55,329 nucleotides of DNA from a virus (taxonomy: Duplodnaviria > Caudoviricetes), in the IMG/VR virus record IMGVR_UViG_3300005077_000053, positions 1 through 55,329 of that record; one strand, given 5' to 3'. The position numbers and the translations under genes are program-made. This document shows, piece by piece, positions 1 through 55,329 of the stretch (positions are counted from its first letter, which is position 1; the number at the start of each line of letters is the position of its first letter). The notes beneath the pieces are model-generated. The model had not been told where the DNA came from, ran no database searches, and saw only the letters and a program-made list of their open reading frames with translations.

Positions 1-318
1 GTATTTAGTAAAGTATTGAAAAATGTAAATGTTGATTTATCTGAATATGGGTTTGTTAGAGATATAAAAGGGAATTTATATAGGATTGAAAATATGCCTA
101 ATGGTATTCAAATAAAAAGTCCTGCAAATTTAAGAAATAATAATATTAAGCATTTACCGGGAATAAAATGTTATAGAATATTTGCACATGGATCTAAATT
201 AGAGAGTATTAGTAAAGATTTAAAATGTAAATATTTAAATATTAATAATACACCATTAGGTAAAAGGATAGGAAAAATTGAATTAAGTCAAGAAGACATA
301 GAGAAATATGGGGTATGA
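1..318 (+). CDS. Hypothetical protein, probably 5'-truncated by the window edge
   Basis: Frame is open from base 1 (gta ttt agt aaa gta ttg...). Stop overlaps the next ATG (ATGA). Confidence 0.6.
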   Translation, partial: VFSKVLKNVNVDLSEYGFVRDIKGNLYRIENMPNGIQIKSPANLRNNNIKHLPGIKCYRIFAHGSKLESISKDLKCKYLNINNTPLGKRIGKIELSQEDIEKYGV

Positions 319-929
319 GATTTTTAGAATATATAAGTGAGAAAAAGTATAGTGGGTATTTTAAAGTTGATGGAGAATGGGTTAAGAAGACTTTTTATAC
401 AGATGCTAATAGTGAAAATGAAGCATTAAGAAATTTTATGAAGCGATTAGCTGATTATTATGATATAAGAGTAGAAGTAATAACTAGAAAGTTTTCACAA
501 AAAGGAAATAAATGGGATCCTATAGATGGGTATGATTATAAGATATTAAAGGAAGGTAAAATAATAGATACTATATTTGATGGTTATATGAAATATAATG
601 TTATTGAAAATCCTTCTCCTGAACAATTACAAACTTTATTAAATAAAAGTAAGTATAATGTGGTAAGATTTTTAGCAAGTAAAAAATATGCCGGGATATA
701 TGCATTTATTTCAGATAGTTTAATACATAATGATATATATCAATCATTAAAGAATATTAATATAAATCCTTTAGGAAGTTTTCACGGATATATATTTGAA
801 TCTGTTAATGGGGTATTGAAAATAGATGGAGATTATTTAAATGAAAAGGATAAAAAGATGTTAGAATCTAATAAAATGTTTATGAAAATGATTAAAGGAT
901 ATGAAATAGATTGGGCGGTATATAAATGA
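315..929 (+). CDS. Hypothetical protein with MRFLEYISE leader (possible internal virion protein)
   Basis: 204-aa ORF with ATGA coupling at both ends. The N-terminus resembles the T4 capsid-targeting sequence. Confidence 0.7.
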   Translation: MRFLEYISEKKYSGYFKVDGEWVKKTFYTDANSENEALRNFMKRLADYYDIRVEVITRKFSQKGNKWDPIDGYDYKILKEGKIIDTIFDGYMKYNVIENPSPEQLQTLLNKSKYNVVRFLASKKYAGIYAFISDSLIHNDIYQSLKNININPLGSFHGYIFESVNGVLKIDGDYLNEKDKKMLESNKMFMKMIKGYEIDWAVYK

Positions 930-1291
930 GATTTTATCAATATTTAATAGAAGGAAAGATTATATGAAAAATTTATTCAGGGATATAGTTATAGAAAATC
1001 CTACTCCTTAACAATTAGTAAATTTAGCAAAAAAATCTACATATAAAGAAATTAAATATATAGTATTTAAGGATTCTAATAATATTTGGATAATAAGTGG
1101 GATATATCATATCATTCAGATATGTTAGATATATTAGAAAATAAATATAATGTAAATGTAGATAAAGCAAAATTAGGATATATAGAACTTAAAGGTCATA
1201 TTTTTATGTTTTATATAATTTTGTATTAGGGAAAAATAAAGGGTTTATAGATATGATGAAAGGATTAGAGTATAAATTTAAAACTTATTAA
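926..1291 (+). pseudogene. Broken paralog of the C-terminal domain of 315..929
   Basis: MRFYQYLIEGKII*, then in other frames VIENPTP*QLVNLAKKS, HSDMLDILE and MMKGLEYKFKTY*. These match EGKII, VIENPSPEQLQTLLNKS, HNDIYQSLK and MIKGYEIDWAVYK of the upstream ORF. Several frameshifts and stops. Confidence 0.75.
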
Positions 1292-1299
1292 GGGGGAAA

Positions 1300-2082
1300 A
1301 TGAAAAATTATTTTTATTATAATGTAACAAGAAAAGCAACGATTCAATTGATGGATATGTTAAATGATATTAAGATATTAAGGTATCATGAAGATGGGTC
1401 TGTTAGAAAATATATTAATGTACCGTTGAAATTTGCACCTAAACAAAAAGAATATATGTGGTTAAGAAATAAAAATAAGCAATTTGTTGTTCCGCAAATT
1501 GCTTTAAATTTAACTAATATAGATTATTCATCTGAAAGACAAGTTAATAAACATGAATATATTGTTAAAAGTGAAAGTCCGTCTGCTGGAGAATTAGACA
1601 AATTTTTAAACCCAGTTCCTTATGATATTACTTATGAATTAAGTATATATGCTATTAATATAGATGATATATATCAAATCGTAGAACAAATATTACCATA
1701 TTTTAGTCCTAATGCTTGGTTTACTATAAGAATTCCTCAAATAGGATCAATTCTTAATTTAAAAGTAATATATCAAGGAAGTTCTCCAGATATGCCATTA
1801 GAATTATCTGATAATATGTATAGAGTATTAAAATGGGATATGACATTTTTGGTTCAAGCATATTATTTTACTCCATTAGAACAAACAAAATTAATTAAAA
1901 GAATTTTAGAAAATATTTATTTAAATGAAGATAATTTTGATGATAGAAGTACTGATACAATTTATACAAGTGGGGCACCAGTAAGTGGAGCTCAACAAAC
2001 TTATGATACTTGGACAAATGAATTAAATCGAGAATCATCTGGGAATATTAATTATACATTAGATATATTTGAGGAAGGTTAA
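1300..2082 (+). CDS. gp15: Tail sheath stabilizer/terminator, T4 gp15-like
   Basis: Motifs VPLKFAPKQK, PVPYDITYELSIY, QIVEQILPYFSP. Located upstream of the sheath gene. Confidence 0.85.
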   Translation: MKNYFYYNVTRKATIQLMDMLNDIKILRYHEDGSVRKYINVPLKFAPKQKEYMWLRNKNKQFVVPQIALNLTNIDYSSERQVNKHEYIVKSESPSAGELDKFLNPVPYDITYELSIYAINIDDIYQIVEQILPYFSPNAWFTIRIPQIGSILNLKVIYQGSSPDMPLELSDNMYRVLKWDMTFLVQAYYFTPLEQTKLIKRILENIYLNEDNFDDRSTDTIYTSGAPVSGAQQTYDTWTNELNRESSGNINYTLDIFEEG

Positions 2083-3348
2083 ATGAAATTTTATCAATAT
2101 TTAATAGAAAGATTATTAGTTTCTGAATTTAGATTTGGGTTTGAATTAGAAGCATTATATGAAAAAAGTAAATATAAAAATGTATTATCATATATGAAAT
2201 TATATTATCCAGATTTAAAAATTGATAAAGATTCAAGTTTAACTGGTGATAGTAAACATGGAACATTTGAAATGAAATCTCCAATATTAACTCCTAATAT
2301 AAAAGAATTTGATAAATTAGAAAAATTTTTATTAAATTTACATAATAATTATATTTCTACTAATGAAACTTGTGGATTTCATATTCATATCTCTTTCCCA
2401 AATTATAATCTAGATGATGTATTATGGATATTATGTAATATTGCTATAACCCCAAAATATAGTAATACTATTAAATTTTTTGAAACATATGACTTTATAT
2501 CTGTATATTCAAATGATAGATTATTAGAAGAATTGAAAACAGCAATAAAAAATAAATATATTAAAAAAATAAAATCTACGTTTGACCACTTGAAAGGACA
2601 AAAATATAATATATTAAATCCTAGTGAACATGATACAATTGAATGGAGAGGACCTAGAAATTTTCTAGAAACAAAAAATATAAATGTTATAAAAGATTTT
2701 ATTAAAAGAATTCATGAAGTTTTAATGATTTTTAGTAAAAGCTTAGATAATAATGTTATTAATGGGTGGTTAACTAAAGAAAAACTTAAGATTGGTTCAT
2801 ATATTAATTTTAAAGATGAACCTAAAATATTTACAGAATTTGAAGATTCTATAAGAATCCGACTAAATAAAAACTTTAAATGGGTATATAAAATAAATTT
2901 TAAAAAAATATATAAGATTCATATAAGAAATGGTTATTTATATATAATGCATTCTGCTCTTGAAGGGGGAGAAATAAAAAATGGACGATTTTACTATAAT
3001 AACATTATTTCTTCTCAAATAATTGAGGGTAAATTTCTAGAAAATAATTTTAAAAAATGTAAAATATATTCAGGAATTTTTAATTTAGATACTTTTAATA
3101 ATTGTGTTTTATTAAATGGTGAATTTGATTATCCAAATATTATCAAATCTACAATAGAAGATGGTAAATTTATTAATGGAGATATTTCAATGTGTAAAAT
3201 AATTAATGGTGAGTTTGTTAAGTGTGATATAAATACTCCACTTAAAAGTATAACAAATGGAACATTCTTAAATTGTTATATAACTCGTAGATTTTATGAA
3301 AAATTAGTAATTAAAAATGGAAAAATAATTGATGAAGATAAATTTTAA
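2083..3348 (+). CDS. Putative amidoligase (COOH-NH2 ligase type 2-like) with C-terminal pentapeptide-like repeats
   Basis: FGFELE, D.SL, FEMKSP, TNETCGFHIHIS and TIEWRGP motifs. C-terminal (I/F)xNGxF repeats. MKFYQYLIE leader. Confidence 0.75.
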   Translation: MKFYQYLIERLLVSEFRFGFELEALYEKSKYKNVLSYMKLYYPDLKIDKDSSLTGDSKHGTFEMKSPILTPNIKEFDKLEKFLLNLHNNYISTNETCGFHIHISFPNYNLDDVLWILCNIAITPKYSNTIKFFETYDFISVYSNDRLLEELKTAIKNKYIKKIKSTFDHLKGQKYNILNPSEHDTIEWRGPRNFLETKNINVIKDFIKRIHEVLMIFSKSLDNNVINGWLTKEKLKIGSYINFKDEPKIFTEFEDSIRIRLNKNFKWVYKINFKKIYKIHIRNGYLYIMHSALEGGEIKNGRFYYNNIISSQIIEGKFLENNFKKCKIYSGIFNLDTFNNCVLLNGEFDYPNIIKSTIEDGKFINGDISMCKIINGEFVKCDINTPLKSITNGTFLNCYITRRFYEKLVIKNGKIIDEDKF

Positions 3349-3411
3349 AAAATATAGAATAATAGGGTATGTTAAATATAAAGGTATATGAAGTATAGAA
3401 AATCGAGTTTA

Positions 3412-3419
3412 TATAAATA
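3412..3419 (+). promoter_or_regulatory. T4-type late promoter TATAAATA upstream of the sheath gene
   Basis: Exact consensus in an intergenic gap, and gp55 is encoded in the window. Chance matches are likely in AT-rich DNA. Confidence 0.5.
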
Positions 3420-3618
3420 ATAATAGATTAAAACACATTTTAATCAAATTATATTAAACATATTTTAAAGCCTATCAAACAAATTATTTAGAAACGCATC
3501 TTAACTGAGTTATTCTAACTTAGTAATAAAATTAAAAATTTAATTTTTTATCTATTTATAGATATGAAGTGTGATTAATATATGTTTAAAAATATATTAA
3601 TAAAAAGGAGATAAATAT

Positions 3619-5692
3619 ATGGGATTTTTTTTAAGTCCGTTAGTGAATATCGAAGAAATCGATTAAATATGGTCGCATTATATAGTAATATATAATGAAA
3701 ACCCCTTTAATTGCTGGAATCCCCTTAGAGCTATTGAAACTACAACATAAAAAGAAATTTTAAGTGTGAATGTTTAAAAATTTAATAGATTGGGCAATCA
3801 GCAGCGAAGCTTCTAAATTTTATAAATATGAAGAACGTTCAACGACTATTCCGTTATGGAAGTAGATTATAAGCTATTGATAATCGAAAAAAGGGGCAAC
3901 CTTCTAGGTTGAAGATATAGTCTCATCTATATAGAAATATATAGTCAATTTTATAATTGAATAGAACGTAGCGAATTCTATTAAGATAATGCTAACAACT
4001 ACCATACCAGCAGTAACAACAAATATTGGAGTTGTTATTCTTCGAAATACATATAAAGGACAAGAATTAAAAACAGATTTTTCAACTAGTGTTGATGAAT
4101 TAATTGACAAGGTTGGAAAGCCAACTAGTACTGCGCATTGTTATCAAGATATATTAACATCAGCTGCTTTCTTAAAAGTTGCAAATAAATTATATCATAC
4201 TAGAGCAATGCCAGTTTCAGCATCATTTGCTGGTACTAAAGTTCCATCTGGAGCAGATATGACATGTTTAGGATTCACTGAAAATAATGCATTAATTTTA
4301 ACTGATTTATTTAATGATGATCCTGACAATTTTGGAGATTATGCAATTTCTGGTAACTATGTAATGTGGTTAATTGCTAGTTCACGAGGCAGTTATGGTA
4401 ATAATATTCGTATTGCTATTGCTGATAAACATACACAAGATTTAATTATTCAACAAGATGCTTCAGTTACATCTTGGGAAACTTATAATACTCTTGCTGC
4501 AGTAGATGAAAGATTACAAGATGAATCAGAATTTTTAATTGTTGTAGAAATTAAAAAACAAAATACTAATTCTTGGACTCAATTAGAATACTTTAGAGTA
4601 TCATCTAATGAAAATCAATTAGACGATCAAGGAAGATCAATATTTGTTGAAACAGTTATTAACCAACAATCAGATTATCTAAGAGCTTCAATGAATGCTA
4701 CTTATTTAAATACTGAATTTAGAATGTCTACTTCTGAATGGCAAACTTTATCTGGGGGTCAAGATAACAATGGAGATACAGTAACAGATTCTATTATAGA
4801 AGATGCATTAGATCTTTATTCAAATGCTGAAGAATTAGATGTTAGCATTTTTATTGATTCTAACAAATCTGAAACAGTTAAACAATATACATTAGATATT
4901 TGCGAAACTAGAAAAGATTGTGTTGCTGTATTAGACTGTAACTATAATTTAGTTGTAGATAATAGAGGAAATGAAACAAATGATCTCATCGATTGGAGAC
5001 GTGGTTTAGGATCTTATAAAGTAGATAATATGAACGTTAATACTTCTTATGGTGCTTTATATGGTAACTGGGGTGAAGTATATGATAAATATAACCAAAA
5101 ATATCGTTGGATTCCTCTATCTGGTCATGTCGCCGCTGCTTATGCTTATACAGACGACGTAACCGATCCTTGGTATGCCCCAGCAGGATTAAATAGAGGT
5201 ATTCTAGATAATATCAGAAGATTAGCATGGAACCCAACTCTAGGTAATAGAGACCTTCTATACAAAAACGGTATTAACCCAATTGTATCTTTTGCAGGTC
5301 AAGGTAAAGTTATCTGGGGTCAAAAAACCCTATTAGATAAACCTTCAGCCTTCAATAGAATGAATGTTAGAAGATTATTTATTGTTCTAGAAAAAGCTTT
5401 ATCTACTTCTGCTAAATACTTCTTATTTGAACCTAACACAAGCTTTACCCGTTTAGCTCTAAGAAATATGATCGAACCTTACCTTCGTGAAGTTAAAGGG
5501 CGTCAAGGAATCTACGACTTCTTAGTCGTTTGTGACGAGACTAATAATACTAGTGAACGAATCGATCGAGAAGAACTATGGGTGGACATATATATTAAAC
5601 CCGTACGCGCCGCAGAATTTATTCAATTGAATATGATTGCAACAAAGACCGGAGCATCCTTCACTGAAATAGCCGAAGAACGTTCAATATAG
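3619..5692 (+). CDS. gp18: Tail sheath protein, T4 gp18-like; spliced join(3619..3663,3992..5692), 581 aa
   Basis: SD aaggag then MGFFLSPLVNIEEID|LTTTIPAVTTNIG, which restores the gp18 N-terminal SP.V...EIDLT motif. Downstream PWYAPAGLNRG, WGQKTL, NVRRLF, LFEPN. Confidence 0.93.
3664..3991 (+). mobile_element. Group I self-splicing intron (IA-like), ORF-less, 328 nt
   Basis: Exon ends in U, pairing cgau with ggucg (P1, U.G wobble). P2 has a GUAA tetraloop. P3 ccccttt/aaagggg, P4 ttgctg/cagcag, P7 gactat/atagtc with aagatatagtc S motif, P8 and P9 hairpins, terminal G at 3991. Confidence 0.92.
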
Positions 5693-5709
5693 TAATAAAA
5701 TAAAATATT

Positions 5710-5749
5710 TATCCTCTATATGCTTTTTTTGTGTATAGAGGATATTTTT
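5710..5749 (+). terminator. Intrinsic terminator after gp18
   Basis: Hairpin tatcctctatatgc / gtgtatagaggata followed by a T run. Confidence 0.75.
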
Positions 5750-5851
5750 ATGCTTTTTATTAAATATATAAATTATTTAAAATAAATAAAAAATTTTATG
5801 TAAAATATTTAAAAATAAATAAAATTTTTCGATGTATATGTAAAGCTTCGA

Positions 5852-5859
5852 TATAAATA
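5852..5859 (+). promoter_or_regulatory. Late promoter TATAAATA upstream of the endonuclease gene
   Basis: Exact consensus about 30 nt before SD and ATG 5891. Confidence 0.6.
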
Positions 5860-5890
5860 ATAATGAAATAATTTATATTGGAGATATATA

Positions 5891-7414
5891 ATGACTAAAG
5901 AAGAATTAATACAATTAAGAGAAAATAATTCAAAAACTTTTGTTGGAACATTAAAAGCACATTATCAAGAAGATCTCAAAAAAATTTTAGAGTATAATAT
6001 AAAAAATAATTTAATATATTATTCTATTTCTCAAGCTTTATATAATTATGTATATGATATAACAGAATTACCTAAATGTAAAACATGTGGTAAAGAAATA
6101 TTTTCATTTGGCGGAAATAAAAAATGGAAATATCAAGATTTTTGTTCTAATAAATGTTTATCTAATAACCCAGAAATTATGTTAAAAAAAGCAGAGTCAC
6201 ATAAAAAATTAAATAGAAGTTTTAAACAACAATTAATAGATAAAGAAAAAAATATAATAAATTCAAATCATGAAATATATAATAAATCATATTTAAAATT
6301 AAGTATTAATGATATACTAAAAGAGCAAAAATATGATTATAGAAATTTAAGATCTATAATAATAAATAAACACCCTATAATAATAAAATCATTATTTCAT
6401 TATTATAATTATGATAAATATTCTTTTAATGAAGCAATATATTTATTATTAAATGATAAATCTAGACCTAAATGTTTAATTTGTTCAAAAGATTTAAAAT
6501 ATAAAGCAGGAGGATATCCTCAATATTGTAATAAACATAAAAATCATGCTTCAAGTTCTAAACTTGAAAAAGAAATATATGAATATATTAAAAATGATTT
6601 GAAGATAAAGAATATAATTAGAAATACTAAATTAATTATATCACCTAAAGAGATTGATATATATTTATCAGATTATAAGATAGGTATAGAATTTGATGGT
6701 ATATGGTATCATTCAGAGTTAGCAGGAACAGAGAAAAAGTATCATTTAATGAAAACTGATATGTGTGAGAGTAAAGGGATACAATTATTTCATATATTTG
6801 AAAATGAGTGGATATATAAGCAAGATATAGTTAAGAGTATATTAAGGGCTAAGTTAGGTAAATTAGATAATAAGGTATATGCTAGAAAATGTATAATAAA
6901 AGAGGTTGAGACTAAGGAAAAGACTAAGTTTTTGAATAGTAATCATATACAAGGGGCATGTGGATCTAGAATAAATTTAGGGTTATATTATGAAGATGAA
7001 TTAGTATCATTGATGACATTTGGGAGTCGAAAGATAAGTGGGGTTGTTCATTTTGAGTTATTGAGGTTTTGTAATAAGTTGAATACATCTGTAGTTGGTG
7101 GAAGTTCTAGATTATTTAAGTATTTTATTAGTAATTATGAGTATGATAAGATAATTAGTTATGCAGATAGAAGGTATAGTAATGGAAATATGTATAATGT
7201 ATTAGGGTTTAAGTTGAGTCATAAGTCTGGGCCTAATTATTGGTATTTTGAGAAAGATTATATATTGAGGCATAGATCTAGGTATCAAAAGCATAAGTTA
7301 GGTGATGTATTAAGTAATTTTGATGATGGGTTGAGTGAGTTTGAGAATATGGTTAATAATGGGTGGAATCGAATATGGGATTGTGGAAATTTAGTATATG
7401 AGTATGAAAATTGA
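5891..7414 (+). CDS. Free-standing homing endonuclease-like protein (Zn-ribbon repeats, PD-(D/E)XK-like core, Hef-like C-terminus)
   Basis: PKCKTCG..FCSNKC and PKCLICS repeats, EIDIY...IGIEFDGIWYHS, NHIQG, ELLRFC, ISYADRRYS. Inserted between sheath and tube genes. Confidence 0.75.
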   Translation: MTKEELIQLRENNSKTFVGTLKAHYQEDLKKILEYNIKNNLIYYSISQALYNYVYDITELPKCKTCGKEIFSFGGNKKWKYQDFCSNKCLSNNPEIMLKKAESHKKLNRSFKQQLIDKEKNIINSNHEIYNKSYLKLSINDILKEQKYDYRNLRSIIINKHPIIIKSLFHYYNYDKYSFNEAIYLLLNDKSRPKCLICSKDLKYKAGGYPQYCNKHKNHASSSKLEKEIYEYIKNDLKIKNIIRNTKLIISPKEIDIYLSDYKIGIEFDGIWYHSELAGTEKKYHLMKTDMCESKGIQLFHIFENEWIYKQDIVKSILRAKLGKLDNKVYARKCIIKEVETKEKTKFLNSNHIQGACGSRINLGLYYEDELVSLMTFGSRKISGVVHFELLRFCNKLNTSVVGGSSRLFKYFISNYEYDKIISYADRRYSNGNMYNVLGFKLSHKSGPNYWYFEKDYILRHRSRYQKHKLGDVLSNFDDGLSEFENMVNNGWNRIWDCGNLVYEYEN

Positions 7415-7419
7415 GAAAA

Positions 7420-7427
7420 TATAAATA
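7420..7427 (+). promoter_or_regulatory. Late promoter TATAAATA upstream of the tail tube gene
   Basis: Exact consensus in the intergenic gap. Confidence 0.55.
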
Positions 7428-7442
7428 AATATAGATATATAG

Positions 7443-7536
7443 TAATAGTCACGCTTTAATATTTTAAGAATATTAAAAGGATTATTTTAATCTTAAGGGC
7501 TATAAGGTAATTTTGTTAACCTTATAGTCATTTTTT
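7443..7536 (+). promoter_or_regulatory. Structured leader element, copy 1 (GTCACGC-hairpin-AGGATT...terminator-like hairpin)
   Basis: Stems tttaatatt/aatattaaa and ggctataaggt/accttatagtc, then a T run. Same architecture as 9173-9251. Confidence 0.5.
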
Positions 7537-7556
7537 ATTTTAAGGAGGAATATAAA

Positions 7557-8111
7557 ATGGGTGCTGGAAACTTTAGAGGATCATTCCCATTAGATCAATT
7601 TATTGAAAATTTTAAGGGTGGATTAAGACAATATATGTTCTTTTTCATTCCGTCATTTCCTAACTTTGCTACAGTAGGTGGAATGAATACTAGTGAAGCT
7701 ATTTATTTAGTTAGGGCAACTAATACCCCAGAAGCTAACTTTGAGCAAGTAATTGCATCTTGGCAAGGTTATGATTATAAGGCAGCTGGTAGAAAAACTT
7801 ATAATGATTTTACTGTAACATTTAATTCAGATGTAGATGGTAAATTATTTAAGACTTTTCATAAATGGAATGATGGGATTAGAGCTGCTAAAACTGGGGT
7901 ACATAAATTACCTAATGATTATATGGTAGATCAACATTTACAATTATTACATCCAACTGATCCATCAAACGTAGTAATAGAATTTACATTAATTAAAGCT
8001 TGGCCGGCTGTTATTGGACCAATTTCTCTAGATTATGCTGGTAATGAAGTTGGAAGTTTTGATGTGACATTTACATATCAACGTTTTGACATGGAAGGGG
8101 TAACTGAATAA
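7557..8111 (+). CDS. gp19: Tail tube protein, T4 gp19-like
   Basis: AGRKTYNDFTVTF, AWPAVIGPISLDY, FDVTFTYQ motifs. Strong SD aggagg. Confidence 0.88.
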   Translation: MGAGNFRGSFPLDQFIENFKGGLRQYMFFFIPSFPNFATVGGMNTSEAIYLVRATNTPEANFEQVIASWQGYDYKAAGRKTYNDFTVTFNSDVDGKLFKTFHKWNDGIRAAKTGVHKLPNDYMVDQHLQLLHPTDPSNVVIEFTLIKAWPAVIGPISLDYAGNEVGSFDVTFTYQRFDMEGVTE

Positions 8112-8163
8112 CTTAATTATTTTAAAAAAATATTTTAAAATATGAAGAAATGTGAAAATTAAA

Positions 8164-8171
8164 TATAAATA
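8164..8171 (+). promoter_or_regulatory. Late promoter TATAAATA
   Basis: Exact consensus upstream of 8205. Confidence 0.5.
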
Positions 8172-8204
8172 TATATAAAATATGTTTAGGAGGAAGAATG
8201 AAAT

Positions 8205-8987
8205 ATGGGATTTAAGAAGTATTTAAATCAGTATGAACTCCAAGTTAAGTTACCTGGAAGTGGTGAACAGATTAAATATAGACCTATGAATTTAGGTCAA
8301 ATGAAGAATTTGTTAACACATGTTCAATCTAATAATTCTGATCATGTAGAAAATGCTATTGATTCATTAATTAGTGAGTGTATAATTAATGAAGGTTATG
8401 ATATTCATAAGATGTATTTAGAAGATCGGTATTTTATATTAGTTGAATTAAGAAAAGCTAGTAAGGGTAGTAAATATGAAGTTCAGTTAACATGTGATGC
8501 AATGAAAAAAGTTAAGAATGAAGATGGTGAAGAGGTTGAAGTTCCTTGTAATTCTCAATTTATAAATATCGTAGATTTATCTAATTTTGAAGTTAAGGTA
8601 TTATCTAATAATGTTGATAGAAATGTTAAATTAAATAAAAATATATCTATTGAGTTAAGACATAATACTAGAAAAGATCAAATTGAAATTGAAACATTAA
8701 TGAATGAAAAGAAATATAGTAATGATATGGCTAAAGCTGCAGATCAGACATTATTATTGAGTGCTGCCGGGATATCTAGTATTACTACTCCAGATGGAAA
8801 AGAGAAAGATTTATTATTAGAAGATAAGTTATTATTGATTAATAGTTTAACTGAGAGCGAATATGAGAAAATTATTAAATGGCGTGAGAAGTATTCATTT
8901 GGTTTAGAGTTTAAGATGAAGATTAAGTGTCCACATTGTGGTAATGAAAAAGAACGTGTATTTGGGTTAGCTGATTTTTTCGGATAA
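8205..8987 (+). CDS. Baseplate hub/tail assembly chaperone, T4 gp26-like
   Basis: LPGSGEQIKYRP, LRKASKG, C-terminal CPHCG and DFF end. Lies between tube and tape measure genes. Confidence 0.8.
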   Translation: MGFKKYLNQYELQVKLPGSGEQIKYRPMNLGQMKNLLTHVQSNNSDHVENAIDSLISECIINEGYDIHKMYLEDRYFILVELRKASKGSKYEVQLTCDAMKKVKNEDGEEVEVPCNSQFINIVDLSNFEVKVLSNNVDRNVKLNKNISIELRHNTRKDQIEIETLMNEKKYSNDMAKAADQTLLLSAAGISSITTPDGKEKDLLLEDKLLLINSLTESEYEKIIKWREKYSFGLEFKMKIKCPHCGNEKERVFGLADFFG

Positions 8988-9175
8988 TTTTAAAAATATT
9001 AACTAATGAATATTCATTAGTATCGATAATTGAAGATCAGCATTATTTAGCTAAGAAAGGAAATATAGATATTTTGACATCTAATATGTTACCATTATTT
9101 GAAGTGGATGCTCATTTGAGTATGATAATAAGAGATTTAAAAGAGGAAGCAAAACATACTTCCAAATTTAAATAA
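8975..9175 (+). CDS. gp51-like extension reached by -1 frameshift at T TTT TTC (8975-8981)
   Basis: The -1 frame is open only from 8975 (TGA at 8972) to TAA 9173-75: FFRIILKILTNEYSLVSIIEDQHYLAKKGNIDILTSNMLPLFEVDAHLSMIIRDLKEEAKHTSKFK. No ATG until 9086. Confidence 0.75.
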   Translation, partial: FFRIILKILTNEYSLVSIIEDQHYLAKKGNIDILTSNMLPLFEVDAHLSMIIRDLKEEAKHTSKFK

Positions 9176-9251
9176 TGTCTCGCTTAGTTAATTTATAACT
9201 AAAGGATTTAGAGTCTAAAGGGTATTATGTATGTCTTTTAGACTTTTTTTT
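9173..9251 (+). promoter_or_regulatory. Structured element, copy 2 (GTCTCGC-hairpin-AGGATT-terminator-like hairpin)
   Basis: Stems ttagtta/taactaa and agtctaaagggta/tgtcttttagact, then a T run directly before the tape-measure SD. Confidence 0.5.
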
Positions 9252-9262
9252 ATGGAGATAAA

Positions 9263-11875
9263 ATGGATATAACAACACAACGTGATAAACGTGCAATGGA
9301 ATCTGCTGTTAATGCTGGCGTTGATAAAGCATTAAAGAAAAATAAGAAAAATTTAACACCAGATTCTACTCAAATTTTTGATAGTAATGATTTTGAAAAA
9401 AGTATTGAGAAGGGGTTTAAAAAAGGGTTTGAATTATCTAATAGATTATTAGCAGCTAGAACAGAATTAGCAAATGCTGAATTATCACGAAATATTAAAG
9501 ATGGATTTAGAGCTGTAGGAAGTGAAATAACTGGAAGATTTTCTGATGCTTTAGATTCTTCTCAAATGCAGATGATAAGATTAGCAGGAACAATATTCAA
9601 ATCTGCTGGAAGTGTAATTACAGCTCCTATTAAAGCAACTAAAGCATTTGTAAAAGGAGAAGCTAGTTTTCCTAAATTACAAGCAGGAGGGCAAATTGGA
9701 AGAGGAGGTTTAGCTGAATTACACCCTGCTGAAGTTATATCTCCAGCTCCTCATGTTAAAAAAATTGAAGAATTAGGTATAGAACAAAATTTAAAATTAG
9801 AAGAAATTGATCAACATTTAAATGAACCTAATATTGCAAAAGATATAATGAGAGGATTAAATAAATCTGTAATAAAAACACATATGATAGAATTATCTGG
9901 TAGAGCTGAAGAATTAGATATTGATAGAAATAGATTATTAGGTAGAATGTCTGAACCTTTATCATGGATTAAAAAATTAACTGAAAAAATTTGGGTATTT
10001 AATAAACTTGGTGAATGGCGTGATAGAAAAAAATCTGAAAAAGTAGCAAGATTATCTACTGAAGCAAAAAAAGAACAAATTAGAACCGCAGATAATGTTT
10101 ATTCATTAGGTCTATTAATGATTAAAATATATGATTTATTACAATCTAGATATGATACTGAAGATAAATATAGATCTGAAGATTTAAAAGCCCAATTTAG
10201 AGGAAAAGAAAAACAATCAATGGGCAAATTAGGTTTTTTAGGATTATTATTAGGTGTATTTGCTAAAACTATTACTGCCCCATTTGAAGCTATTATTAAT
10301 ACTTTTTCATATGTAAAAAAGAAAATAAAAAGTATTACATTCATTAAAGATTTTTTCGATTTTCTAGGAAAAATATCATCAAGTGTAATTGCAATTAGAA
10401 ATCAGGGATTATTACAAGGAATAATGAAAATTGAATCTATATTTAATTTTTTAGGAAAAATTCCTGTAATAGGTAAGGCATTATTAGGGTTTAAAGAAGG
10501 TGTTATTGATATATTTATTAAAGGTGTATTAGGTTTTAATAAATTTATGATTGGGGTACAAAAAGTATTTAAGATATTTACCCCAATAATTGAAGGAATT
10601 AATAAATTATTTAGTTGGGGTTCCAAAGGTATATCATTTATAGGAGAAATATTAGCTAAAATTCCAGGATTTACTAAATTATTAAAATTTATTGGGGTCG
10701 GATTTAAAGTATTAGGTTGGCCTTTTACGATTTTAATGGGATTGATAGATTTTGTTAAAGGATTTATGAATTCAAACGGTGATATATTAGATAAACTCAA
10801 ATCTGGATTATATTCTGCTATTATGGGCTTTGTTGAAGCCCCAATTTTATTAATAGGAACAATAACAGATTGGGTATTAAAATTATTTGGAATTGACGGA
10901 CCAGAAGGTGGAAGTGCTAAAGTAATATTAGAAAAAGTAAAATCTGGTATTAATATTGCTTTAGATATTATATTATGGCCATTTAGAGAAATTGGAGAAT
11001 TTTTTAATTGGATAGAAGAAAAGTCTGATTTAAAAAGTATTTCTCAAGAAATTGATGGAGAAACTGGAGAATCTAAAACTATATTTGAACGTATAACTAG
11101 ATTTTTATTAGGTGCATTAGAAATATTAAAAATACCTTTTAAAATTATATCAAATACAATAGATTGGGTTTTTGGTAATAGAAGTTTTGCAGATATATTT
11201 GTTGATACTGATAAAATTAAAGAATATTTATTAAGTGCACTTGATATATTAAAATGGCCATTTCAAATGATTGGAAATGCTATAGATTGGTTATTTGGTA
11301 ATAAAGAAAAAATTAAAATCGGGAATGAAAAAAGTTTTATAGATAGTATATTTGAAAAAATTGGTCAAGTAGTTGAAGCAATAAAACAGTGGATATTTGA
11401 TCATATACCTGGGGTTGAAACTATAACTGGGGTATTATCATCTGCTAAGAATATTGCAGGAAATATAATTGATACAGGAAAAGGTTTATTTAATAGTGGA
11501 AAAGAAATTGTTGGAAATGCTGTATCTGGAGCTACAGATTGGATAAAAGGATTATTTGGATCTGCTCCTGATGTAAAACAAAAATCTGTTGATATTGTTC
11601 AATCTGTTGGTAATAAAGGATCACAAATTGGAGCATTGACTACTGAAATAGTAAAACAAAAAGCTTCAGCATTAATAGATGAAGCAAAACGTCAATCAGA
11701 AATGATTAATGGTCAAAAATTAGGAATTAATAAATTAAATGAATTTATGGGTCAACAAGGTCAGAATATTTCATCATTTGCTAATTCTATTTCTAATTCT
11801 GTAAGTAGAGAAAAAGAAGCTCCTGATGAATTAGATAATTTTGGAATTTTAATGCAAAATTATGTAATGACATAA
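9263..11875 (+). CDS. Tape measure-like protein
   Basis: 870 aa, helical and amphipathic, with ALDILxWPF..I...IDW repeats and a GG.IG..GLAELHPAEV motif. Follows the chaperone frameshift pair. Confidence 0.75.
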   Translation: MDITTQRDKRAMESAVNAGVDKALKKNKKNLTPDSTQIFDSNDFEKSIEKGFKKGFELSNRLLAARTELANAELSRNIKDGFRAVGSEITGRFSDALDSSQMQMIRLAGTIFKSAGSVITAPIKATKAFVKGEASFPKLQAGGQIGRGGLAELHPAEVISPAPHVKKIEELGIEQNLKLEEIDQHLNEPNIAKDIMRGLNKSVIKTHMIELSGRAEELDIDRNRLLGRMSEPLSWIKKLTEKIWVFNKLGEWRDRKKSEKVARLSTEAKKEQIRTADNVYSLGLLMIKIYDLLQSRYDTEDKYRSEDLKAQFRGKEKQSMGKLGFLGLLLGVFAKTITAPFEAIINTFSYVKKKIKSITFIKDFFDFLGKISSSVIAIRNQGLLQGIMKIESIFNFLGKIPVIGKALLGFKEGVIDIFIKGVLGFNKFMIGVQKVFKIFTPIIEGINKLFSWGSKGISFIGEILAKIPGFTKLLKFIGVGFKVLGWPFTILMGLIDFVKGFMNSNGDILDKLKSGLYSAIMGFVEAPILLIGTITDWVLKLFGIDGPEGGSAKVILEKVKSGINIALDIILWPFREIGEFFNWIEEKSDLKSISQEIDGETGESKTIFERITRFLLGALEILKIPFKIISNTIDWVFGNRSFADIFVDTDKIKEYLLSALDILKWPFQMIGNAIDWLFGNKEKIKIGNEKSFIDSIFEKIGQVVEAIKQWIFDHIPGVETITGVLSSAKNIAGNIIDTGKGLFNSGKEIVGNAVSGATDWIKGLFGSAPDVKQKSVDIVQSVGNKGSQIGALTTEIVKQKASALIDEAKRQSEMINGQKLGINKLNEFMGQQGQNISSFANSISNSVSREKEAPDELDNFGILMQNYVMT

Positions 11876-11889
11876 CAAAGGAATAAAAA

Positions 11890-12627
11890 ATGGCAACATA
11901 TAAACACCCAAGTGTAGAACCGTGGTCAGAATTAAAAGCATTATGGATTATATTTACTCCTGCAAAAATAAAAAAACAAGCTTCGTTATATATAGGAACT
12001 GGGAGTATTGAATTAGAGGAAGGAGGTGGACCAACAATAGAATTAATGGCCCCAAGACAAATTGCTGAATCTATTGGTCATGATTGGGAACCATATGATA
12101 CTATTGCTTCTAGAGTTTCACAAGCATTAGGTAAAGGTATACAAGATGTTGAACAATTTAAAAATATTGGAACTGGTATTCTTAATGCTGCTAAAAATAA
12201 AAGTATTGCCGGATCTGTTCCTGCTACACCAAATCCAACTAGAGTTGATGCTCCATTAATGTATATAAATTCTAGAAGAAGAGAATATACATTTGATTTT
12301 GAATTAATGGCTAGTGGTGGAAATTCAGATACTAATATAGTAGAAATTGTTAGACAATTTGAAACTATGTCATGCCCAGGATTTCAAAATGGTATTCAAA
12401 TAGAACAACCATATGTTTTTAAAATATCAACAAGACCAAGTGGATTTTTAAATTTAAAAGCAGCAGCGTTAACTGCAGTACAACCTACATATCATAGTGA
12501 ATATATATATAATGATACAGTTTTACCAGATAAAATAGATTTATCATTAACATTTATTGAAATTGCTCCATTATTTAGAAGTAATTTTTCAGAAGAGAAT
12601 ACAACAATTAGAACAACATTAACATAA
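11890..12627 (+). CDS. Baseplate tube cap/initiator, gp48-like
   Basis: RREYTFDFEL, ALTAVQPTY, IDLSLTFIEI tube-fold motifs; synteny. Confidence 0.65.
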   Translation: MATYKHPSVEPWSELKALWIIFTPAKIKKQASLYIGTGSIELEEGGGPTIELMAPRQIAESIGHDWEPYDTIASRVSQALGKGIQDVEQFKNIGTGILNAAKNKSIAGSVPATPNPTRVDAPLMYINSRRREYTFDFELMASGGNSDTNIVEIVRQFETMSCPGFQNGIQIEQPYVFKISTRPSGFLNLKAAALTAVQPTYHSEYIYNDTVLPDKIDLSLTFIEIAPLFRSNFSEENTTIRTTLT

Positions 12628-12639
12628 AGGAATTAAAAA

Positions 12640-13032
12640 ATGAGTAATGTATCACCTGTTAAAGAAGTAACACAATCATATTATGAAATTAAAAAGAAAA
12701 GATTATCTACATCTTCTCAATTAAATTTATTTAATATATTAGAAGGAGTTGATAAAGTTAAATTTATGAATATATTTAGATTTCATTCTATTAATTCTGA
12801 TATATTAAATGATTCATTAAATTATTATGTTCATGATGTTGGAGAAGATGAATGGTTGGATACTATTGCTAATAAATATTACGGGAGTACTAGATTATGG
12901 TGGATTATTCCTTTATTTAATTATGAAATTAATCCATTTGAAATGTTAACACCTGGATCTCAATTAAAAGTGTTAAGATCTGAATATATTTATCAAGTGT
13001 TAAAAGATATTGAAAAGATTAAGAATTTATAG
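12640..13032 (+). CDS. gp53: Baseplate wedge LysM-like protein, gp53-like
   Basis: DTIANKYYGSTRLWWIIPLFN motif. Confidence 0.8.
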   Translation: MSNVSPVKEVTQSYYEIKKKRLSTSSQLNLFNILEGVDKVKFMNIFRFHSINSDILNDSLNYYVHDVGEDEWLDTIANKYYGSTRLWWIIPLFNYEINPFEMLTPGSQLKVLRSEYIYQVLKDIEKIKNL

Positions 13033-13041
13033 GAGTTTTAA

Positions 13042-14376
13042 ATGTCATCAGAGTGGGATTATATAAATGATGAAATTAGTACTTCAGAACATACTAAAGA
13101 TTTTTCTGTTCAAATAATGACTGCAAATGGTATTATTCTTTTAGATAATAGAAATATTATACAAGCGTATATAATTGAAGATATATATTCATTTTGTATG
13201 ACTGGAAAAATTAAGTTTTATGATTTACAAGGTATTGCTGAATATGGACCGTTTACTGGAGTAGAACGTATTCAATTTATATTTGGGAATCAAGAAGAAG
13301 AAGGGTCATTTGAAAAACGAGTTGTATTTGATATATATAAAATTCAAAAAGCAACTGGGTCATTAGGAATAGAAACAGAAAGTACTCCTGTATTTGAATT
13401 AATATTTACAGAACCATTATTTAAAAGATTAACACAACAAAGATTTAGTAAAGCATATAATTATAATAATATTTTAATAACCGATATTATTCAAGATATT
13501 TTAATTAATATATGTGATCTTGATGAAATAGAATTAGGTGATATTGAAGAATCTAAAACTAAGTTAAGAAATTTTTATATACCATATTGGACCCCGGCCC
13601 AAGCATTAAAATGGTTAATTAGTAGAGCAAATGGTAAAGAAACAGGTCAACCTGGGTATTTATTATATCAAAATACGAAAGGACAAGATGTTAATACGGT
13701 TAAAGTAAATATTGTTACTTTAGAAAAATTATTTAGAAAAGAATCCATTGCTCCTAATATTATGTATTTATTTGAAGATCCTAATCCTTATTATAGAAAT
13801 AAGATAACCTCTTGGAAAAAAGAGGGATTAGATCAAATGTCATATAAAGATATAGCTGGTGGACAAAGAATTGGGTTTAATAGTTTACAAAAGAAAATTC
13901 TTAGAAGTAATTTTAGTTATAAAGATGCATTTGATAATAGATTTACTGTATTAGGTAATAAAACATTATTTTATGATTTATCTGAAGATATATTTAAAAA
14001 AAATGAAACACAAACACCGATTAATCCTACAATAATTGATTATACTGGAATAAATAATGATGAAAGGTTAGAAGCATTTAATTATTCTAAATTTATTAAA
14101 CGGTATTCATTACAACAAAGTGTAAGTATAATTGTACCTGGATATGAGGATCGTAAAGCGGGTGATATGATAGATATAATGTGGCCAACTGCTGTGAAAG
14201 ATGGAACAGAAGTATATAATAAGAATTTATCAGGAAATTGGTTGGTTAAATCTGTAATATGGCAATATAATCCAGGTAGTCCCCCATTTACTCAAAAAAT
14301 GGTATTATTGAAAAATGGGTATACTAGACCAGATATAGATTTATATCCTGCTACATTAAAAAATACATTTGCTTAA
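13042..14376 (+). CDS. Baseplate hub protein, gp27-like
   Basis: EDIYSFCMTG, IPYWTP, VPG...KAGD.I, LSGNWLV. Precedes the spike gene. Confidence 0.7.
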   Translation: MSSEWDYINDEISTSEHTKDFSVQIMTANGIILLDNRNIIQAYIIEDIYSFCMTGKIKFYDLQGIAEYGPFTGVERIQFIFGNQEEEGSFEKRVVFDIYKIQKATGSLGIETESTPVFELIFTEPLFKRLTQQRFSKAYNYNNILITDIIQDILINICDLDEIELGDIEESKTKLRNFYIPYWTPAQALKWLISRANGKETGQPGYLLYQNTKGQDVNTVKVNIVTLEKLFRKESIAPNIMYLFEDPNPYYRNKITSWKKEGLDQMSYKDIAGGQRIGFNSLQKKILRSNFSYKDAFDNRFTVLGNKTLFYDLSEDIFKKNETQTPINPTIIDYTGINNDERLEAFNYSKFIKRYSLQQSVSIIVPGYEDRKAGDMIDIMWPTAVKDGTEVYNKNLSGNWLVKSVIWQYNPGSPPFTQKMVLLKNGYTRPDIDLYPATLKNTFA

Positions 14377-14388
14377 AGAAGGTAATAT

Positions 14389-15426
14389 ATGATTAAAAAT
14401 CCATTATCAGATTTTCAACAATCACCAGAAAAAATATATGGGATATGGAGAGGGTGTGTAGAAGATAATAAAGATCCTAAAAGATTAGGTAGATGTAGAA
14501 TAAGAGTTTTAGGATTACATACTGAAGTATTAGAAGAAGAGAAAAAACATGGAGTACCTGTTAAAAATTTAATATGGGCAGAACCTGTAATGCCAATAAG
14601 TGAAGGGGCTGTATCTGGATATGGAATATGGTCAGTTCCTTTACAAGGTAGTTGGGTATATGTATTTTTTGAAAATGGAGAATTAATGTCTCCTAGATAT
14701 TTTGGATCATCTCCAGGAATACCAATTGAAGGTCCATTAGAAGGAATTGGATTTAATGATCCAGATTTACAATATCCTGAAGAAGGAAAATTAAATTTAC
14801 CAGATTCACCTAGAGAGTTTTATGATTATTATATAGAAGAAAATATAGATGATTTAGATTTATTAGAAGATATGGAATTTTTTGAACCTCCTGAAATTCC
14901 AGGAGGTGGACCAGAAAATTCATATATTTCAGTTATTAATGAATCTTTAATAATAGTAGAAGACGCAGAATGTGGAATATTATGGGAAGAACCGAATGCA
15001 TATTGGGCTACAGAATATCCTCATAATTTTATGATTTCTGTTCATGGAGGATTATCTATTGAATTAGATTCAACCCCAGATAATAGAAGATTAACAATAT
15101 ATCACCCATCAAATTCTAGAATAGAAATAAATGAAAGTGGTGATATGGTAATGAAAAATACGGGAACTAGATATGATATATTTGGAGCTTATAATGGGTA
15201 TGCAAGTGAAGGGTTTACATTAAGATCAGATATTGAGATTAAATTATCGGCTCCTATTATATCATTATGTGGTGAAGTAATAGGTGGAGGAGTAGGATTT
15301 AGTGAAGATACTACTGAAATAGAAAATAAAAATGTAGATATTAATGGAGATGTTGTAACAATTACAGCAAACGAAATACATTTAAACGGAACAGTATTTA
15401 TTAATGGATCAGAATACATTCCATGA
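14389..15426 (+). CDS. gp5: Baseplate central spike, gp5-like (OB fold and short beta-helix, no lysozyme domain seen)
   Basis: GCVEDNKDPKRLGRCRIRVLGLH, GSWVYVFF, YPHN, ELDSTPDNRR. Confidence 0.85.
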   Translation: MIKNPLSDFQQSPEKIYGIWRGCVEDNKDPKRLGRCRIRVLGLHTEVLEEEKKHGVPVKNLIWAEPVMPISEGAVSGYGIWSVPLQGSWVYVFFENGELMSPRYFGSSPGIPIEGPLEGIGFNDPDLQYPEEGKLNLPDSPREFYDYYIEENIDDLDLLEDMEFFEPPEIPGGGPENSYISVINESLIIVEDAECGILWEEPNAYWATEYPHNFMISVHGGLSIELDSTPDNRRLTIYHPSNSRIEINESGDMVMKNTGTRYDIFGAYNGYASEGFTLRSDIEIKLSAPIISLCGEVIGGGVGFSEDTTEIENKNVDINGDVVTITANEIHLNGTVFINGSEYIP

Positions 15427-15457
15427 TAAATAAATATATAAAAGGAAAATATAAATT

Positions 15458-15835
15458 ATGCCATGGTCAGATTTTAATATAGAATTAACAACACAAACAG
15501 ATGGTGATATAGAAAGAAATACTGATATATATTCTATTAAAAATTCGTTAACTAATATTGTTAATACATTAAAAGGTTCTAGAAGAATGTTACCTGAATT
15601 TGCAGTTAATGTTCAAAAATTATTATTTGAACCGATTACACAAGATACAGCTTATGAATTAGGGCAAACATTATTATCTGGGATAAGAACATGGGATAAT
15701 AGAGTTAAAATTGATGATATATTAGTAAATGGTATAATTGATGAAAATATGTATGAATGTAATGTTAATTTTACTATCGTTACACCTAATGGAGAAGTTA
15801 ACGATTCAATACAATTTATTTTAAAACAACAATAA
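15458..15835 (+). CDS. gp25: Baseplate wedge protein, gp25-like
   Basis: SIKNSLTNIVNT..GSR.MLPEF, LLFEP, WDNRV. Confidence 0.85.
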   Translation: MPWSDFNIELTTQTDGDIERNTDIYSIKNSLTNIVNTLKGSRRMLPEFAVNVQKLLFEPITQDTAYELGQTLLSGIRTWDNRVKIDDILVNGIIDENMYECNVNFTIVTPNGEVNDSIQFILKQQ

Positions 15836-15847
15836 TGGAGTAAAGGA

Positions 15848-17599
15848 ATGGCTCTTTCAGATCTAGATTATTTACAAATAGATTTTGATACATTAGTAGA
15901 TAAATTAAAAACAGAAATACAAAATGATGGTGTATTTTATGATGTTAATTATGAAGGTTCTAATATTAGAACATTAATAGAATTATTAGCATATATTGGC
16001 GAATTAAATACATATTGGATTAATAAAATAGCAAAAAATATGTATGAAGAAACATCTGATATTTATGAAACTTCTCATATGTTGGCTAAACAAAAAGGTT
16101 ATGATCCTAAAGGTCCTAGATCATCTCAAGGAACAGCAACGATAACTATTAATAATAGAAATAGTGAATTACATATTGGTGATCAATTATATGTTCCTGC
16201 ATGGAGAGAATTAGCATCAACAGAAAAATATGACGGAGTAACTATTATATTTTCTACAACTACATCGATAACCCATACCGTTGCATCCTCTGGATTTAGT
16301 TCTTCTCCTACAAGTGGATCTTATTCATTTAATATACCAATTAGGCAGGGTATTGTAATAGAATATAATACATTAACGGGAGATGATATTGTAGATTATG
16401 AAATTTTATTACCATCTAGAAAGTTTGCATATGATGATAATATAGATGATGAATATCCTTCAATTCAATTATCTGTTAATGATGAAAATTGGGAAAGAGT
16501 AAGTAATTTTTATGATGATATGTCTGGATTATCTGGAAATAATCAAAATATATTTAAATTCGAATATGATAAGTATAAAAGAAATAAAATAGTATTTTCA
16601 TCGAGTGCTAATATTCCACAAGATACAGATGAAATAAATATTACAGTATTGGAATCATTAGGCGCTAATGGTAATATTGGAGCTAATAGAATATCATCAA
16701 TTGATGATGATTCAGTTTATAATATTACAACAGGTGTATATATTGATAATCAAAATATTTCTGTTACTAATCCTAGTGCTACTGATGGGGGTGCAGATGC
16801 AGAAACATTAGCAGATATTAGATTAAATTCTAGATTATCATTACATTCTCAATTTAGAAATGTATCTAAATTAGATTATATTGCGGCATTAACTGCTAGG
16901 TCTGATATAAATGGAGCAAATGCTTGGGGTGAAATGGAAATTGCTCCTAGTGCTGGGGATACTAGAGAATATCATAAAGTATATTTATCAATTATCCCAG
17001 ATACATGGAGTTCATCTACAATTAATTATGGAGATTCAATTTTAACAAGAACAGTTAATTCTACCCCATTAACAGCATCTATTATTACTCCTACTTCATA
17101 TTCTGAAATATTTAAAAGTAATATTTCTACTGCAATAGAAACTAAAAAGATGTTAAATCAATACGAATTATTTGTTGTTCCTACATTAGTATATTTTTAT
17201 ATTGATTTTGAATTAAAAGTAAAAAGATTATATGAATTTACACAAGTTAAAAATGCTATATTAGATAAATTAGAATATTATTTTCAATCATCTAATAGAT
17301 CTTTCGGAGAAACAATAGATTTTATGAAAATTCAAGAATATATTTTAGATAGTTCTGAAATTTCTCCAAATGATAATTTTACAGATATAAATGGAATATT
17401 AAGTTTAGAAGTTCGTGATATAGATACAAATGTAACAATATATGAACCAAATACTTCATTTAGTCCTAGATATTACCCACAATATACTACTAATTCAACA
17501 TATTGGCAGGGTGATAATAAATTAAGAAGAATTAAATTAGATAATAATCAGTTTCCAATGTTATTAAAAAATTTATGTGTAGTATATGTAGCACCATAA
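15848..17599 (+). CDS. gp6: Baseplate wedge protein, gp6-like
   Basis: DFD...YEGSNIRTLIELLAY, AKQKGYDP, GANGN, GGADAET. Confidence 0.85.
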   Translation: MALSDLDYLQIDFDTLVDKLKTEIQNDGVFYDVNYEGSNIRTLIELLAYIGELNTYWINKIAKNMYEETSDIYETSHMLAKQKGYDPKGPRSSQGTATITINNRNSELHIGDQLYVPAWRELASTEKYDGVTIIFSTTTSITHTVASSGFSSSPTSGSYSFNIPIRQGIVIEYNTLTGDDIVDYEILLPSRKFAYDDNIDDEYPSIQLSVNDENWERVSNFYDDMSGLSGNNQNIFKFEYDKYKRNKIVFSSSANIPQDTDEINITVLESLGANGNIGANRISSIDDDSVYNITTGVYIDNQNISVTNPSATDGGADAETLADIRLNSRLSLHSQFRNVSKLDYIAALTARSDINGANAWGEMEIAPSAGDTREYHKVYLSIIPDTWSSSTINYGDSILTRTVNSTPLTASIITPTSYSEIFKSNISTAIETKKMLNQYELFVVPTLVYFYIDFELKVKRLYEFTQVKNAILDKLEYYFQSSNRSFGETIDFMKIQEYILDSSEISPNDNFTDINGILSLEVRDIDTNVTIYEPNTSFSPRYYPQYTTNSTYWQGDNKLRRIKLDNNQFPMLLKNLCVVYVAP

Positions 17600-17608
17600 G
17601 GGAGAATA

Positions 17609-20600
17609 ATGTCTAAATTTACAGATATACCATATTATATATTAAAAGAATATTTTGAATTAATAGCAGATAATACTAATCCTGCTACTGGAACAATGCT
17701 TCGCGGACCAAATATGTTTGCTATGACAGAAGGTGGTGCATATACAGAAGCATTTGTAAAAATAGATGATGAATATTTAAAAATTAAATTATTATTAAAT
17801 TCACCAGTAATTGATGATAATTTCTTTAATTTTATTTTACATAGTGTAGAATCTATGATTGTAGATCCACCTTCAGCAGGTACATTTTTATCAGGTAGTG
17901 AAATCTTTTTAAGAGAAGATAGTTATTTTCATACTTGGTATAAAAAGAAAACTGAAGATGAAAGTTATATAAATACTGAGAAATTTTTTACATATTTAGG
18001 AAAAATATACAATAGATTTTCATCAACCGATGAAGAATATGCTATTGAATTTTACGGAATTAAAGATTTTGCAACAAATGCTTTACCTGTTCACCAACAA
18101 ACAGATAAAATAAAACAATTAAACTACTTATTCTTTGATAAAATTTATACTGAAATATATAATAGAGCAAAAGACCTATTTTCATTATTAGATCCTATGG
18201 AAATAGATATTAATTGGTTATGGTATTTTGCTAAAATGTATTATATTACATTAAATGATTCTTTATCAAATGATAGAAAACGAGAATTTGCTAGAGATAT
18301 TGTACATTTCTTAAAACGAAAAGGAACATTTACTTCTGTTTATATTATTTGGTATTTATTAGCCTTAGGTACTTTAAATAGATTGAATATATATGAAAGG
18401 TGGCATCCTAAAAATATTTCTGGGGATCCTACTAATTATTTTCAAGATCATTTATACCAATCATATTATGATTCATCTATAGATATGAATGAAAATACTA
18501 CTGCAGGTGAAAAATTTTACAATTATTATTATAATAAAAGTAATTATCCTAATCCATTAGCTGAAGTAATTGATCAATATACAATGTTAATAAATCATGG
18601 ATTAAATAGTGAAAATTTAATTATACAAATATATGATGAAAATTATGAAAAAGTATATCCAATTTCTATAACATTTATTGATTCAAATAATTGTTTAGTA
18701 GAAACAAGCGGATTAGAAAATAAAAAATACTTTTTAGCAGGAATTGCAGATTATACTGAAACAATATCAGGAACACAATTTACAATTCATCATAATTTAA
18801 ATGTTGATGATATTTTAATACAATGTACGGATTCATTAACTAAAAAAATATTAGTTCCTAATATTATTACTAAAGTAAATAATAATAATGTAATTCTTTC
18901 ATTTAGTAGTGCCGTTAATGTAAAAGTTTGTATTGCATCTGCTAATAATGCCGGTCAATTTATAAGTACAACAGATTCGACATTTACACATAATTTAGAT
19001 AGTGATGCAATATTAGCAGATACATGGGCATGGTCTATTTCTGGATCTACAACTGCTTCATCAAGTGCATCCCCTTCTGGGGCAGGATCTTCATTAATAA
19101 GAATGGACCCATTAACTATTGATTGTATTGATAAAAATAATGTTAATATATTATTTGATTCTGCCCAATCTGGTAGATTAGCAATGTTAAAACCAGATTT
19201 TATGACAGAATTTACTGAAAATTCATTAATATTAACACCACATTATAGAGTTGAATTAGATCTTTCTGGAGATATATTAGAATATAATTATACAAATACA
19301 AGTAATAATAAAGTAATTGGAGAAGATTTAATAACAGATTTAAGATATAATTGGGAATTAATTCGTCCTATTAATAGATATTCACATTTTAATTATCTAT
19401 TACGATTAAATAGTGATTTAAGTGGAAATCCAATAGCTACATATCAATCACCATATGAAAACGAATCAACTACTAAATATACTAAAGCTGAAACAAATAT
19501 TGGAGCAATAACCGGATCTTATATTTTCCAACAATTAACAAAATCTTCAACTTGGACAATAGATCATATGTTAGATTCAAATGATATTATTATCCAATGT
19601 TTTAATGAAAACTTTAAATTACTTAATCCTTCTGATATTATTACTACATCTAGAAATAGAACAACAATTTCTTTTAGTGAACCAGAAGCAGGGTGGGCAT
19701 TTTTACTAAAATCTAACTATAATATATATGCAATTAGTAATATTATTGAACATAATTTAGGATCCTTTAATATAATTGTTCAATGTATTGATGAAAATGG
19801 TGAAAATATAGATTTACATGATATAGAATTATTAACAATTAATACTTGTAAATTAATAACAGATGATGTAGGAGAATTTAAAACTGTTATTAAGGAAGGA
19901 GATTATACTGAAAATAAAACAGGAGAACAATTTACTATTACTCATGGGTTAGGAACAACAAATGTATTAGTTCAATGTTATGATGCTGTTACAAATCATT
20001 GGGTAACTCCTAGTGTAATTAAATATACTTCCAATAATGATGTATATATAAGATTTGATACTTATAAAAATGTAAATGTAAACATAGCAATCGGAGAAGA
20101 TAATCAAACATTTAGTGGAGTTAGTACAACAACGTTAAATCATGGATTTAACAAAGAAGCAGCAATAACACAAGTATATAGATCAGATAGTCCAAGTACA
20201 TCTGGATCAATATTTACTCCATTATCAATAATTAATATTGATGAAAATAATACTAAAGCTACATTTTCAACTACAGAAACGGGTAATATTATATGTGGAG
20301 ACCCAGATTTTATAGAAGAAATTAATTCTTGGACAATTGAACATTTAATAGGAAATAAATATGTTATTTCTCAATATGATTCTATAGATGTCGATAGAGC
20401 TAAATTTACTCCTAGAAATGTATTATTAGATGATTTAAATACTATTGAAGCATCATTGACAGAACCAGTATCTGGATATGCATTAGTAGAAGAAATTGAT
20501 TATAGATATGAAATACCTACTGCTGAATCTACATGGGTAATGCAACATAATTTAGGCTTTTTTGCTAATATTGTTCAATTTTTTGATAGTGATGATAATG

Positions 20601-21010
20601 AAATTTTTCCAAATACATATTCTATTGTAGATAAAAATTTATGTGTTGCTGTATTTGATGATGATATATCTGGGTATGCAATATTTAAATCAATTGGTAA
20701 TATTAATTTTGATGCTGAAAATATGGCATCATTAGAAAATGGTACTTTTAAATTAGGATCAGGAAATACATTTGATTGGAACCCTGATAATGGAATTGAA
20801 AATATAGAATATACTGGAAATATAACAGAATTTAGATCTGATAGTGATTATTATTATATTTATATTAGTGATTCTGTAGGAAAAGAAATAAATATTACTG
20901 AAATAGGTTTATATGGTGATACTGGAGATTTAATATTTTATACTAAAACTAGACCTATATTTAAACAAAGTGATATTGAATTAAAATTATTTTATAAAAT
21001 ACGTAGGTAG
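17609..21010 (+). CDS. Large baseplate wedge/fibre-attachment protein (gp7-like) with nine HxL...VQ repeats
   Basis: KRKGT (tail protein I-like) near the N-terminus, ITEIGLY at the C-terminus, and internal repeats such as IHHNLNVDDILIQC and ITHGLGTTNVLVQC. Confidence 0.65.
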   Translation: MSKFTDIPYYILKEYFELIADNTNPATGTMLRGPNMFAMTEGGAYTEAFVKIDDEYLKIKLLLNSPVIDDNFFNFILHSVESMIVDPPSAGTFLSGSEIFLREDSYFHTWYKKKTEDESYINTEKFFTYLGKIYNRFSSTDEEYAIEFYGIKDFATNALPVHQQTDKIKQLNYLFFDKIYTEIYNRAKDLFSLLDPMEIDINWLWYFAKMYYITLNDSLSNDRKREFARDIVHFLKRKGTFTSVYIIWYLLALGTLNRLNIYERWHPKNISGDPTNYFQDHLYQSYYDSSIDMNENTTAGEKFYNYYYNKSNYPNPLAEVIDQYTMLINHGLNSENLIIQIYDENYEKVYPISITFIDSNNCLVETSGLENKKYFLAGIADYTETISGTQFTIHHNLNVDDILIQCTDSLTKKILVPNIITKVNNNNVILSFSSAVNVKVCIASANNAGQFISTTDSTFTHNLDSDAILADTWAWSISGSTTASSSASPSGAGSSLIRMDPLTIDCIDKNNVNILFDSAQSGRLAMLKPDFMTEFTENSLILTPHYRVELDLSGDILEYNYTNTSNNKVIGEDLITDLRYNWELIRPINRYSHFNYLLRLNSDLSGNPIATYQSPYENESTTKYTKAETNIGAITGSYIFQQLTKSSTWTIDHMLDSNDIIIQCFNENFKLLNPSDIITTSRNRTTISFSEPEAGWAFLLKSNYNIYAISNIIEHNLGSFNIIVQCIDENGENIDLHDIELLTINTCKLITDDVGEFKTVIKEGDYTENKTGEQFTITHGLGTTNVLVQCYDAVTNHWVTPSVIKYTSNNDVYIRFDTYKNVNVNIAIGEDNQTFSGVSTTTLNHGFNKEAAITQVYRSDSPSTSGSIFTPLSIINIDENNTKATFSTTETGNIICGDPDFIEEINSWTIEHLIGNKYVISQYDSIDVDRAKFTPRNVLLDDLNTIEASLTEPVSGYALVEEIDYRYEIPTAESTWVMQHNLGFFANIVQFFDSDDNEIFPNTYSIVDKNLCVAVFDDDISGYAIFKSIGNINFDAENMASLENGTFKLGSGNTFDWNPDNGIENIEYTGNITEFRSDSDYYYIYISDSVGKEINITEIGLYGDTGDLIFYTKTRPIFKQSDIELKLFYKIRR

Positions 21011-21020
21011 GAGAGAATAA

Positions 21021-21812
21021 ATGTCACGTGTTCATTATTTTTTTTATTTAACAAATGAGAGAGGAGATGCAGTAAGTGATGCAGATATAAGTATATATTT
21101 AGCACAATCTACTACATCAGCAGTTATTTATACACAAGAAGTTGGAGGTACTGCATTAGAAACTGCTCCACAATTAACAACAAATGCTCAAGGATTTTTT
21201 GAATTTTGGATTGCAGATGCAGACGAATCAGGTGGATATGCATATTCACAAAAATTTAAATTAAAATGGGAAAAAGCAGGAGCGTCTGACGGTGAAATAG
21301 ATAATATTAATGTATTCTCCCCATCTTCAGGTAAAGAAATAGATATTACTGATACTTCAACAACAAAAAATAAATTTATTAGTAATTATCTAGGAAAAGG
21401 ATGGGAAGACCATAAAGATAGTACATTATCATCTGGAACATCTGCAAGTGCTATATCTCCTCATGGAATAAATCTACAAAATATATATTATCATAATATA
21501 GATTTAGATATTGATACTGCAGATAGTCCTAAAGTTATTGATAGTTTTTCAAAAACGGATTATGATGGATGTATTTGGCATTATACCGTAAAACAAACCG
21601 ATCCTACTATTACAGTACGAACTGGTACTATTCAAGCTTGTTGGGATCCAATATCTGGAAATTTAGAACAAGCATTAACAGAAACAAATAATGTAGGAGT
21701 AAACGGTGCAGATATTACTATTACTGCAGCGATTTCTAGCAATAGTGTTGTATTAAGAGCAACGGTTACAAGTAATAATTGGTCAATAAAATTAAAAAGA
21801 TTAACAATATAG
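21021..21812 (+). CDS. Virion structural protein (fibre-associated)
   Basis: Beta-rich, S/T/G-rich, TTNAQGFFEFW motif. In the structural operon. Confidence 0.55.
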   Translation: MSRVHYFFYLTNERGDAVSDADISIYLAQSTTSAVIYTQEVGGTALETAPQLTTNAQGFFEFWIADADESGGYAYSQKFKLKWEKAGASDGEIDNINVFSPSSGKEIDITDTSTTKNKFISNYLGKGWEDHKDSTLSSGTSASAISPHGINLQNIYYHNIDLDIDTADSPKVIDSFSKTDYDGCIWHYTVKQTDPTITVRTGTIQACWDPISGNLEQALTETNNVGVNGADITITAAISSNSVVLRATVTSNNWSIKLKRLTI

Positions 21813-21824
21813 GAGATTTTATAA

Positions 21825-22622
21825 ATGAGAGTCGATAAATTAGGATTCACAAATAGTATAGAAGTTAATAATATAACAAATAAAAAATCTAAATCTCCTG
21901 AAACCTCTTTAATAACTGAAGAATATTTTATTAATAGATTTAAAAAAATAAAAGAAGAACTATTAATAGAATTAAAAGACCCAAAATTAAAATTTGATTT
22001 AGATGATTTTGTTACTTTATCTGATAAACAAGAATTAAACAATAAAACATTAAATAATGTTACATTAAAATCATTATTATTAGATAAAGCATTATATAAT
22101 ATATTAATAAAAGGATTAAATGCTGAATTTTTTTATGGGAAAAAAATAAATGAATTCGTTCTAAAATCAGAACATTCCCATGAAAACTTCATAAGTGAAA
22201 ATGACATTAATAAAAAAATAAATAAATTAAATAGTAAAAATAAAAATGAACTAGATTCTTTAATATTAGATTTAAAAAATCAATTAAATGAAATAAATTT
22301 AAAATTAGAAAAACTAGATTCATTAGAAAAAGAAAATAAATCACTAAAAAATAAATTAAACAAATTAGATAATATTTTAAATATTATGAATAGTAATGAC
22401 TCTGAAAATATAACAGATGAATTACCTATTGGTACAATTTTACTAGGAATCTTCAATAAAAGTATAAAAGGATTTTTAGAATGTGATGGAAGTGTTTTAA
22501 ATAGAAAAAAATTTCAAAAATTATATGAAAAAATTGGTACTCAATTTGGATATGAAACTTCATATGATTTTAAATTACCAGAATTAAAACACGAAACATT
22601 AAAATATTATATTAAATATTAG
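21825..22622 (+). CDS. Coiled-coil protein with C-terminal tail collar domain
   Basis: LPIGTIL...GFLECDGS.LNR..F.KLYEKIGT.FG....FKLPEL...YYIKY. Confidence 0.7.
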   Translation: MRVDKLGFTNSIEVNNITNKKSKSPETSLITEEYFINRFKKIKEELLIELKDPKLKFDLDDFVTLSDKQELNNKTLNNVTLKSLLLDKALYNILIKGLNAEFFYGKKINEFVLKSEHSHENFISENDINKKINKLNSKNKNELDSLILDLKNQLNEINLKLEKLDSLEKENKSLKNKLNKLDNILNIMNSNDSENITDELPIGTILLGIFNKSIKGFLECDGSVLNRKKFQKLYEKIGTQFGYETSYDFKLPELKHETLKYYIKY

Positions 22623-22631
22623 GAATAATAA

Positions 22632-24836
22632 ATGGCTAAAGACCTTAATATAAAAGGATTAATTATTGATTCTTCAATTAATATTGATAGAATATTAGAT
22701 GAAGATGATATGGCTTCTAACTCTGCTACCGCATTAGTTACTCAACAATCTATTATTAATTATGTAACAACTTATGCAGTTATAACGGGTACTCCTAGTG
22801 AAACCTTTCAAATTGATAATGATAATAATGGGGTAATTCTTAAAAATTACCTAGGAAATTTATTAATTAGAAATTCATCTGATACTGGATACGCAGATAT
22901 AACATGTTATAATTTAACTGTAAATGGTACTCAAACAATTATTAATACAGAAACATTATTAGTAGAAGATAATATTATTTTCTTAAATTATGGTTCTCCT
23001 GATGTTCCTATATATGATTCTGGTATCGCTATAGATAGAGGATTAGAAACTCCAGCAATATTACTTTGGAATGAATCTAATAATACTTGGACTATTGGCT
23101 TATCTGGATCTGCTTATGAAATAATTAATTCACACTCTCAACAATCTCTTTATAATAAATTATATGGAGAATTTGCTAATTTAGATGCTGGATCTATTTC
23201 AACAAGCGGCCAATTTACATCTGAAATAACTACTGGTACTTCACCATTTATTATAAATTCTACTACTTTAGTATCAAATTTAAATAGTGATTTATTAGAT
23301 AGTCAAGAAGGATCATATTATTTAGATTTAAACAATGCTACTAATCAATCTGCTATAGATCACGGAAATATTTCAGGATTGTCTGATGATGATCATTCTC
23401 AATATGGTTTATTAATTGGTAGAACAGGTGGACAAACATATATTGGTGGTACTGGTGTTAATGATAATTTAATTTTACAATCAACTTCAGATAATGCTAG
23501 TACTTCTTCATATATTAAATTATTAACTGGAAATAATGGAGCAATTGAGGCATTAACTGTTAATTATTTAGGTAATATTGGTATTAATGAAACATCTCCA
23601 CAAAAAAAATTACACATTACTGATAATAGTGGAAATTGTCAATTAAGAGTTGCATATGACGGAACTCATTATGGAGGATTAACTTCTAATTCTGATGGAT
23701 CATTAACTATTAGAACAACTGATGGAATTAGTAATGGTGTATTAAAATTAGCACATGATGCTACAAATGATTATTTATATTTAGGTACTGATGATACACA
23801 AAATGGATTAATTGAATTATATGGACAAACTTCTGGTAATGATGGAGCTGAAATAAGATTACATACTTCCGGAAATTATGATTCAGTTATAGATTATTTT
23901 ATATTACAAGCAAGACAAGATGATTTAAGATTTGGGCCAATAACTAATCCAGATGCTTTACAATATGATGGTGGAACAAATAAATGGGAAGTTACTTCAT
24001 CTGGAGGAATGGATATAAATTCATTATCTATTAATTCAAGTACATATACATTTCCGACTTCTGCCGGATCAGAAGGGCAAGTATTAACATTAGGATCAGG
24101 TAATAATGTATTATGGAGAGATGGTGGAGGAGGATCTTCTGGAGGAGTTTCATTTACTAAAAATCAACCAGGACATGGATTTATAAATGATCTTACTGCT
24201 GTTTATATTGATACAAATGGAAATTTACAAGCAGCTAATGCATTAGATGTTAATAAATTAGGAATATTTTTAATTAGTGAAATAAATGGTGATGTATTAA
24301 CATATGTTCAAGCAGGAAAAATTGAAAATATTACAAGTATGTCATTGTCTGCTGGATATTATTATTATGTTAGTGATTTGGTAAATGGAGAAATTACATT
24401 AACAGAATCTACTAGTGGATATTCAAATCCAATATTTTTAGCAGATAGTTCAAATTCTGGATTTGTATTACCTTTTAGAGCTTCTGGAATAAATGTTCCA
24501 TATAATACAGGAATTCCATGGAATCCAATATCTACAGATTTTTCATTAGATAATGGAGAATATACAGTATTTGGAAGATTTGTTGTTCCTACTGGGAAAA
24601 AATTAATAATTGATTATATTGGATGTATACCAGATTCTGGAAGTAGTGTAACCGATTTATCATGTCAAATTTATAGTGAAACTGGATCTACAATATTAAC
24701 AAGTACATCATTAACATATACATTTGATGGTACTGAAATTTCAGCAGGTACACATATAACAGCAAGAATAAATAATGATAGTGGAAGTACAGATATAGCA
24801 AGTGCATTTGTAATTTCACGATTAATAAATATATAG
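22632..24836 (+). CDS. Tail fibre protein
   Basis: LTVNGT...VEDNII.LN, NLNSDLLD, DHG.ISGL.DDDH.QY, GNIGI...PQKKLHI and G.EGQVL fibre motifs. Confidence 0.8.
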   Translation: MAKDLNIKGLIIDSSINIDRILDEDDMASNSATALVTQQSIINYVTTYAVITGTPSETFQIDNDNNGVILKNYLGNLLIRNSSDTGYADITCYNLTVNGTQTIINTETLLVEDNIIFLNYGSPDVPIYDSGIAIDRGLETPAILLWNESNNTWTIGLSGSAYEIINSHSQQSLYNKLYGEFANLDAGSISTSGQFTSEITTGTSPFIINSTTLVSNLNSDLLDSQEGSYYLDLNNATNQSAIDHGNISGLSDDDHSQYGLLIGRTGGQTYIGGTGVNDNLILQSTSDNASTSSYIKLLTGNNGAIEALTVNYLGNIGINETSPQKKLHITDNSGNCQLRVAYDGTHYGGLTSNSDGSLTIRTTDGISNGVLKLAHDATNDYLYLGTDDTQNGLIELYGQTSGNDGAEIRLHTSGNYDSVIDYFILQARQDDLRFGPITNPDALQYDGGTNKWEVTSSGGMDINSLSINSSTYTFPTSAGSEGQVLTLGSGNNVLWRDGGGGSSGGVSFTKNQPGHGFINDLTAVYIDTNGNLQAANALDVNKLGIFLISEINGDVLTYVQAGKIENITSMSLSAGYYYYVSDLVNGEITLTESTSGYSNPIFLADSSNSGFVLPFRASGINVPYNTGIPWNPISTDFSLDNGEYTVFGRFVVPTGKKLIIDYIGCIPDSGSSVTDLSCQIYSETGSTILTSTSLTYTFDGTEISAGTHITARINNDSGSTDIASAFVISRLINI

Positions 24837-24849
24837 GAGAATATAAAAA

Positions 24850-25260
24850 ATGGGTTATCCAGTTATAGGAAATAGTATATCATTTATAACTGATTTAATA
24901 AATAATCAGACCTCAACCTTATCTAATGCTATATCTGGTTCTAAATCAGATATTATTTCAGAAATAAACAATTTACCAATAGGAACTAAAAATTTCGCTC
25001 GGGGCAATACTACCGTAGCTTCTGTTGCTATAGACACAACAGGGACAGCAGTCGCAGCATTAGGCTTTACGGGCGTTGCTGCCAAGATGAGATGCAGGTT
25101 TCTTGGGTGCAACCACTCACTTGTAAGCTCGAATTACACTAGAGTGTTTGGTTTTGGTTGTTATATATATAGCACAACCCAAATTATGTGTTTTGTCCGC
25201 AACACGTCTAATGCGGTTGGCACCTTCTATATATATTGGGAAGCTTGGGAGGAATATTAA
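24850..25260 (+). CDS. Small fibre-tip/receptor-binding-like protein; 3' two-thirds GC-rich
   Basis: SD ggag, directly follows the fibre gene, beta-rich C-terminus ending IYWEAWEEY. Confidence 0.65.
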   Translation: MGYPVIGNSISFITDLINNQTSTLSNAISGSKSDIISEINNLPIGTKNFARGNTTVASVAIDTTGTAVAALGFTGVAAKMRCRFLGCNHSLVSSNYTRVFGFGCYIYSTTQIMCFVRNTSNAVGTFYIYWEAWEEY

Positions 25261-25261
25261 A

Positions 25262-25894
25262 ATGAAATTTTATGAAATTATTGCTGATAAAGCAACAGAA
25301 GACGTTTTGACCGTTAGCGAGATAGAGGCACATGGTCCAGATGTTTATATACCAGAATCTTCAAGCGAAGGAGATTATCATCTTTTTTATACTAAAGACG
25401 AAGCTATAGGAAAGCCTATTTATCAAAATCCGGGCAAACACAAGGTCAAAATTGCTAATGGTATTATTACAGGAGTAGAGGAAAAACTAGAAGTACATTT
25501 TATTTATGCATATATTACATTGTCGATTATTAAAAATGGAGAGATTCAAGATGATGGAATTCCTTCTATTCAAGCTGGGGATAAAAATGATATAGACAAA
25601 GGAATTTTAAATGCATTAATTGAATTAAAGGATATAAATAATAATATTATTGATATAGATAAAACTTGGTTATTAAAAATAATTAAAAATAATGATATTA
25701 ATGATTTTATTTTAAAAAAAATATCAGTGGAAAATGGAATTGGAAATGTTGAATTTAGTGTGGATGTTGCAACAACATGGAAAATAGATCAATCTACATT
25801 TAAATCATTAAATGGATTTGAAATTAAATTGAAAGTAATTCCAGAGCAACTAAATTCACCAGAAGGAATAGCATATATAGATGCTTATAATTAG
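25262..25894 (+). CDS. Fibre-tip partner/assembly chaperone-like protein (start corrected to ATG 25262)
   Basis: SD ggagg inside the end of the upstream gene. C-terminal half is paralogous to 26209..26772. Confidence 0.6.
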   Translation: MKFYEIIADKATEDVLTVSEIEAHGPDVYIPESSSEGDYHLFYTKDEAIGKPIYQNPGKHKVKIANGIITGVEEKLEVHFIYAYITLSIIKNGEIQDDGIPSIQAGDKNDIDKGILNALIELKDINNNIIDIDKTWLLKIIKNNDINDFILKKISVENGIGNVEFSVDVATTWKIDQSTFKSLNGFEIKLKVIPEQLNSPEGIAYIDAYN

Positions 25895-25896
25895 AA

Positions 25897-25971
25897 GAAT
25901 TTAAAATTAAATTAAAAGTTATTCCAGAACAAATTGATAAAACAAAAATATTAATTCATGTTTATGATTAA
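25897..25971 (+). pseudogene. 3' remnant of a second partner-gene copy
   Basis: EFKIKLKVIPEQIDKTKILIHVYD*. 34-nt direct repeat, 30/34 identical, between 25816-25849 and 25899-25932. Confidence 0.65.
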
Positions 25972-25984
25972 TGGAGAAATATAA

Positions 25985-26194
25985 ATTAGTAAAGTAACAT
26001 TAGGAGAAGCATCAGGAAAAACATTAAAAATACAAACATTTACATCAAATGATACATTTAGTGTTCCAAGTGATGTAGAAGTAGTAGATGTATTATGTGT
26101 TGGTTGTGGAGGAGCATGTGGTAATGGAGGATCTTATAATGGAGGATCTGGAGGTTCAGGATTATGTATAGTTGTATATACAACAGCAGAATAA
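25985..26194 (+). pseudogene. Short glycine-rich fibre-tip gene with ATT in place of ATG
   Basis: SD tggag at 25972. Reads ...QTFTSNDTFSVPSDVEVVDVLCVGCGGACGNGGSYNGGSGGSGLCIVVYTTAE*, typical of glycine-rich fibre domains. Confidence 0.65.
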
Positions 26195-26208
26195 AGAGGA
26201 GATAAGTT

Positions 26209-26772
26209 ATGAGTCAATATGCTGAAATATTAAATAATAAAGTATCATGTATAATAGATACTGGGGATCATATCCCAGCATTAGAATGTGAAAATTTAAG
26301 AAGAGTTAATATTGATAATTTGGATCCTAAACCAGAGCAAGATTGGGATTATATAGATGGTCAATTTTATGCTTCATTACCAGAGCCAGTAAATGAAATA
26401 TATTGTCATGTTACATTTAGTGATTGTGAATTTAAACAAGATAATGTTCCAGTTGTTAAAGCAGACGGAATAGATAGTATTGATGTATTATTAGAGATGA
26501 AAACTGTAAATAGAGTAATATTATCTATTATTAATAATGGATGGTTAATTCCTGTAAGACGAGTTGATACTGGAATGTATTATAATGAACCAATTGAATT
26601 TACAAATGGAATTGGAAATTTATAATTTAAAACTACATTAAATACAGATTTAGAGATAAGAGAATCAGATTTTAGAGATATTGAATTTTCTGGAGTATCG
26701 TATAAGATTAGGTTAAAAGTAGATCCATTACAAAAAGGATTTTCAGATAGTATAAAAATATATGCTTGGTAA
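26209..26772 (+). pseudogene. Partner/chaperone paralog interrupted by a single in-frame TAA (26623-25)
   Basis: NGIGNL*FKTTLNTDLEIRESDF...YKIRLKVDPLQ...IKIYAW* aligns with NGIGNVEFSVD...FEIKLKVIPEQ...IDAYN of 25262..25894. Confidence 0.7.
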
Positions 26773-26781
26773 GGAACAAAC

Positions 26782-27075
26782 ATGAATGATTGTACATTTT
26801 TAGATCCAATATGGAAATTTGTAACATATATAGGGTCAAAAATTAGATTATGTAAATATGTAGAACATGCTCCATTTTTAGAGTGTTGTATAGAGCATGA
26901 TTATGATTATTATAATGGAGGAACAGAGCGTTCTAGGTTGATGATAGATCGTAAGTTAAGAGATTGTATAAATAATTTAGGATATAAAAATTGGGCAATT
27001 ATATGTTATTATGCAGTTAGATTTGCTGGTTATCATTTTTTTAAATATAAGTATATTCAAGGAAAACGAAGATGA
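26782..27075 (+). CDS. Phospholipase A2-like small protein
   Basis: CCIEHDYDYYNGG...R.MID.KL.DC, matching the CCxxHDxxY PLA2-type motif. Confidence 0.6.
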   Translation: MNDCTFLDPIWKFVTYIGSKIRLCKYVEHAPFLECCIEHDYDYYNGGTERSRLMIDRKLRDCINNLGYKNWAIICYYAVRFAGYHFFKYKYIQGKRR

Positions 27076-27449
27076 ATAAAAAGAGAATTTTAACATTTTT
27101 AGAATATTGTGGGTTATCTGAAGAAGAGAATAAATTTCGGTTAATGGATGTTAAATTGGTGTCAGAAGATACTGGAAATTCTCAAGTTGTTAAACAATTA
27201 ATAGAGTTAAATAAGATAACTAATAAAGTATTAGAAGAAAAAGATAGTTTAAATAAGTTATTGAATAAATATTATCATGGAAAGTTAAAATTTGATTTTG
27301 TATTTGAAGAAGAAGGAGAATCATTATCTAGGATTAATTTAGATGATAGGAAGAAATCTTTGATTAATGATAAGATAAGTAAGTTTTTATTGATATTGCA
27401 AGAAGAAAAGATTAAGATTGAGAGAAAAAAAAGTTTACATGATAATTAA
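27072..27449 (+). CDS. Hypothetical protein (N-terminal TFLEY...SEE)
   Basis: 125-aa ORF, ATGA-coupled. Confidence 0.6.
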   Translation: MNKKRILTFLEYCGLSEEENKFRLMDVKLVSEDTGNSQVVKQLIELNKITNKVLEEKDSLNKLLNKYYHGKLKFDFVFEEEGESLSRINLDDRKKSLINDKISKFLLILQEEKIKIERKKSLHDN

Positions 27450-27462
27450 TATATTATATAAT
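27433..27462 (+). promoter_or_regulatory. Sigma70-type early promoter GTTTACA-N17-TATAAT upstream of gp55
   Basis: TTTACA 27434-39, 17-nt spacer, TATAAT 27457-62. Marks the switch from structural to replication genes. Confidence 0.7.
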
Positions 27463-27498
27463 TAATAATATTAAATGTTATCATGGAGGACTTATATA

Positions 27499-27960
27499 GT
27501 GAATAGTTTAAATTATTATGTAAACAATAAAATGTTAATGGAGGAGATAATTAAGTATAAAAAAGAGTATGATGAATATGAAAATGGTAATAGAGATTTA
27601 CCAGGTGTATCTAATGAATTAGGGGAAATGATTCAGAGTATTGCTAATAATTTATCTAATAAGGGGTCATTTTCAGGGTATTCATATAAAGAAGATTTTA
27701 TATCAGAAGCTATTTTAACATGTTTGAAATATTTAAAAAATTTTGATCCAGAAAAATCTAATAATCCTTTCGCTTATATTACACAAATCTGCAAAAATTC
27801 ATTTATTAATTTTATAAAAAAGCAAAAAAAACATTCAACAATTAAGCATGTATGTTATTCTTTACAAGATACATATAATGATGATCATTATGCGCAAAAA
27901 GCGATTGATTATACATTAATGAATTCATTATATAATTATGATTTAGATGAGTTAAATTAA
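27499..27960 (+). CDS. gp55: Late transcription sigma factor, gp55-like (GTG start after SD ggagga)
   Basis: YYVNNK, IANNLS.K..FSGYSYKEDFISEA, NFDPEKSNNPFAYITQI. Confidence 0.9.
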   Translation: MNSLNYYVNNKMLMEEIIKYKKEYDEYENGNRDLPGVSNELGEMIQSIANNLSNKGSFSGYSYKEDFISEAILTCLKYLKNFDPEKSNNPFAYITQICKNSFINFIKKQKKHSTIKHVCYSLQDTYNDDHYAQKAIDYTLMNSLYNYDLDELN

Positions 27961-28977
27961 ATGAAGTTTTTAATTATAACTGATACTCATCTTGGATTAC
28001 AAAAGGATAATAATATTTGGTTAGAAGAAACGTTAGATTTTTTCAAAGAAGTAATAGATGTATGTAAATTTAATAATATAGATTATGTATTTCATTTGGG
28101 TGATTTTTTTCATGAAAGAAAATCTGTTGGAACTAAATCTATTGAATATGCTAAAGAAATTGCAAAATTATTTATAGATGTAAAAATGGTATTAACTCCA
28201 GGAAATCATGATTTATTTTCTGATAAAAGTTTAACTCCTACGTCATTATCGATGTTAGAGCCATATAATAATATTATAATTATTAAAGAAAAGACTGTTA
28301 TGTTTGATAATTTTTTATTTTTACCATGGGGTAATTATCCTGATAGAGAAATGAAAATATGTTTAGGGCATTTTCCGATTAAGGGTTTTTCTATGAATAA
28401 TTATGCAATATGTCAATCTGAAGAATATATTCCAGAAATGTTTAAATCTTTTGATTATGTATTTTCTGGGCATTTTCATCATCCTACAGAAAAACAAATT
28501 AATAATACTAGATTTATATATGTAGGATCCCCATTTCAACATAATTTTGGGGATGTTGATGACATTCGGGGATACTATATATTTAATAATGAGTCAAATC
28601 AGTGTATATTTAATGAATATAAACATGCCCCAAAGTTTAAAAATGTTATAGCAAATGAAGAATTAGAATTTAATGATATAGAAGGAAATATTATAAAGTT
28701 AATATGGTTAAAAAGTTTTGGTAAAATTAAAGATTCAAAAATATTAGAATGTATACAGAAAAAGAATCCTAGATTATTATTTACAGATTTTAGTAATTTT
28801 AATAATGAAATAATAGAAAGGCAAGATAAATGTGAATTATCTGAAATAAAAATACAAGGTGCATTAGATGTTTTATATGAATATTTAGATATAATAGAAT
28901 ATCCCAAATATATTAATAGAAAAATATTAAATACATTAATAGTTAAATTTAACGAAAGAATTGAGGCTAAACAATGA
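27961..28977 (+). CDS. gp47: Recombination endonuclease subunit, gp47/SbcD/Mre11-like
   Basis: TDTHLG, LGDFFH, GNHD, SGHFH, YVGSP. Confidence 0.9.
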   Translation: MKFLIITDTHLGLQKDNNIWLEETLDFFKEVIDVCKFNNIDYVFHLGDFFHERKSVGTKSIEYAKEIAKLFIDVKMVLTPGNHDLFSDKSLTPTSLSMLEPYNNIIIIKEKTVMFDNFLFLPWGNYPDREMKICLGHFPIKGFSMNNYAICQSEEYIPEMFKSFDYVFSGHFHHPTEKQINNTRFIYVGSPFQHNFGDVDDIRGYYIFNNESNQCIFNEYKHAPKFKNVIANEELEFNDIEGNIIKLIWLKSFGKIKDSKILECIQKKNPRLLFTDFSNFNNEIIERQDKCELSEIKIQGALDVLYEYLDIIEYPKYINRKILNTLIVKFNERIEAKQ

Positions 28978-29324
28978 TTGGTATTATTTTAAAAGTTGAT
29001 AATACACCAGTTGTTATTGAATTTGATGAAGTTGGTAATATAACATATATTAATGAATTACAAGATAAAGATTTAGTATTAGAATATCAAAAATTAAATG
29101 ATGATGAATTTTCATTAATTAATATTGAGGTTTCTAGAAAAGATATGTTTTTATTTAATGAATTATGTATGTTAAGAGTGAGTGATCAATTAAAAGAGTA
29201 TGAAATATCATTAACCCAGATGGTTAAAACGAATAGGATTCAGGATTTTTTTTATGAGTTTTGGAATATGTTTATGGAGTTAATGGAGACATATAGTAAT
29301 GAGACTAGTTATAGAATCAATTAG
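28974..29324 (+). CDS. Hypothetical protein
   Basis: 116-aa acidic ORF overlapping both neighbours. Confidence 0.55.
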   Translation: MIGIILKVDNTPVVIEFDEVGNITYINELQDKDLVLEYQKLNDDEFSLINIEVSRKDMFLFNELCMLRVSDQLKEYEISLTQMVKTNRIQDFFYEFWNMFMELMETYSNETSYRIN

Positions 29325-31134
29325 ATTTAGAAATTTTTTATCATATGGAAATAAATATCAAGAGTTTATTCCTAAAAAGGGGGTATCATTAATATCTGGG
29401 GTAAATCGTGATAATGATAAATCTAATGGAGTTGGAAAGACTTCATTAATTGAAACAATACCATTTGCATTATTTGGAAAGATTAATAGACCTGGAGTAA
29501 ATTTAGAGAATATTCCTAATTGGAAAAATAAGAATAATTGTGAAGTTCAATTAAAGTTTAGTATTGGAAAGGATAATTATGAAATAATTAGAGGGTTAAA
29601 CCCTACTGTTTTGAAAGTGTTAAAAAATGGATCTGAACCAGAATTATTTTCAGGAAAACGAGATTATCAAAAATGGTTAGAAGATGAAATTTTAAATATA
29701 GATTTTAGAACGTTTATTAATTTGCTCTATTTAAATATGAATAATAATGGATCAATTTTTAATATGAAAAAATGGGAAAAACGAGATTTCATTGGAAGAA
29801 TGTTTAATTTAAAATATTATATAGATATTATAGAAGAATGTAATATATCAATTCAAGCCTCAAATAAAAAATCAATAGAATTAAATTCGTTAAAAACATC
29901 AAATTTAAATTTAATAAGATATAGAAATTCAGAAATTTCAAAATTAGAATCTAAATTATCAAATTTGACTTCGTCAAAAGATCAATTTGATAAAATAAAG
30001 AAAGAATTAAAAAATATTCAAAATGAGTTTAAGAATTTAAAAATTGATGGTAAGTATAAATTTGATGAAATATTATTTAATAGGGAAGATTTAGAAGGTG
30101 AAATTAATAAATTAAAAAATAAAATAAAAGAAGAGAATGAGTTAAAATATAAAGAAGAAATTAATATTACTGCATATAATTCATTAATAGAAGATACTAA
30201 AATTAGATTAGAAAAAATGAAAGGGTCTGATAAATGCCCATTATGTTGGTCTAAAATTAATATTAATCATATTGAAGATGCAATGAATGAAGATAATTTA
30301 GAACGATTTAAATTAATTGAAGAATTTAATATTAAAATAGAAGAATATGAAGATATTATTAAAAATATTAAAGATCAAATAAAAAATATAGAAAATGAAA
30401 TAGAAGTATTAAAAGATGAAGAAAAAAAATATAAAGAGTTTTATGAAGAAAAAAAGAATAAAAAAATTAATATAAGAACGACTGTAATAGAATATAAGCA
30501 TATTAAATATAAAATGAAGACAGAAGATAAAGTTAAAAAAGATATGTTAAAAAATATAACGGAGAATTCAAATGAAATAAAGAAATTAGAAGAAGATAAT
30601 ATTAGAATAGATAAAGAGTTAAAGAGTATTAATATATTATTAGATCATTTAGAGTTTTTGAAAAATATATGTAAAGATGATGAAGTAAAGCAATATGCAA
30701 TATCATCGATAATACCGTTTATTAATAAAAAAATTAATGAGTATTTAGCAGAGTTAGGACAGCCGTTTTATGTAGAATTAAATAAATGGTTAAATGAGGA
30801 GATAAAGGGGCCAGGTATATTTAATGCTGTATATGGTAATTTATCTGCTGGTGAACAAAAATCTTTAGATCTTTCATCTCAGCAAGCATTCTTAGATTTA
30901 GCAAGATTACATTCTCCAATTTTTTCAGACATTTTATTATATGATGAATTATTAGATACATCTTTAGATTCATTAACATTAGAAAAATTATTAACAATTA
31001 TTAGAAATAAACAATCTGAAGATGATTCTAAAGTATTTATTGTTTCTCATAGAGAAGAAATATCAGAAATTGAATTTGATTATAATTATATTATAGAAAA
31101 ACAAAATGGATTTTCCGTTTTGAAAGGAGAATAA
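29299..31134 (+). CDS. gp46: Recombination ATPase, gp46/SbcC/Rad50-like
   Basis: NFLSYGN, NGVGKTS, coiled coil with CPLC zinc hook, LSAGEQK, LLYDE, SH. Confidence 0.92.
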   Translation: MRLVIESIRFRNFLSYGNKYQEFIPKKGVSLISGVNRDNDKSNGVGKTSLIETIPFALFGKINRPGVNLENIPNWKNKNNCEVQLKFSIGKDNYEIIRGLNPTVLKVLKNGSEPELFSGKRDYQKWLEDEILNIDFRTFINLLYLNMNNNGSIFNMKKWEKRDFIGRMFNLKYYIDIIEECNISIQASNKKSIELNSLKTSNLNLIRYRNSEISKLESKLSNLTSSKDQFDKIKKELKNIQNEFKNLKIDGKYKFDEILFNREDLEGEINKLKNKIKEENELKYKEEINITAYNSLIEDTKIRLEKMKGSDKCPLCWSKININHIEDAMNEDNLERFKLIEEFNIKIEEYEDIIKNIKDQIKNIENEIEVLKDEEKKYKEFYEEKKNKKINIRTTVIEYKHIKYKMKTEDKVKKDMLKNITENSNEIKKLEEDNIRIDKELKSINILLDHLEFLKNICKDDEVKQYAISSIIPFINKKINEYLAELGQPFYVELNKWLNEEIKGPGIFNAVYGNLSAGEQKSLDLSSQQAFLDLARLHSPIFSDILLYDELLDTSLDSLTLEKLLTIIRNKQSEDDSKVFIVSHREEISEIEFDYNYIIEKQNGFSVLKGE

Positions 31135-31246
31135 ATGAAAATACCTAAAGAATTTATTATTTGGTATAAATTACAAAAATTAGAAAAGTAAATATATATT
31201 TTTTTATATTATAATATTTTAATATAAATAAAAGGAGAATGTTTAA

Positions 31247-31510
31247 ATGTTATTTGAAAAATTAAGTGAGATCGTAAACACTAAAGATTTTACTAAATTT
31301 ATGTTTAATTCTACAATTGATAAATGTTCTATAAAATTAAAAACGTTATTACCAGAATGTAATATTAAAACTCATTATTTACCTAAAGAAAAAGTTATTG
31401 AATTTTGGATTTTTAATAAAAAATCTACAGGGGTAGTGTTTGAAATTGATCAAAATAATAAGAAGTTTAATATATATAATATTGATACAGATTTTTTAAA
31501 GGAGGAATAA
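31247..31510 (+). CDS. Hypothetical protein preceded by TATAAATA (31223-30)
   Basis: SD aaggag, 87 aa. Confidence 0.55.
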   Translation: MLFEKLSEIVNTKDFTKFMFNSTIDKCSIKLKTLLPECNIKTHYLPKEKVIEFWIFNKKSTGVVFEIDQNNKKFNIYNIDTDFLKEE

Positions 31511-31526
31511 AAGTAATAAAAATTAT

Positions 31527-32597
31527 ATGACAGATTTAAGAAGTTTAGCGGATAAAATAAAAAAAGCAACAAGAGGTATTCATATTAGTACTTTATCAGA
31601 AAGTACTATAGCAAACAGTACAATTAATTTAGAAACCCCAGCGTTAGATTTAAATAGGGTAATTTCAGGTAATTTATTTAGAGGGATACCAGATAAATCT
31701 CTTACTATGATTGTTGGACCTGAACATTCATTTAAAAGTTCATTTCAAATGTTATGTTCTGCAACGGCACAAAAAAAATATGAATATACCCCAATTATTA
31801 TTGATACAGAAGGAGGTATAACATTAGAATTTGCTAAAAGATGGGGTGTTGATACAGATAATGTATTATATGCATATTGCCCAATTATTAGTAAAGTAGA
31901 AATAATGTTAATGGAATTAATTGATAGTGGAGAACAAAATTTTATTATTTCTTTAGACTCATTAGGAGGATTATTTAGAGAAAAAGTCTTTGATGATATG
32001 TCAGCAACTGCTACTGGATTACGTGAAGCTCCTAAACAAGATCAAGGATCTTTACAAAAAGATATAAAGAGAATGTTAAAAACATTCTTATATTTATTAA
32101 AAAGTACAAATTCTATAGGTATAATGTCTGGACATTTTTTTGGTAATCCAAATTCATATGGTGGAGCAGATGAAATCGGGGGTGGTAAATTTGCCAAATT
32201 AGCTCCTGATATTATTATTTCACTCAAAAAACAAAATATGTTAAATGATAATAAAAATATTATAGGAACTAGAATTCGTGCAATCCCATTAAAAAATAGA
32301 TTTTATCCTCCATTTCAAGAATCTATTATCGAAATTGATTATAAAAAAGGTATTGATAAATATGCTGGAATGTTAGATTTAGCTATAGAATCTGGTATAT
32401 TTAAAAAAGGTGGAGCATGGTTTACTCATGTAGAATCAGAACAAAAATTTCAAGGAGAAACAAAAGCTTTAGATTTTATTAGAGAACACCCAGAAATGTT
32501 AGAAAAAATTAATGATTGGGTAAGTAAAACTGGGTATTCTACTATAAATAATAATGTTATGGAAGAATATAAAGAAGATATGGAGGAAGAAGAATAA
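31527..32597 (+). CDS. uvsX: RecA-like recombinase UvsX
   Basis: LNRVISG, GPEHSFKS Walker A, IDTEG, LDSLGGL, KNRF.PF, KGGAWF. Confidence 0.9.
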   Translation: MTDLRSLADKIKKATRGIHISTLSESTIANSTINLETPALDLNRVISGNLFRGIPDKSLTMIVGPEHSFKSSFQMLCSATAQKKYEYTPIIIDTEGGITLEFAKRWGVDTDNVLYAYCPIISKVEIMLMELIDSGEQNFIISLDSLGGLFREKVFDDMSATATGLREAPKQDQGSLQKDIKRMLKTFLYLLKSTNSIGIMSGHFFGNPNSYGGADEIGGGKFAKLAPDIIISLKKQNMLNDNKNIIGTRIRAIPLKNRFYPPFQESIIEIDYKKGIDKYAGMLDLAIESGIFKKGGAWFTHVESEQKFQGETKALDFIREHPEMLEKINDWVSKTGYSTINNNVMEEYKEDMEEEE

Positions 32598-32881
32598 TGG
32601 CAAATGTATTTAAAATTCAATACGAAACAAAAAAAGATAAAGATACATCTTGGAATGCTTTTATTTTAGCGAATTCTTTAGATGAAGCTAAAAATCATTT
32701 ATTAAAAAGAGTAGGTCCATTTAAAATTAATGAAGTTGAAAATATTTGTAGATTAGATGCTATTACAGAAGAAATAAGTAAATTAATCAGTGATAATTAT
32801 AATAAAAGTTCTAAAGATGTAAAAGAAAATAAAAAACCTATTAAAAAAGTAACAAAAGAGGAAGAAAATGCCGAAGTGTGA
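32597..32881 (+). CDS. Hypothetical protein
   Basis: TAATG-coupled ORF. Confidence 0.55.
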   Translation: MANVFKIQYETKKDKDTSWNAFILANSLDEAKNHLLKRVGPFKINEVENICRLDAITEEISKLISDNYNKSSKDVKENKKPIKKVTKEEENAEV

Positions 32882-33185
32882 TTTTGAAATAGAAAGAACA
32901 CAAAATATTAAAGTAGCAGATTTTAATAATATAAAACCTTCTATTAAGTTATCATTCAAAGATATTCCGATCGAACATATGGAAATTGTATATAAAAAAG
33001 CTTCTAAAGTTTTAGATGGAATGATGGCTAATGAAATTTTAAGTATGGGTGAAGAAGCATCTACTATTGATAAAATTGGCTTTAAAAAATATTTTGAAAA
33101 ATTAAAAGAAAATAAAGATAAAATTTCTACTTTTCTAGAAAAAGCATACTCTGATCTAATTAAAGAGGGTTATTTAAATGAATGA
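32868..33185 (+). CDS. Hypothetical protein
   Basis: SD gagg, in operon. Confidence 0.55.
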   Translation: MPKCDFEIERTQNIKVADFNNIKPSIKLSFKDIPIEHMEIVYKKASKVLDGMMANEILSMGEEASTIDKIGFKKYFEKLKENKDKISTFLEKAYSDLIKEGYLNE

Positions 33186-33354
33186 AAATATTTTACATGA
33201 ATTAGCTTTGTTTATAAAGCGTAATATTGAATATTGGAATAAACGATATTTGAATGCTCAAGGTAAAGATGAAGCTGTATTTTGTGAATCATCTAAAGAT
33301 GCATATGAAAATGTATTAAAAAAAATAAATGAATTAAAAACGGAGAACAAATGA
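33178..33354 (+). CDS. Small hypothetical protein (58 aa, absent from the ORF track)
   Basis: MNENILHELALFIKRNIEYWNKRYLNAQGKDEAVFCESSKDAYENVLKKINELKTENK*. Fills the gap and is ATGA-coupled to 33351. Confidence 0.55.
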   Translation: MNENILHELALFIKRNIEYWNKRYLNAQGKDEAVFCESSKDAYENVLKKINELKTENK

Positions 33355-33599
33355 ATCAAAATATTCAAATTAATCTAGATGATTTATCTGATATTAAATG
33401 TAAATGTGGAAGTGAATTATTTATTCAATGTTTTATAATTAAAAAATTATCTCCATTACATCCTGCAGCTGCATTAATGGTACAAACTCAAGGACATAAT
33501 TTAGTTATATCACCAACTTTTATTTGTATGAATTGTGGTGAAAATTTAGAAGTAGATATCCCAAATGGAATTGAAGCATACAAAGAGGGACAATGTTAA
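33351..33599 (+). CDS. Small Zn-ribbon protein
   Basis: CKCG...CMNCG. Confidence 0.6.
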   Translation: MNQNIQINLDDLSDIKCKCGSELFIQCFIIKKLSPLHPAAALMVQTQGHNLVISPTFICMNCGENLEVDIPNGIEAYKEGQC

Positions 33600-34336
33600 A
33601 AATTATAAGTTGTTCTAAAAAATTTGATTTTAATTATCCAGTTGTTATTACTCCATTAAAAACAAATGATAAAATTTCAAAATTAACTAAAAATACTATT
33701 AAAAGAAATGATTTTCCTTTTTTATGGGTATCTTATGAATCTGATAATAATAGACCTACAAATATAGAATTATCATTAAATGAATTATATTCAACATATA
33801 ATCAATATCCTAAATATTTTATTCCAATTGATAATAATATTGAATTAGGTAGACATTTTATAGATAGATTGTATGAAAGTATTATTAAATCTTCTGAAGA
33901 AATTGGATATGTATATGGAAATTTAGAATATAAAGGTGAAGTTTCTCATAAATTTCCAGCTGTTTCTTTTAATCTTGGTAAATTATTAGAATCAAATTAT
34001 ATATCATCTAATAGTATGTTTAAAACAGATTATGTATTAGAAGTAGAATTACCAAAAGATGAAAGTATGAAAAGATTATTAGATTGGGCATTATTAATTA
34101 AATTAGCTAGATACGGATATTATGGATTAAATTGTACTTCTGCTAATCATATTGCTCATACTACTTCTGAAAATATTTCTTCATATGGAGAAGCAGATTA
34201 TAAAAAGAAATATATAGAAGTATATACAAATTTTATTAAACCATTTATTGAAGAATTAAAATTACAACGAGAAATTAATAATAAAAATAAAGGTACTAAT
34301 GCTTTAAATGATAAGGAGAATTTATCATTGATATGA
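33593..34336 (+). CDS. Glycosyltransferase family 2-like protein
   Basis: VVITP, IPIDNNIEL, GYVYG, NYISSNSMF, LLDWALLIKL (GT-A layout). Confidence 0.6.
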   Translation: MLKIISCSKKFDFNYPVVITPLKTNDKISKLTKNTIKRNDFPFLWVSYESDNNRPTNIELSLNELYSTYNQYPKYFIPIDNNIELGRHFIDRLYESIIKSSEEIGYVYGNLEYKGEVSHKFPAVSFNLGKLLESNYISSNSMFKTDYVLEVELPKDESMKRLLDWALLIKLARYGYYGLNCTSANHIAHTTSENISSYGEADYKKKYIEVYTNFIKPFIEELKLQREINNKNKGTNALNDKENLSLI

Positions 34337-34515
34337 CAGAAGAAGAAATTAAAAATAGAATGCGATTAATATTAAATAAAAAAATAAAATCAATAGAAGA
34401 AGGTTTTACTTTAATAGAAAATAAATTGAGTAAACAAGAAAAATCTATATTTGAAATTTGTACTACTTTAGATAGATTATCACATAACATTAAAGTAAAA
34501 AATAAAGAAAATTAA
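34333..34515 (+). CDS. Small hypothetical protein; last + strand gene
   Basis: Stop overlaps the stop of the convergent - strand gene (TTAA at 34512-15). Confidence 0.5.
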   Translation: MTEEEIKNRMRLILNKKIKSIEEGFTLIENKLSKQEKSIFEICTTLDRLSHNIKVKNKEN

Positions 34516-34835
34516 TTTAATATAATTTCTTTTTGTGGTAAAGTAATATTATTTTTACAAAAATCAATAAATTCTGTAATTCCCATCTGATTAATATAAT
34601 CACAATCAGATGGGAATCTTATTAATATATCACCTAAAATTTCTCCAAAAATAAAATTATTCATAATATCTTTAGAGTCTTTTAATTCTTCTAATATATT
34701 TTTATTATAAAATCTTACACCAGATTGTAAATCTAATTGAATTGTATCTAATAAATCTTTAACAGTCGGTTCACCATATAATTCAATGTTCCATTCTTTC
34801 ATATTAATTATTCTTTCTTTTTTTTCTTTTTCCAT
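34512..34835 (-). CDS. Hypothetical protein
   Basis: SD aagga; last gene of the - strand block. Confidence 0.55.
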   Translation of the reverse strand: MEKEKKERIINMKEWNIELYGEPTVKDLLDTIQLDLQSGVRFYNKNILEELKDSKDIMNNFIFGEILGDILIRFPSDCDYINQMGITEFIDFCKNNITLPQKEIILN

Positions 34836-34916
34836 TTTTTCTTCCTTTTAGAAGAAGGTATATTTATTTTTCTGTCAATAAATCTCCGATAGTAGGTGGC
34901 CACTTTTTCTCAGTTT

Positions 34917-35609
34917 TCAATTATTAACCTCTTCTTCAATAAAATTAATTAATTCCTTAACAGAATTTTCTCTATTTTCTCTCTTTTTATTATTTATAAA
35001 AGTTATATCTATATATTGATTCCAATCAGGCCTACTTCTTAAATAAAAATCTAATATATTATTATTTCTACAATCTGCTTTAATTTCTTCAGAATATATT
35101 TTTAACTTCTCTTCATATTTATCAGCACATTTTCTTGCTTTTTTAGATAATATATCAGATCCCAAAAATAACGTAGATTTATTATATTTTTCACATGTAA
35201 AATGATATATAGCAGTAGGATCAGGCAATTTAGACCATTTTATTTGATCACTTTTATTACTTTTACACTCTAATTCTATTATATAATATTTATATGAAAT
35301 TAAGAAATCTGGTGAACAATTATCACTAAATGGTTGATAAATAAAAAATAACTCGTCATACTTATTCAATTGTAAAATTTTACTTAATAAAGCATATTCT
35401 CTAATTGATTTTAAATCCTTTATTGTATTAGAAATCTTATATAAAGGAGAAATTCCTATATCATTAAATACAGTTTTTAAATATTTAACACCTTTAAAAT
35501 TATGATTTTCTAAAACTGATTTTATCGTTTCTTCATGAGCTTGAACACTAAACGTATTAGATACATATTTTAAATCAAATAATTCATCAAAAACATTTTT
35601 TAATATCAT
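34917..35609 (-). CDS. Restriction endonuclease-like PD-(D/E)XK nuclease
   Basis: HE..I..VL, YQPFSDNCSPDFLI...IELECKS. Confidence 0.6.
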   Translation of the reverse strand: MILKNVFDELFDLKYVSNTFSVQAHEETIKSVLENHNFKGVKYLKTVFNDIGISPLYKISNTIKDLKSIREYALLSKILQLNKYDELFFIYQPFSDNCSPDFLISYKYYIIELECKSNKSDQIKWSKLPDPTAIYHFTCEKYNKSTLFLGSDILSKKARKCADKYEEKLKIYSEEIKADCRNNNILDFYLRSRPDWNQYIDITFINNKKRENRENSVKELINFIEEEVNN

Positions 35610-35637
35610 ATTCTCTTATTAATAATATTCATCTCCT

Positions 35638-36534
35638 TTAAAAAAATAATTGAGCATCTTGTAATGATTGAACAGAAAAACCAGCAGCTTTTTTATGACC
35701 ACCCCCACCAAACTCTTTAGCAATTTTAGCACAATCCACTTCATCTTTAATTGACCTTAATGAAAAATTCCAACCATTTTTACCTTTAACAAATGATACC
35801 ATAATATCATCTTTGTCTGAATCATATACACTTTCAAAATCTAATGATGAAATAGAACCTCTATTTAATATAATACAATTATATTCACCTAACCATTTAT
35901 AATATCTAAAACTATATGATTTAGCATAATTTTTACTAGTATTAATATGATACCTCTGAATATCACATCCAATATCAATAATATATTTAATATAACTTAA
36001 ATCTTCATCAATTATATAACCCCATTCTTCTTTTTGAAAATTTAAAATATTTTCTTCATCTAATTCAAAAATTGATCTTATCCCATATTGAAAATTTAAA
36101 ACATTATCAGAATAATGATCCCAAATATCATATCTACCTAATAATTTTACTCCATATGGAATTGTATCACTATAAAAATATTTATAAGTCAATTCACACC
36201 CAGAAAAATCATTATCAAAAACATACTCTAAACTTACTTTAGATCCACATAATTCAACTATTTCTTGAGAATGTTGTAAATAATTTTGATATGCTGATAA
36301 ATGATGATCTATAATTATAATTTTACCTCTAAATTTTTTAATTATATTAAACAAAATATTAATTTTAGGACAAAAATCTAAAAAATATAATGTTGAAATA
36401 TCATTTAATTTTTTTAAATCAAATTCTTCAGAATATGTAACCCCTAAAATATTACAATTAGTTTTTTTATTAATAATTGCAGCAGAACAGGCCCCATCTA
36501 AATCATCTTTATGATAACACGCTAAAATTGACAC
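35638..36534 (-). CDS. DHH/DHHA1 phosphoesterase
   Basis: YH.DDLDG, FLDF, IDHH, FSLRS, GGGGHKKAAGF. Confidence 0.9.
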   Translation of the reverse strand: MSILACYHKDDLDGACSAAIINKKTNCNILGVTYSEEFDLKKLNDISTLYFLDFCPKINILFNIIKKFRGKIIIIDHHLSAYQNYLQHSQEIVELCGSKVSLEYVFDNDFSGCELTYKYFYSDTIPYGVKLLGRYDIWDHYSDNVLNFQYGIRSIFELDEENILNFQKEEWGYIIDEDLSYIKYIIDIGCDIQRYHINTSKNYAKSYSFRYYKWLGEYNCIILNRGSISSLDFESVYDSDKDDIMVSFVKGKNGWNFSLRSIKDEVDCAKIAKEFGGGGHKKAAGFSVQSLQDAQLFF

Positions 36535-36718
36535 ACTTTACTCCTTTATTAATTTTATTTATATATTGAACATCTGATTTTGAAACCCAACAATCACCAA
36601 CCTCAACTAATTCATCATGTTTTTGGAGAGATCGTCCACAATCAGGACATTTTGGGCTAAAATCAGATATATTTATTTGTAATTTTGCACTTTTACAATT
36701 TTCACATATATAAAACAT
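36509..36718 (-). CDS. Small Zn-ribbon protein
   Basis: CENC...CPDCG. Confidence 0.6.
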   Translation of the reverse strand: MFYICENCKSAKLQINISDFSPKCPDCGRSLQKHDELVEVGDCWVSKSDVQYINKINKGVKCVNFSVLS

Positions 36719-36882
36719 TATTTTTTGTTAACCATAAACATTACAAGTATTATACCAATTATTGCTAATATAATACTAATAATCGCAGGAATAACAATAA
36801 TAAACTAAGAAAAAGTGATAACTCCTGCTAATTTTAATACACTTAATAAAATAGAAGAAAACTATAATAATGAATGCAACAT
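36718..36882 (-). pseudogene. Small two-TM membrane protein gene with two in-frame TAG codons
   Basis: MLHSLL*FSSILLSVLKLAGVITFS*FIIVIPAIISIILAIIGIILVMFMVNKK*. SD aaagga intact and TAATG-coupled to the next gene. Confidence 0.65.
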
Positions 36883-36907
36883 ATTTATATATCCTTTGTA
36901 AAAAAAA

Positions 36908-36983
36908 TGGGGAGATTGGAGAGAATCAAACTCTCATATTACGGGTCACAGCCGTAAATTTAAATCATTAAATAACAATCTCC
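36908..36983 (-). tRNA. tRNA-His(GUG), degenerate, with encoded G-1 and CCA
   Basis: 8-bp acceptor GGAGATTG/CAATCTCC plus CCA. Anticodon arm TACGG-CTGTGAC-CCGTA. T arm GAGAG-TTTGATT-CTCTC. D loop lacks GG. Confidence 0.8.
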
Positions 36984-37219
36984 ATAAGATATGTATTTCT
37001 ATATTATTAACCCGGGTTACAAAGGTGTAAACAAAAAAATTTTATAATAAAATTAAATACTTAACATATCATTGAAGGTTATAGATTTGTTTCTAATTTC
37101 TATTGAATATTCTTTATTTTATTGCGGGATGGTCGAATAAATATAAAGCTTTAATATTCTCGTTTTCTAATTTAAATATTTCTTTAAATTTTTCAAAAGT
37201 TAATTCATTTTTATACATT

Positions 37220-38053
37220 TTATAAATACTTCTTTACATTAAATATTTCTTTATTTTGTTCTATATTATTAACTGGAGTTACAATAGAACAATCTCCAGG
37301 ATCATTAGGATTTCCCCAATTATCTCCTATATTATTTAGATAATTTAACCATCTAGATTGATCCCAATTTTTCATATATCTAGCTCGTTGTTTAATCCAA
37401 TTTTCAGTATGGGTTTTATGTTCATGATATAGATGATATACATTACAAGAAAAGTGTGAATTTACGGGGGTAAATCCAAAGGCTGCAAATTTGTGATATG
37501 TAGCAGTATCTTCTCCACCCCAAGTTCCTCTAAAATTTTCACATAATCCTTTATATTGAAAAAATAAATTTCTAGGAAAAAAGGTTATTCCCCCAGCACC
37601 TTTTGGCCCTTTCGGCTTAATACTAGATCTATTTCCTTGTTCTAATGTATATCCTTCTAATCCTTCTTTATTTAAAAATTTTTGAGTAGATATATTACTT
37701 AAATAATATAATATACCAAATCCACTACTATATAAATTACAAGATTGTGCTTCTTGTACCCATTGTTTAGTTACTATTATATCTGAATCCATTAAACATA
37801 TCATATCTCCAGTAGATAAATGTTTAACTGGGACGTTTAAAGCCCATGCTCTGTGAAATACTCCTTCAAATCCAGTGAACATATATTTACAATTTTCAAT
37901 TATTGAAGAATTTTCTAATGTTGGCGTTTCACCCATTTCATGAATACATATTTCAAAATTATTAGTAATTATATTTTTTAAATTTAATAATGTTGCTTCA
38001 AATAATGGATAACGAATTTGGTTGTGCATCCATGGTATTATTATACTAATCAT
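37220..38053 (-). CDS. Glycosyltransferase GT2 with galactosyltransferase (GT7C-like) C-terminal motif
   Basis: ISIIIP, FHRAWALN, MDSD, ENFRGTWGGED, YHLYH. Confidence 0.85.
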   Translation of the reverse strand: MISIIIPWMHNQIRYPLFEATLLNLKNIITNNFEICIHEMGETPTLENSSIIENCKYMFTGFEGVFHRAWALNVPVKHLSTGDMICLMDSDIIVTKQWVQEAQSCNLYSSGFGILYYLSNISTQKFLNKEGLEGYTLEQGNRSSIKPKGPKGAGGITFFPRNLFFQYKGLCENFRGTWGGEDTATYHKFAAFGFTPVNSHFSCNVYHLYHEHKTHTENWIKQRARYMKNWDQSRWLNYLNNIGDNWGNPNDPGDCSIVTPVNNIEQNKEIFNVKKYL

Positions 38054-38713
38054 TTAACCCCTTATAAATGTACATTTATCATTTTCAATATAATTTTTTA
38101 TTGTATAAAATAAAGCATGTTTACCGATATCAATATTATCTTCAGGATTATATTGATTAATATTTTTAATTAAATCTAGAATAAATATTGAAGATTTTTC
38201 AGTTTTAAAAATAATACAATTTGTTAATATCTTTTTATATGTGGTTTTTAAATTAAAGTTTATATTTTCAAAATCTGTACTGCGAGGTTTAATATTATCA
38301 AATATTTGTACATCTTCATCAAAATATAAAAAATCTTCTATTATGTTTCCTTGAAAATCACAATCACAATATATTAATGGAAAATCTATATTAATACTTT
38401 TTAACATATTAAATTTTTCTAATGAAATAATGTTTTTCCATAATTGTTGTTTTGATTTTAATTTTTTTGTATCATAATATTCTTTACTTGATATTAATTT
38501 TTCTAAATTACAATTATATCTACTTGCTAATTCTTCAATACTAATTTTTTCATTATTAATTTCCAAATTAGGATATAATTCATTTAATTCATTAATTTCT
38601 GATTTTCTCATATTTAATGAATTAATTAATACTTTATTAGTATTATTTTTAATTGATTTTAGAAAAGTTTTTAATTTTTCTAGATGTGATGATGTTGCGA
38701 ATGTAACGATCAT
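38054..38713 (-). CDS. GT-A-like protein, divergent paralog of 39857..40753
   Basis: FLKSIK, ELNELYPNLEINNE, YCDCD, GKHALF, KCTF mirror motifs of 39857..40753. Confidence 0.55.
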   Translation of the reverse strand: MIVTFATSSHLEKLKTFLKSIKNNTNKVLINSLNMRKSEINELNELYPNLEINNEKISIEELASRYNCNLEKLISSKEYYDTKKLKSKQQLWKNIISLEKFNMLKSINIDFPLIYCDCDFQGNIIEDFLYFDEDVQIFDNIKPRSTDFENINFNLKTTYKKILTNCIIFKTEKSSIFILDLIKNINQYNPEDNIDIGKHALFYTIKNYIENDKCTFIRG

Positions 38714-38976
38714 TTTTTTTCTCCTTTTACTATATATACTTCAGGAGGAGAACTAGTTATTTTAGGTAATTCAGATTTATTCCTCCATATTAATATTTTT
38801 CCATTTGTTGAATCAAATTTTCCTTCTATTATTATATCTCCGTCATGTGTTTTAGTGTGACAATTCGGGCATAAATAACATAAATTATTAGAGTTATTTT
38901 TACCACCTTTACTTTTAGATTGTATATGATGTCTATGTAATCTTATATTTTCTAACTCACAAATTTCACACTTCAT
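38710..38976 (-). CDS. HNH endonuclease-like protein
   Basis: CEIC...HHI....GG.N...NL..LCPNCH...H. TATAAATA on the - strand at 39009-16. Confidence 0.85.
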   Translation of the reverse strand: MKCEICELENIRLHRHHIQSKSKGGKNNSNNLCYLCPNCHTKTHDGDIIIEGKFDSTNGKILIWRNKSELPKITSSPPEVYIVKGEKK

Positions 38977-39024
38977 TAATAATAAATATTTTACTCCATA
39001 TTTATTACTATTTATATAAAAATC

Positions 39025-39417
39025 CTACATTCTACTAATTAAATAAATTTTTTCTACACTATATTCTGATAATTTTTTCTTTTTAGTATTATTACTAGGA
39101 TCGAATATATCTCCATTTTTCCAATATATTACATGTGTTCCATCTTCTATATATTCAGATTCTACTACAATAACCGCTTCAAAATCATCTAAATCAATTT
39201 GTATATTAATTAAAGGATGATCATCAAATTCTGTTTGAAATTGTATACCAAATCCAAATGTAATATCATGATCTGCTAAAAATATAGCAGCATCTTGATC
39301 TATATAAGGAGGATCACTACCAAACCAATCAAATACATATTGTTCATCTTTTTCTACTATCATTGCTAATACTGCTGCATAACAACTATCGGATCTACTT
39401 TGCTTAATTACTTCCAT
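39025..39417 (-). CDS. Papain-fold (C39-like) peptidase
   Basis: KQ....SCYAAVLAM, HVIYW, IFDP. Confidence 0.65.
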   Translation of the reverse strand: MEVIKQSRSDSCYAAVLAMIVEKDEQYVFDWFGSDPPYIDQDAAIFLADHDITFGFGIQFQTEFDDHPLINIQIDLDDFEAVIVVESEYIEDGTHVIYWKNGDIFDPSNNTKKKKLSEYSVEKIYLISRM

Positions 39418-39851
39418 ATCAACACTCCTTTAAGTATCCAATACATTAATACTAAATGTAAAGTATTATCAACTACAATACGAATTATCCAACCAACCAT
39501 GCATTTTTGAATCATTACTCCAGGACTAGTAATTTTACTTAACCCCATTTTTCTAGCAAATTCTTCAGGTGTATCTATTTTATTAAAAAATTTAACCCAT
39601 CTATCAACTATATGTAACCTATCAAATACCCAATGTGATAAAAATATTCCAATCATACCTAATATAGTAATTATAGATAACGGAAAAAATATACCATATA
39701 AACATAATATTACTATAATAGTATATATTAAACAATGAATAAAACATGGTAAATTTTGTTCTTTTTTATTACTTACCATCCAATGATTTTGGAAAAAATA
39801 ATCGCCTAATAAATGCCCAAATAATAAACATAAAACAATTTCTAATGTCAT
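39408..39851 (-). CDS. DUF3307-like membrane protein
   Basis: GHLLGDYFFQ..WM..K, H..IY, SHWVFD, DNTLH. Confidence 0.8.
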   Translation of the reverse strand: MTLEIVLCLLFGHLLGDYFFQNHWMVSNKKEQNLPCFIHCLIYTIIVILCLYGIFFPLSIITILGMIGIFLSHWVFDRLHIVDRWVKFFNKIDTPEEFARKMGLSKITSPGVMIQKCMVGWIIRIVVDNTLHLVLMYWILKGVLIWK

Positions 39852-39856
39852 TTTTA

Positions 39857-40753
39857 TTATCCTTTTGTTAAAGTTGGGATTGCTTTAGTATTAGGAATAG
39901 ACCTTTTTAATTCTTCTAAAGCATTTAATGCATTATTTAAATCATTAGATTTTCTTTTTGATTTGAAATACCAAATTTTAGAATTTTTATGTTTTTCTTT
40001 ATTGCCATCTACATACCCTAAATTTGTTTTTTCACGCCAAAATGTACATTTACCTTCTGTTATAAAATCATAAAACGCTTTATATATAGCATATTGTCCA
40101 TATTTAATATTATCTCTTTGTTTAATTGGTGTATTATTAATAATATCACACCAATATTGTACAAAAGCTTTCCCGGCTTCTGTATTGTTAATAGATGTAA
40201 AACAAATTGTTATTCTAGAATCAAATTTACCTATTTTTGTATTAGGAGAAGCAATATTTTGACCTTTAAAATTAAGTCTAAATGGTCTAATTCTATCTAC
40301 TATTCCTACATCAGCAGTAATTGCCCATTCAAAAATTTTAGATATATCTCCTCTAAAAAACCAATCAACATCTGTTTGAATCCAATATGGTTCATTCGGA
40401 TATATTTTAATTGTTTCATTAAATAAATTCATTCTATCATCATCTGCAGATAAATTCATATATAAACGATGACCTTTACCATCATTTTTATCATTAGCAC
40501 AGATTTTAAATGAATGTTTAACTTCTTCATAAGTTAAATTATGTTTCTTTGCTAATTTAACTAAATTAAATTCTCTATTATTAATTGTTAATTGAGGATA
40601 AATCTTAAATAATTCATCTAATTGTCCTTGTTTTAATCCTCTTGAATTTAAATGGATTTTTTCATTTGTTCCATTTGTTAATTTAAACGATTCTAAATAT
40701 ATTTTAATCCAAGGAAAATAATTAAATGTTGAATATATAACTAACATACCCAT
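39857..40753 (-). CDS. Nucleotide-diphospho-sugar transferase (GT-A, DxD)
   Basis: IQTDVDWFFRGDI, FVQYW, GQYAIY, IWYFK. Confidence 0.6.
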   Translation of the reverse strand: MGMLVIYSTFNYFPWIKIYLESFKLTNGTNEKIHLNSRGLKQGQLDELFKIYPQLTINNREFNLVKLAKKHNLTYEEVKHSFKICANDKNDGKGHRLYMNLSADDDRMNLFNETIKIYPNEPYWIQTDVDWFFRGDISKIFEWAITADVGIVDRIRPFRLNFKGQNIASPNTKIGKFDSRITICFTSINNTEAGKAFVQYWCDIINNTPIKQRDNIKYGQYAIYKAFYDFITEGKCTFWREKTNLGYVDGNKEKHKNSKIWYFKSKRKSNDLNNALNALEELKRSIPNTKAIPTLTKG

Positions 40754-41379
40754 TCTCCTAATAATGATTCAAATTCTTTTAATTCATTTTTATTACATAT
40801 TTCTTTATATTTATTTAAGTCTTTACCTATAGAATGTGTATCTAATGGAAGGGCTTTATAATTTTCTTTATCAATATTAAATGCTTCTTTAGGTACAAAA
40901 TTAGGATATTCTGAAAAATTATATTTTTTAATTAAATTAAACCCACGAGAATTAATTACATTTAATATTTCATTTTGAACAATATTTGGTTCATTAATTA
41001 ATCTATTATATTCTACATTATAAGTAATATATCTTCTATATTTTTTCATTTGAATAATTGAATTAATATATCTTTGTGGGGTTACTTTACCATCTAAAAT
41101 AACATCCCTACCATCTCTATATATATTAATAATTAAAATTCCTCTAGAATATATTTCAGTTAAATCTTTTAATATTTCTTCTTCTGATTTAATATTTGAA
41201 AATATAGAATTATATGTTCTTTTAGCTACAAGATTTTCAAATGAATTACTTAATCTTATAAATCGTTTTAATGAAATTTCATTATTAATAATATGTAAAT
41301 CTTTAAATGAATAAAATAATCTATTAAGTAAAGTTGTTCCAGATCGAGCACATCCAGTAATAAAAATTTTTATTCCCAT
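40741..41379 (-). CDS. Sulfotransferase
   Basis: 5'-PSB loop IFITGCARSGTTLL, 3'-PB motif IYRDGRDV, VEYNRL..P. Confidence 0.85.
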   Translation of the reverse strand: MGIKIFITGCARSGTTLLNRLFYSFKDLHIINNEISLKRFIRLSNSFENLVAKRTYNSIFSNIKSEEEILKDLTEIYSRGILIINIYRDGRDVILDGKVTPQRYINSIIQMKKYRRYITYNVEYNRLINEPNIVQNEILNVINSRGFNLIKKYNFSEYPNFVPKEAFNIDKENYKALPLDTHSIGKDLNKYKEICNKNELKEFESLLGEWVC

Positions 41380-42299
41380 TTACGTATTAATTCTCTCCCA
41401 TTATATAAATTTTGAAGATTATCATATAACTCTTTTATTCTTATTTCATCAGTATGATAATTTAAATAATCATTATGACAATTAATAGCTAATTGTAATA
41501 ATTTATCTTTATCTTTCAATATATTAAATAATTCAGAAAAGTCATTTTCTTTATATTCAATATAAGATAATGAAGGTAAAAATTTATTAATTAAATGAAA
41601 TTTTGGAGTTAAAGGAATTGCTCCTGATGCTATAATTTCAAATAATTTACCATATGGACTATCTAATTCAGCACTATTTAAAATTATTTTAAATTTCTTT
41701 AAGATTCCTGGATATTTTAAAGGATCTACTTTACCTTTATTAACTAAAATATTTTTACTTTCTAAATATTCAATTGCTTTAATTCTTTGATCATATATAG
41801 TAGATAATGATCCGACAAATAAAACATTAGGATTACGTCTATCAAATTTATTAAAATCAAAATTACTAAATTCTTTTTGTGAAGCAGAAAAAGGTAAACA
41901 CACATGTTTTATATTTTGACCATCTAAAAATCTTAAATAAGAATTAAAATTTTCAGATATAACCATTCTATGAAATACTAAATCAAATTTATTAGATGTA
42001 TAAAATTCTGGATTATTTTTTAATACTTTATAATAATCCACAGCAATATTAACCTTAAGAATATTTTTAATATCCTTAAGGTAATTATTAAGTTCTATAG
42101 AATGAGCATGGGTTATTAATATATCTGGATTAGTTTTCTTAATTACTTTATTTATAGATTGTATAATTCCTTTTTTCTTTATATATACTTGTTCTATAAA
42201 TAAATTAATGTCTTCAAAATTATTTAATTTTTTTAAAAATCCTAAATGTAATCGATAACTTATTGGTGTTTTATCATGCGTTAATATAGTTATACGCAT
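41370..42299 (-). CDS. GT-B glycosyltransferase (CgeB/GT4-like)
   Basis: LPFSA, VLFVGS....YDQR, KLFEIIASGA, H..E.R. Confidence 0.75.
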   Translation of the reverse strand: MRITILTHDKTPISYRLHLGFLKKLNNFEDINLFIEQVYIKKKGIIQSINKVIKKTNPDILITHAHSIELNNYLKDIKNILKVNIAVDYYKVLKNNPEFYTSNKFDLVFHRMVISENFNSYLRFLDGQNIKHVCLPFSASQKEFSNFDFNKFDRRNPNVLFVGSLSTIYDQRIKAIEYLESKNILVNKGKVDPLKYPGILKKFKIILNSAELDSPYGKLFEIIASGAIPLTPKFHLINKFLPSLSYIEYKENDFSELFNILKDKDKLLQLAINCHNDYLNYHTDEIRIKELYDNLQNLYNGRELIRKWE

Positions 42300-42400
42300 A
42301 ATTTATATAAAATATATCCACATAAAAATATAATTAAGCCATAAAAACCAATATAAAATAATTTATATTTAAGTTTTAAATCAGAAAAATATTTTATCAT

Positions 42401-43150
42401 TTATTCCTCCAACCAATTAACTGATTTTTTTTGTTTAAAGAATTTTATTACCTCTGATTTATTTGTAATATAATCCCAAATTTCTAATTTATTTTTTTTC
42501 GATATATTTGATCTCATTTCATATTTTTCAACGTTTAAGAAATTACATAATAATTCATTTGTTTCTTCATTTAAATATGTAATTTGGTCAGAAGTTAAAT
42601 TAAATGCAAAATGTTTTTCTACATTATTTAATTCTCCTTCTGTTCTTCCGAATAATTGTTTCATCTCTATTTCAATATAATTATTATACTTTTTTAATAT
42701 TTTTTTGTAATTATCTACTCTTTTTTTAGATTCTTTTATTTCATTATATAAATGTTCAGGGTTAATTTCTCTAGGAGTAGGATCTAATTCATTAGCTGTC
42801 CACCTTGAAAATACACGTTTTAATTGGTTTTTTCTAATTAAATGTATAATAGAAATATTTAAATCTTTTAATATATTAATAATATTTCCATATTTTTTAT
42901 CTTGGTTATACATTAATCTAAAACAAACGGTTTTTTCTTGATTTAATCCATATATCCATTCTAAATATTGTCTAATGGAAAAACTTCGTTTTTCCTGCAT
43001 AGTTTTATATAATTGAACTCCCGCCCGTTTTTTCGCTCGACCACTATACATAAACATTTCATCTAAACATAATATATCTGGGTGAGAATCTAATGCGTGT
43101 TGTAAATATGTACTTGCAGTTCTTTTATCAGCTAAAATGACAGATTTCAT
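42401..43150 (-). CDS. Sulfotransferase (Stf0-like)
   Basis: KRTASTYLQHALDSHPDILCLDEMF, IIHLIRKNQL...S. Confidence 0.8.
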   Translation of the reverse strand: MKSVILADKRTASTYLQHALDSHPDILCLDEMFMYSGRAKKRAGVQLYKTMQEKRSFSIRQYLEWIYGLNQEKTVCFRLMYNQDKKYGNIINILKDLNISIIHLIRKNQLKRVFSRWTANELDPTPREINPEHLYNEIKESKKRVDNYKKILKKYNNYIEIEMKQLFGRTEGELNNVEKHFAFNLTSDQITYLNEETNELLCNFLNVEKYEMRSNISKKNKLEIWDYITNKSEVIKFFKQKKSVNWLEE

Positions 43151-43153
43151 ATA

Positions 43154-45346
43154 TTATAACTCCAGTCCAATATGCTTCATAGCAGGATTTCGATATACTT
43201 CAGGATCACGATTAATTCCTAGAATTTGATCAAACATATATATATAATTTTTATACATTAAATCCCAGGTCCAAGTTTCTTCAATTGATTTTCTAACATT
43301 ATTACCCATTTCAATTAATTTATCTCTATTTTTTCTAAGGTATTTTATTTTTTCTACATAAGCATTTATTTCTTTTTCTACGATAAATCCATTATATCCG
43401 TCAATGATTAATTCTGGCATATTACCAATTTTATTAGATATAATAGGTCTTCCACAGGCGGCTGCTTCTAATGCTGGGTTCGGTGTTCCATCTTCTGAAC
43501 TTGCAACAATAAAAACTTCTAATGCTTGATATATCTCATACATTTTATCATGTGAAATTTTATCTTGATAATTATTTAAATGTAATAATTTATCTGCACC
43601 GGCTTTTTGTATTGCAGGAATAATATAATCTTGTTGACCTTTTCTAGGAGATAATTTTCCAACATGACCCACAATAATATTATCTCTTTTTTCTAAAATA
43701 GGTTTAACAGGTCTAAATAATTTATGATCCACACCATTAGGAACATAATAAACTAAATTATGATATTTTTTTACTATATTATATAATAAAACACTATTAG
43801 CATGAATAACGGCTGCTTTTTTCATCTGTGGTTCTAATAATGAATCTGGTCTATGAGCAGTTACTCCAGTTATTCTTTTATTAAATGGAATAGATGATAA
43901 TTTGTCTATAAATGAATGACCATATGTAAAATATAAATCATATTTATTTCGATCTAAAGGTTGTCGATTATTACCATATAAACAAACTATATCAATTTTA
44001 TAATATTCTTCTAAATATTTTTTTAAATATTTAGATTTTAACCACCACGCCCAACCTTCAACATCACAAACAAAAACAATTTTAGGTTTTTTATTCATTA
44101 AATTTGGTTTTGGTAATTCTGTAATATTATTATATTGAGGGACATCTTCTATACTTTTACCCCTTTTAGAAGGTGGGGTTATTTTAGGAAAACGTTGTCT
44201 TAATTGTTTTGATTTTTTTTCATTATTTTTATCGATACCACTTATTACATATGTAGTATTTCTACCTTTTGAAATAATACTATTGATCATATAAATCTCT
44301 TTATCTGCTTTTAATGCAATACTTTTTATTAATGTAGGAATATCCCCAGCTATATCAGCAGATTTTCCATCTAATATTTTTTTAGAAAAACATACAGAGG
44401 TATATCCGTTTATTTTACTAGTATTTACTTGTGTTAATAAATTATTATAATTTACATATTGAATTTGATTAGAATTAGCATTATCTATTAATATTTTATT
44501 TTCATCATAATATTGTTTAAATACATTGATTATATTATATCTATAAGTTTTATCTAATGAATTTAATATTATAATACAATCATTAGAAGAACTCTTAATA
44601 GTATTAAAAAATACACTTGCAATTCTACTTGATGTCGGTTCTAATTTAATAATTTTATCTTGTCTGGATTTTACTCTTAAATTTAAAAATTTGTCAAAAT
44701 TAGAATGTGATTTTGTTGGAATTATAATCGTAGCATTTTTATCTAATTCTGAAACAATATTAACAAATTTATCATCTTTTATTATCATTTTAGAAGATCT
44801 AATATGTTTTAAAGAAAAATATTGTAAAATTGCATTATCATTAATAATAGATTTACAATTTAATTCTTTTAATTTATTAATAAAATCTTTAAAATGTATA
44901 TATGTTTTATTATCATATTTTTCATTAAACAATCTTGCTTCTAATGCTTTTTCTAAATTAAATTGTATATTAATAGGAATATTAACACTTTCCCCATCAT
45001 ATATTGAATTACATTCTTGAATTATATCTGGTGAAATTTTTTGTCTTATTTTTTCTATTATATTACTATTAGGTAATGAAAATGGATCAATAATTAACAC
45101 ATTATTATTAATAGTAAAATGTAATAACGATAAATTTAAAATTTTTGATTCTGAACATTCATGCTCAAAATATATAACTTTAGACATATCTGGAAAAAAA
45201 TCTTTATCTAAAGTACTTTTATTCATTCCATAATTAGCAATAATTAATTGATCTGTATCTGTTAATTGATTAGCAATTATAGTAAAAAGTTTTGCAAATG
45301 AATTAGGAACAGATGAAACTGGTATAATTACCGTTAAATTATTCAA
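43154..45346 (-). CDS. Multidomain glycosyltransferase: degenerate GT2-like domain(s) fused to a GT4 domain
   Basis: N-terminal LTVIIP and ATIIIPT. C-terminal VPNGVD...F.P, DGTPNPALEAAACGRPII, ELIIDGYNGF. Confidence 0.85.
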   Translation of the reverse strand: MNNLTVIIPVSSVPNSFAKLFTIIANQLTDTDQLIIANYGMNKSTLDKDFFPDMSKVIYFEHECSESKILNLSLLHFTINNNVLIIDPFSLPNSNIIEKIRQKISPDIIQECNSIYDGESVNIPINIQFNLEKALEARLFNEKYDNKTYIHFKDFINKLKELNCKSIINDNAILQYFSLKHIRSSKMIIKDDKFVNIVSELDKNATIIIPTKSHSNFDKFLNLRVKSRQDKIIKLEPTSSRIASVFFNTIKSSSNDCIIILNSLDKTYRYNIINVFKQYYDENKILIDNANSNQIQYVNYNNLLTQVNTSKINGYTSVCFSKKILDGKSADIAGDIPTLIKSIALKADKEIYMINSIISKGRNTTYVISGIDKNNEKKSKQLRQRFPKITPPSKRGKSIEDVPQYNNITELPKPNLMNKKPKIVFVCDVEGWAWWLKSKYLKKYLEEYYKIDIVCLYGNNRQPLDRNKYDLYFTYGHSFIDKLSSIPFNKRITGVTAHRPDSLLEPQMKKAAVIHANSVLLYNIVKKYHNLVYYVPNGVDHKLFRPVKPILEKRDNIIVGHVGKLSPRKGQQDYIIPAIQKAGADKLLHLNNYQDKISHDKMYEIYQALEVFIVASSEDGTPNPALEAAACGRPIISNKIGNMPELIIDGYNGFIVEKEINAYVEKIKYLRKNRDKLIEMGNNVRKSIEETWTWDLMYKNYIYMFDQILGINRDPEVYRNPAMKHIGLEL

Positions 45347-45347
45347 A

Positions 45348-46301
45348 TTAAAACTCCTTTAAAAATGCTTTTACAGTATCTTGTTTTTCTAATATTAAAT
45401 TAATAGTATTTTCCATTCTTATTACACTAGAATGATATTTTTGCATAAAATTAAATATATTTTTTCGCATTTCAATATTATCTTTATTTATATTTTCTTG
45501 TATTAATGATACAACTTTAGGAATATTATTATATGAATCAAATCCTATATATAAATTTCTAGGTATTAAATCATCCATATCTTTAAATCTTCTACCTACT
45601 AATAATGATCCTACTCCACCATATTGCCAAAATCTACAATCTGTATAATGTTTTATATCATATCCAGTACACGCCGCAATAATACATGGTGAAGATCTAC
45701 CAATACTTGCAAAATTTTGTTTAGTATCACCAGCTTTTCTTTGTTTTATATATATAGGAATATGTGCACCTAATTGATTCAAAAAATTAGATCTATCCTC
45801 ATGAGCAGTAGGATTTCCAGTAAACACCGGCTTACCAAAATCAAACTTCTTATCATATTCAGGCATCTTATCAAATGTTAATGAACAATAAGGAAAAAAA
45901 TGTACCGGAATATTCCAATATTTAGTAAATTTTTTAATATTATGTGTTTGTCCAATTAATGCCATATCAAATGCATAACTTATATCATTAAAATATCTAG
46001 GTTCATGTCTAGCATCTTGCATAGAATGTATTATTTTTGTTCCTACATATTCTCTTAAATTTTCAAATATGCCCATAATTGTCATCGTATCATGCCAATT
46101 ATGAAATGTTAAATGTGTAAATAATATATCAGGTTCAAATCTAAATAAATTTTTTTCTATACTTTGAATAGTATTTTCTTTATATTTTAATGCTAATACA
46201 TTATGACCTAATAATTCTAATCCTTGCCAAGTCGTTTTACAAAACCAAGAATATGTTTTTTGCCAAGTATTTTCAACATTACCTAAAATACAAATTTTCA
46301 T
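45348..46301 (-). CDS. GT-B glycosyltransferase (CgeB-like)
   Basis: GLELLGHNV, EPDILF, VFTG, RFWQYGGVG, H....R. Confidence 0.65.
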   Translation of the reverse strand: MKICILGNVENTWQKTYSWFCKTTWQGLELLGHNVLALKYKENTIQSIEKNLFRFEPDILFTHLTFHNWHDTMTIMGIFENLREYVGTKIIHSMQDARHEPRYFNDISYAFDMALIGQTHNIKKFTKYWNIPVHFFPYCSLTFDKMPEYDKKFDFGKPVFTGNPTAHEDRSNFLNQLGAHIPIYIKQRKAGDTKQNFASIGRSSPCIIAACTGYDIKHYTDCRFWQYGGVGSLLVGRRFKDMDDLIPRNLYIGFDSYNNIPKVVSLIQENINKDNIEMRKNIFNFMQKYHSSVIRMENTINLILEKQDTVKAFLKEF

Positions 46302-47139
46302 GTTTTATTTCCTTATAATATTCATTTAAAATACAATTTATAATCTCTATATCAACAGATGTTAATTTAGAAAATTTTGGTGAATTTGATATTCCATGAA
46401 AGGTTTTATTAGTTGTTATTGATGGATGAAATATATGCTGTGGATATATATGTTCATCAATATTTAAATAATCAAATATTTCTCTAACATATAAATACGG
46501 ATCTGAATATAAATCTTCATACTTTAAAAATTTAATATTAGTATATCTAGATTTTATATATTTTATATATTGAGTAGTTAAACCCCACATATGAGTTAAT
46601 CTTTCTATCTGACCATACCTATTCAATGGATACTGAAATTTTATATTTGTATTTCTAGAATTTTTAAAAAATATATTAAATGTTTCTTCTTTACCAAACT
46701 CATAAAAATTTCTAGATAAAATACTTGATATTACATCATATGGATTACGTTCTATATATATAATTTTCTTAAATATGGTAGACATATTATGTAATTGAAA
46801 ATTTAATCTTATAGATTTTATACCGATAATTTCTGAATTATCCCAAATTTTATTTAAAAATCCTTCAGTTAATTTATTATGAGCTATATCATGGTGTAAT
46901 GCATTTCTTAATAACCATGGTGATCTAATATTTTTATATAAAATATTATCTAAATATTCATATAATTGAACATATTCTTTTCCTAAAATTAAACTATTAT
47001 ATGCATATTTTTTAGAATACGTTTCATTTACTGAAGGGTGGAATGGTTCGAATAATATTAATTGATTTAGAGTTCTTGCTATAATATCTGATAACCAAGT
47101 TGTTCCAGATCTACCAAATCCTGCAATTAGAATATACAA
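46279..47139 (-). CDS. Sulfotransferase
   Basis: ILIAGFGRSGTTWL, FEPF, IERNPYDVISS, LKYEDL..DP. Confidence 0.88.
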   Translation of the reverse strand: MYILIAGFGRSGTTWLSDIIARTLNQLILFEPFHPSVNETYSKKYAYNSLILGKEYVQLYEYLDNILYKNIRSPWLLRNALHHDIAHNKLTEGFLNKIWDNSEIIGIKSIRLNFQLHNMSTIFKKIIYIERNPYDVISSILSRNFYEFGKEETFNIFFKNSRNTNIKFQYPLNRYGQIERLTHMWGLTTQYIKYIKSRYTNIKFLKYEDLYSDPYLYVREIFDYLNIDEHIYPQHIFHPSITTNKTFHGISNSPKFSKLTSVDIEIINCILNEYYKEIKHENLYFR

Positions 47140-47158
47140 ATTAATTTCACCATCCTTT

Positions 47159-47428
47159 TTATTTATTTGGTAATCCGTTTACACCTTTATCCCAATCTAT
47201 ATCTTTTCTATTATATTGGGAGGTTTCATATCCTTCTGCACCCCAACTACAAACATCTGTTTTATTATTATATACTAATTTAAAATATCCACCTGTAGTT
47301 AATTTTTTAATATTTTTAGATTGACATTTTGGGCATTTTGTCCCAATAATTGTTTGCCCATTATTAGCAAACTCAATTTCTTCCCATTCATGTTCACATT
47401 TTTCACATTTATAATCAAAAATAGGCAT
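47159..47428 (-). CDS. FmdB-family Zn-ribbon protein
   Basis: MPIFDYKCEKC.HEWE...CPKC.S..IKKL. Confidence 0.85.
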   Translation of the reverse strand: MPIFDYKCEKCEHEWEEIEFANNGQTIIGTKCPKCQSKNIKKLTTGGYFKLVYNNKTDVCSWGAEGYETSQYNRKDIDWDKGVNGLPNK

Positions 47429-47441
47429 CTTTATCTCCTCA

Positions 47442-48269
47442 TTACAAAATATACTTTTTCAAAAAATATTCTATTGTTTTTACTAATCCTTCAATAGGAC
47501 TTTTTCTTTCAAAAAATATACTCATACATTTTTTATTATCAAAATTATAAATACCGTCTTCTTTAAATTGTCCTGGAACTTTACCCCAGGTAAAAGTTGG
47601 TTTATTATATATATTAGAAATAAAACTCCAATGTGAATTTGGTGTTATTACTGCTTTAGAATTTTTAATACTTCCTAATATATCAGAATATACATTTTGA
47701 AAATACATAGAATCTTTTAATATTAAATTTTCTTCTTTAAGATGACATTTCATATCCCCAATTACAATTACATCATCAGAAAATTCTTTAAGTTTTTTTA
47801 AAATTTTATAAGCATTTTCCTCCTTCATTTTTTTATGAGGAATAAATACTATTTTATTATTATATTCTTTTTTTTCTGTATATGGCAAAGGTTCATATAT
47901 TTTCTTATATATAGGAATTTGAAATTGACTTTTAATATATATTACATTATAATAAGTAAGATCCTTTAATTTACAATTTAATTTTGAACATATATGAGAT
48001 TTAAAATCTTTACATAATTTTTGAAAATCTTTTTGTTTTAACTCTTTATGAATATATCTAACTTGATGTAATTCATCTCTTAATAATGAATCAGGTACAT
48101 TATATATACTTTCATCAGATAACCAATCATATAAAAATCTTCTATTACTATAAATAGATAAATGTATATTTTTATGATTATTTACATATGTTAACCATTT
48201 AACATATGGTAAAAAATGAAATATCTCATATTCAAAATCCCCAACAAAAGGACCAATAACTAAGTTCAC
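47442..48269 (-). CDS. GT9 (heptosyltransferase)-like glycosyltransferase
   Basis: GDF......P, VIVIG, IKNSKAVITPNS...ISNIYNKPTFTWG. Confidence 0.5.
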   Translation of the reverse strand: MNLVIGPFVGDFEYEIFHFLPYVKWLTYVNNHKNIHLSIYSNRRFLYDWLSDESIYNVPDSLLRDELHQVRYIHKELKQKDFQKLCKDFKSHICSKLNCKLKDLTYYNVIYIKSQFQIPIYKKIYEPLPYTEKKEYNNKIVFIPHKKMKEENAYKILKKLKEFSDDVIVIGDMKCHLKEENLILKDSMYFQNVYSDILGSIKNSKAVITPNSHWSFISNIYNKPTFTWGKVPGQFKEDGIYNFDNKKCMSIFFERKSPIEGLVKTIEYFLKKYIL

Positions 48270-48271
48270 AA

Positions 48272-48724
48272 TTATCCTTCAATAATAACGTTGCCGTTCC
48301 ATTTCTCAAATATATATAAATTTTCATTAAATGTTTTAAAATCAACTAAAATAACTTCTAAATTATTCAAAGTATCTTCTAAACAATCATATAAAATAAA
48401 TTCTTTAACACTATTAGTAACTCTATTCATATTTAATAAAACTTTATTATTTTTTCTAAAAAATGAAATAATATTATTTAAATTATCTAAATTTTCTACA
48501 TAAAATTTCTTTTGTATATTTTTAAAAACTGAATTATAAAATTTTATATTATTATCTACAACAAAACGTTTTGTCATTGGAAAACAATCAAATACTTTAT
48601 TTATTTTTTCATATGTAGGATATTCAAAAGCTAATTTAATTAAATGTACTTTAGAATTTCTATACTTTAATTCTGATTGTTCATCAACAATCAAATAATC
48701 TTGTCCAATTTTAGTAATCTTCAT
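48272..48724 (-). CDS. Hypothetical protein
   Basis: 150-aa ORF in operon after primase. Confidence 0.6.
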   Translation of the reverse strand: MKITKIGQDYLIVDEQSELKYRNSKVHLIKLAFEYPTYEKINKVFDCFPMTKRFVVDNNIKFYNSVFKNIQKKFYVENLDNLNNIISFFRKNNKVLLNMNRVTNSVKEFILYDCLEDTLNNLEVILVDFKTFNENLYIFEKWNGNVIIEG

Positions 48725-48733
48725 TTTAACAAT

Positions 48734-49717
48734 TTATCCTCCTAATTTCATCTTAACTATAACTTGTAATTTATTAAACGTATTATCTAACACATGTTCA
48801 TATATATTTATATCAGGCCAACTAGTTTTTATTTCATTTAAATCCTTTTTATTATATTTATATATAAAATATTTTACCACATCAGAATATTTAGACTCAT
48901 TAATAAACTTATTTAACATTTTTTTACCAGCATCATCATTATCCAATGCAATAATTATACCCTTTTCAGTATGTTTTAATAATTTTTCTATAAATTTGTC
49001 GTCAATATATGCTTGTAATAAACATGTTCCATTATTCCCAACAGATAATGCATCTAATAATCCTTCAGTAATAATAATATATTTAGAAGAATCAAATTTA
49101 TCTAAATTAAATATAATAATTTGTTTTTCTGTTGGGGGATTTAAATATTTAGGATTTAATCCTCTAGCCTGAAAATATACCATTTTTTCTTCTTGAAAAA
49201 TTGGTATAATAATCCTATTAGCATATTTACCACAATATGCATAATATAACTTCTGATTATCTGGAATTTGCCTAAATTTTCTAAAAGACTTTATAATCTT
49301 TTGATATTTCTTTTCTGAATATCCTTTATACTCTTTATCTTCTTCTATACATTCTTTTAATATATATGAATAATCTTTATATTCAATTATAGGTGTTTTT
49401 TTGTTTTTGATTAAAGGATTCAATTTTCGTTTTATAGAATCTGGATTATATTTATATAATGTTCGATACGCTTCAGAAGAATTTAATCCTGTATATTTAC
49501 AATAAAATTCTATAAATGAACCATGTTCACCACAACGAAAACAATGGTACCCTGGGGTACCATTGTTATAATCAATATGAAATCGTTTTACATTTTTTTT
49601 AGTTTGAGAATCTCCACATAAAGGGCATCTAAAATTCCAATGTGTTCCACTATTAGAAATATTCACATCTGGAAAATTAGATAATATAAAATCATTAATA
49701 ATATCTTGAGAAACCAC
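48734..49717 (-). CDS. gp61: DNA primase, T4 gp61-like
   Basis: FRCPLCGDS...CFRCG zinc domain, RIIIP, YFQAR, ITEGLLDAL, LDNDDAG, KDLNE. Confidence 0.92.
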   Translation of the reverse strand: MVSQDIINDFILSNFPDVNISNSGTHWNFRCPLCGDSQTKKNVKRFHIDYNNGTPGYHCFRCGEHGSFIEFYCKYTGLNSSEAYRTLYKYNPDSIKRKLNPLIKNKKTPIIEYKDYSYILKECIEEDKEYKGYSEKKYQKIIKSFRKFRQIPDNQKLYYAYCGKYANRIIIPIFQEEKMVYFQARGLNPKYLNPPTEKQIIIFNLDKFDSSKYIIITEGLLDALSVGNNGTCLLQAYIDDKFIEKLLKHTEKGIIIALDNDDAGKKMLNKFINESKYSDVVKYFIYKYNKKDLNEIKTSWPDINIYEHVLDNTFNKLQVIVKMKLGG

Positions 49718-49740
49718 ATTATCACATATTATTATCCTTT

Positions 49741-49911
49741 TTATTCAATATATTCTAAACAATCATAATCAAATGGAGAAAATAATTCTATATCTTCTAG
49801 TATATAATCTTTCCAATACCCATTTCTACACCAAACATTTCCTAATTTTATTCTACAATGCTCACAATTTTTGCATAATTTATTATTGTAATTGTTGTTC
49901 GATAATTGCAT
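49741..49911 (-). CDS. Small Cys-rich protein (56 aa, absent from the ORF track)
   Basis: MQLSNNNYNNKLCKNCEHCRIKLGNVWCRNGYWKDYILEDIELFSPFDYDCLEYIE*. Confidence 0.5.
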   Translation of the reverse strand: MQLSNNNYNNKLCKNCEHCRIKLGNVWCRNGYWKDYILEDIELFSPFDYDCLEYIE

Positions 49912-50149
49912 TTCCTATTTTTATTCGAAGCTTCTTTGGAAGCATTTTTACGAATTCCTCCTGTGTTAAATTCATTCCTTTCTCTGATAAAATATCATAA
50001 ACTAAACAAAAACATGTATATTTGTCTTTTGTACCTAAATCCCACTGTGCCGCCTTAAATAACTTATTAAAAACACGTTCTAAAATTAAATTAACTCCCA
50101 TATGAGAAATTTTGATTTTATCTGCAATCTGTCTATCTGTCATTATCAT
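49883..50149 (-). CDS. Small HTH protein (sigma region 4-like)
   Basis: MTDRQIADKIKISHMGVNLILERVFNKL. Confidence 0.55.
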   Translation of the reverse strand: MIMTDRQIADKIKISHMGVNLILERVFNKLFKAAQWDLGTKDKYTCFCLVYDILSEKGMNLTQEEFVKMLPKKLRIKIGNAIIEQQLQ

Positions 50150-50216
50150 AAACTATTTCCTTTCATTTATTAATAATTAATTATATACTAAAAATTAAAA
50201 AAAATAAATAGTTAAT

Positions 50217-51269
50217 TTAAACTAATTCACATTTTTCTCCAATACATGCATATTCTTGAGCCCCAGTTGTATTATCTTCTTCTTCAAACTTATCTAATTC
50301 ATTATAATCTATTTCTGGCATCTTGTTAATTAATTCATTGTATTTCTCTTCAGTAATTTCTTCATATGGGGCTAATTTATAAATTCCTCCGTCATATGGT
50401 AAAAATGAAACCCCAGAAATAAAATCCCAATTCTTATATAACCAAGCTAATACTTCTAACCACTCATTTTCTTTTACATAAATTGTACAACTTGGTTTAT
50501 GTGTACACCAATAATCTTGAATCATTTTCCAATATTCTAATTGTTCTAATGCAGTTTTTTCATCTCTCATAACTGCTGAATCAGGAGATTTACATGGAAA
50601 CTCAAATACATAAGTTTTACAATCTTCTAATTTTTTACCTACTTCCGGTTGATATGGAACTCCTTTATTAATCATAAATTGACACATTGGATCCATAGAA
50701 TCAACTCTTACTCTTCTAATATAATATGGAGAATATCTAGGATGAATTCCTGAACTTGTATTCATTAATTGCGAAACATTTCCACTCGGTTTTACCGCAG
50801 TAAATGAAGTTGACATATTAATTTCTAAAGCGTGACACCATTCTTTCATAGTAGATAATGCTTCTTGTTTCATAGCAAATAACCATTCTTTTGCTTTAGT
50901 AGATTTACGATTTAAAACATTATTATCTGCTAATCCAGTTAAACTTACTCCTAATAATCTTTCCTCTTCACAATTCTTTTTCCAATTTCGATTAAGAAAT
51001 TTAAAATTAGTTAATGTACTTTGAACTACTCCTAAAATAGTAGCATTTCTAACTTTTATTTTTAAAGTATCTAAATCATCATTTTCACGAATAATTACTT
51101 CACTTAAATTACAAAACTGATTACTTCTTAATATAATTTCACTATTATGTACTAAAATATCGTTAGCAAAAAAATTATGATTCTTAGGACAATTTATATC
51201 ATACGTATCTTCATTTTCTACGACGTTAATTTTTTTAATTCTTTTTTTGATAACTTTATATTTTTCCAT
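50217..51269 (-). CDS. nrdJ: Class II ribonucleotide reductase C-terminal fragment with C-intein (42 aa, 51269-51144)
   Basis: TYDI....HNFFANDILVHN|SEIILRSNQFCNLSEV, VKPSG, HKPSCT, terminal ACIGEKCEL. Confidence 0.93.
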   Translation of the reverse strand: MEKYKVIKKRIKKINVVENEDTYDINCPKNHNFFANDILVHNSEIILRSNQFCNLSEVIIRENDDLDTLKIKVRNATILGVVQSTLTNFKFLNRNWKKNCEEERLLGVSLTGLADNNVLNRKSTKAKEWLFAMKQEALSTMKEWCHALEINMSTSFTAVKPSGNVSQLMNTSSGIHPRYSPYYIRRVRVDSMDPMCQFMINKGVPYQPEVGKKLEDCKTYVFEFPCKSPDSAVMRDEKTALEQLEYWKMIQDYWCTHKPSCTIYVKENEWLEVLAWLYKNWDFISGVSFLPYDGGIYKLAPYEEITEEKYNELINKMPEIDYNELDKFEEEDNTTGAQEYACIGEKCELV

Positions 51270-52021
51270 TCATTTAATTCCTTTATATATGTTGTATTTA
51301 ATAAATATGGGTTTAAATCATCAATTATTATAATATTCACATTATATTCTTTTTTTAACATTTTAATTTTATAAAGTCTTAGTTTAAATCTAGATCCTTT
51401 TACTTCAACTATATATTCAATATTATTTTGAATTATTTTAAAATCTGGTAAATATGATTCCCCATTCGATAATTTAAATGATTTATAAATTGGATCCCAA
51501 ATTATATTATTATAATCTAACCATTTACAATATACATATTCCCATGTACTTCTTAACCAAATATATTTTCCATTTTTTCTTTTATAATATCCTTGAATTC
51601 CAGTATTAGAATTATCTATAATATTATATCCTTTTTCTGGCCAATTATACCATGGACTTTTATTTCCGGAAACTCTTTCTGATCTAAATTTTTTTAATTT
51701 TTCTGTTACAACATTTTTTCCGGTTCGTGTTTTTAAATTTAAATAATTTATTAATAAATTTCTTGTTTTTGTATATGATAAACCCAAACATTTAGCAATA
51801 ATTTTAAATCCATATCCACTATTATAAAAATCTTCTAAATATTTTAAAGAATCTGAATCTAATTTATTTTCTTTTAAAAACCTTTCTCTTTCAGATTCTT
51901 TTTTAAATTGATTTTTTATATTTTTCTTTTTTAATACTTCATTATACCATTTTAAAATACTTTCTTTATGATTAATATCAAAATCTACTTGCATTTTAAT
52001 ATTCCATGGATTTTTTTTCAT
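51218..52021 (-). CDS. Free-standing homing endonuclease (PD-(D/E)XK, TnsA-like) between the split nrdJ halves
   Basis: RSTWE...KWLD, YLPDF, VEVKG. Overlaps the C-intein start. TATAAATA at 52040-47 on the - strand. Confidence 0.8.
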   Translation of the reverse strand: MKKNPWNIKMQVDFDINHKESILKWYNEVLKKKNIKNQFKKESERERFLKENKLDSDSLKYLEDFYNSGYGFKIIAKCLGLSYTKTRNLLINYLNLKTRTGKNVVTEKLKKFRSERVSGNKSPWYNWPEKGYNIIDNSNTGIQGYYKRKNGKYIWLRSTWEYVYCKWLDYNNIIWDPIYKSFKLSNGESYLPDFKIIQNNIEYIVEVKGSRFKLRLYKIKMLKKEYNVNIIIIDDLNPYLLNTTYIKELNEWKNIKLSKKELKKLTS

Positions 52022-52086
52022 TTTTATCTCCTATATAATTATTTATAAAAAATAAAAATGGAATTAATCCATGTAGCATATTTTTA

Positions 52087-53385
52087 TTAAATACTTAATA
52101 AAATATCATCTTTTGTTAATTGAGCTGCTTCTATATATCCCCGGTTTTCTGTATAAACTTTATGATCTGGGGTTAATTTTAAACGTTCCCCATCCTCTAA
52201 TTCTAATTCAATTAACGTCGCATTTTTTCTTGTTTGTTTTCCATATATAATATTTTCATATTCTAAAGTTTTTGAATTTATATCATATGTTAAAATTTTA
52301 TAATCTCTAATATTATCAATTAATTCTTTAATTGTAATATTCCCTTTATCGGTTTTAATTAATGTATCTGCCGGTAAACAACATGGATTGGTTCCAAATT
52401 CATAATTTGTATCTCGTCTTCCATCTTTAGCAACTAATCTTTTTGCTCCTTCTCTATTAAAAATACCTCGTTCTCCAGATTTTGAACGTATTAAACTAAT
52501 CCATTCTTTCATTAATATTTCAGGAGAAGGTTTTTCTGTATATGCAACAGAATTATTGGTTAATGATCTCCATGGAGTTGTCATCCAAAATTCACCATCT
52601 TTTGCATGACGCATTCTTTCATCACTTAAATTAGATAAAGAAATGCATGCTGCTCGTCTAGTTCCTCCAACAACAACTACTTCAGAAATTTTACAACATA
52701 TATCATGAACTTCTAAAGAATTTAATTTTCTTCCTAAAGAATTTTTAAAAATATTAGTAATAAATTGAATTAATTCTCTATATGGTTCGGGGCCTGAAGC
52801 TCTTCCACCAAAAGTTTTTAACAATGATCCGGCAGGACGAACTTTAGATAAATCTAATGTTAATTCTTTTCCTTCATATAAAGCTTTTATATATGAATAT
52901 AAACCCTCTGCCCATCCTAATTTTGAATCTTTAACAACTAATACTTCATCAGATTTTTTAATCTCATCAGGAATACTTGGTAAAGAATTTATATATTGTC
53001 TTTCTACAGAAAATCCTATACCACACCCTGCTAATAAAACCATAAACATTTCTGCAAAAGCTTTAATATTATCTATAGCAAGATATGAACAATTATAGCC
53101 AGAGGTATTATCTCTTTCTAAAGCTTTACCCGCAGACCATAAAGCTCTCATAGAAGGAACAACTTCTAAATTTAAAATACTTTCACATACTTTTAAAAAT
53201 TCATCTTTTTTATTTTCAGGTACTCTAGATTCAAAAAAATCATAATATCTTTTAATAGTTTCTGGCCATTTTTCTCTTCTATTTAAATCTTCTAACCATC
53301 TTGCATAAGTTCTTTTATATATAAATTGTTGGTATGCACTTGGCCACTTAAAATCAACATCAAAAACTTCATCTTTATTTCTCAA
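52087..53385 (-). CDS. nrdJ: Class II ribonucleotide reductase N-terminal fragment with N-intein (97 aa, 52380-52090)
   Basis: RTYARW, PSMRAL, NCS, GIGFSV, FGGRASGPEP, GTNPC|CLPADT...TPDHKVYT..RGY. Confidence 0.93.
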   Translation of the reverse strand: MRNKDEVFDVDFKWPSAYQQFIYKRTYARWLEDLNRREKWPETIKRYYDFFESRVPENKKDEFLKVCESILNLEVVPSMRALWSAGKALERDNTSGYNCSYLAIDNIKAFAEMFMVLLAGCGIGFSVERQYINSLPSIPDEIKKSDEVLVVKDSKLGWAEGLYSYIKALYEGKELTLDLSKVRPAGSLLKTFGGRASGPEPYRELIQFITNIFKNSLGRKLNSLEVHDICCKISEVVVVGGTRRAACISLSNLSDERMRHAKDGEFWMTTPWRSLTNNSVAYTEKPSPEILMKEWISLIRSKSGERGIFNREGAKRLVAKDGRRDTNYEFGTNPCCLPADTLIKTDKGNITIKELIDNIRDYKILTYDINSKTLEYENIIYGKQTRKNATLIELELEDGERLKLTPDHKVYTENRGYIEAAQLTKDDILLSI

Positions 53386-53434
53386 TTATATCAACCTCCA
53401 AAAATAACATATTATAATTATATATACATATTAA

Positions 53435-53671
53435 TCATTGTAAACATCTATTTTTAAAACTATTCTTTTGTAATACAGGAGTAATATCTTTTATACCTTT
53501 ATCCGTAATCATTTCAATTATATAATCATCATTAGATAATTCGAGAAATCTATTATATGCATCTTCATAATTATATGTAATAAAACAATTATTATACCCA
53601 TATGACAAATGCGTAGATTTCTCAAATTCAATTCTTTCTCTATTATTAACAATAATAAATCTATCTTTCAT
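53435..53671 (-). CDS. Hypothetical protein
   Basis: SD gagg, 78 aa. Confidence 0.55.
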   Translation of the reverse strand: MKDRFIIVNNRERIEFEKSTHLSYGYNNCFITYNYEDAYNRFLELSNDDYIIEMITDKGIKDITPVLQKNSFKNRCLQ

Positions 53672-53679
53672 TATTTACC

Positions 53680-54165
53680 TCATTCTAATAAATATATCTT
53701 TGCTCCATATACTCCTTTATCTGTATAAATTTCTTTATAATTATACATTTTAGCTAATATTACAAATTTGTCATATAATTTAATTCTATCTTGCATTGCT
53801 TCAAATAAAAAATATTTAGATTTAACTTCATTAATAAATTTAATTAATACATCTTTTAATACCCCAAAAATTTTAAAAGCATTAGTATTTCCTAATGTTT
53901 CTATACTTCCATCTGCTTGAAAATGAACCCCATATACATCTTTATCTGAATCAACATATTCTGATAACTTAGTCTTATTTTTAATTTCATTATACATTGG
54001 ACTCATATATGCTTGTCCTAACATAATTATATATTCCCTATCATTAAAATAAAAAACTACTTACCAAAAATTCCTAGATCGTTTAATAACTTCATGTTTT
54101 ATATCTTTTGGCATATTAAAAATTTCATTTATATATTCTTTAAATGTTCCCAATATATATATCAT
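53680..54165 (-). pseudogene. Late gene with TFKEYINE leader, interrupted by one in-frame TAA (54061-63)
   Basis: MIYILGTFKEYINEIFNMPKDIKHEVIKRSRNFW*VVFYFNDREYIIMLGQAY... continues in frame into the track ORF 53680..54024. TATAAATA at 54182-89 on the - strand. Confidence 0.65.
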
Positions 54166-54184
54166 CCAAGTTTAATATATATAT

Positions 54185-54421
54185 TTATAATTTTAATTCT
54201 TTCATTTTACTAAATCCAAATATTAACCATGAATAACTTTTTCCTATATATTGTTTTTCATTTATAATATTATTTAAATCTCGTTTATCTATTTTTAAAT
54301 TAAACGAAAACCCTATGGAAAATGTATATTCATAACCTAAAACATTTGTTTCATTATTTAATGTATATGCAAAAATAAAATCTATTTGTTTATCTATAAA
54401 TACTATACTTAAATTAATCAT
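54185..54421 (-). CDS. Hypothetical protein
   Basis: SD gagga, 78 aa. Confidence 0.5.
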   Translation of the reverse strand: MINLSIVFIDKQIDFIFAYTLNNETNVLGYEYTFSIGFSFNLKIDKRDLNNIINEKQYIGKSYSWLIFGFSKMKELKL

Positions 54422-54429
54422 TTAGATCC

Positions 54430-55083
54430 TCATACAATAAGTGATTCATATATTTCTGGTAATAATAAATTTAATTCAGTTAATAATGGAAACATAATTT
54501 CCCTAATTTGAGGATGAGCAGCTTTAGAAGTTCTAAGATTTAATATATGATACCATTCACGTAAATTAGTAGTAGTTACTATTTCTGTCTTTAAACTATT
54601 AGGTAATATAGATCTTGCTTCTTGAGGTTTCCATCCATGTTCAATTAAATCATTATATCTTTTTTCACAATATAAACAATAATGAATCCATTCAGAATCA
54701 TTATATTCTAAATTTTCAGAAACGTCACTATAAAATTTATATTCTCCAGGACTAATATTTACCCATGGAGGAATAATAAAAGTCATTCCTTTTTTATTAT
54801 AATTTACATATCTGGTGCTCTCCTGAGAATAACTTGCAAGTCTATGACGAACTAATTCATGAGTAACTCCTCTATCACATATAAATCTTACACTTATATT
54901 AAAATGTTCCAATACACTATAATGACCAGATTTAAATATCCCACTAACAAATTTACTTGAAGAATTTTCAGTAATTTTATCTTCTGATTTATAACATGTT
55001 CGTCCACATAATTCTATATGTTTTAAAACTTCTTCTCTATTAATTTTGGTTAAAATTTCATGACTTGGTTTTACTAATAACAT
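54430..55083 (-). CDS. thyX: Flavin-dependent thymidylate synthase
   Basis: GHYSVLEH, RGVTHELVRHRLASYSQESTRY, ARSILP, NLREW, AHPQIR. Start ATG 55083 after SD ggag. Confidence 0.95.
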   Translation of the reverse strand: MLLVKPSHEILTKINREEVLKHIELCGRTCYKSEDKITENSSSKFVSGIFKSGHYSVLEHFNISVRFICDRGVTHELVRHRLASYSQESTRYVNYNKKGMTFIIPPWVNISPGEYKFYSDVSENLEYNDSEWIHYCLYCEKRYNDLIEHGWKPQEARSILPNSLKTEIVTTTNLREWYHILNLRTSKAAHPQIREIMFPLLTELNLLLPEIYESLIV

Positions 55084-55152
55084 TTTAAATCTCCATATCT
55101 TCAATCACAATCTAAACATACACCATTGGTGTATGTGAAATAAATTCATATT

Positions 55153-55329
55153 TTATTTTCCAATTATTTCAAATTTCCAAACTCTGGCTTTACAGTTTTT
55201 ATTATTTTTTACCCAAGTTCCCCATGCACTTAATGGCACACGTACTTTAATTTCACCTTTAGGCCAAATACCAAAGCCAAATGAATTATTAATATTTGGA
55301 TTAATATCACAATGCCAATCTTTATACAT
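55153..55329 (-). CDS. Hypothetical protein, probably the 3' end of a gene beyond the window
   Basis: Open frame from the window edge: ...FGFGIWPKGEIKVRVP...CKARVWKFEIIGK*. Confidence 0.5.
   Translation of the reverse strand: MYKDWHCDINPNINNSFGFGIWPKGEIKVRVPLSAWGTWVKNNKNCKARVWKFEIIGK

Follow-up and report, generated by a model that had tools for sequence, protein, structure and literature searches.

A conserved but variable island of glycosyltransferase and sulfotransferase genes in uncultured giant tailed phages, with a sulfated sugar coat as its most likely product

Uncultured, AT-rich giant tailed phages carry, at one genomic site, a gene island that is conserved across their clade but highly variable; its most likely product is a sulfated sugar coat, placed on a target of either phage or host origin. 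In the phage genome analysed here, the island lies on the minus strand. The DNA analysed, 55,329 nucleotides long (the window), covers ~23% of the genome of its source phage, a T4-superfamily jumbo myophage with an AT-rich genome of roughly 240 kb. An earlier note had described sulfotransferases interleaved with about seven glycosyltransferases (GTs), and this account was essentially right, as three sulfotransferases (ST1, ST2, and ST3) and seven GT genes supported by fold or HMM were recovered (Table 1).

The region at 37220-48269 was counted as 16 co-directional, tightly packed ORFs downstream of primase. Neighbouring ORFs overlap by up to 23 nt or are separated by up to 19 nt, except for one 48-nt and one 101-nt gap. 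Its GC content is 0.20-0.25, against 0.22-0.30 in the rest of the window. The island lies between primase and a convergent SbcCD block, shares direction with early or middle-type replication genes, and is surrounded by a replication/nucleotide module that also holds RNR and ThyX. The primase is the upstream anchor, outside the glycan pathway, and its homologs (41-43% identical) precede the island in 4 relatives. Homologs of the 150-aa ORF (47-53% identical, 6/14 relatives) always adjoin the GT9-like gene wherever flank sequence of the relatives was examined.

Table 1. Features of the island and its upstream flank. Fourteen rows lie inside 37220-48269; the 150-aa ORF and primase bring the table to 16.
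Feature	Position	Strand	Evidence
DNA primase	48734..49717	-	Toprim_2 1.1e-9, Zn_ribbon_DnaG 1.9e-5
Conserved 150-aa ORF between primase and first GT	48272..48724	-	no Pfam match
GT9-like GT-B, 275 aa, conserved first GT of island	47442..48269	-	AF2 model and structure matches
FmdB-type zinc-ribbon protein, 89 aa	47159..47428	-	Zn_ribbon_8 7.8e-11
ST1, sulfotransferase, 286 aa	46279..47139	-	Sulfotransfer_1 4.5e-12, Sulfotransfer_3 1.5e-9, both above cut-off
CgeB-like GT-B, 317 aa, most conserved island gene	45348..46301	-	AF2 fold, GT4-type
730-aa protein, C-terminal GT4 (~residues 394-730)	43154..45346	-	Glycos_transf_1 3.6e-17, PHROG 2170 3.4e-17
ST2, sulfotransferase, 249 aa	42401..43150	-	Sulfotransfer_3 9.3e-4, 19.9 bits, below cut-off
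CgeB-family GT, 309 aa	41370..42299	-	Glyco_trans_1_2 (PF13524) 4.2e-7
ST3, sulfotransferase, 212 aa	40741..41379	-	Sulfotransfer_3 5.3e-6, 27.3 bits vs cut-off 27
GT-A-type nucleotide-sugar transferase, 298 aa	39857..40753	-	language-model and structure leads only; DVD motif
DUF3307 small membrane protein	39408..39851	-	DUF3307 2.2e-9; two hydrophobic segments
Small C39-like (papain-fold) protein	39025..39417	-	Atlas leads only; weak assignment
HNH endonuclease	38710..38976	-	HNH 1.1e-8
GT-A paralog, 219 aa	38054..38713	-	similarity to 298-aa GT-A; DCD motif
GT-A GT, GT2/GT7C type, 277 aa, last of run	37220..38053	-	Glyco_transf_7C 2.8e-6, Glycos_transf_2 0.015

Synteny, for which the earlier note had proposed a search, was found in 14 related viral contigs, which hold a core of GT9-like GT, Zn-ribbon, GT4, and CgeB-like GT, usually followed by ST2, at the same genomic site. 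The CgeB-like GT occurs in 13/14 of these contigs, GT4 in 12/14, and ST2 in 8/14, and a sulfotransferase-like ORF was present in 11/15 contigs (9 strong, 2 weak), with one relative carrying four. Around the core, further GTs and sulfotransferases change rapidly, and relatives add nucleotide-sugar pathways and APS kinase. Gene absences in the related records are weak evidence, since every one of these records is a fragment (9-66% complete). When deposited phage genomes were searched with five island proteins, none of the five had a homolog. Identity to the closest homolog does not exceed 44% for ST1 and 48% for ST3, which agrees with the earlier view of a resident pathway in this phage lineage and disfavours recent capture.

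The family labels given earlier to the FmdB, DUF3307, and HNH genes were confirmed by family matches. The FmdB-type gene adjoins the GT9-like gene in a conserved arrangement, with homologs in 7/14 relatives. The DUF3307, C39-like, and HNH genes each occur in 0/14 relatives; the first is probably an accessory insertion, the second probably accessory, and the third likely a mobile insertion. The C39-like peptidase label drew no Pfam match and was upheld only as far as Atlas leads to a papain-fold cluster, with feature scores of 0.95-0.96 and a TM of 0.75 to a cluster in which 29% of members carry PF03412.

We then examined the three sulfotransferases, for which PAPS-binding loops had been claimed. 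Intact PAPS motifs were found in all three, and judged by these motifs they look functional. In ST1, the 5'-PSB GRSGTTW and 3'-PB RNPYDVISS can be aligned to human SULT motifs, and GRSGTTW, E31, H34, R131, and S139, invariant across 69 homologs, are retained. ST3 has 26 homologs, all PF13469; all 26 aligned sequences keep the CA(R/K/H)SGTT loop, in which the basic residue varies, as well as E34 and, within the RDGRDV motif, the N..R.G..V core, while D89, R91, and D92 are kept in at least 90%. Both ST1 and ST3 are missing from all 14 relatives, making this window their only carrier among the clade contigs. ST2 is the clade-wide sulfotransferase, with the family invariants KRTxST, HP..C.DE, and RKN..K...SR. 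Its assignment falls below the family threshold, and the earlier label "Stf0-like" is unsupported, since no match to an Stf0 family appeared at E<=0.1.

In five relatives (G001, G002, c35k, c28k, and c15k), ST2 immediately follows the CgeB-like GT on the downstream side, overlapping or abutting it, and its divergence tracks that of this neighbour (Mantel r 0.77, p 0.0008, 9 contigs), indicating long residence of the island in the phage lineage. This coupling bears on the possibility that some or all of the sulfotransferases act on a small molecule or on tyrosines of proteins and are only neighbours of the GTs, which we consider very improbable. Among solved structures, the ST3 family finds its best sequence matches in tyrosylprotein sulfotransferases (TPST; 7.2e-5 to 9e-4, the family profile matching at 7.2e-5), and the N-terminal part of ST2 can be aligned with the same segment of TPST, non-significantly (E 0.6-0.9); the similarity, however, is mainly confined to the shared PAPS-binding motifs. 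The C39-like gene, which follows ST3 at a distance of two genes, is reminiscent of the RaxST/RaxB sulfated-peptide system, but it is missing from 14/14 relatives, and no precursor-peptide-like gene was noticed.

Among the GTs, the GT9-like protein (family of 141 representatives) gave no match in Pfam and PDB sequence searches. Its AF2 model (pLDDT 96.3) matched WaaF at 6.9e-6 in Foldseek, along with WaaC and TibC, and VIA ranked a GT9 structure first (3tov, Z 13.8, rmsd 4.4, 239 aligned), followed by WaaF (1psw, Z 13.3) and TibC (Z 12.0), with generic GT-B at Z <=10.8. The 730-aa protein had been called a GT2/GT4 fusion; the GT4 half was borne out, whereas the GT2 half is unconfirmed because the N-terminal 400 aa had no family match, which leaves the N-terminal half of ~390 aa unassigned. 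Its GT4 part is 35-60% identical to stand-alone proteins of ~420-430 aa in 12/14 relatives. The 309-aa CgeB-family GT has homologs in 4/14 relatives. The GT-A proteins are sub-threshold or lead-level assignments: the 298-aa protein, without a Pfam match, has Atlas leads to PF03407/GT8-like viral clusters (feature score 0.97, TM 0.68) and weak homologs in 6/14 relatives, the 219-aa paralog shares 29% identity with it over 239 aa (E 6e-19) with DxD in both, and the 277-aa GT matches PHROG 1721 galactosyl transferase at 1.2e-7.

The CgeB-like GT has no Pfam match of its own, while some of its 216 homologs carry PF13524. A search of 185,579 species genomes gave only 3 matches; each sits on a short MAG contig, and two of these contigs hold further homologs of window genes. 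The family is essentially phage-borne. The AF2 model (pLDDT 94.6) has a GT-B/GT4 fold, with PimA as the first structure neighbour (Z 21.8), T4 alpha-glucosyltransferase second (Z 20.4, rmsd 3.4, 295 aligned), and the third at Z 19.9; it also resembles BshA and PglA, and a WaaG-type fold is among its matches.

T4 glucosylates hydroxymethylcytosine, and the T4 neighbour counts against the explanation we favour below. Part or all of the island could glycosylate modified phage DNA bases, evading restriction or CRISPR, and the position just after primase, in the module with RNR and ThyX, the T4 beta-GT match (Z 16.1), a Dam-type methyltransferase inside the islands of two relatives, and a divergent ThyA-family protein in 3/5 relatives are in keeping with this; we judge it unlikely all the same. 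Many GT4 enzymes score no more than about 1-2 Z units away from the T4 alpha-GT match, which thus reflects the general fold. Archaeal-type thymidylate synthase is the top-scoring family for the ThyA-like proteins (93-96 bits), and these occur where ThyX was not found (0/5 records), whereas the window holds a bona fide ThyX (128.7 bits vs cut-off 87.9), suggesting alternative thymidylate synthases and disfavouring a hydroxymethylase; none was found in the window. To our knowledge, seven GTs, three sulfotransferases, and the relatives' sugar pathways far exceed any known DNA glycan, and we know of no sulfated DNA glycans.

As the earlier note had reported, the window has no flippase, polymerase, or nucleotide-sugar synthesis gene, and none for PAPS synthesis (APS kinase or ATP sulfurylase); the lack of the latter two functions counts against our favoured explanation. 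Flippase, polymerase, and phosphoglycosyl (initiating) transferase genes are absent from the islands, PF02397 was found in 0/5 records, and polytopic membrane ORFs were not seen in the islands, with DUF3307 the sole exception in the window; all island enzymes look soluble. APS kinase was detected in 3/11 whole records, each time inside the island of a sulfotransferase-positive phage (3/7 vs 0/4 in sulfotransferase-negative records, numbers too small for significance). Relatives also encode DegT aminotransferase, PglD-like acetyltransferase, dehydratases, and GT-D, together with diNAc-sugar, uronic-acid, and amidotransferase pathways, and one has a CTP_transf_3 cytidylyltransferase (KdsB/NeuA family). 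The earlier proposal that PAPS comes from the host may hold for the window, but three relatives have an APS kinase of their own within the island, and nucleotide-sugar pathways are encoded by relatives.

These soluble enzymes could instead extend a lipid-anchored host acceptor (lipid A-core/LOS-like or another glycoconjugate) at the inner membrane face, with host MsbA/Lpt or other host exporters displaying the product, a possible though somewhat doubtful reading. LPS-core assembly requires only soluble enzymes such as GT9/GT4/GT8-like ones, and sulfated LPS is known in Sinorhizobium. The first conserved GT resembles LPS heptosyltransferases most closely (WaaF, WaaC, GT9 structure; Z 11.6-13.8), GT4 and GT8-like GT-A leads are also in the set, and the cytidylyltransferase and the co-direction with early or middle-type genes fit as well; this set equally fits assembly on lipid A, which weighs against our favoured explanation. 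T4-like cyanophage GT and epimerase clusters have been interpreted as modifying the host cell surface (PMC12801897). However, the GT9 Pfam match is absent, the protein heptosyltransferase TibC matches about as well, and no Kdo transferase, lipid A, or export genes were seen in the islands. The core is kept across contigs of 25-41% GC, probably from different hosts, a pattern that an acceptor encoded by the phage would explain more readily, even though lipid A-Kdo is conserved too. Cytoplasmic protein glycosylation is the better-known setting of GT-D enzymes. It is likewise that of CgeB-type enzymes: for CgeB of B. subtilis (317 aa), O-glycosylation of the crust protein CgeA has been proposed (PMC13577073).

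It is plausible that the target is cytoplasmic, either virion protein or DNA, as suggested earlier, and a glycan made by soluble GTs and sulfated on an exposed virion protein is the best explanation, one we hold tentatively. Working in the cytoplasm of the infected cell, the GTs would assemble an oligosaccharide straight on the acceptor, bypassing an undecaprenyl-phosphate, flippase, or polymerase route, and the three sulfotransferases would decorate it using PAPS, supplied for the window by the host or an unseen genome part and boosted in some relatives by phage APS kinase. The acceptor would most likely be an exposed virion protein. Mycobacteriophage GTs lie near capsid genes; the island sits in the replication/nucleotide module, away from structural genes, which counts against this acceptor.

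No characterised tailed-phage pathway of this kind was found in the literature, in line with the earlier note; giant-virus fibril clusters with a sulfotransferase and SAT/APS kinase are in print (PMC10117803). The closest documented analogue is the Megavirinae fibril-glycosylation cluster, which includes sulfotransferase, SAT/APS kinase, GT, diNAcBac pathway, and papain-like genes, with sulfation predicted and unproven (PMC10117803, PMC9614988). On the phage side, the relatives' DegT aminotransferase, PglD-like acetyltransferase, dehydratases, and GT-D belong to this comparison. The proposed virion glycan would parallel giant-virus fibril, mycobacteriophage capsid, and CgeB-dependent Bacillus spore crust glycosylation, and the particle would be coated with sugars that vary and carry negative charge. 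If the host envelope were the target, sulfation and sugar variety would alter the infected cell surface, for example by blocking superinfection or keeping progeny off infected cells and debris.

The gene run lies on the minus strand from 49717 down to 37220, where the primase gene is followed by a 150-aa ORF and 16 more ORFs, and the junctions within the island are mostly overlaps or gaps of at most 19 nt. HMM scans confirmed ST1, ST3 (at the cut-off), a glycosyltransferase (GT) family 4 domain at the C-terminus of the 730-aa protein (PF00534, 3.6e-17), a CgeB-type GT termed CgeB309 (PF13524, 4.2e-7, above the cut-off), a GT2/GT7C-type GT-A protein, Zn_ribbon_8, DUF3307 and HNH. At E ≤ 0.01, no PHROG family was found for 8 of 10 island proteins, including all three sulfotransferases. 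Together with the family and fold assignments described below and conservation within the phage lineage, these results indicate that the island proposed in the earlier note is a real gene run. Two of its labels stood only in part. The 730-aa protein had been called a GT2/GT4 fusion; the GT4 half holds, and the GT2 half was not confirmed, residues 1-200, 201-400 and 1-400 giving no family match at E ≤ 5. For the C39-like peptidase, nothing was found beyond Atlas leads.

Coordinates of features in the window and on loci of related viral contigs
Feature	Location	Coordinates	Strand	Length (aa)	Description
Homing/HNH endonuclease	window	5891-7414	+	507	PHROG 3339, 7.7e-119
DHH/DHHA1 phosphoesterase	window	35638-36534	-	298	
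Small Zn-ribbon ORF	window	36509-36718	-	69	Zn_ribbon_8 0.0015, below cut-off
Island	window	37220-48269	-		downstream of primase
ST3	window	40741-41379	-	212	sulfotransferase
CgeB309	window	41370-42299	-	309	CgeB-type GT
ST2	window	42401-43150	-	249	putative sulfotransferase
730-aa protein	window	43154-45346	-	730	GT4 C-terminus
CgeB-like GT	window	45348-46301	-	317	
ST1	window	46279-47139	-	286	sulfotransferase
GT9-like GT	window	47442-48269	-	275	
RNR-like gene, apparently split	window	50217-53385	-		
RNR-like ORF	window	50217-51269	-	350	intein-end-like '...VHNS' at start, then RNR-like sequence again
ORF between RNR parts	window	51218-52021	-	267	
RNR-like ORF	window	52087-53385	-	432	ends in Hint-like 'CLPADTLIKT...' segment
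ThyX	window	54430-55104			TIGR02170, 128.7 bits
Dam-type methyltransferase	L004 (G001)	6130-6942			D12 class, N6-adenine; 1.2e-19
NDP-sugar epimerase/dehydratase with intein	L004 (G001)	6947-9589			Epimerase 1.2e-20 in two stretches; Intein_splicing 1.7e-9; LAGLIDADG_3 5.9e-9
Dam-type methyltransferase	L012	5883-6686			D12 class, N6-adenine; 2.3e-20
ThyA-family protein	L061	1468-2271			
ThyA-family protein	L062	1039-1896			

The GT9-like and CgeB-like proteins, each without a family match, were folded from deep alignments. The Pfam Glyco_transf_9 signature was absent from the GT9-like GT (scan at E ≤ 0.1), and its family profile (4 sequences) retrieved no GT9 chain from the PDB by sequence, only chance matches. 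Its model (pLDDT 96.3) matched 3tov (Veillonella GT9, Z 13.8), 1psw (WaaF, Z 13.3), 4rap (TibC, Z 12.0) and 2h1f (Z 11.6), against Z ≤ 10.8 for other GT-B chains and Z 13.6 for one unrelated chain, 7wff_a; the best Foldseek E-value was 6.9e-6. The model suggests a GT-B fold nearest to GT9 and an enzyme that may work like the GT9 type, and we do not place it in the GT9 family. The CgeB-like GT itself had no Pfam match, and its family profile gave only chance matches to the PDB by sequence. Its model (pLDDT 94.6) is a GT4-type GT-B fold, with Z from 21.8 to 18 against GT4 enzymes (PimA 21.8) and 20.4 against T4 alpha-glucosyltransferase, and PF13524 was detected on some family members. Both the 298-aa protein and its 219-aa paralog carry a DxD motif, and language-model and structure leads tie them to PF03407/GT8-like viral clusters.

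Pfam Sulfotransfer_1 recognised ST1 at 46.3 bits (cut-off 22), and Sulfotransfer_3 (cut-off 27) scored 38.8 bits for ST1, 27.3 for ST3 and, below the cut-off, 19.9 for ST2, whose putative identity as a sulfotransferase is supported by motifs and family, not by Pfam. GRSGTTW and RNPYDVISS of ST1 align to SULT1C3 and are invariant in 69 of 69 homologs, and KRTASTY and RKNQLKRVFSR of ST2 are invariant in 3 of 3 family sequences. ST3 carries ARSGTTLL and RDGRDV; S13, G14, T15, T16, R88, G90 and V93 are invariant in 26 sequences, D89, R91 and D92 occur in at least 90% of them, and the basic residue ahead of SGTT is R, K or H. We take these segments to be the 5'-phosphosulfate-binding loop (xxRSGTT) and the 3'-phosphate-binding motif (R....S/D). 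The loops previously noticed, RSGTT in two of the proteins and RTAST in the third, appear to be largely kept throughout their families. The label Stf0-like for ST2 was not borne out: at E ≤ 0.1, Pfam returned only Sulfotransfer_3 and a chance match to GTP_cyclohydro2, and NCBIfam returned nothing.

The ST3 family profile matched tyrosylprotein sulfotransferase structures (7.2e-5); ST3 alone gave only chance matches to the PDB by sequence. The structure matches would fit enzymes that act on tyrosine or small molecules, which is very improbable given that ST2 is tightly coupled to a GT and that the C39-like gene is missing in all relatives. A RaxST-like sulfated-peptide system formed by the C39-like protein and a sulfotransferase was rejected on the same absence (14 of 14 relatives) and kept only as a low-ranking rival.

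At 55,329 bp, the window spans the whole of an IMG/VR virus record whose completeness rating of 23% implies a genome of about 240 kb. PHROG matches to tail sheath (1.9e-95), baseplate wedge and hub, and SbcC identify a contractile-tailed phage, whose sheath is at most 38% identical to that of any deposited phage, the best being Sinorhizobium phiM12-like phages and an Ochrobactrum phage. No near-identical DNA was found among deposited phages. GC content is 0.20-0.30 from end to end, and no tRNA genes were found in the window. The T4-type late-promoter motif TATAAATA occurred 37 times against 43.6 expected, which does not inform timing, and sigma-70 and terminator scans were at chance level. The homing/HNH endonuclease gene is inserted directly after the tail-sheath gene, and the apparently split RNR-like gene looks like the site of an intein or homing-element insertion. 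The small Zn-ribbon ORF, the second in the window, occupies the spacer of about 700 nt between the island and the DHH gene.

The viral collection, queried with island proteins and with alignments, yielded 14 further contigs. In relatives whose upstream flank was retrieved, primase is followed by the 150-aa ORF, the GT9-like GT and the Zn-ribbon; beyond these, the relatives carry GT4 and CgeB-like GT genes, with an ST2-family sulfotransferase directly next in five. The islands of two relatives, G001 and G002, end like that of the window at a convergent junction with the SbcC block, and the island site is therefore fixed. By tblastn, homologs were found in 13 of the 14 relatives for the CgeB-like GT, 12 for the GT4 domain, 8 for ST2, 7 for the GT9-like GT, 6 for the 298-aa-like GT-A protein, and none for ST1, ST3, DUF3307, C39-like, HNH or DHH. 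One relative, G003, was left out of gene-content conclusions; its primase, GT4 and CgeB-like GT homologs (locus L013) are broken into several short ORFs, which suggests assembly or sequencing errors or decay. The CgeB-like family comprises 216 homologs, on contigs up to 240 kb, and the GT9-like family 141 representatives. Against 185,579 species genomes, the CgeB-like alignment gave 3 matches, all on short MAG contigs and two of them accompanied by further window-gene homologs, and the family appears essentially confined to phage-type contigs.

A single-sequence scan of the viral collection with ST1 gave no match. ST1 and ST3 occur in no relative and their nearest homologs are 44% and 48% identical, so they are old or distant acquisitions. 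A metagenome scan with the ST2 family added a further CgeB-like/ST2 pair (L045); its other matches were remote sulfotransferases. Across 9 contigs, pairwise identities among ST2 proteins are correlated with those of the neighbouring CgeB-like GT (Mantel r 0.77, permutation p 0.0008, much of it driven by two tight sub-clades), and this co-divergence argues for long co-residence rather than recent capture. Both observations agree with the original proposal of a resident island, which is a real, lineage-conserved feature.

Outside the core, island content varies from phage to phage. The G002 island encodes two UDP-sugar dehydrogenases, epimerases/dehydratases, a GT-D, an asparagine-synthase-type amidotransferase, a SAM methyltransferase, GT2s, a UDP-GlcNAc 2-epimerase, a hexapeptide acetyltransferase and a GFO/IDH/MocA oxidoreductase. 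That of G001 has a DegT aminotransferase, a PglD-like acetyltransferase and three epimerases/dehydratases, one of them interrupted by an intein, an unusual location for such an element; that of G005 has a cytidylyltransferase, a class IV aminotransferase and a radical SAM/SPASM protein. A conserved GT core with variable GTs, sulfotransferases, and sugar-nucleotide and PAPS genes thus occupies a fixed site in this phage clade.

Sulfotransferase-like ORFs were present in 11 of 15 contigs, 9 strong and 2 weak (2.3e-5 and 1.2e-7 to local family HMMs); completeness is 9-57% for the four contigs that lack such an ORF. Four Pfam-supported sulfotransferase ORFs occur in G007, and two each in G001 and G010. 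Of the 11 whole records searched, three (G001, G002 and G010) contain an APS kinase gene (PF01583), inside the island each time, above the TIGR00455 cut-off in G002, and in one case overlapping the end of a sulfotransferase gene. All three kinase records are sulfotransferase-positive and none of four sulfotransferase-negative records has the kinase, numbers too small for significance. ATP sulfurylase (PF01747) was found in 0 of 5 records. The DHH/DHHA1 gene was rejected as a PAP phosphatase recycling the sulfotransfer by-product: NrnA scored 16.5 bits and NrnA/RecJ models 16-19 bits, the sole PDB match was an unnamed DHH protein, and the only homolog among five relatives lies in one without sulfotransferases.

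Hydropathy analysis of the island coding strands of the window and 6 related loci revealed no polytopic ORF, except for the small DUF3307 protein of the window and, in each of L014 and L022, a single ORF with two segments, in line with the earlier remark that flippase and polymerase genes are missing. Phosphoglycosyl transferase PF02397 was found in 0 of 5 records, all incomplete. The enzymes are therefore predicted to be soluble, and the locus is provisionally, all records being fragments, not a self-contained Wzx/Wzy- or ABC-type polysaccharide pathway. The product could instead be built on the host envelope and exported by host MsbA/Lpt, which we regard as unlikely though worth weighing: LPS-core assembly uses the same fold families (GT9 as in WaaC/WaaF, GT4 as in WaaG, GT8) in soluble or peripheral enzymes and needs no flippase or polymerase gene, and the island sits within the replication module. 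Unlike LPS core loci, the phage island has no GT9 Pfam signature and no Kdo or lipid A genes, belongs to a lytic-type phage and contains multiple sulfotransferases. A host-envelope role has been proposed in print for "LPS / cell-wall modification" clusters of GT and nucleotide-sugar genes in the T4-like cyanomyoviruses S-SCSM2R, S-SCSM1 and P-SSM2 (PMC12801897). These phages, too, are large marine myophages of the T4 superfamily; they carry as many as 13 GTs along with NDP-sugar epimerases, for which a role in host-surface or DNA modification has been proposed. In contrast to the present island, sulfotransferases are mentioned 0 times in that paper. For ST1, ST2, ST3, the CgeB-like GT and the GT9-like GT, tblastn at E ≤ 1e-3 gave no match among 50,697 deposited phage records (the sheath, as control, matched 2,678), and the cyanomyovirus clusters are therefore of other gene families.

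DNA hypermodification, which we consider improbable, would fit the island position, the place of T4 alpha-glucosyltransferase near the top of the structural matches of the CgeB-like GT, the occurrence of Dam methyltransferase genes within the islands of two relatives, and a divergent ThyA-like protein, found in 3 of 5 relatives. However, the latter scores best as a thymidylate synthase, is closest to the archaeal type and is present where ThyX was not found, whereas the window has a bona fide ThyX; in addition, the sugar pathways and sulfotransferases go far beyond any DNA glycan known to us. No pyrimidine hydroxymethylase was found in the window (23% of the genome). We also observed a 371-390-aa protein without a family match upstream of the island methyltransferase in both relatives, and a small DPPY-motif methyltransferase-like ORF adjoining the ThyA-family gene in L061.

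The most likely acceptor, in our tentative judgement, would be a virion protein. Soluble GTs would assemble an oligosaccharide on a cytoplasmic acceptor, and the sulfotransferases would then add PAPS-derived sulfate. We favour a virion protein because the island repertoire closely parallels Megavirinae fibril-glycosylation clusters, because the CgeB-like family occurs almost exclusively on phage-type contigs, and because a proposed role of CgeB-type enzymes is the glycosylation of a protein shell within a cytoplasm (PMC13577073). In the Megavirinae, for example the 12-gene cluster of Moumouvirus australiensis and the 21-gene cluster of Cotonvirus, a sulfotransferase and SAT/APS kinase accompany GTs related to streptococcal adhesin GTs, a diNAcBac pathway and papain-like genes, and the authors state that sulfation "needs experimental validation" (PMC10117803, PMC9614988). 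As described there, these virus-encoded clusters resemble the phage island in their fixed genomic site, clade-dependent content, several GTs with a sulfotransferase and an adenylyl-sulfate kinase (in the phages, in relatives), bacterial-type sugar pathways with diNAcBac-type dehydratase, aminotransferase and acetyltransferase (again in relatives), interspersed papain-like genes, no described lipid-carrier export genes and a sulfation that is only predicted. The phage clade likewise has clustered GTs with sugar-nucleotide and sulfate-activation and transfer genes at a conserved site, variable between clades (compare PMC10117803). The Megavirinae differ in being NCLDV of eukaryotes rather than tailed phages of prokaryotes, in having, as far as described, one sulfotransferase and a bifunctional SAT/APS kinase against up to 3-4 sulfotransferases and a mono-functional APS kinase, and in that their fibril acceptor is known, the phage island being likened to them by gene content.

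Other protein-coating systems share parts of this arrangement. The Bacillus subtilis spore crust (CgeA/CgeB) also involves CgeB-type GT-B enzymes of about 310-320 aa, and there soluble enzymes are proposed to glycosylate a protein shell assembled within another cell's cytoplasm; that system is cellular rather than viral, and no sulfation is described for it (PMC13577073). Only CgeB309 passes the PF13524 cut-off, and the 317-aa protein is linked to CgeB via family members and fold. Ser/Thr-rich tracts, considered as candidate acceptor sites, occurred only in baseplate/fibre-like proteins, as is usual, and are not diagnostic. Virion O-glycosylation in mycobacteriophages involves one or two GTs beside structural genes and differs from the present case in having no sulfation and no sugar-nucleotide or PAPS genes. 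Those phage-encoded GTs act in the cytoplasm on capsid and tail-tube proteins to give a glycan shield (Freeman et al. 2023, as summarised in PMC12619734), and four core GT families are described in the jumbo aquatic "moraphages" (PMC12619734). Extended to the whole jumbo tailed phage clade, the virion-protein reading would be that particles are coated with a phage-made, multiply sulfated oligosaccharide, cytoplasmic and protein-linked, made by soluble GTs acting with 1-4 sulfotransferases, and that in some members a phage APS kinase raises the PAPS supply; we put this forward as a possibility, more cautiously still than the acceptor itself.

Sulfation is rare in prokaryotes and their viruses, and sulfated glycans are typical of animals and algae. 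Isolated PF13469-type sulfotransferase genes have been described as auxiliary metabolic genes of marine and environmental phages, in OM43 phage MVGs and Synechococcus phage S-SRM01 (PMC10580990) and in glacier-ice viruses (PMC8290583), with functions called "unclear" in both; here, by contrast, 2-4 lie within a conserved GT island, with APS kinase in relatives. No phage sulfotransferase/GT/APS-kinase pathway was found in the literature searched, which yielded only such isolated genes, in agreement with the earlier statement that no characterised phage pathway of this kind is known; supplementary AMG lists, outside that search, might name further viral sulfotransferases. Among glycan-biosynthesis islands of viruses, this one is a new variant that stands out by its recurrent module of several sulfotransferases with a phage APS kinase in tailed phages. 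It adds enzyme families, the CgeB-like GT as well as the GT9-like GT and ST2, which lack homologs in deposited phage genomes, and links to Megavirinae fibril clusters through the same kind of genes, sulfation there being, as described, still only predicted.

The conserved module of several GTs, up to four sulfotransferases and APS kinase is a concrete enzyme set with which to ask whether tailed phages make sulfated glycoconjugates, on what, and whether these diversify in a serotype-like manner. If the virion coat is real, it would be the first bacteriophage glycoconjugate to carry sulfate and a prokaryotic-virus counterpart of giant-virus fibril glycans, and clade-specific island variation would amount to serotype-like variation of the particle surface. 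Such a coat may affect adhesion to sulfated marine polymers or mucus, shielding, and avoidance of non-productive adsorption.
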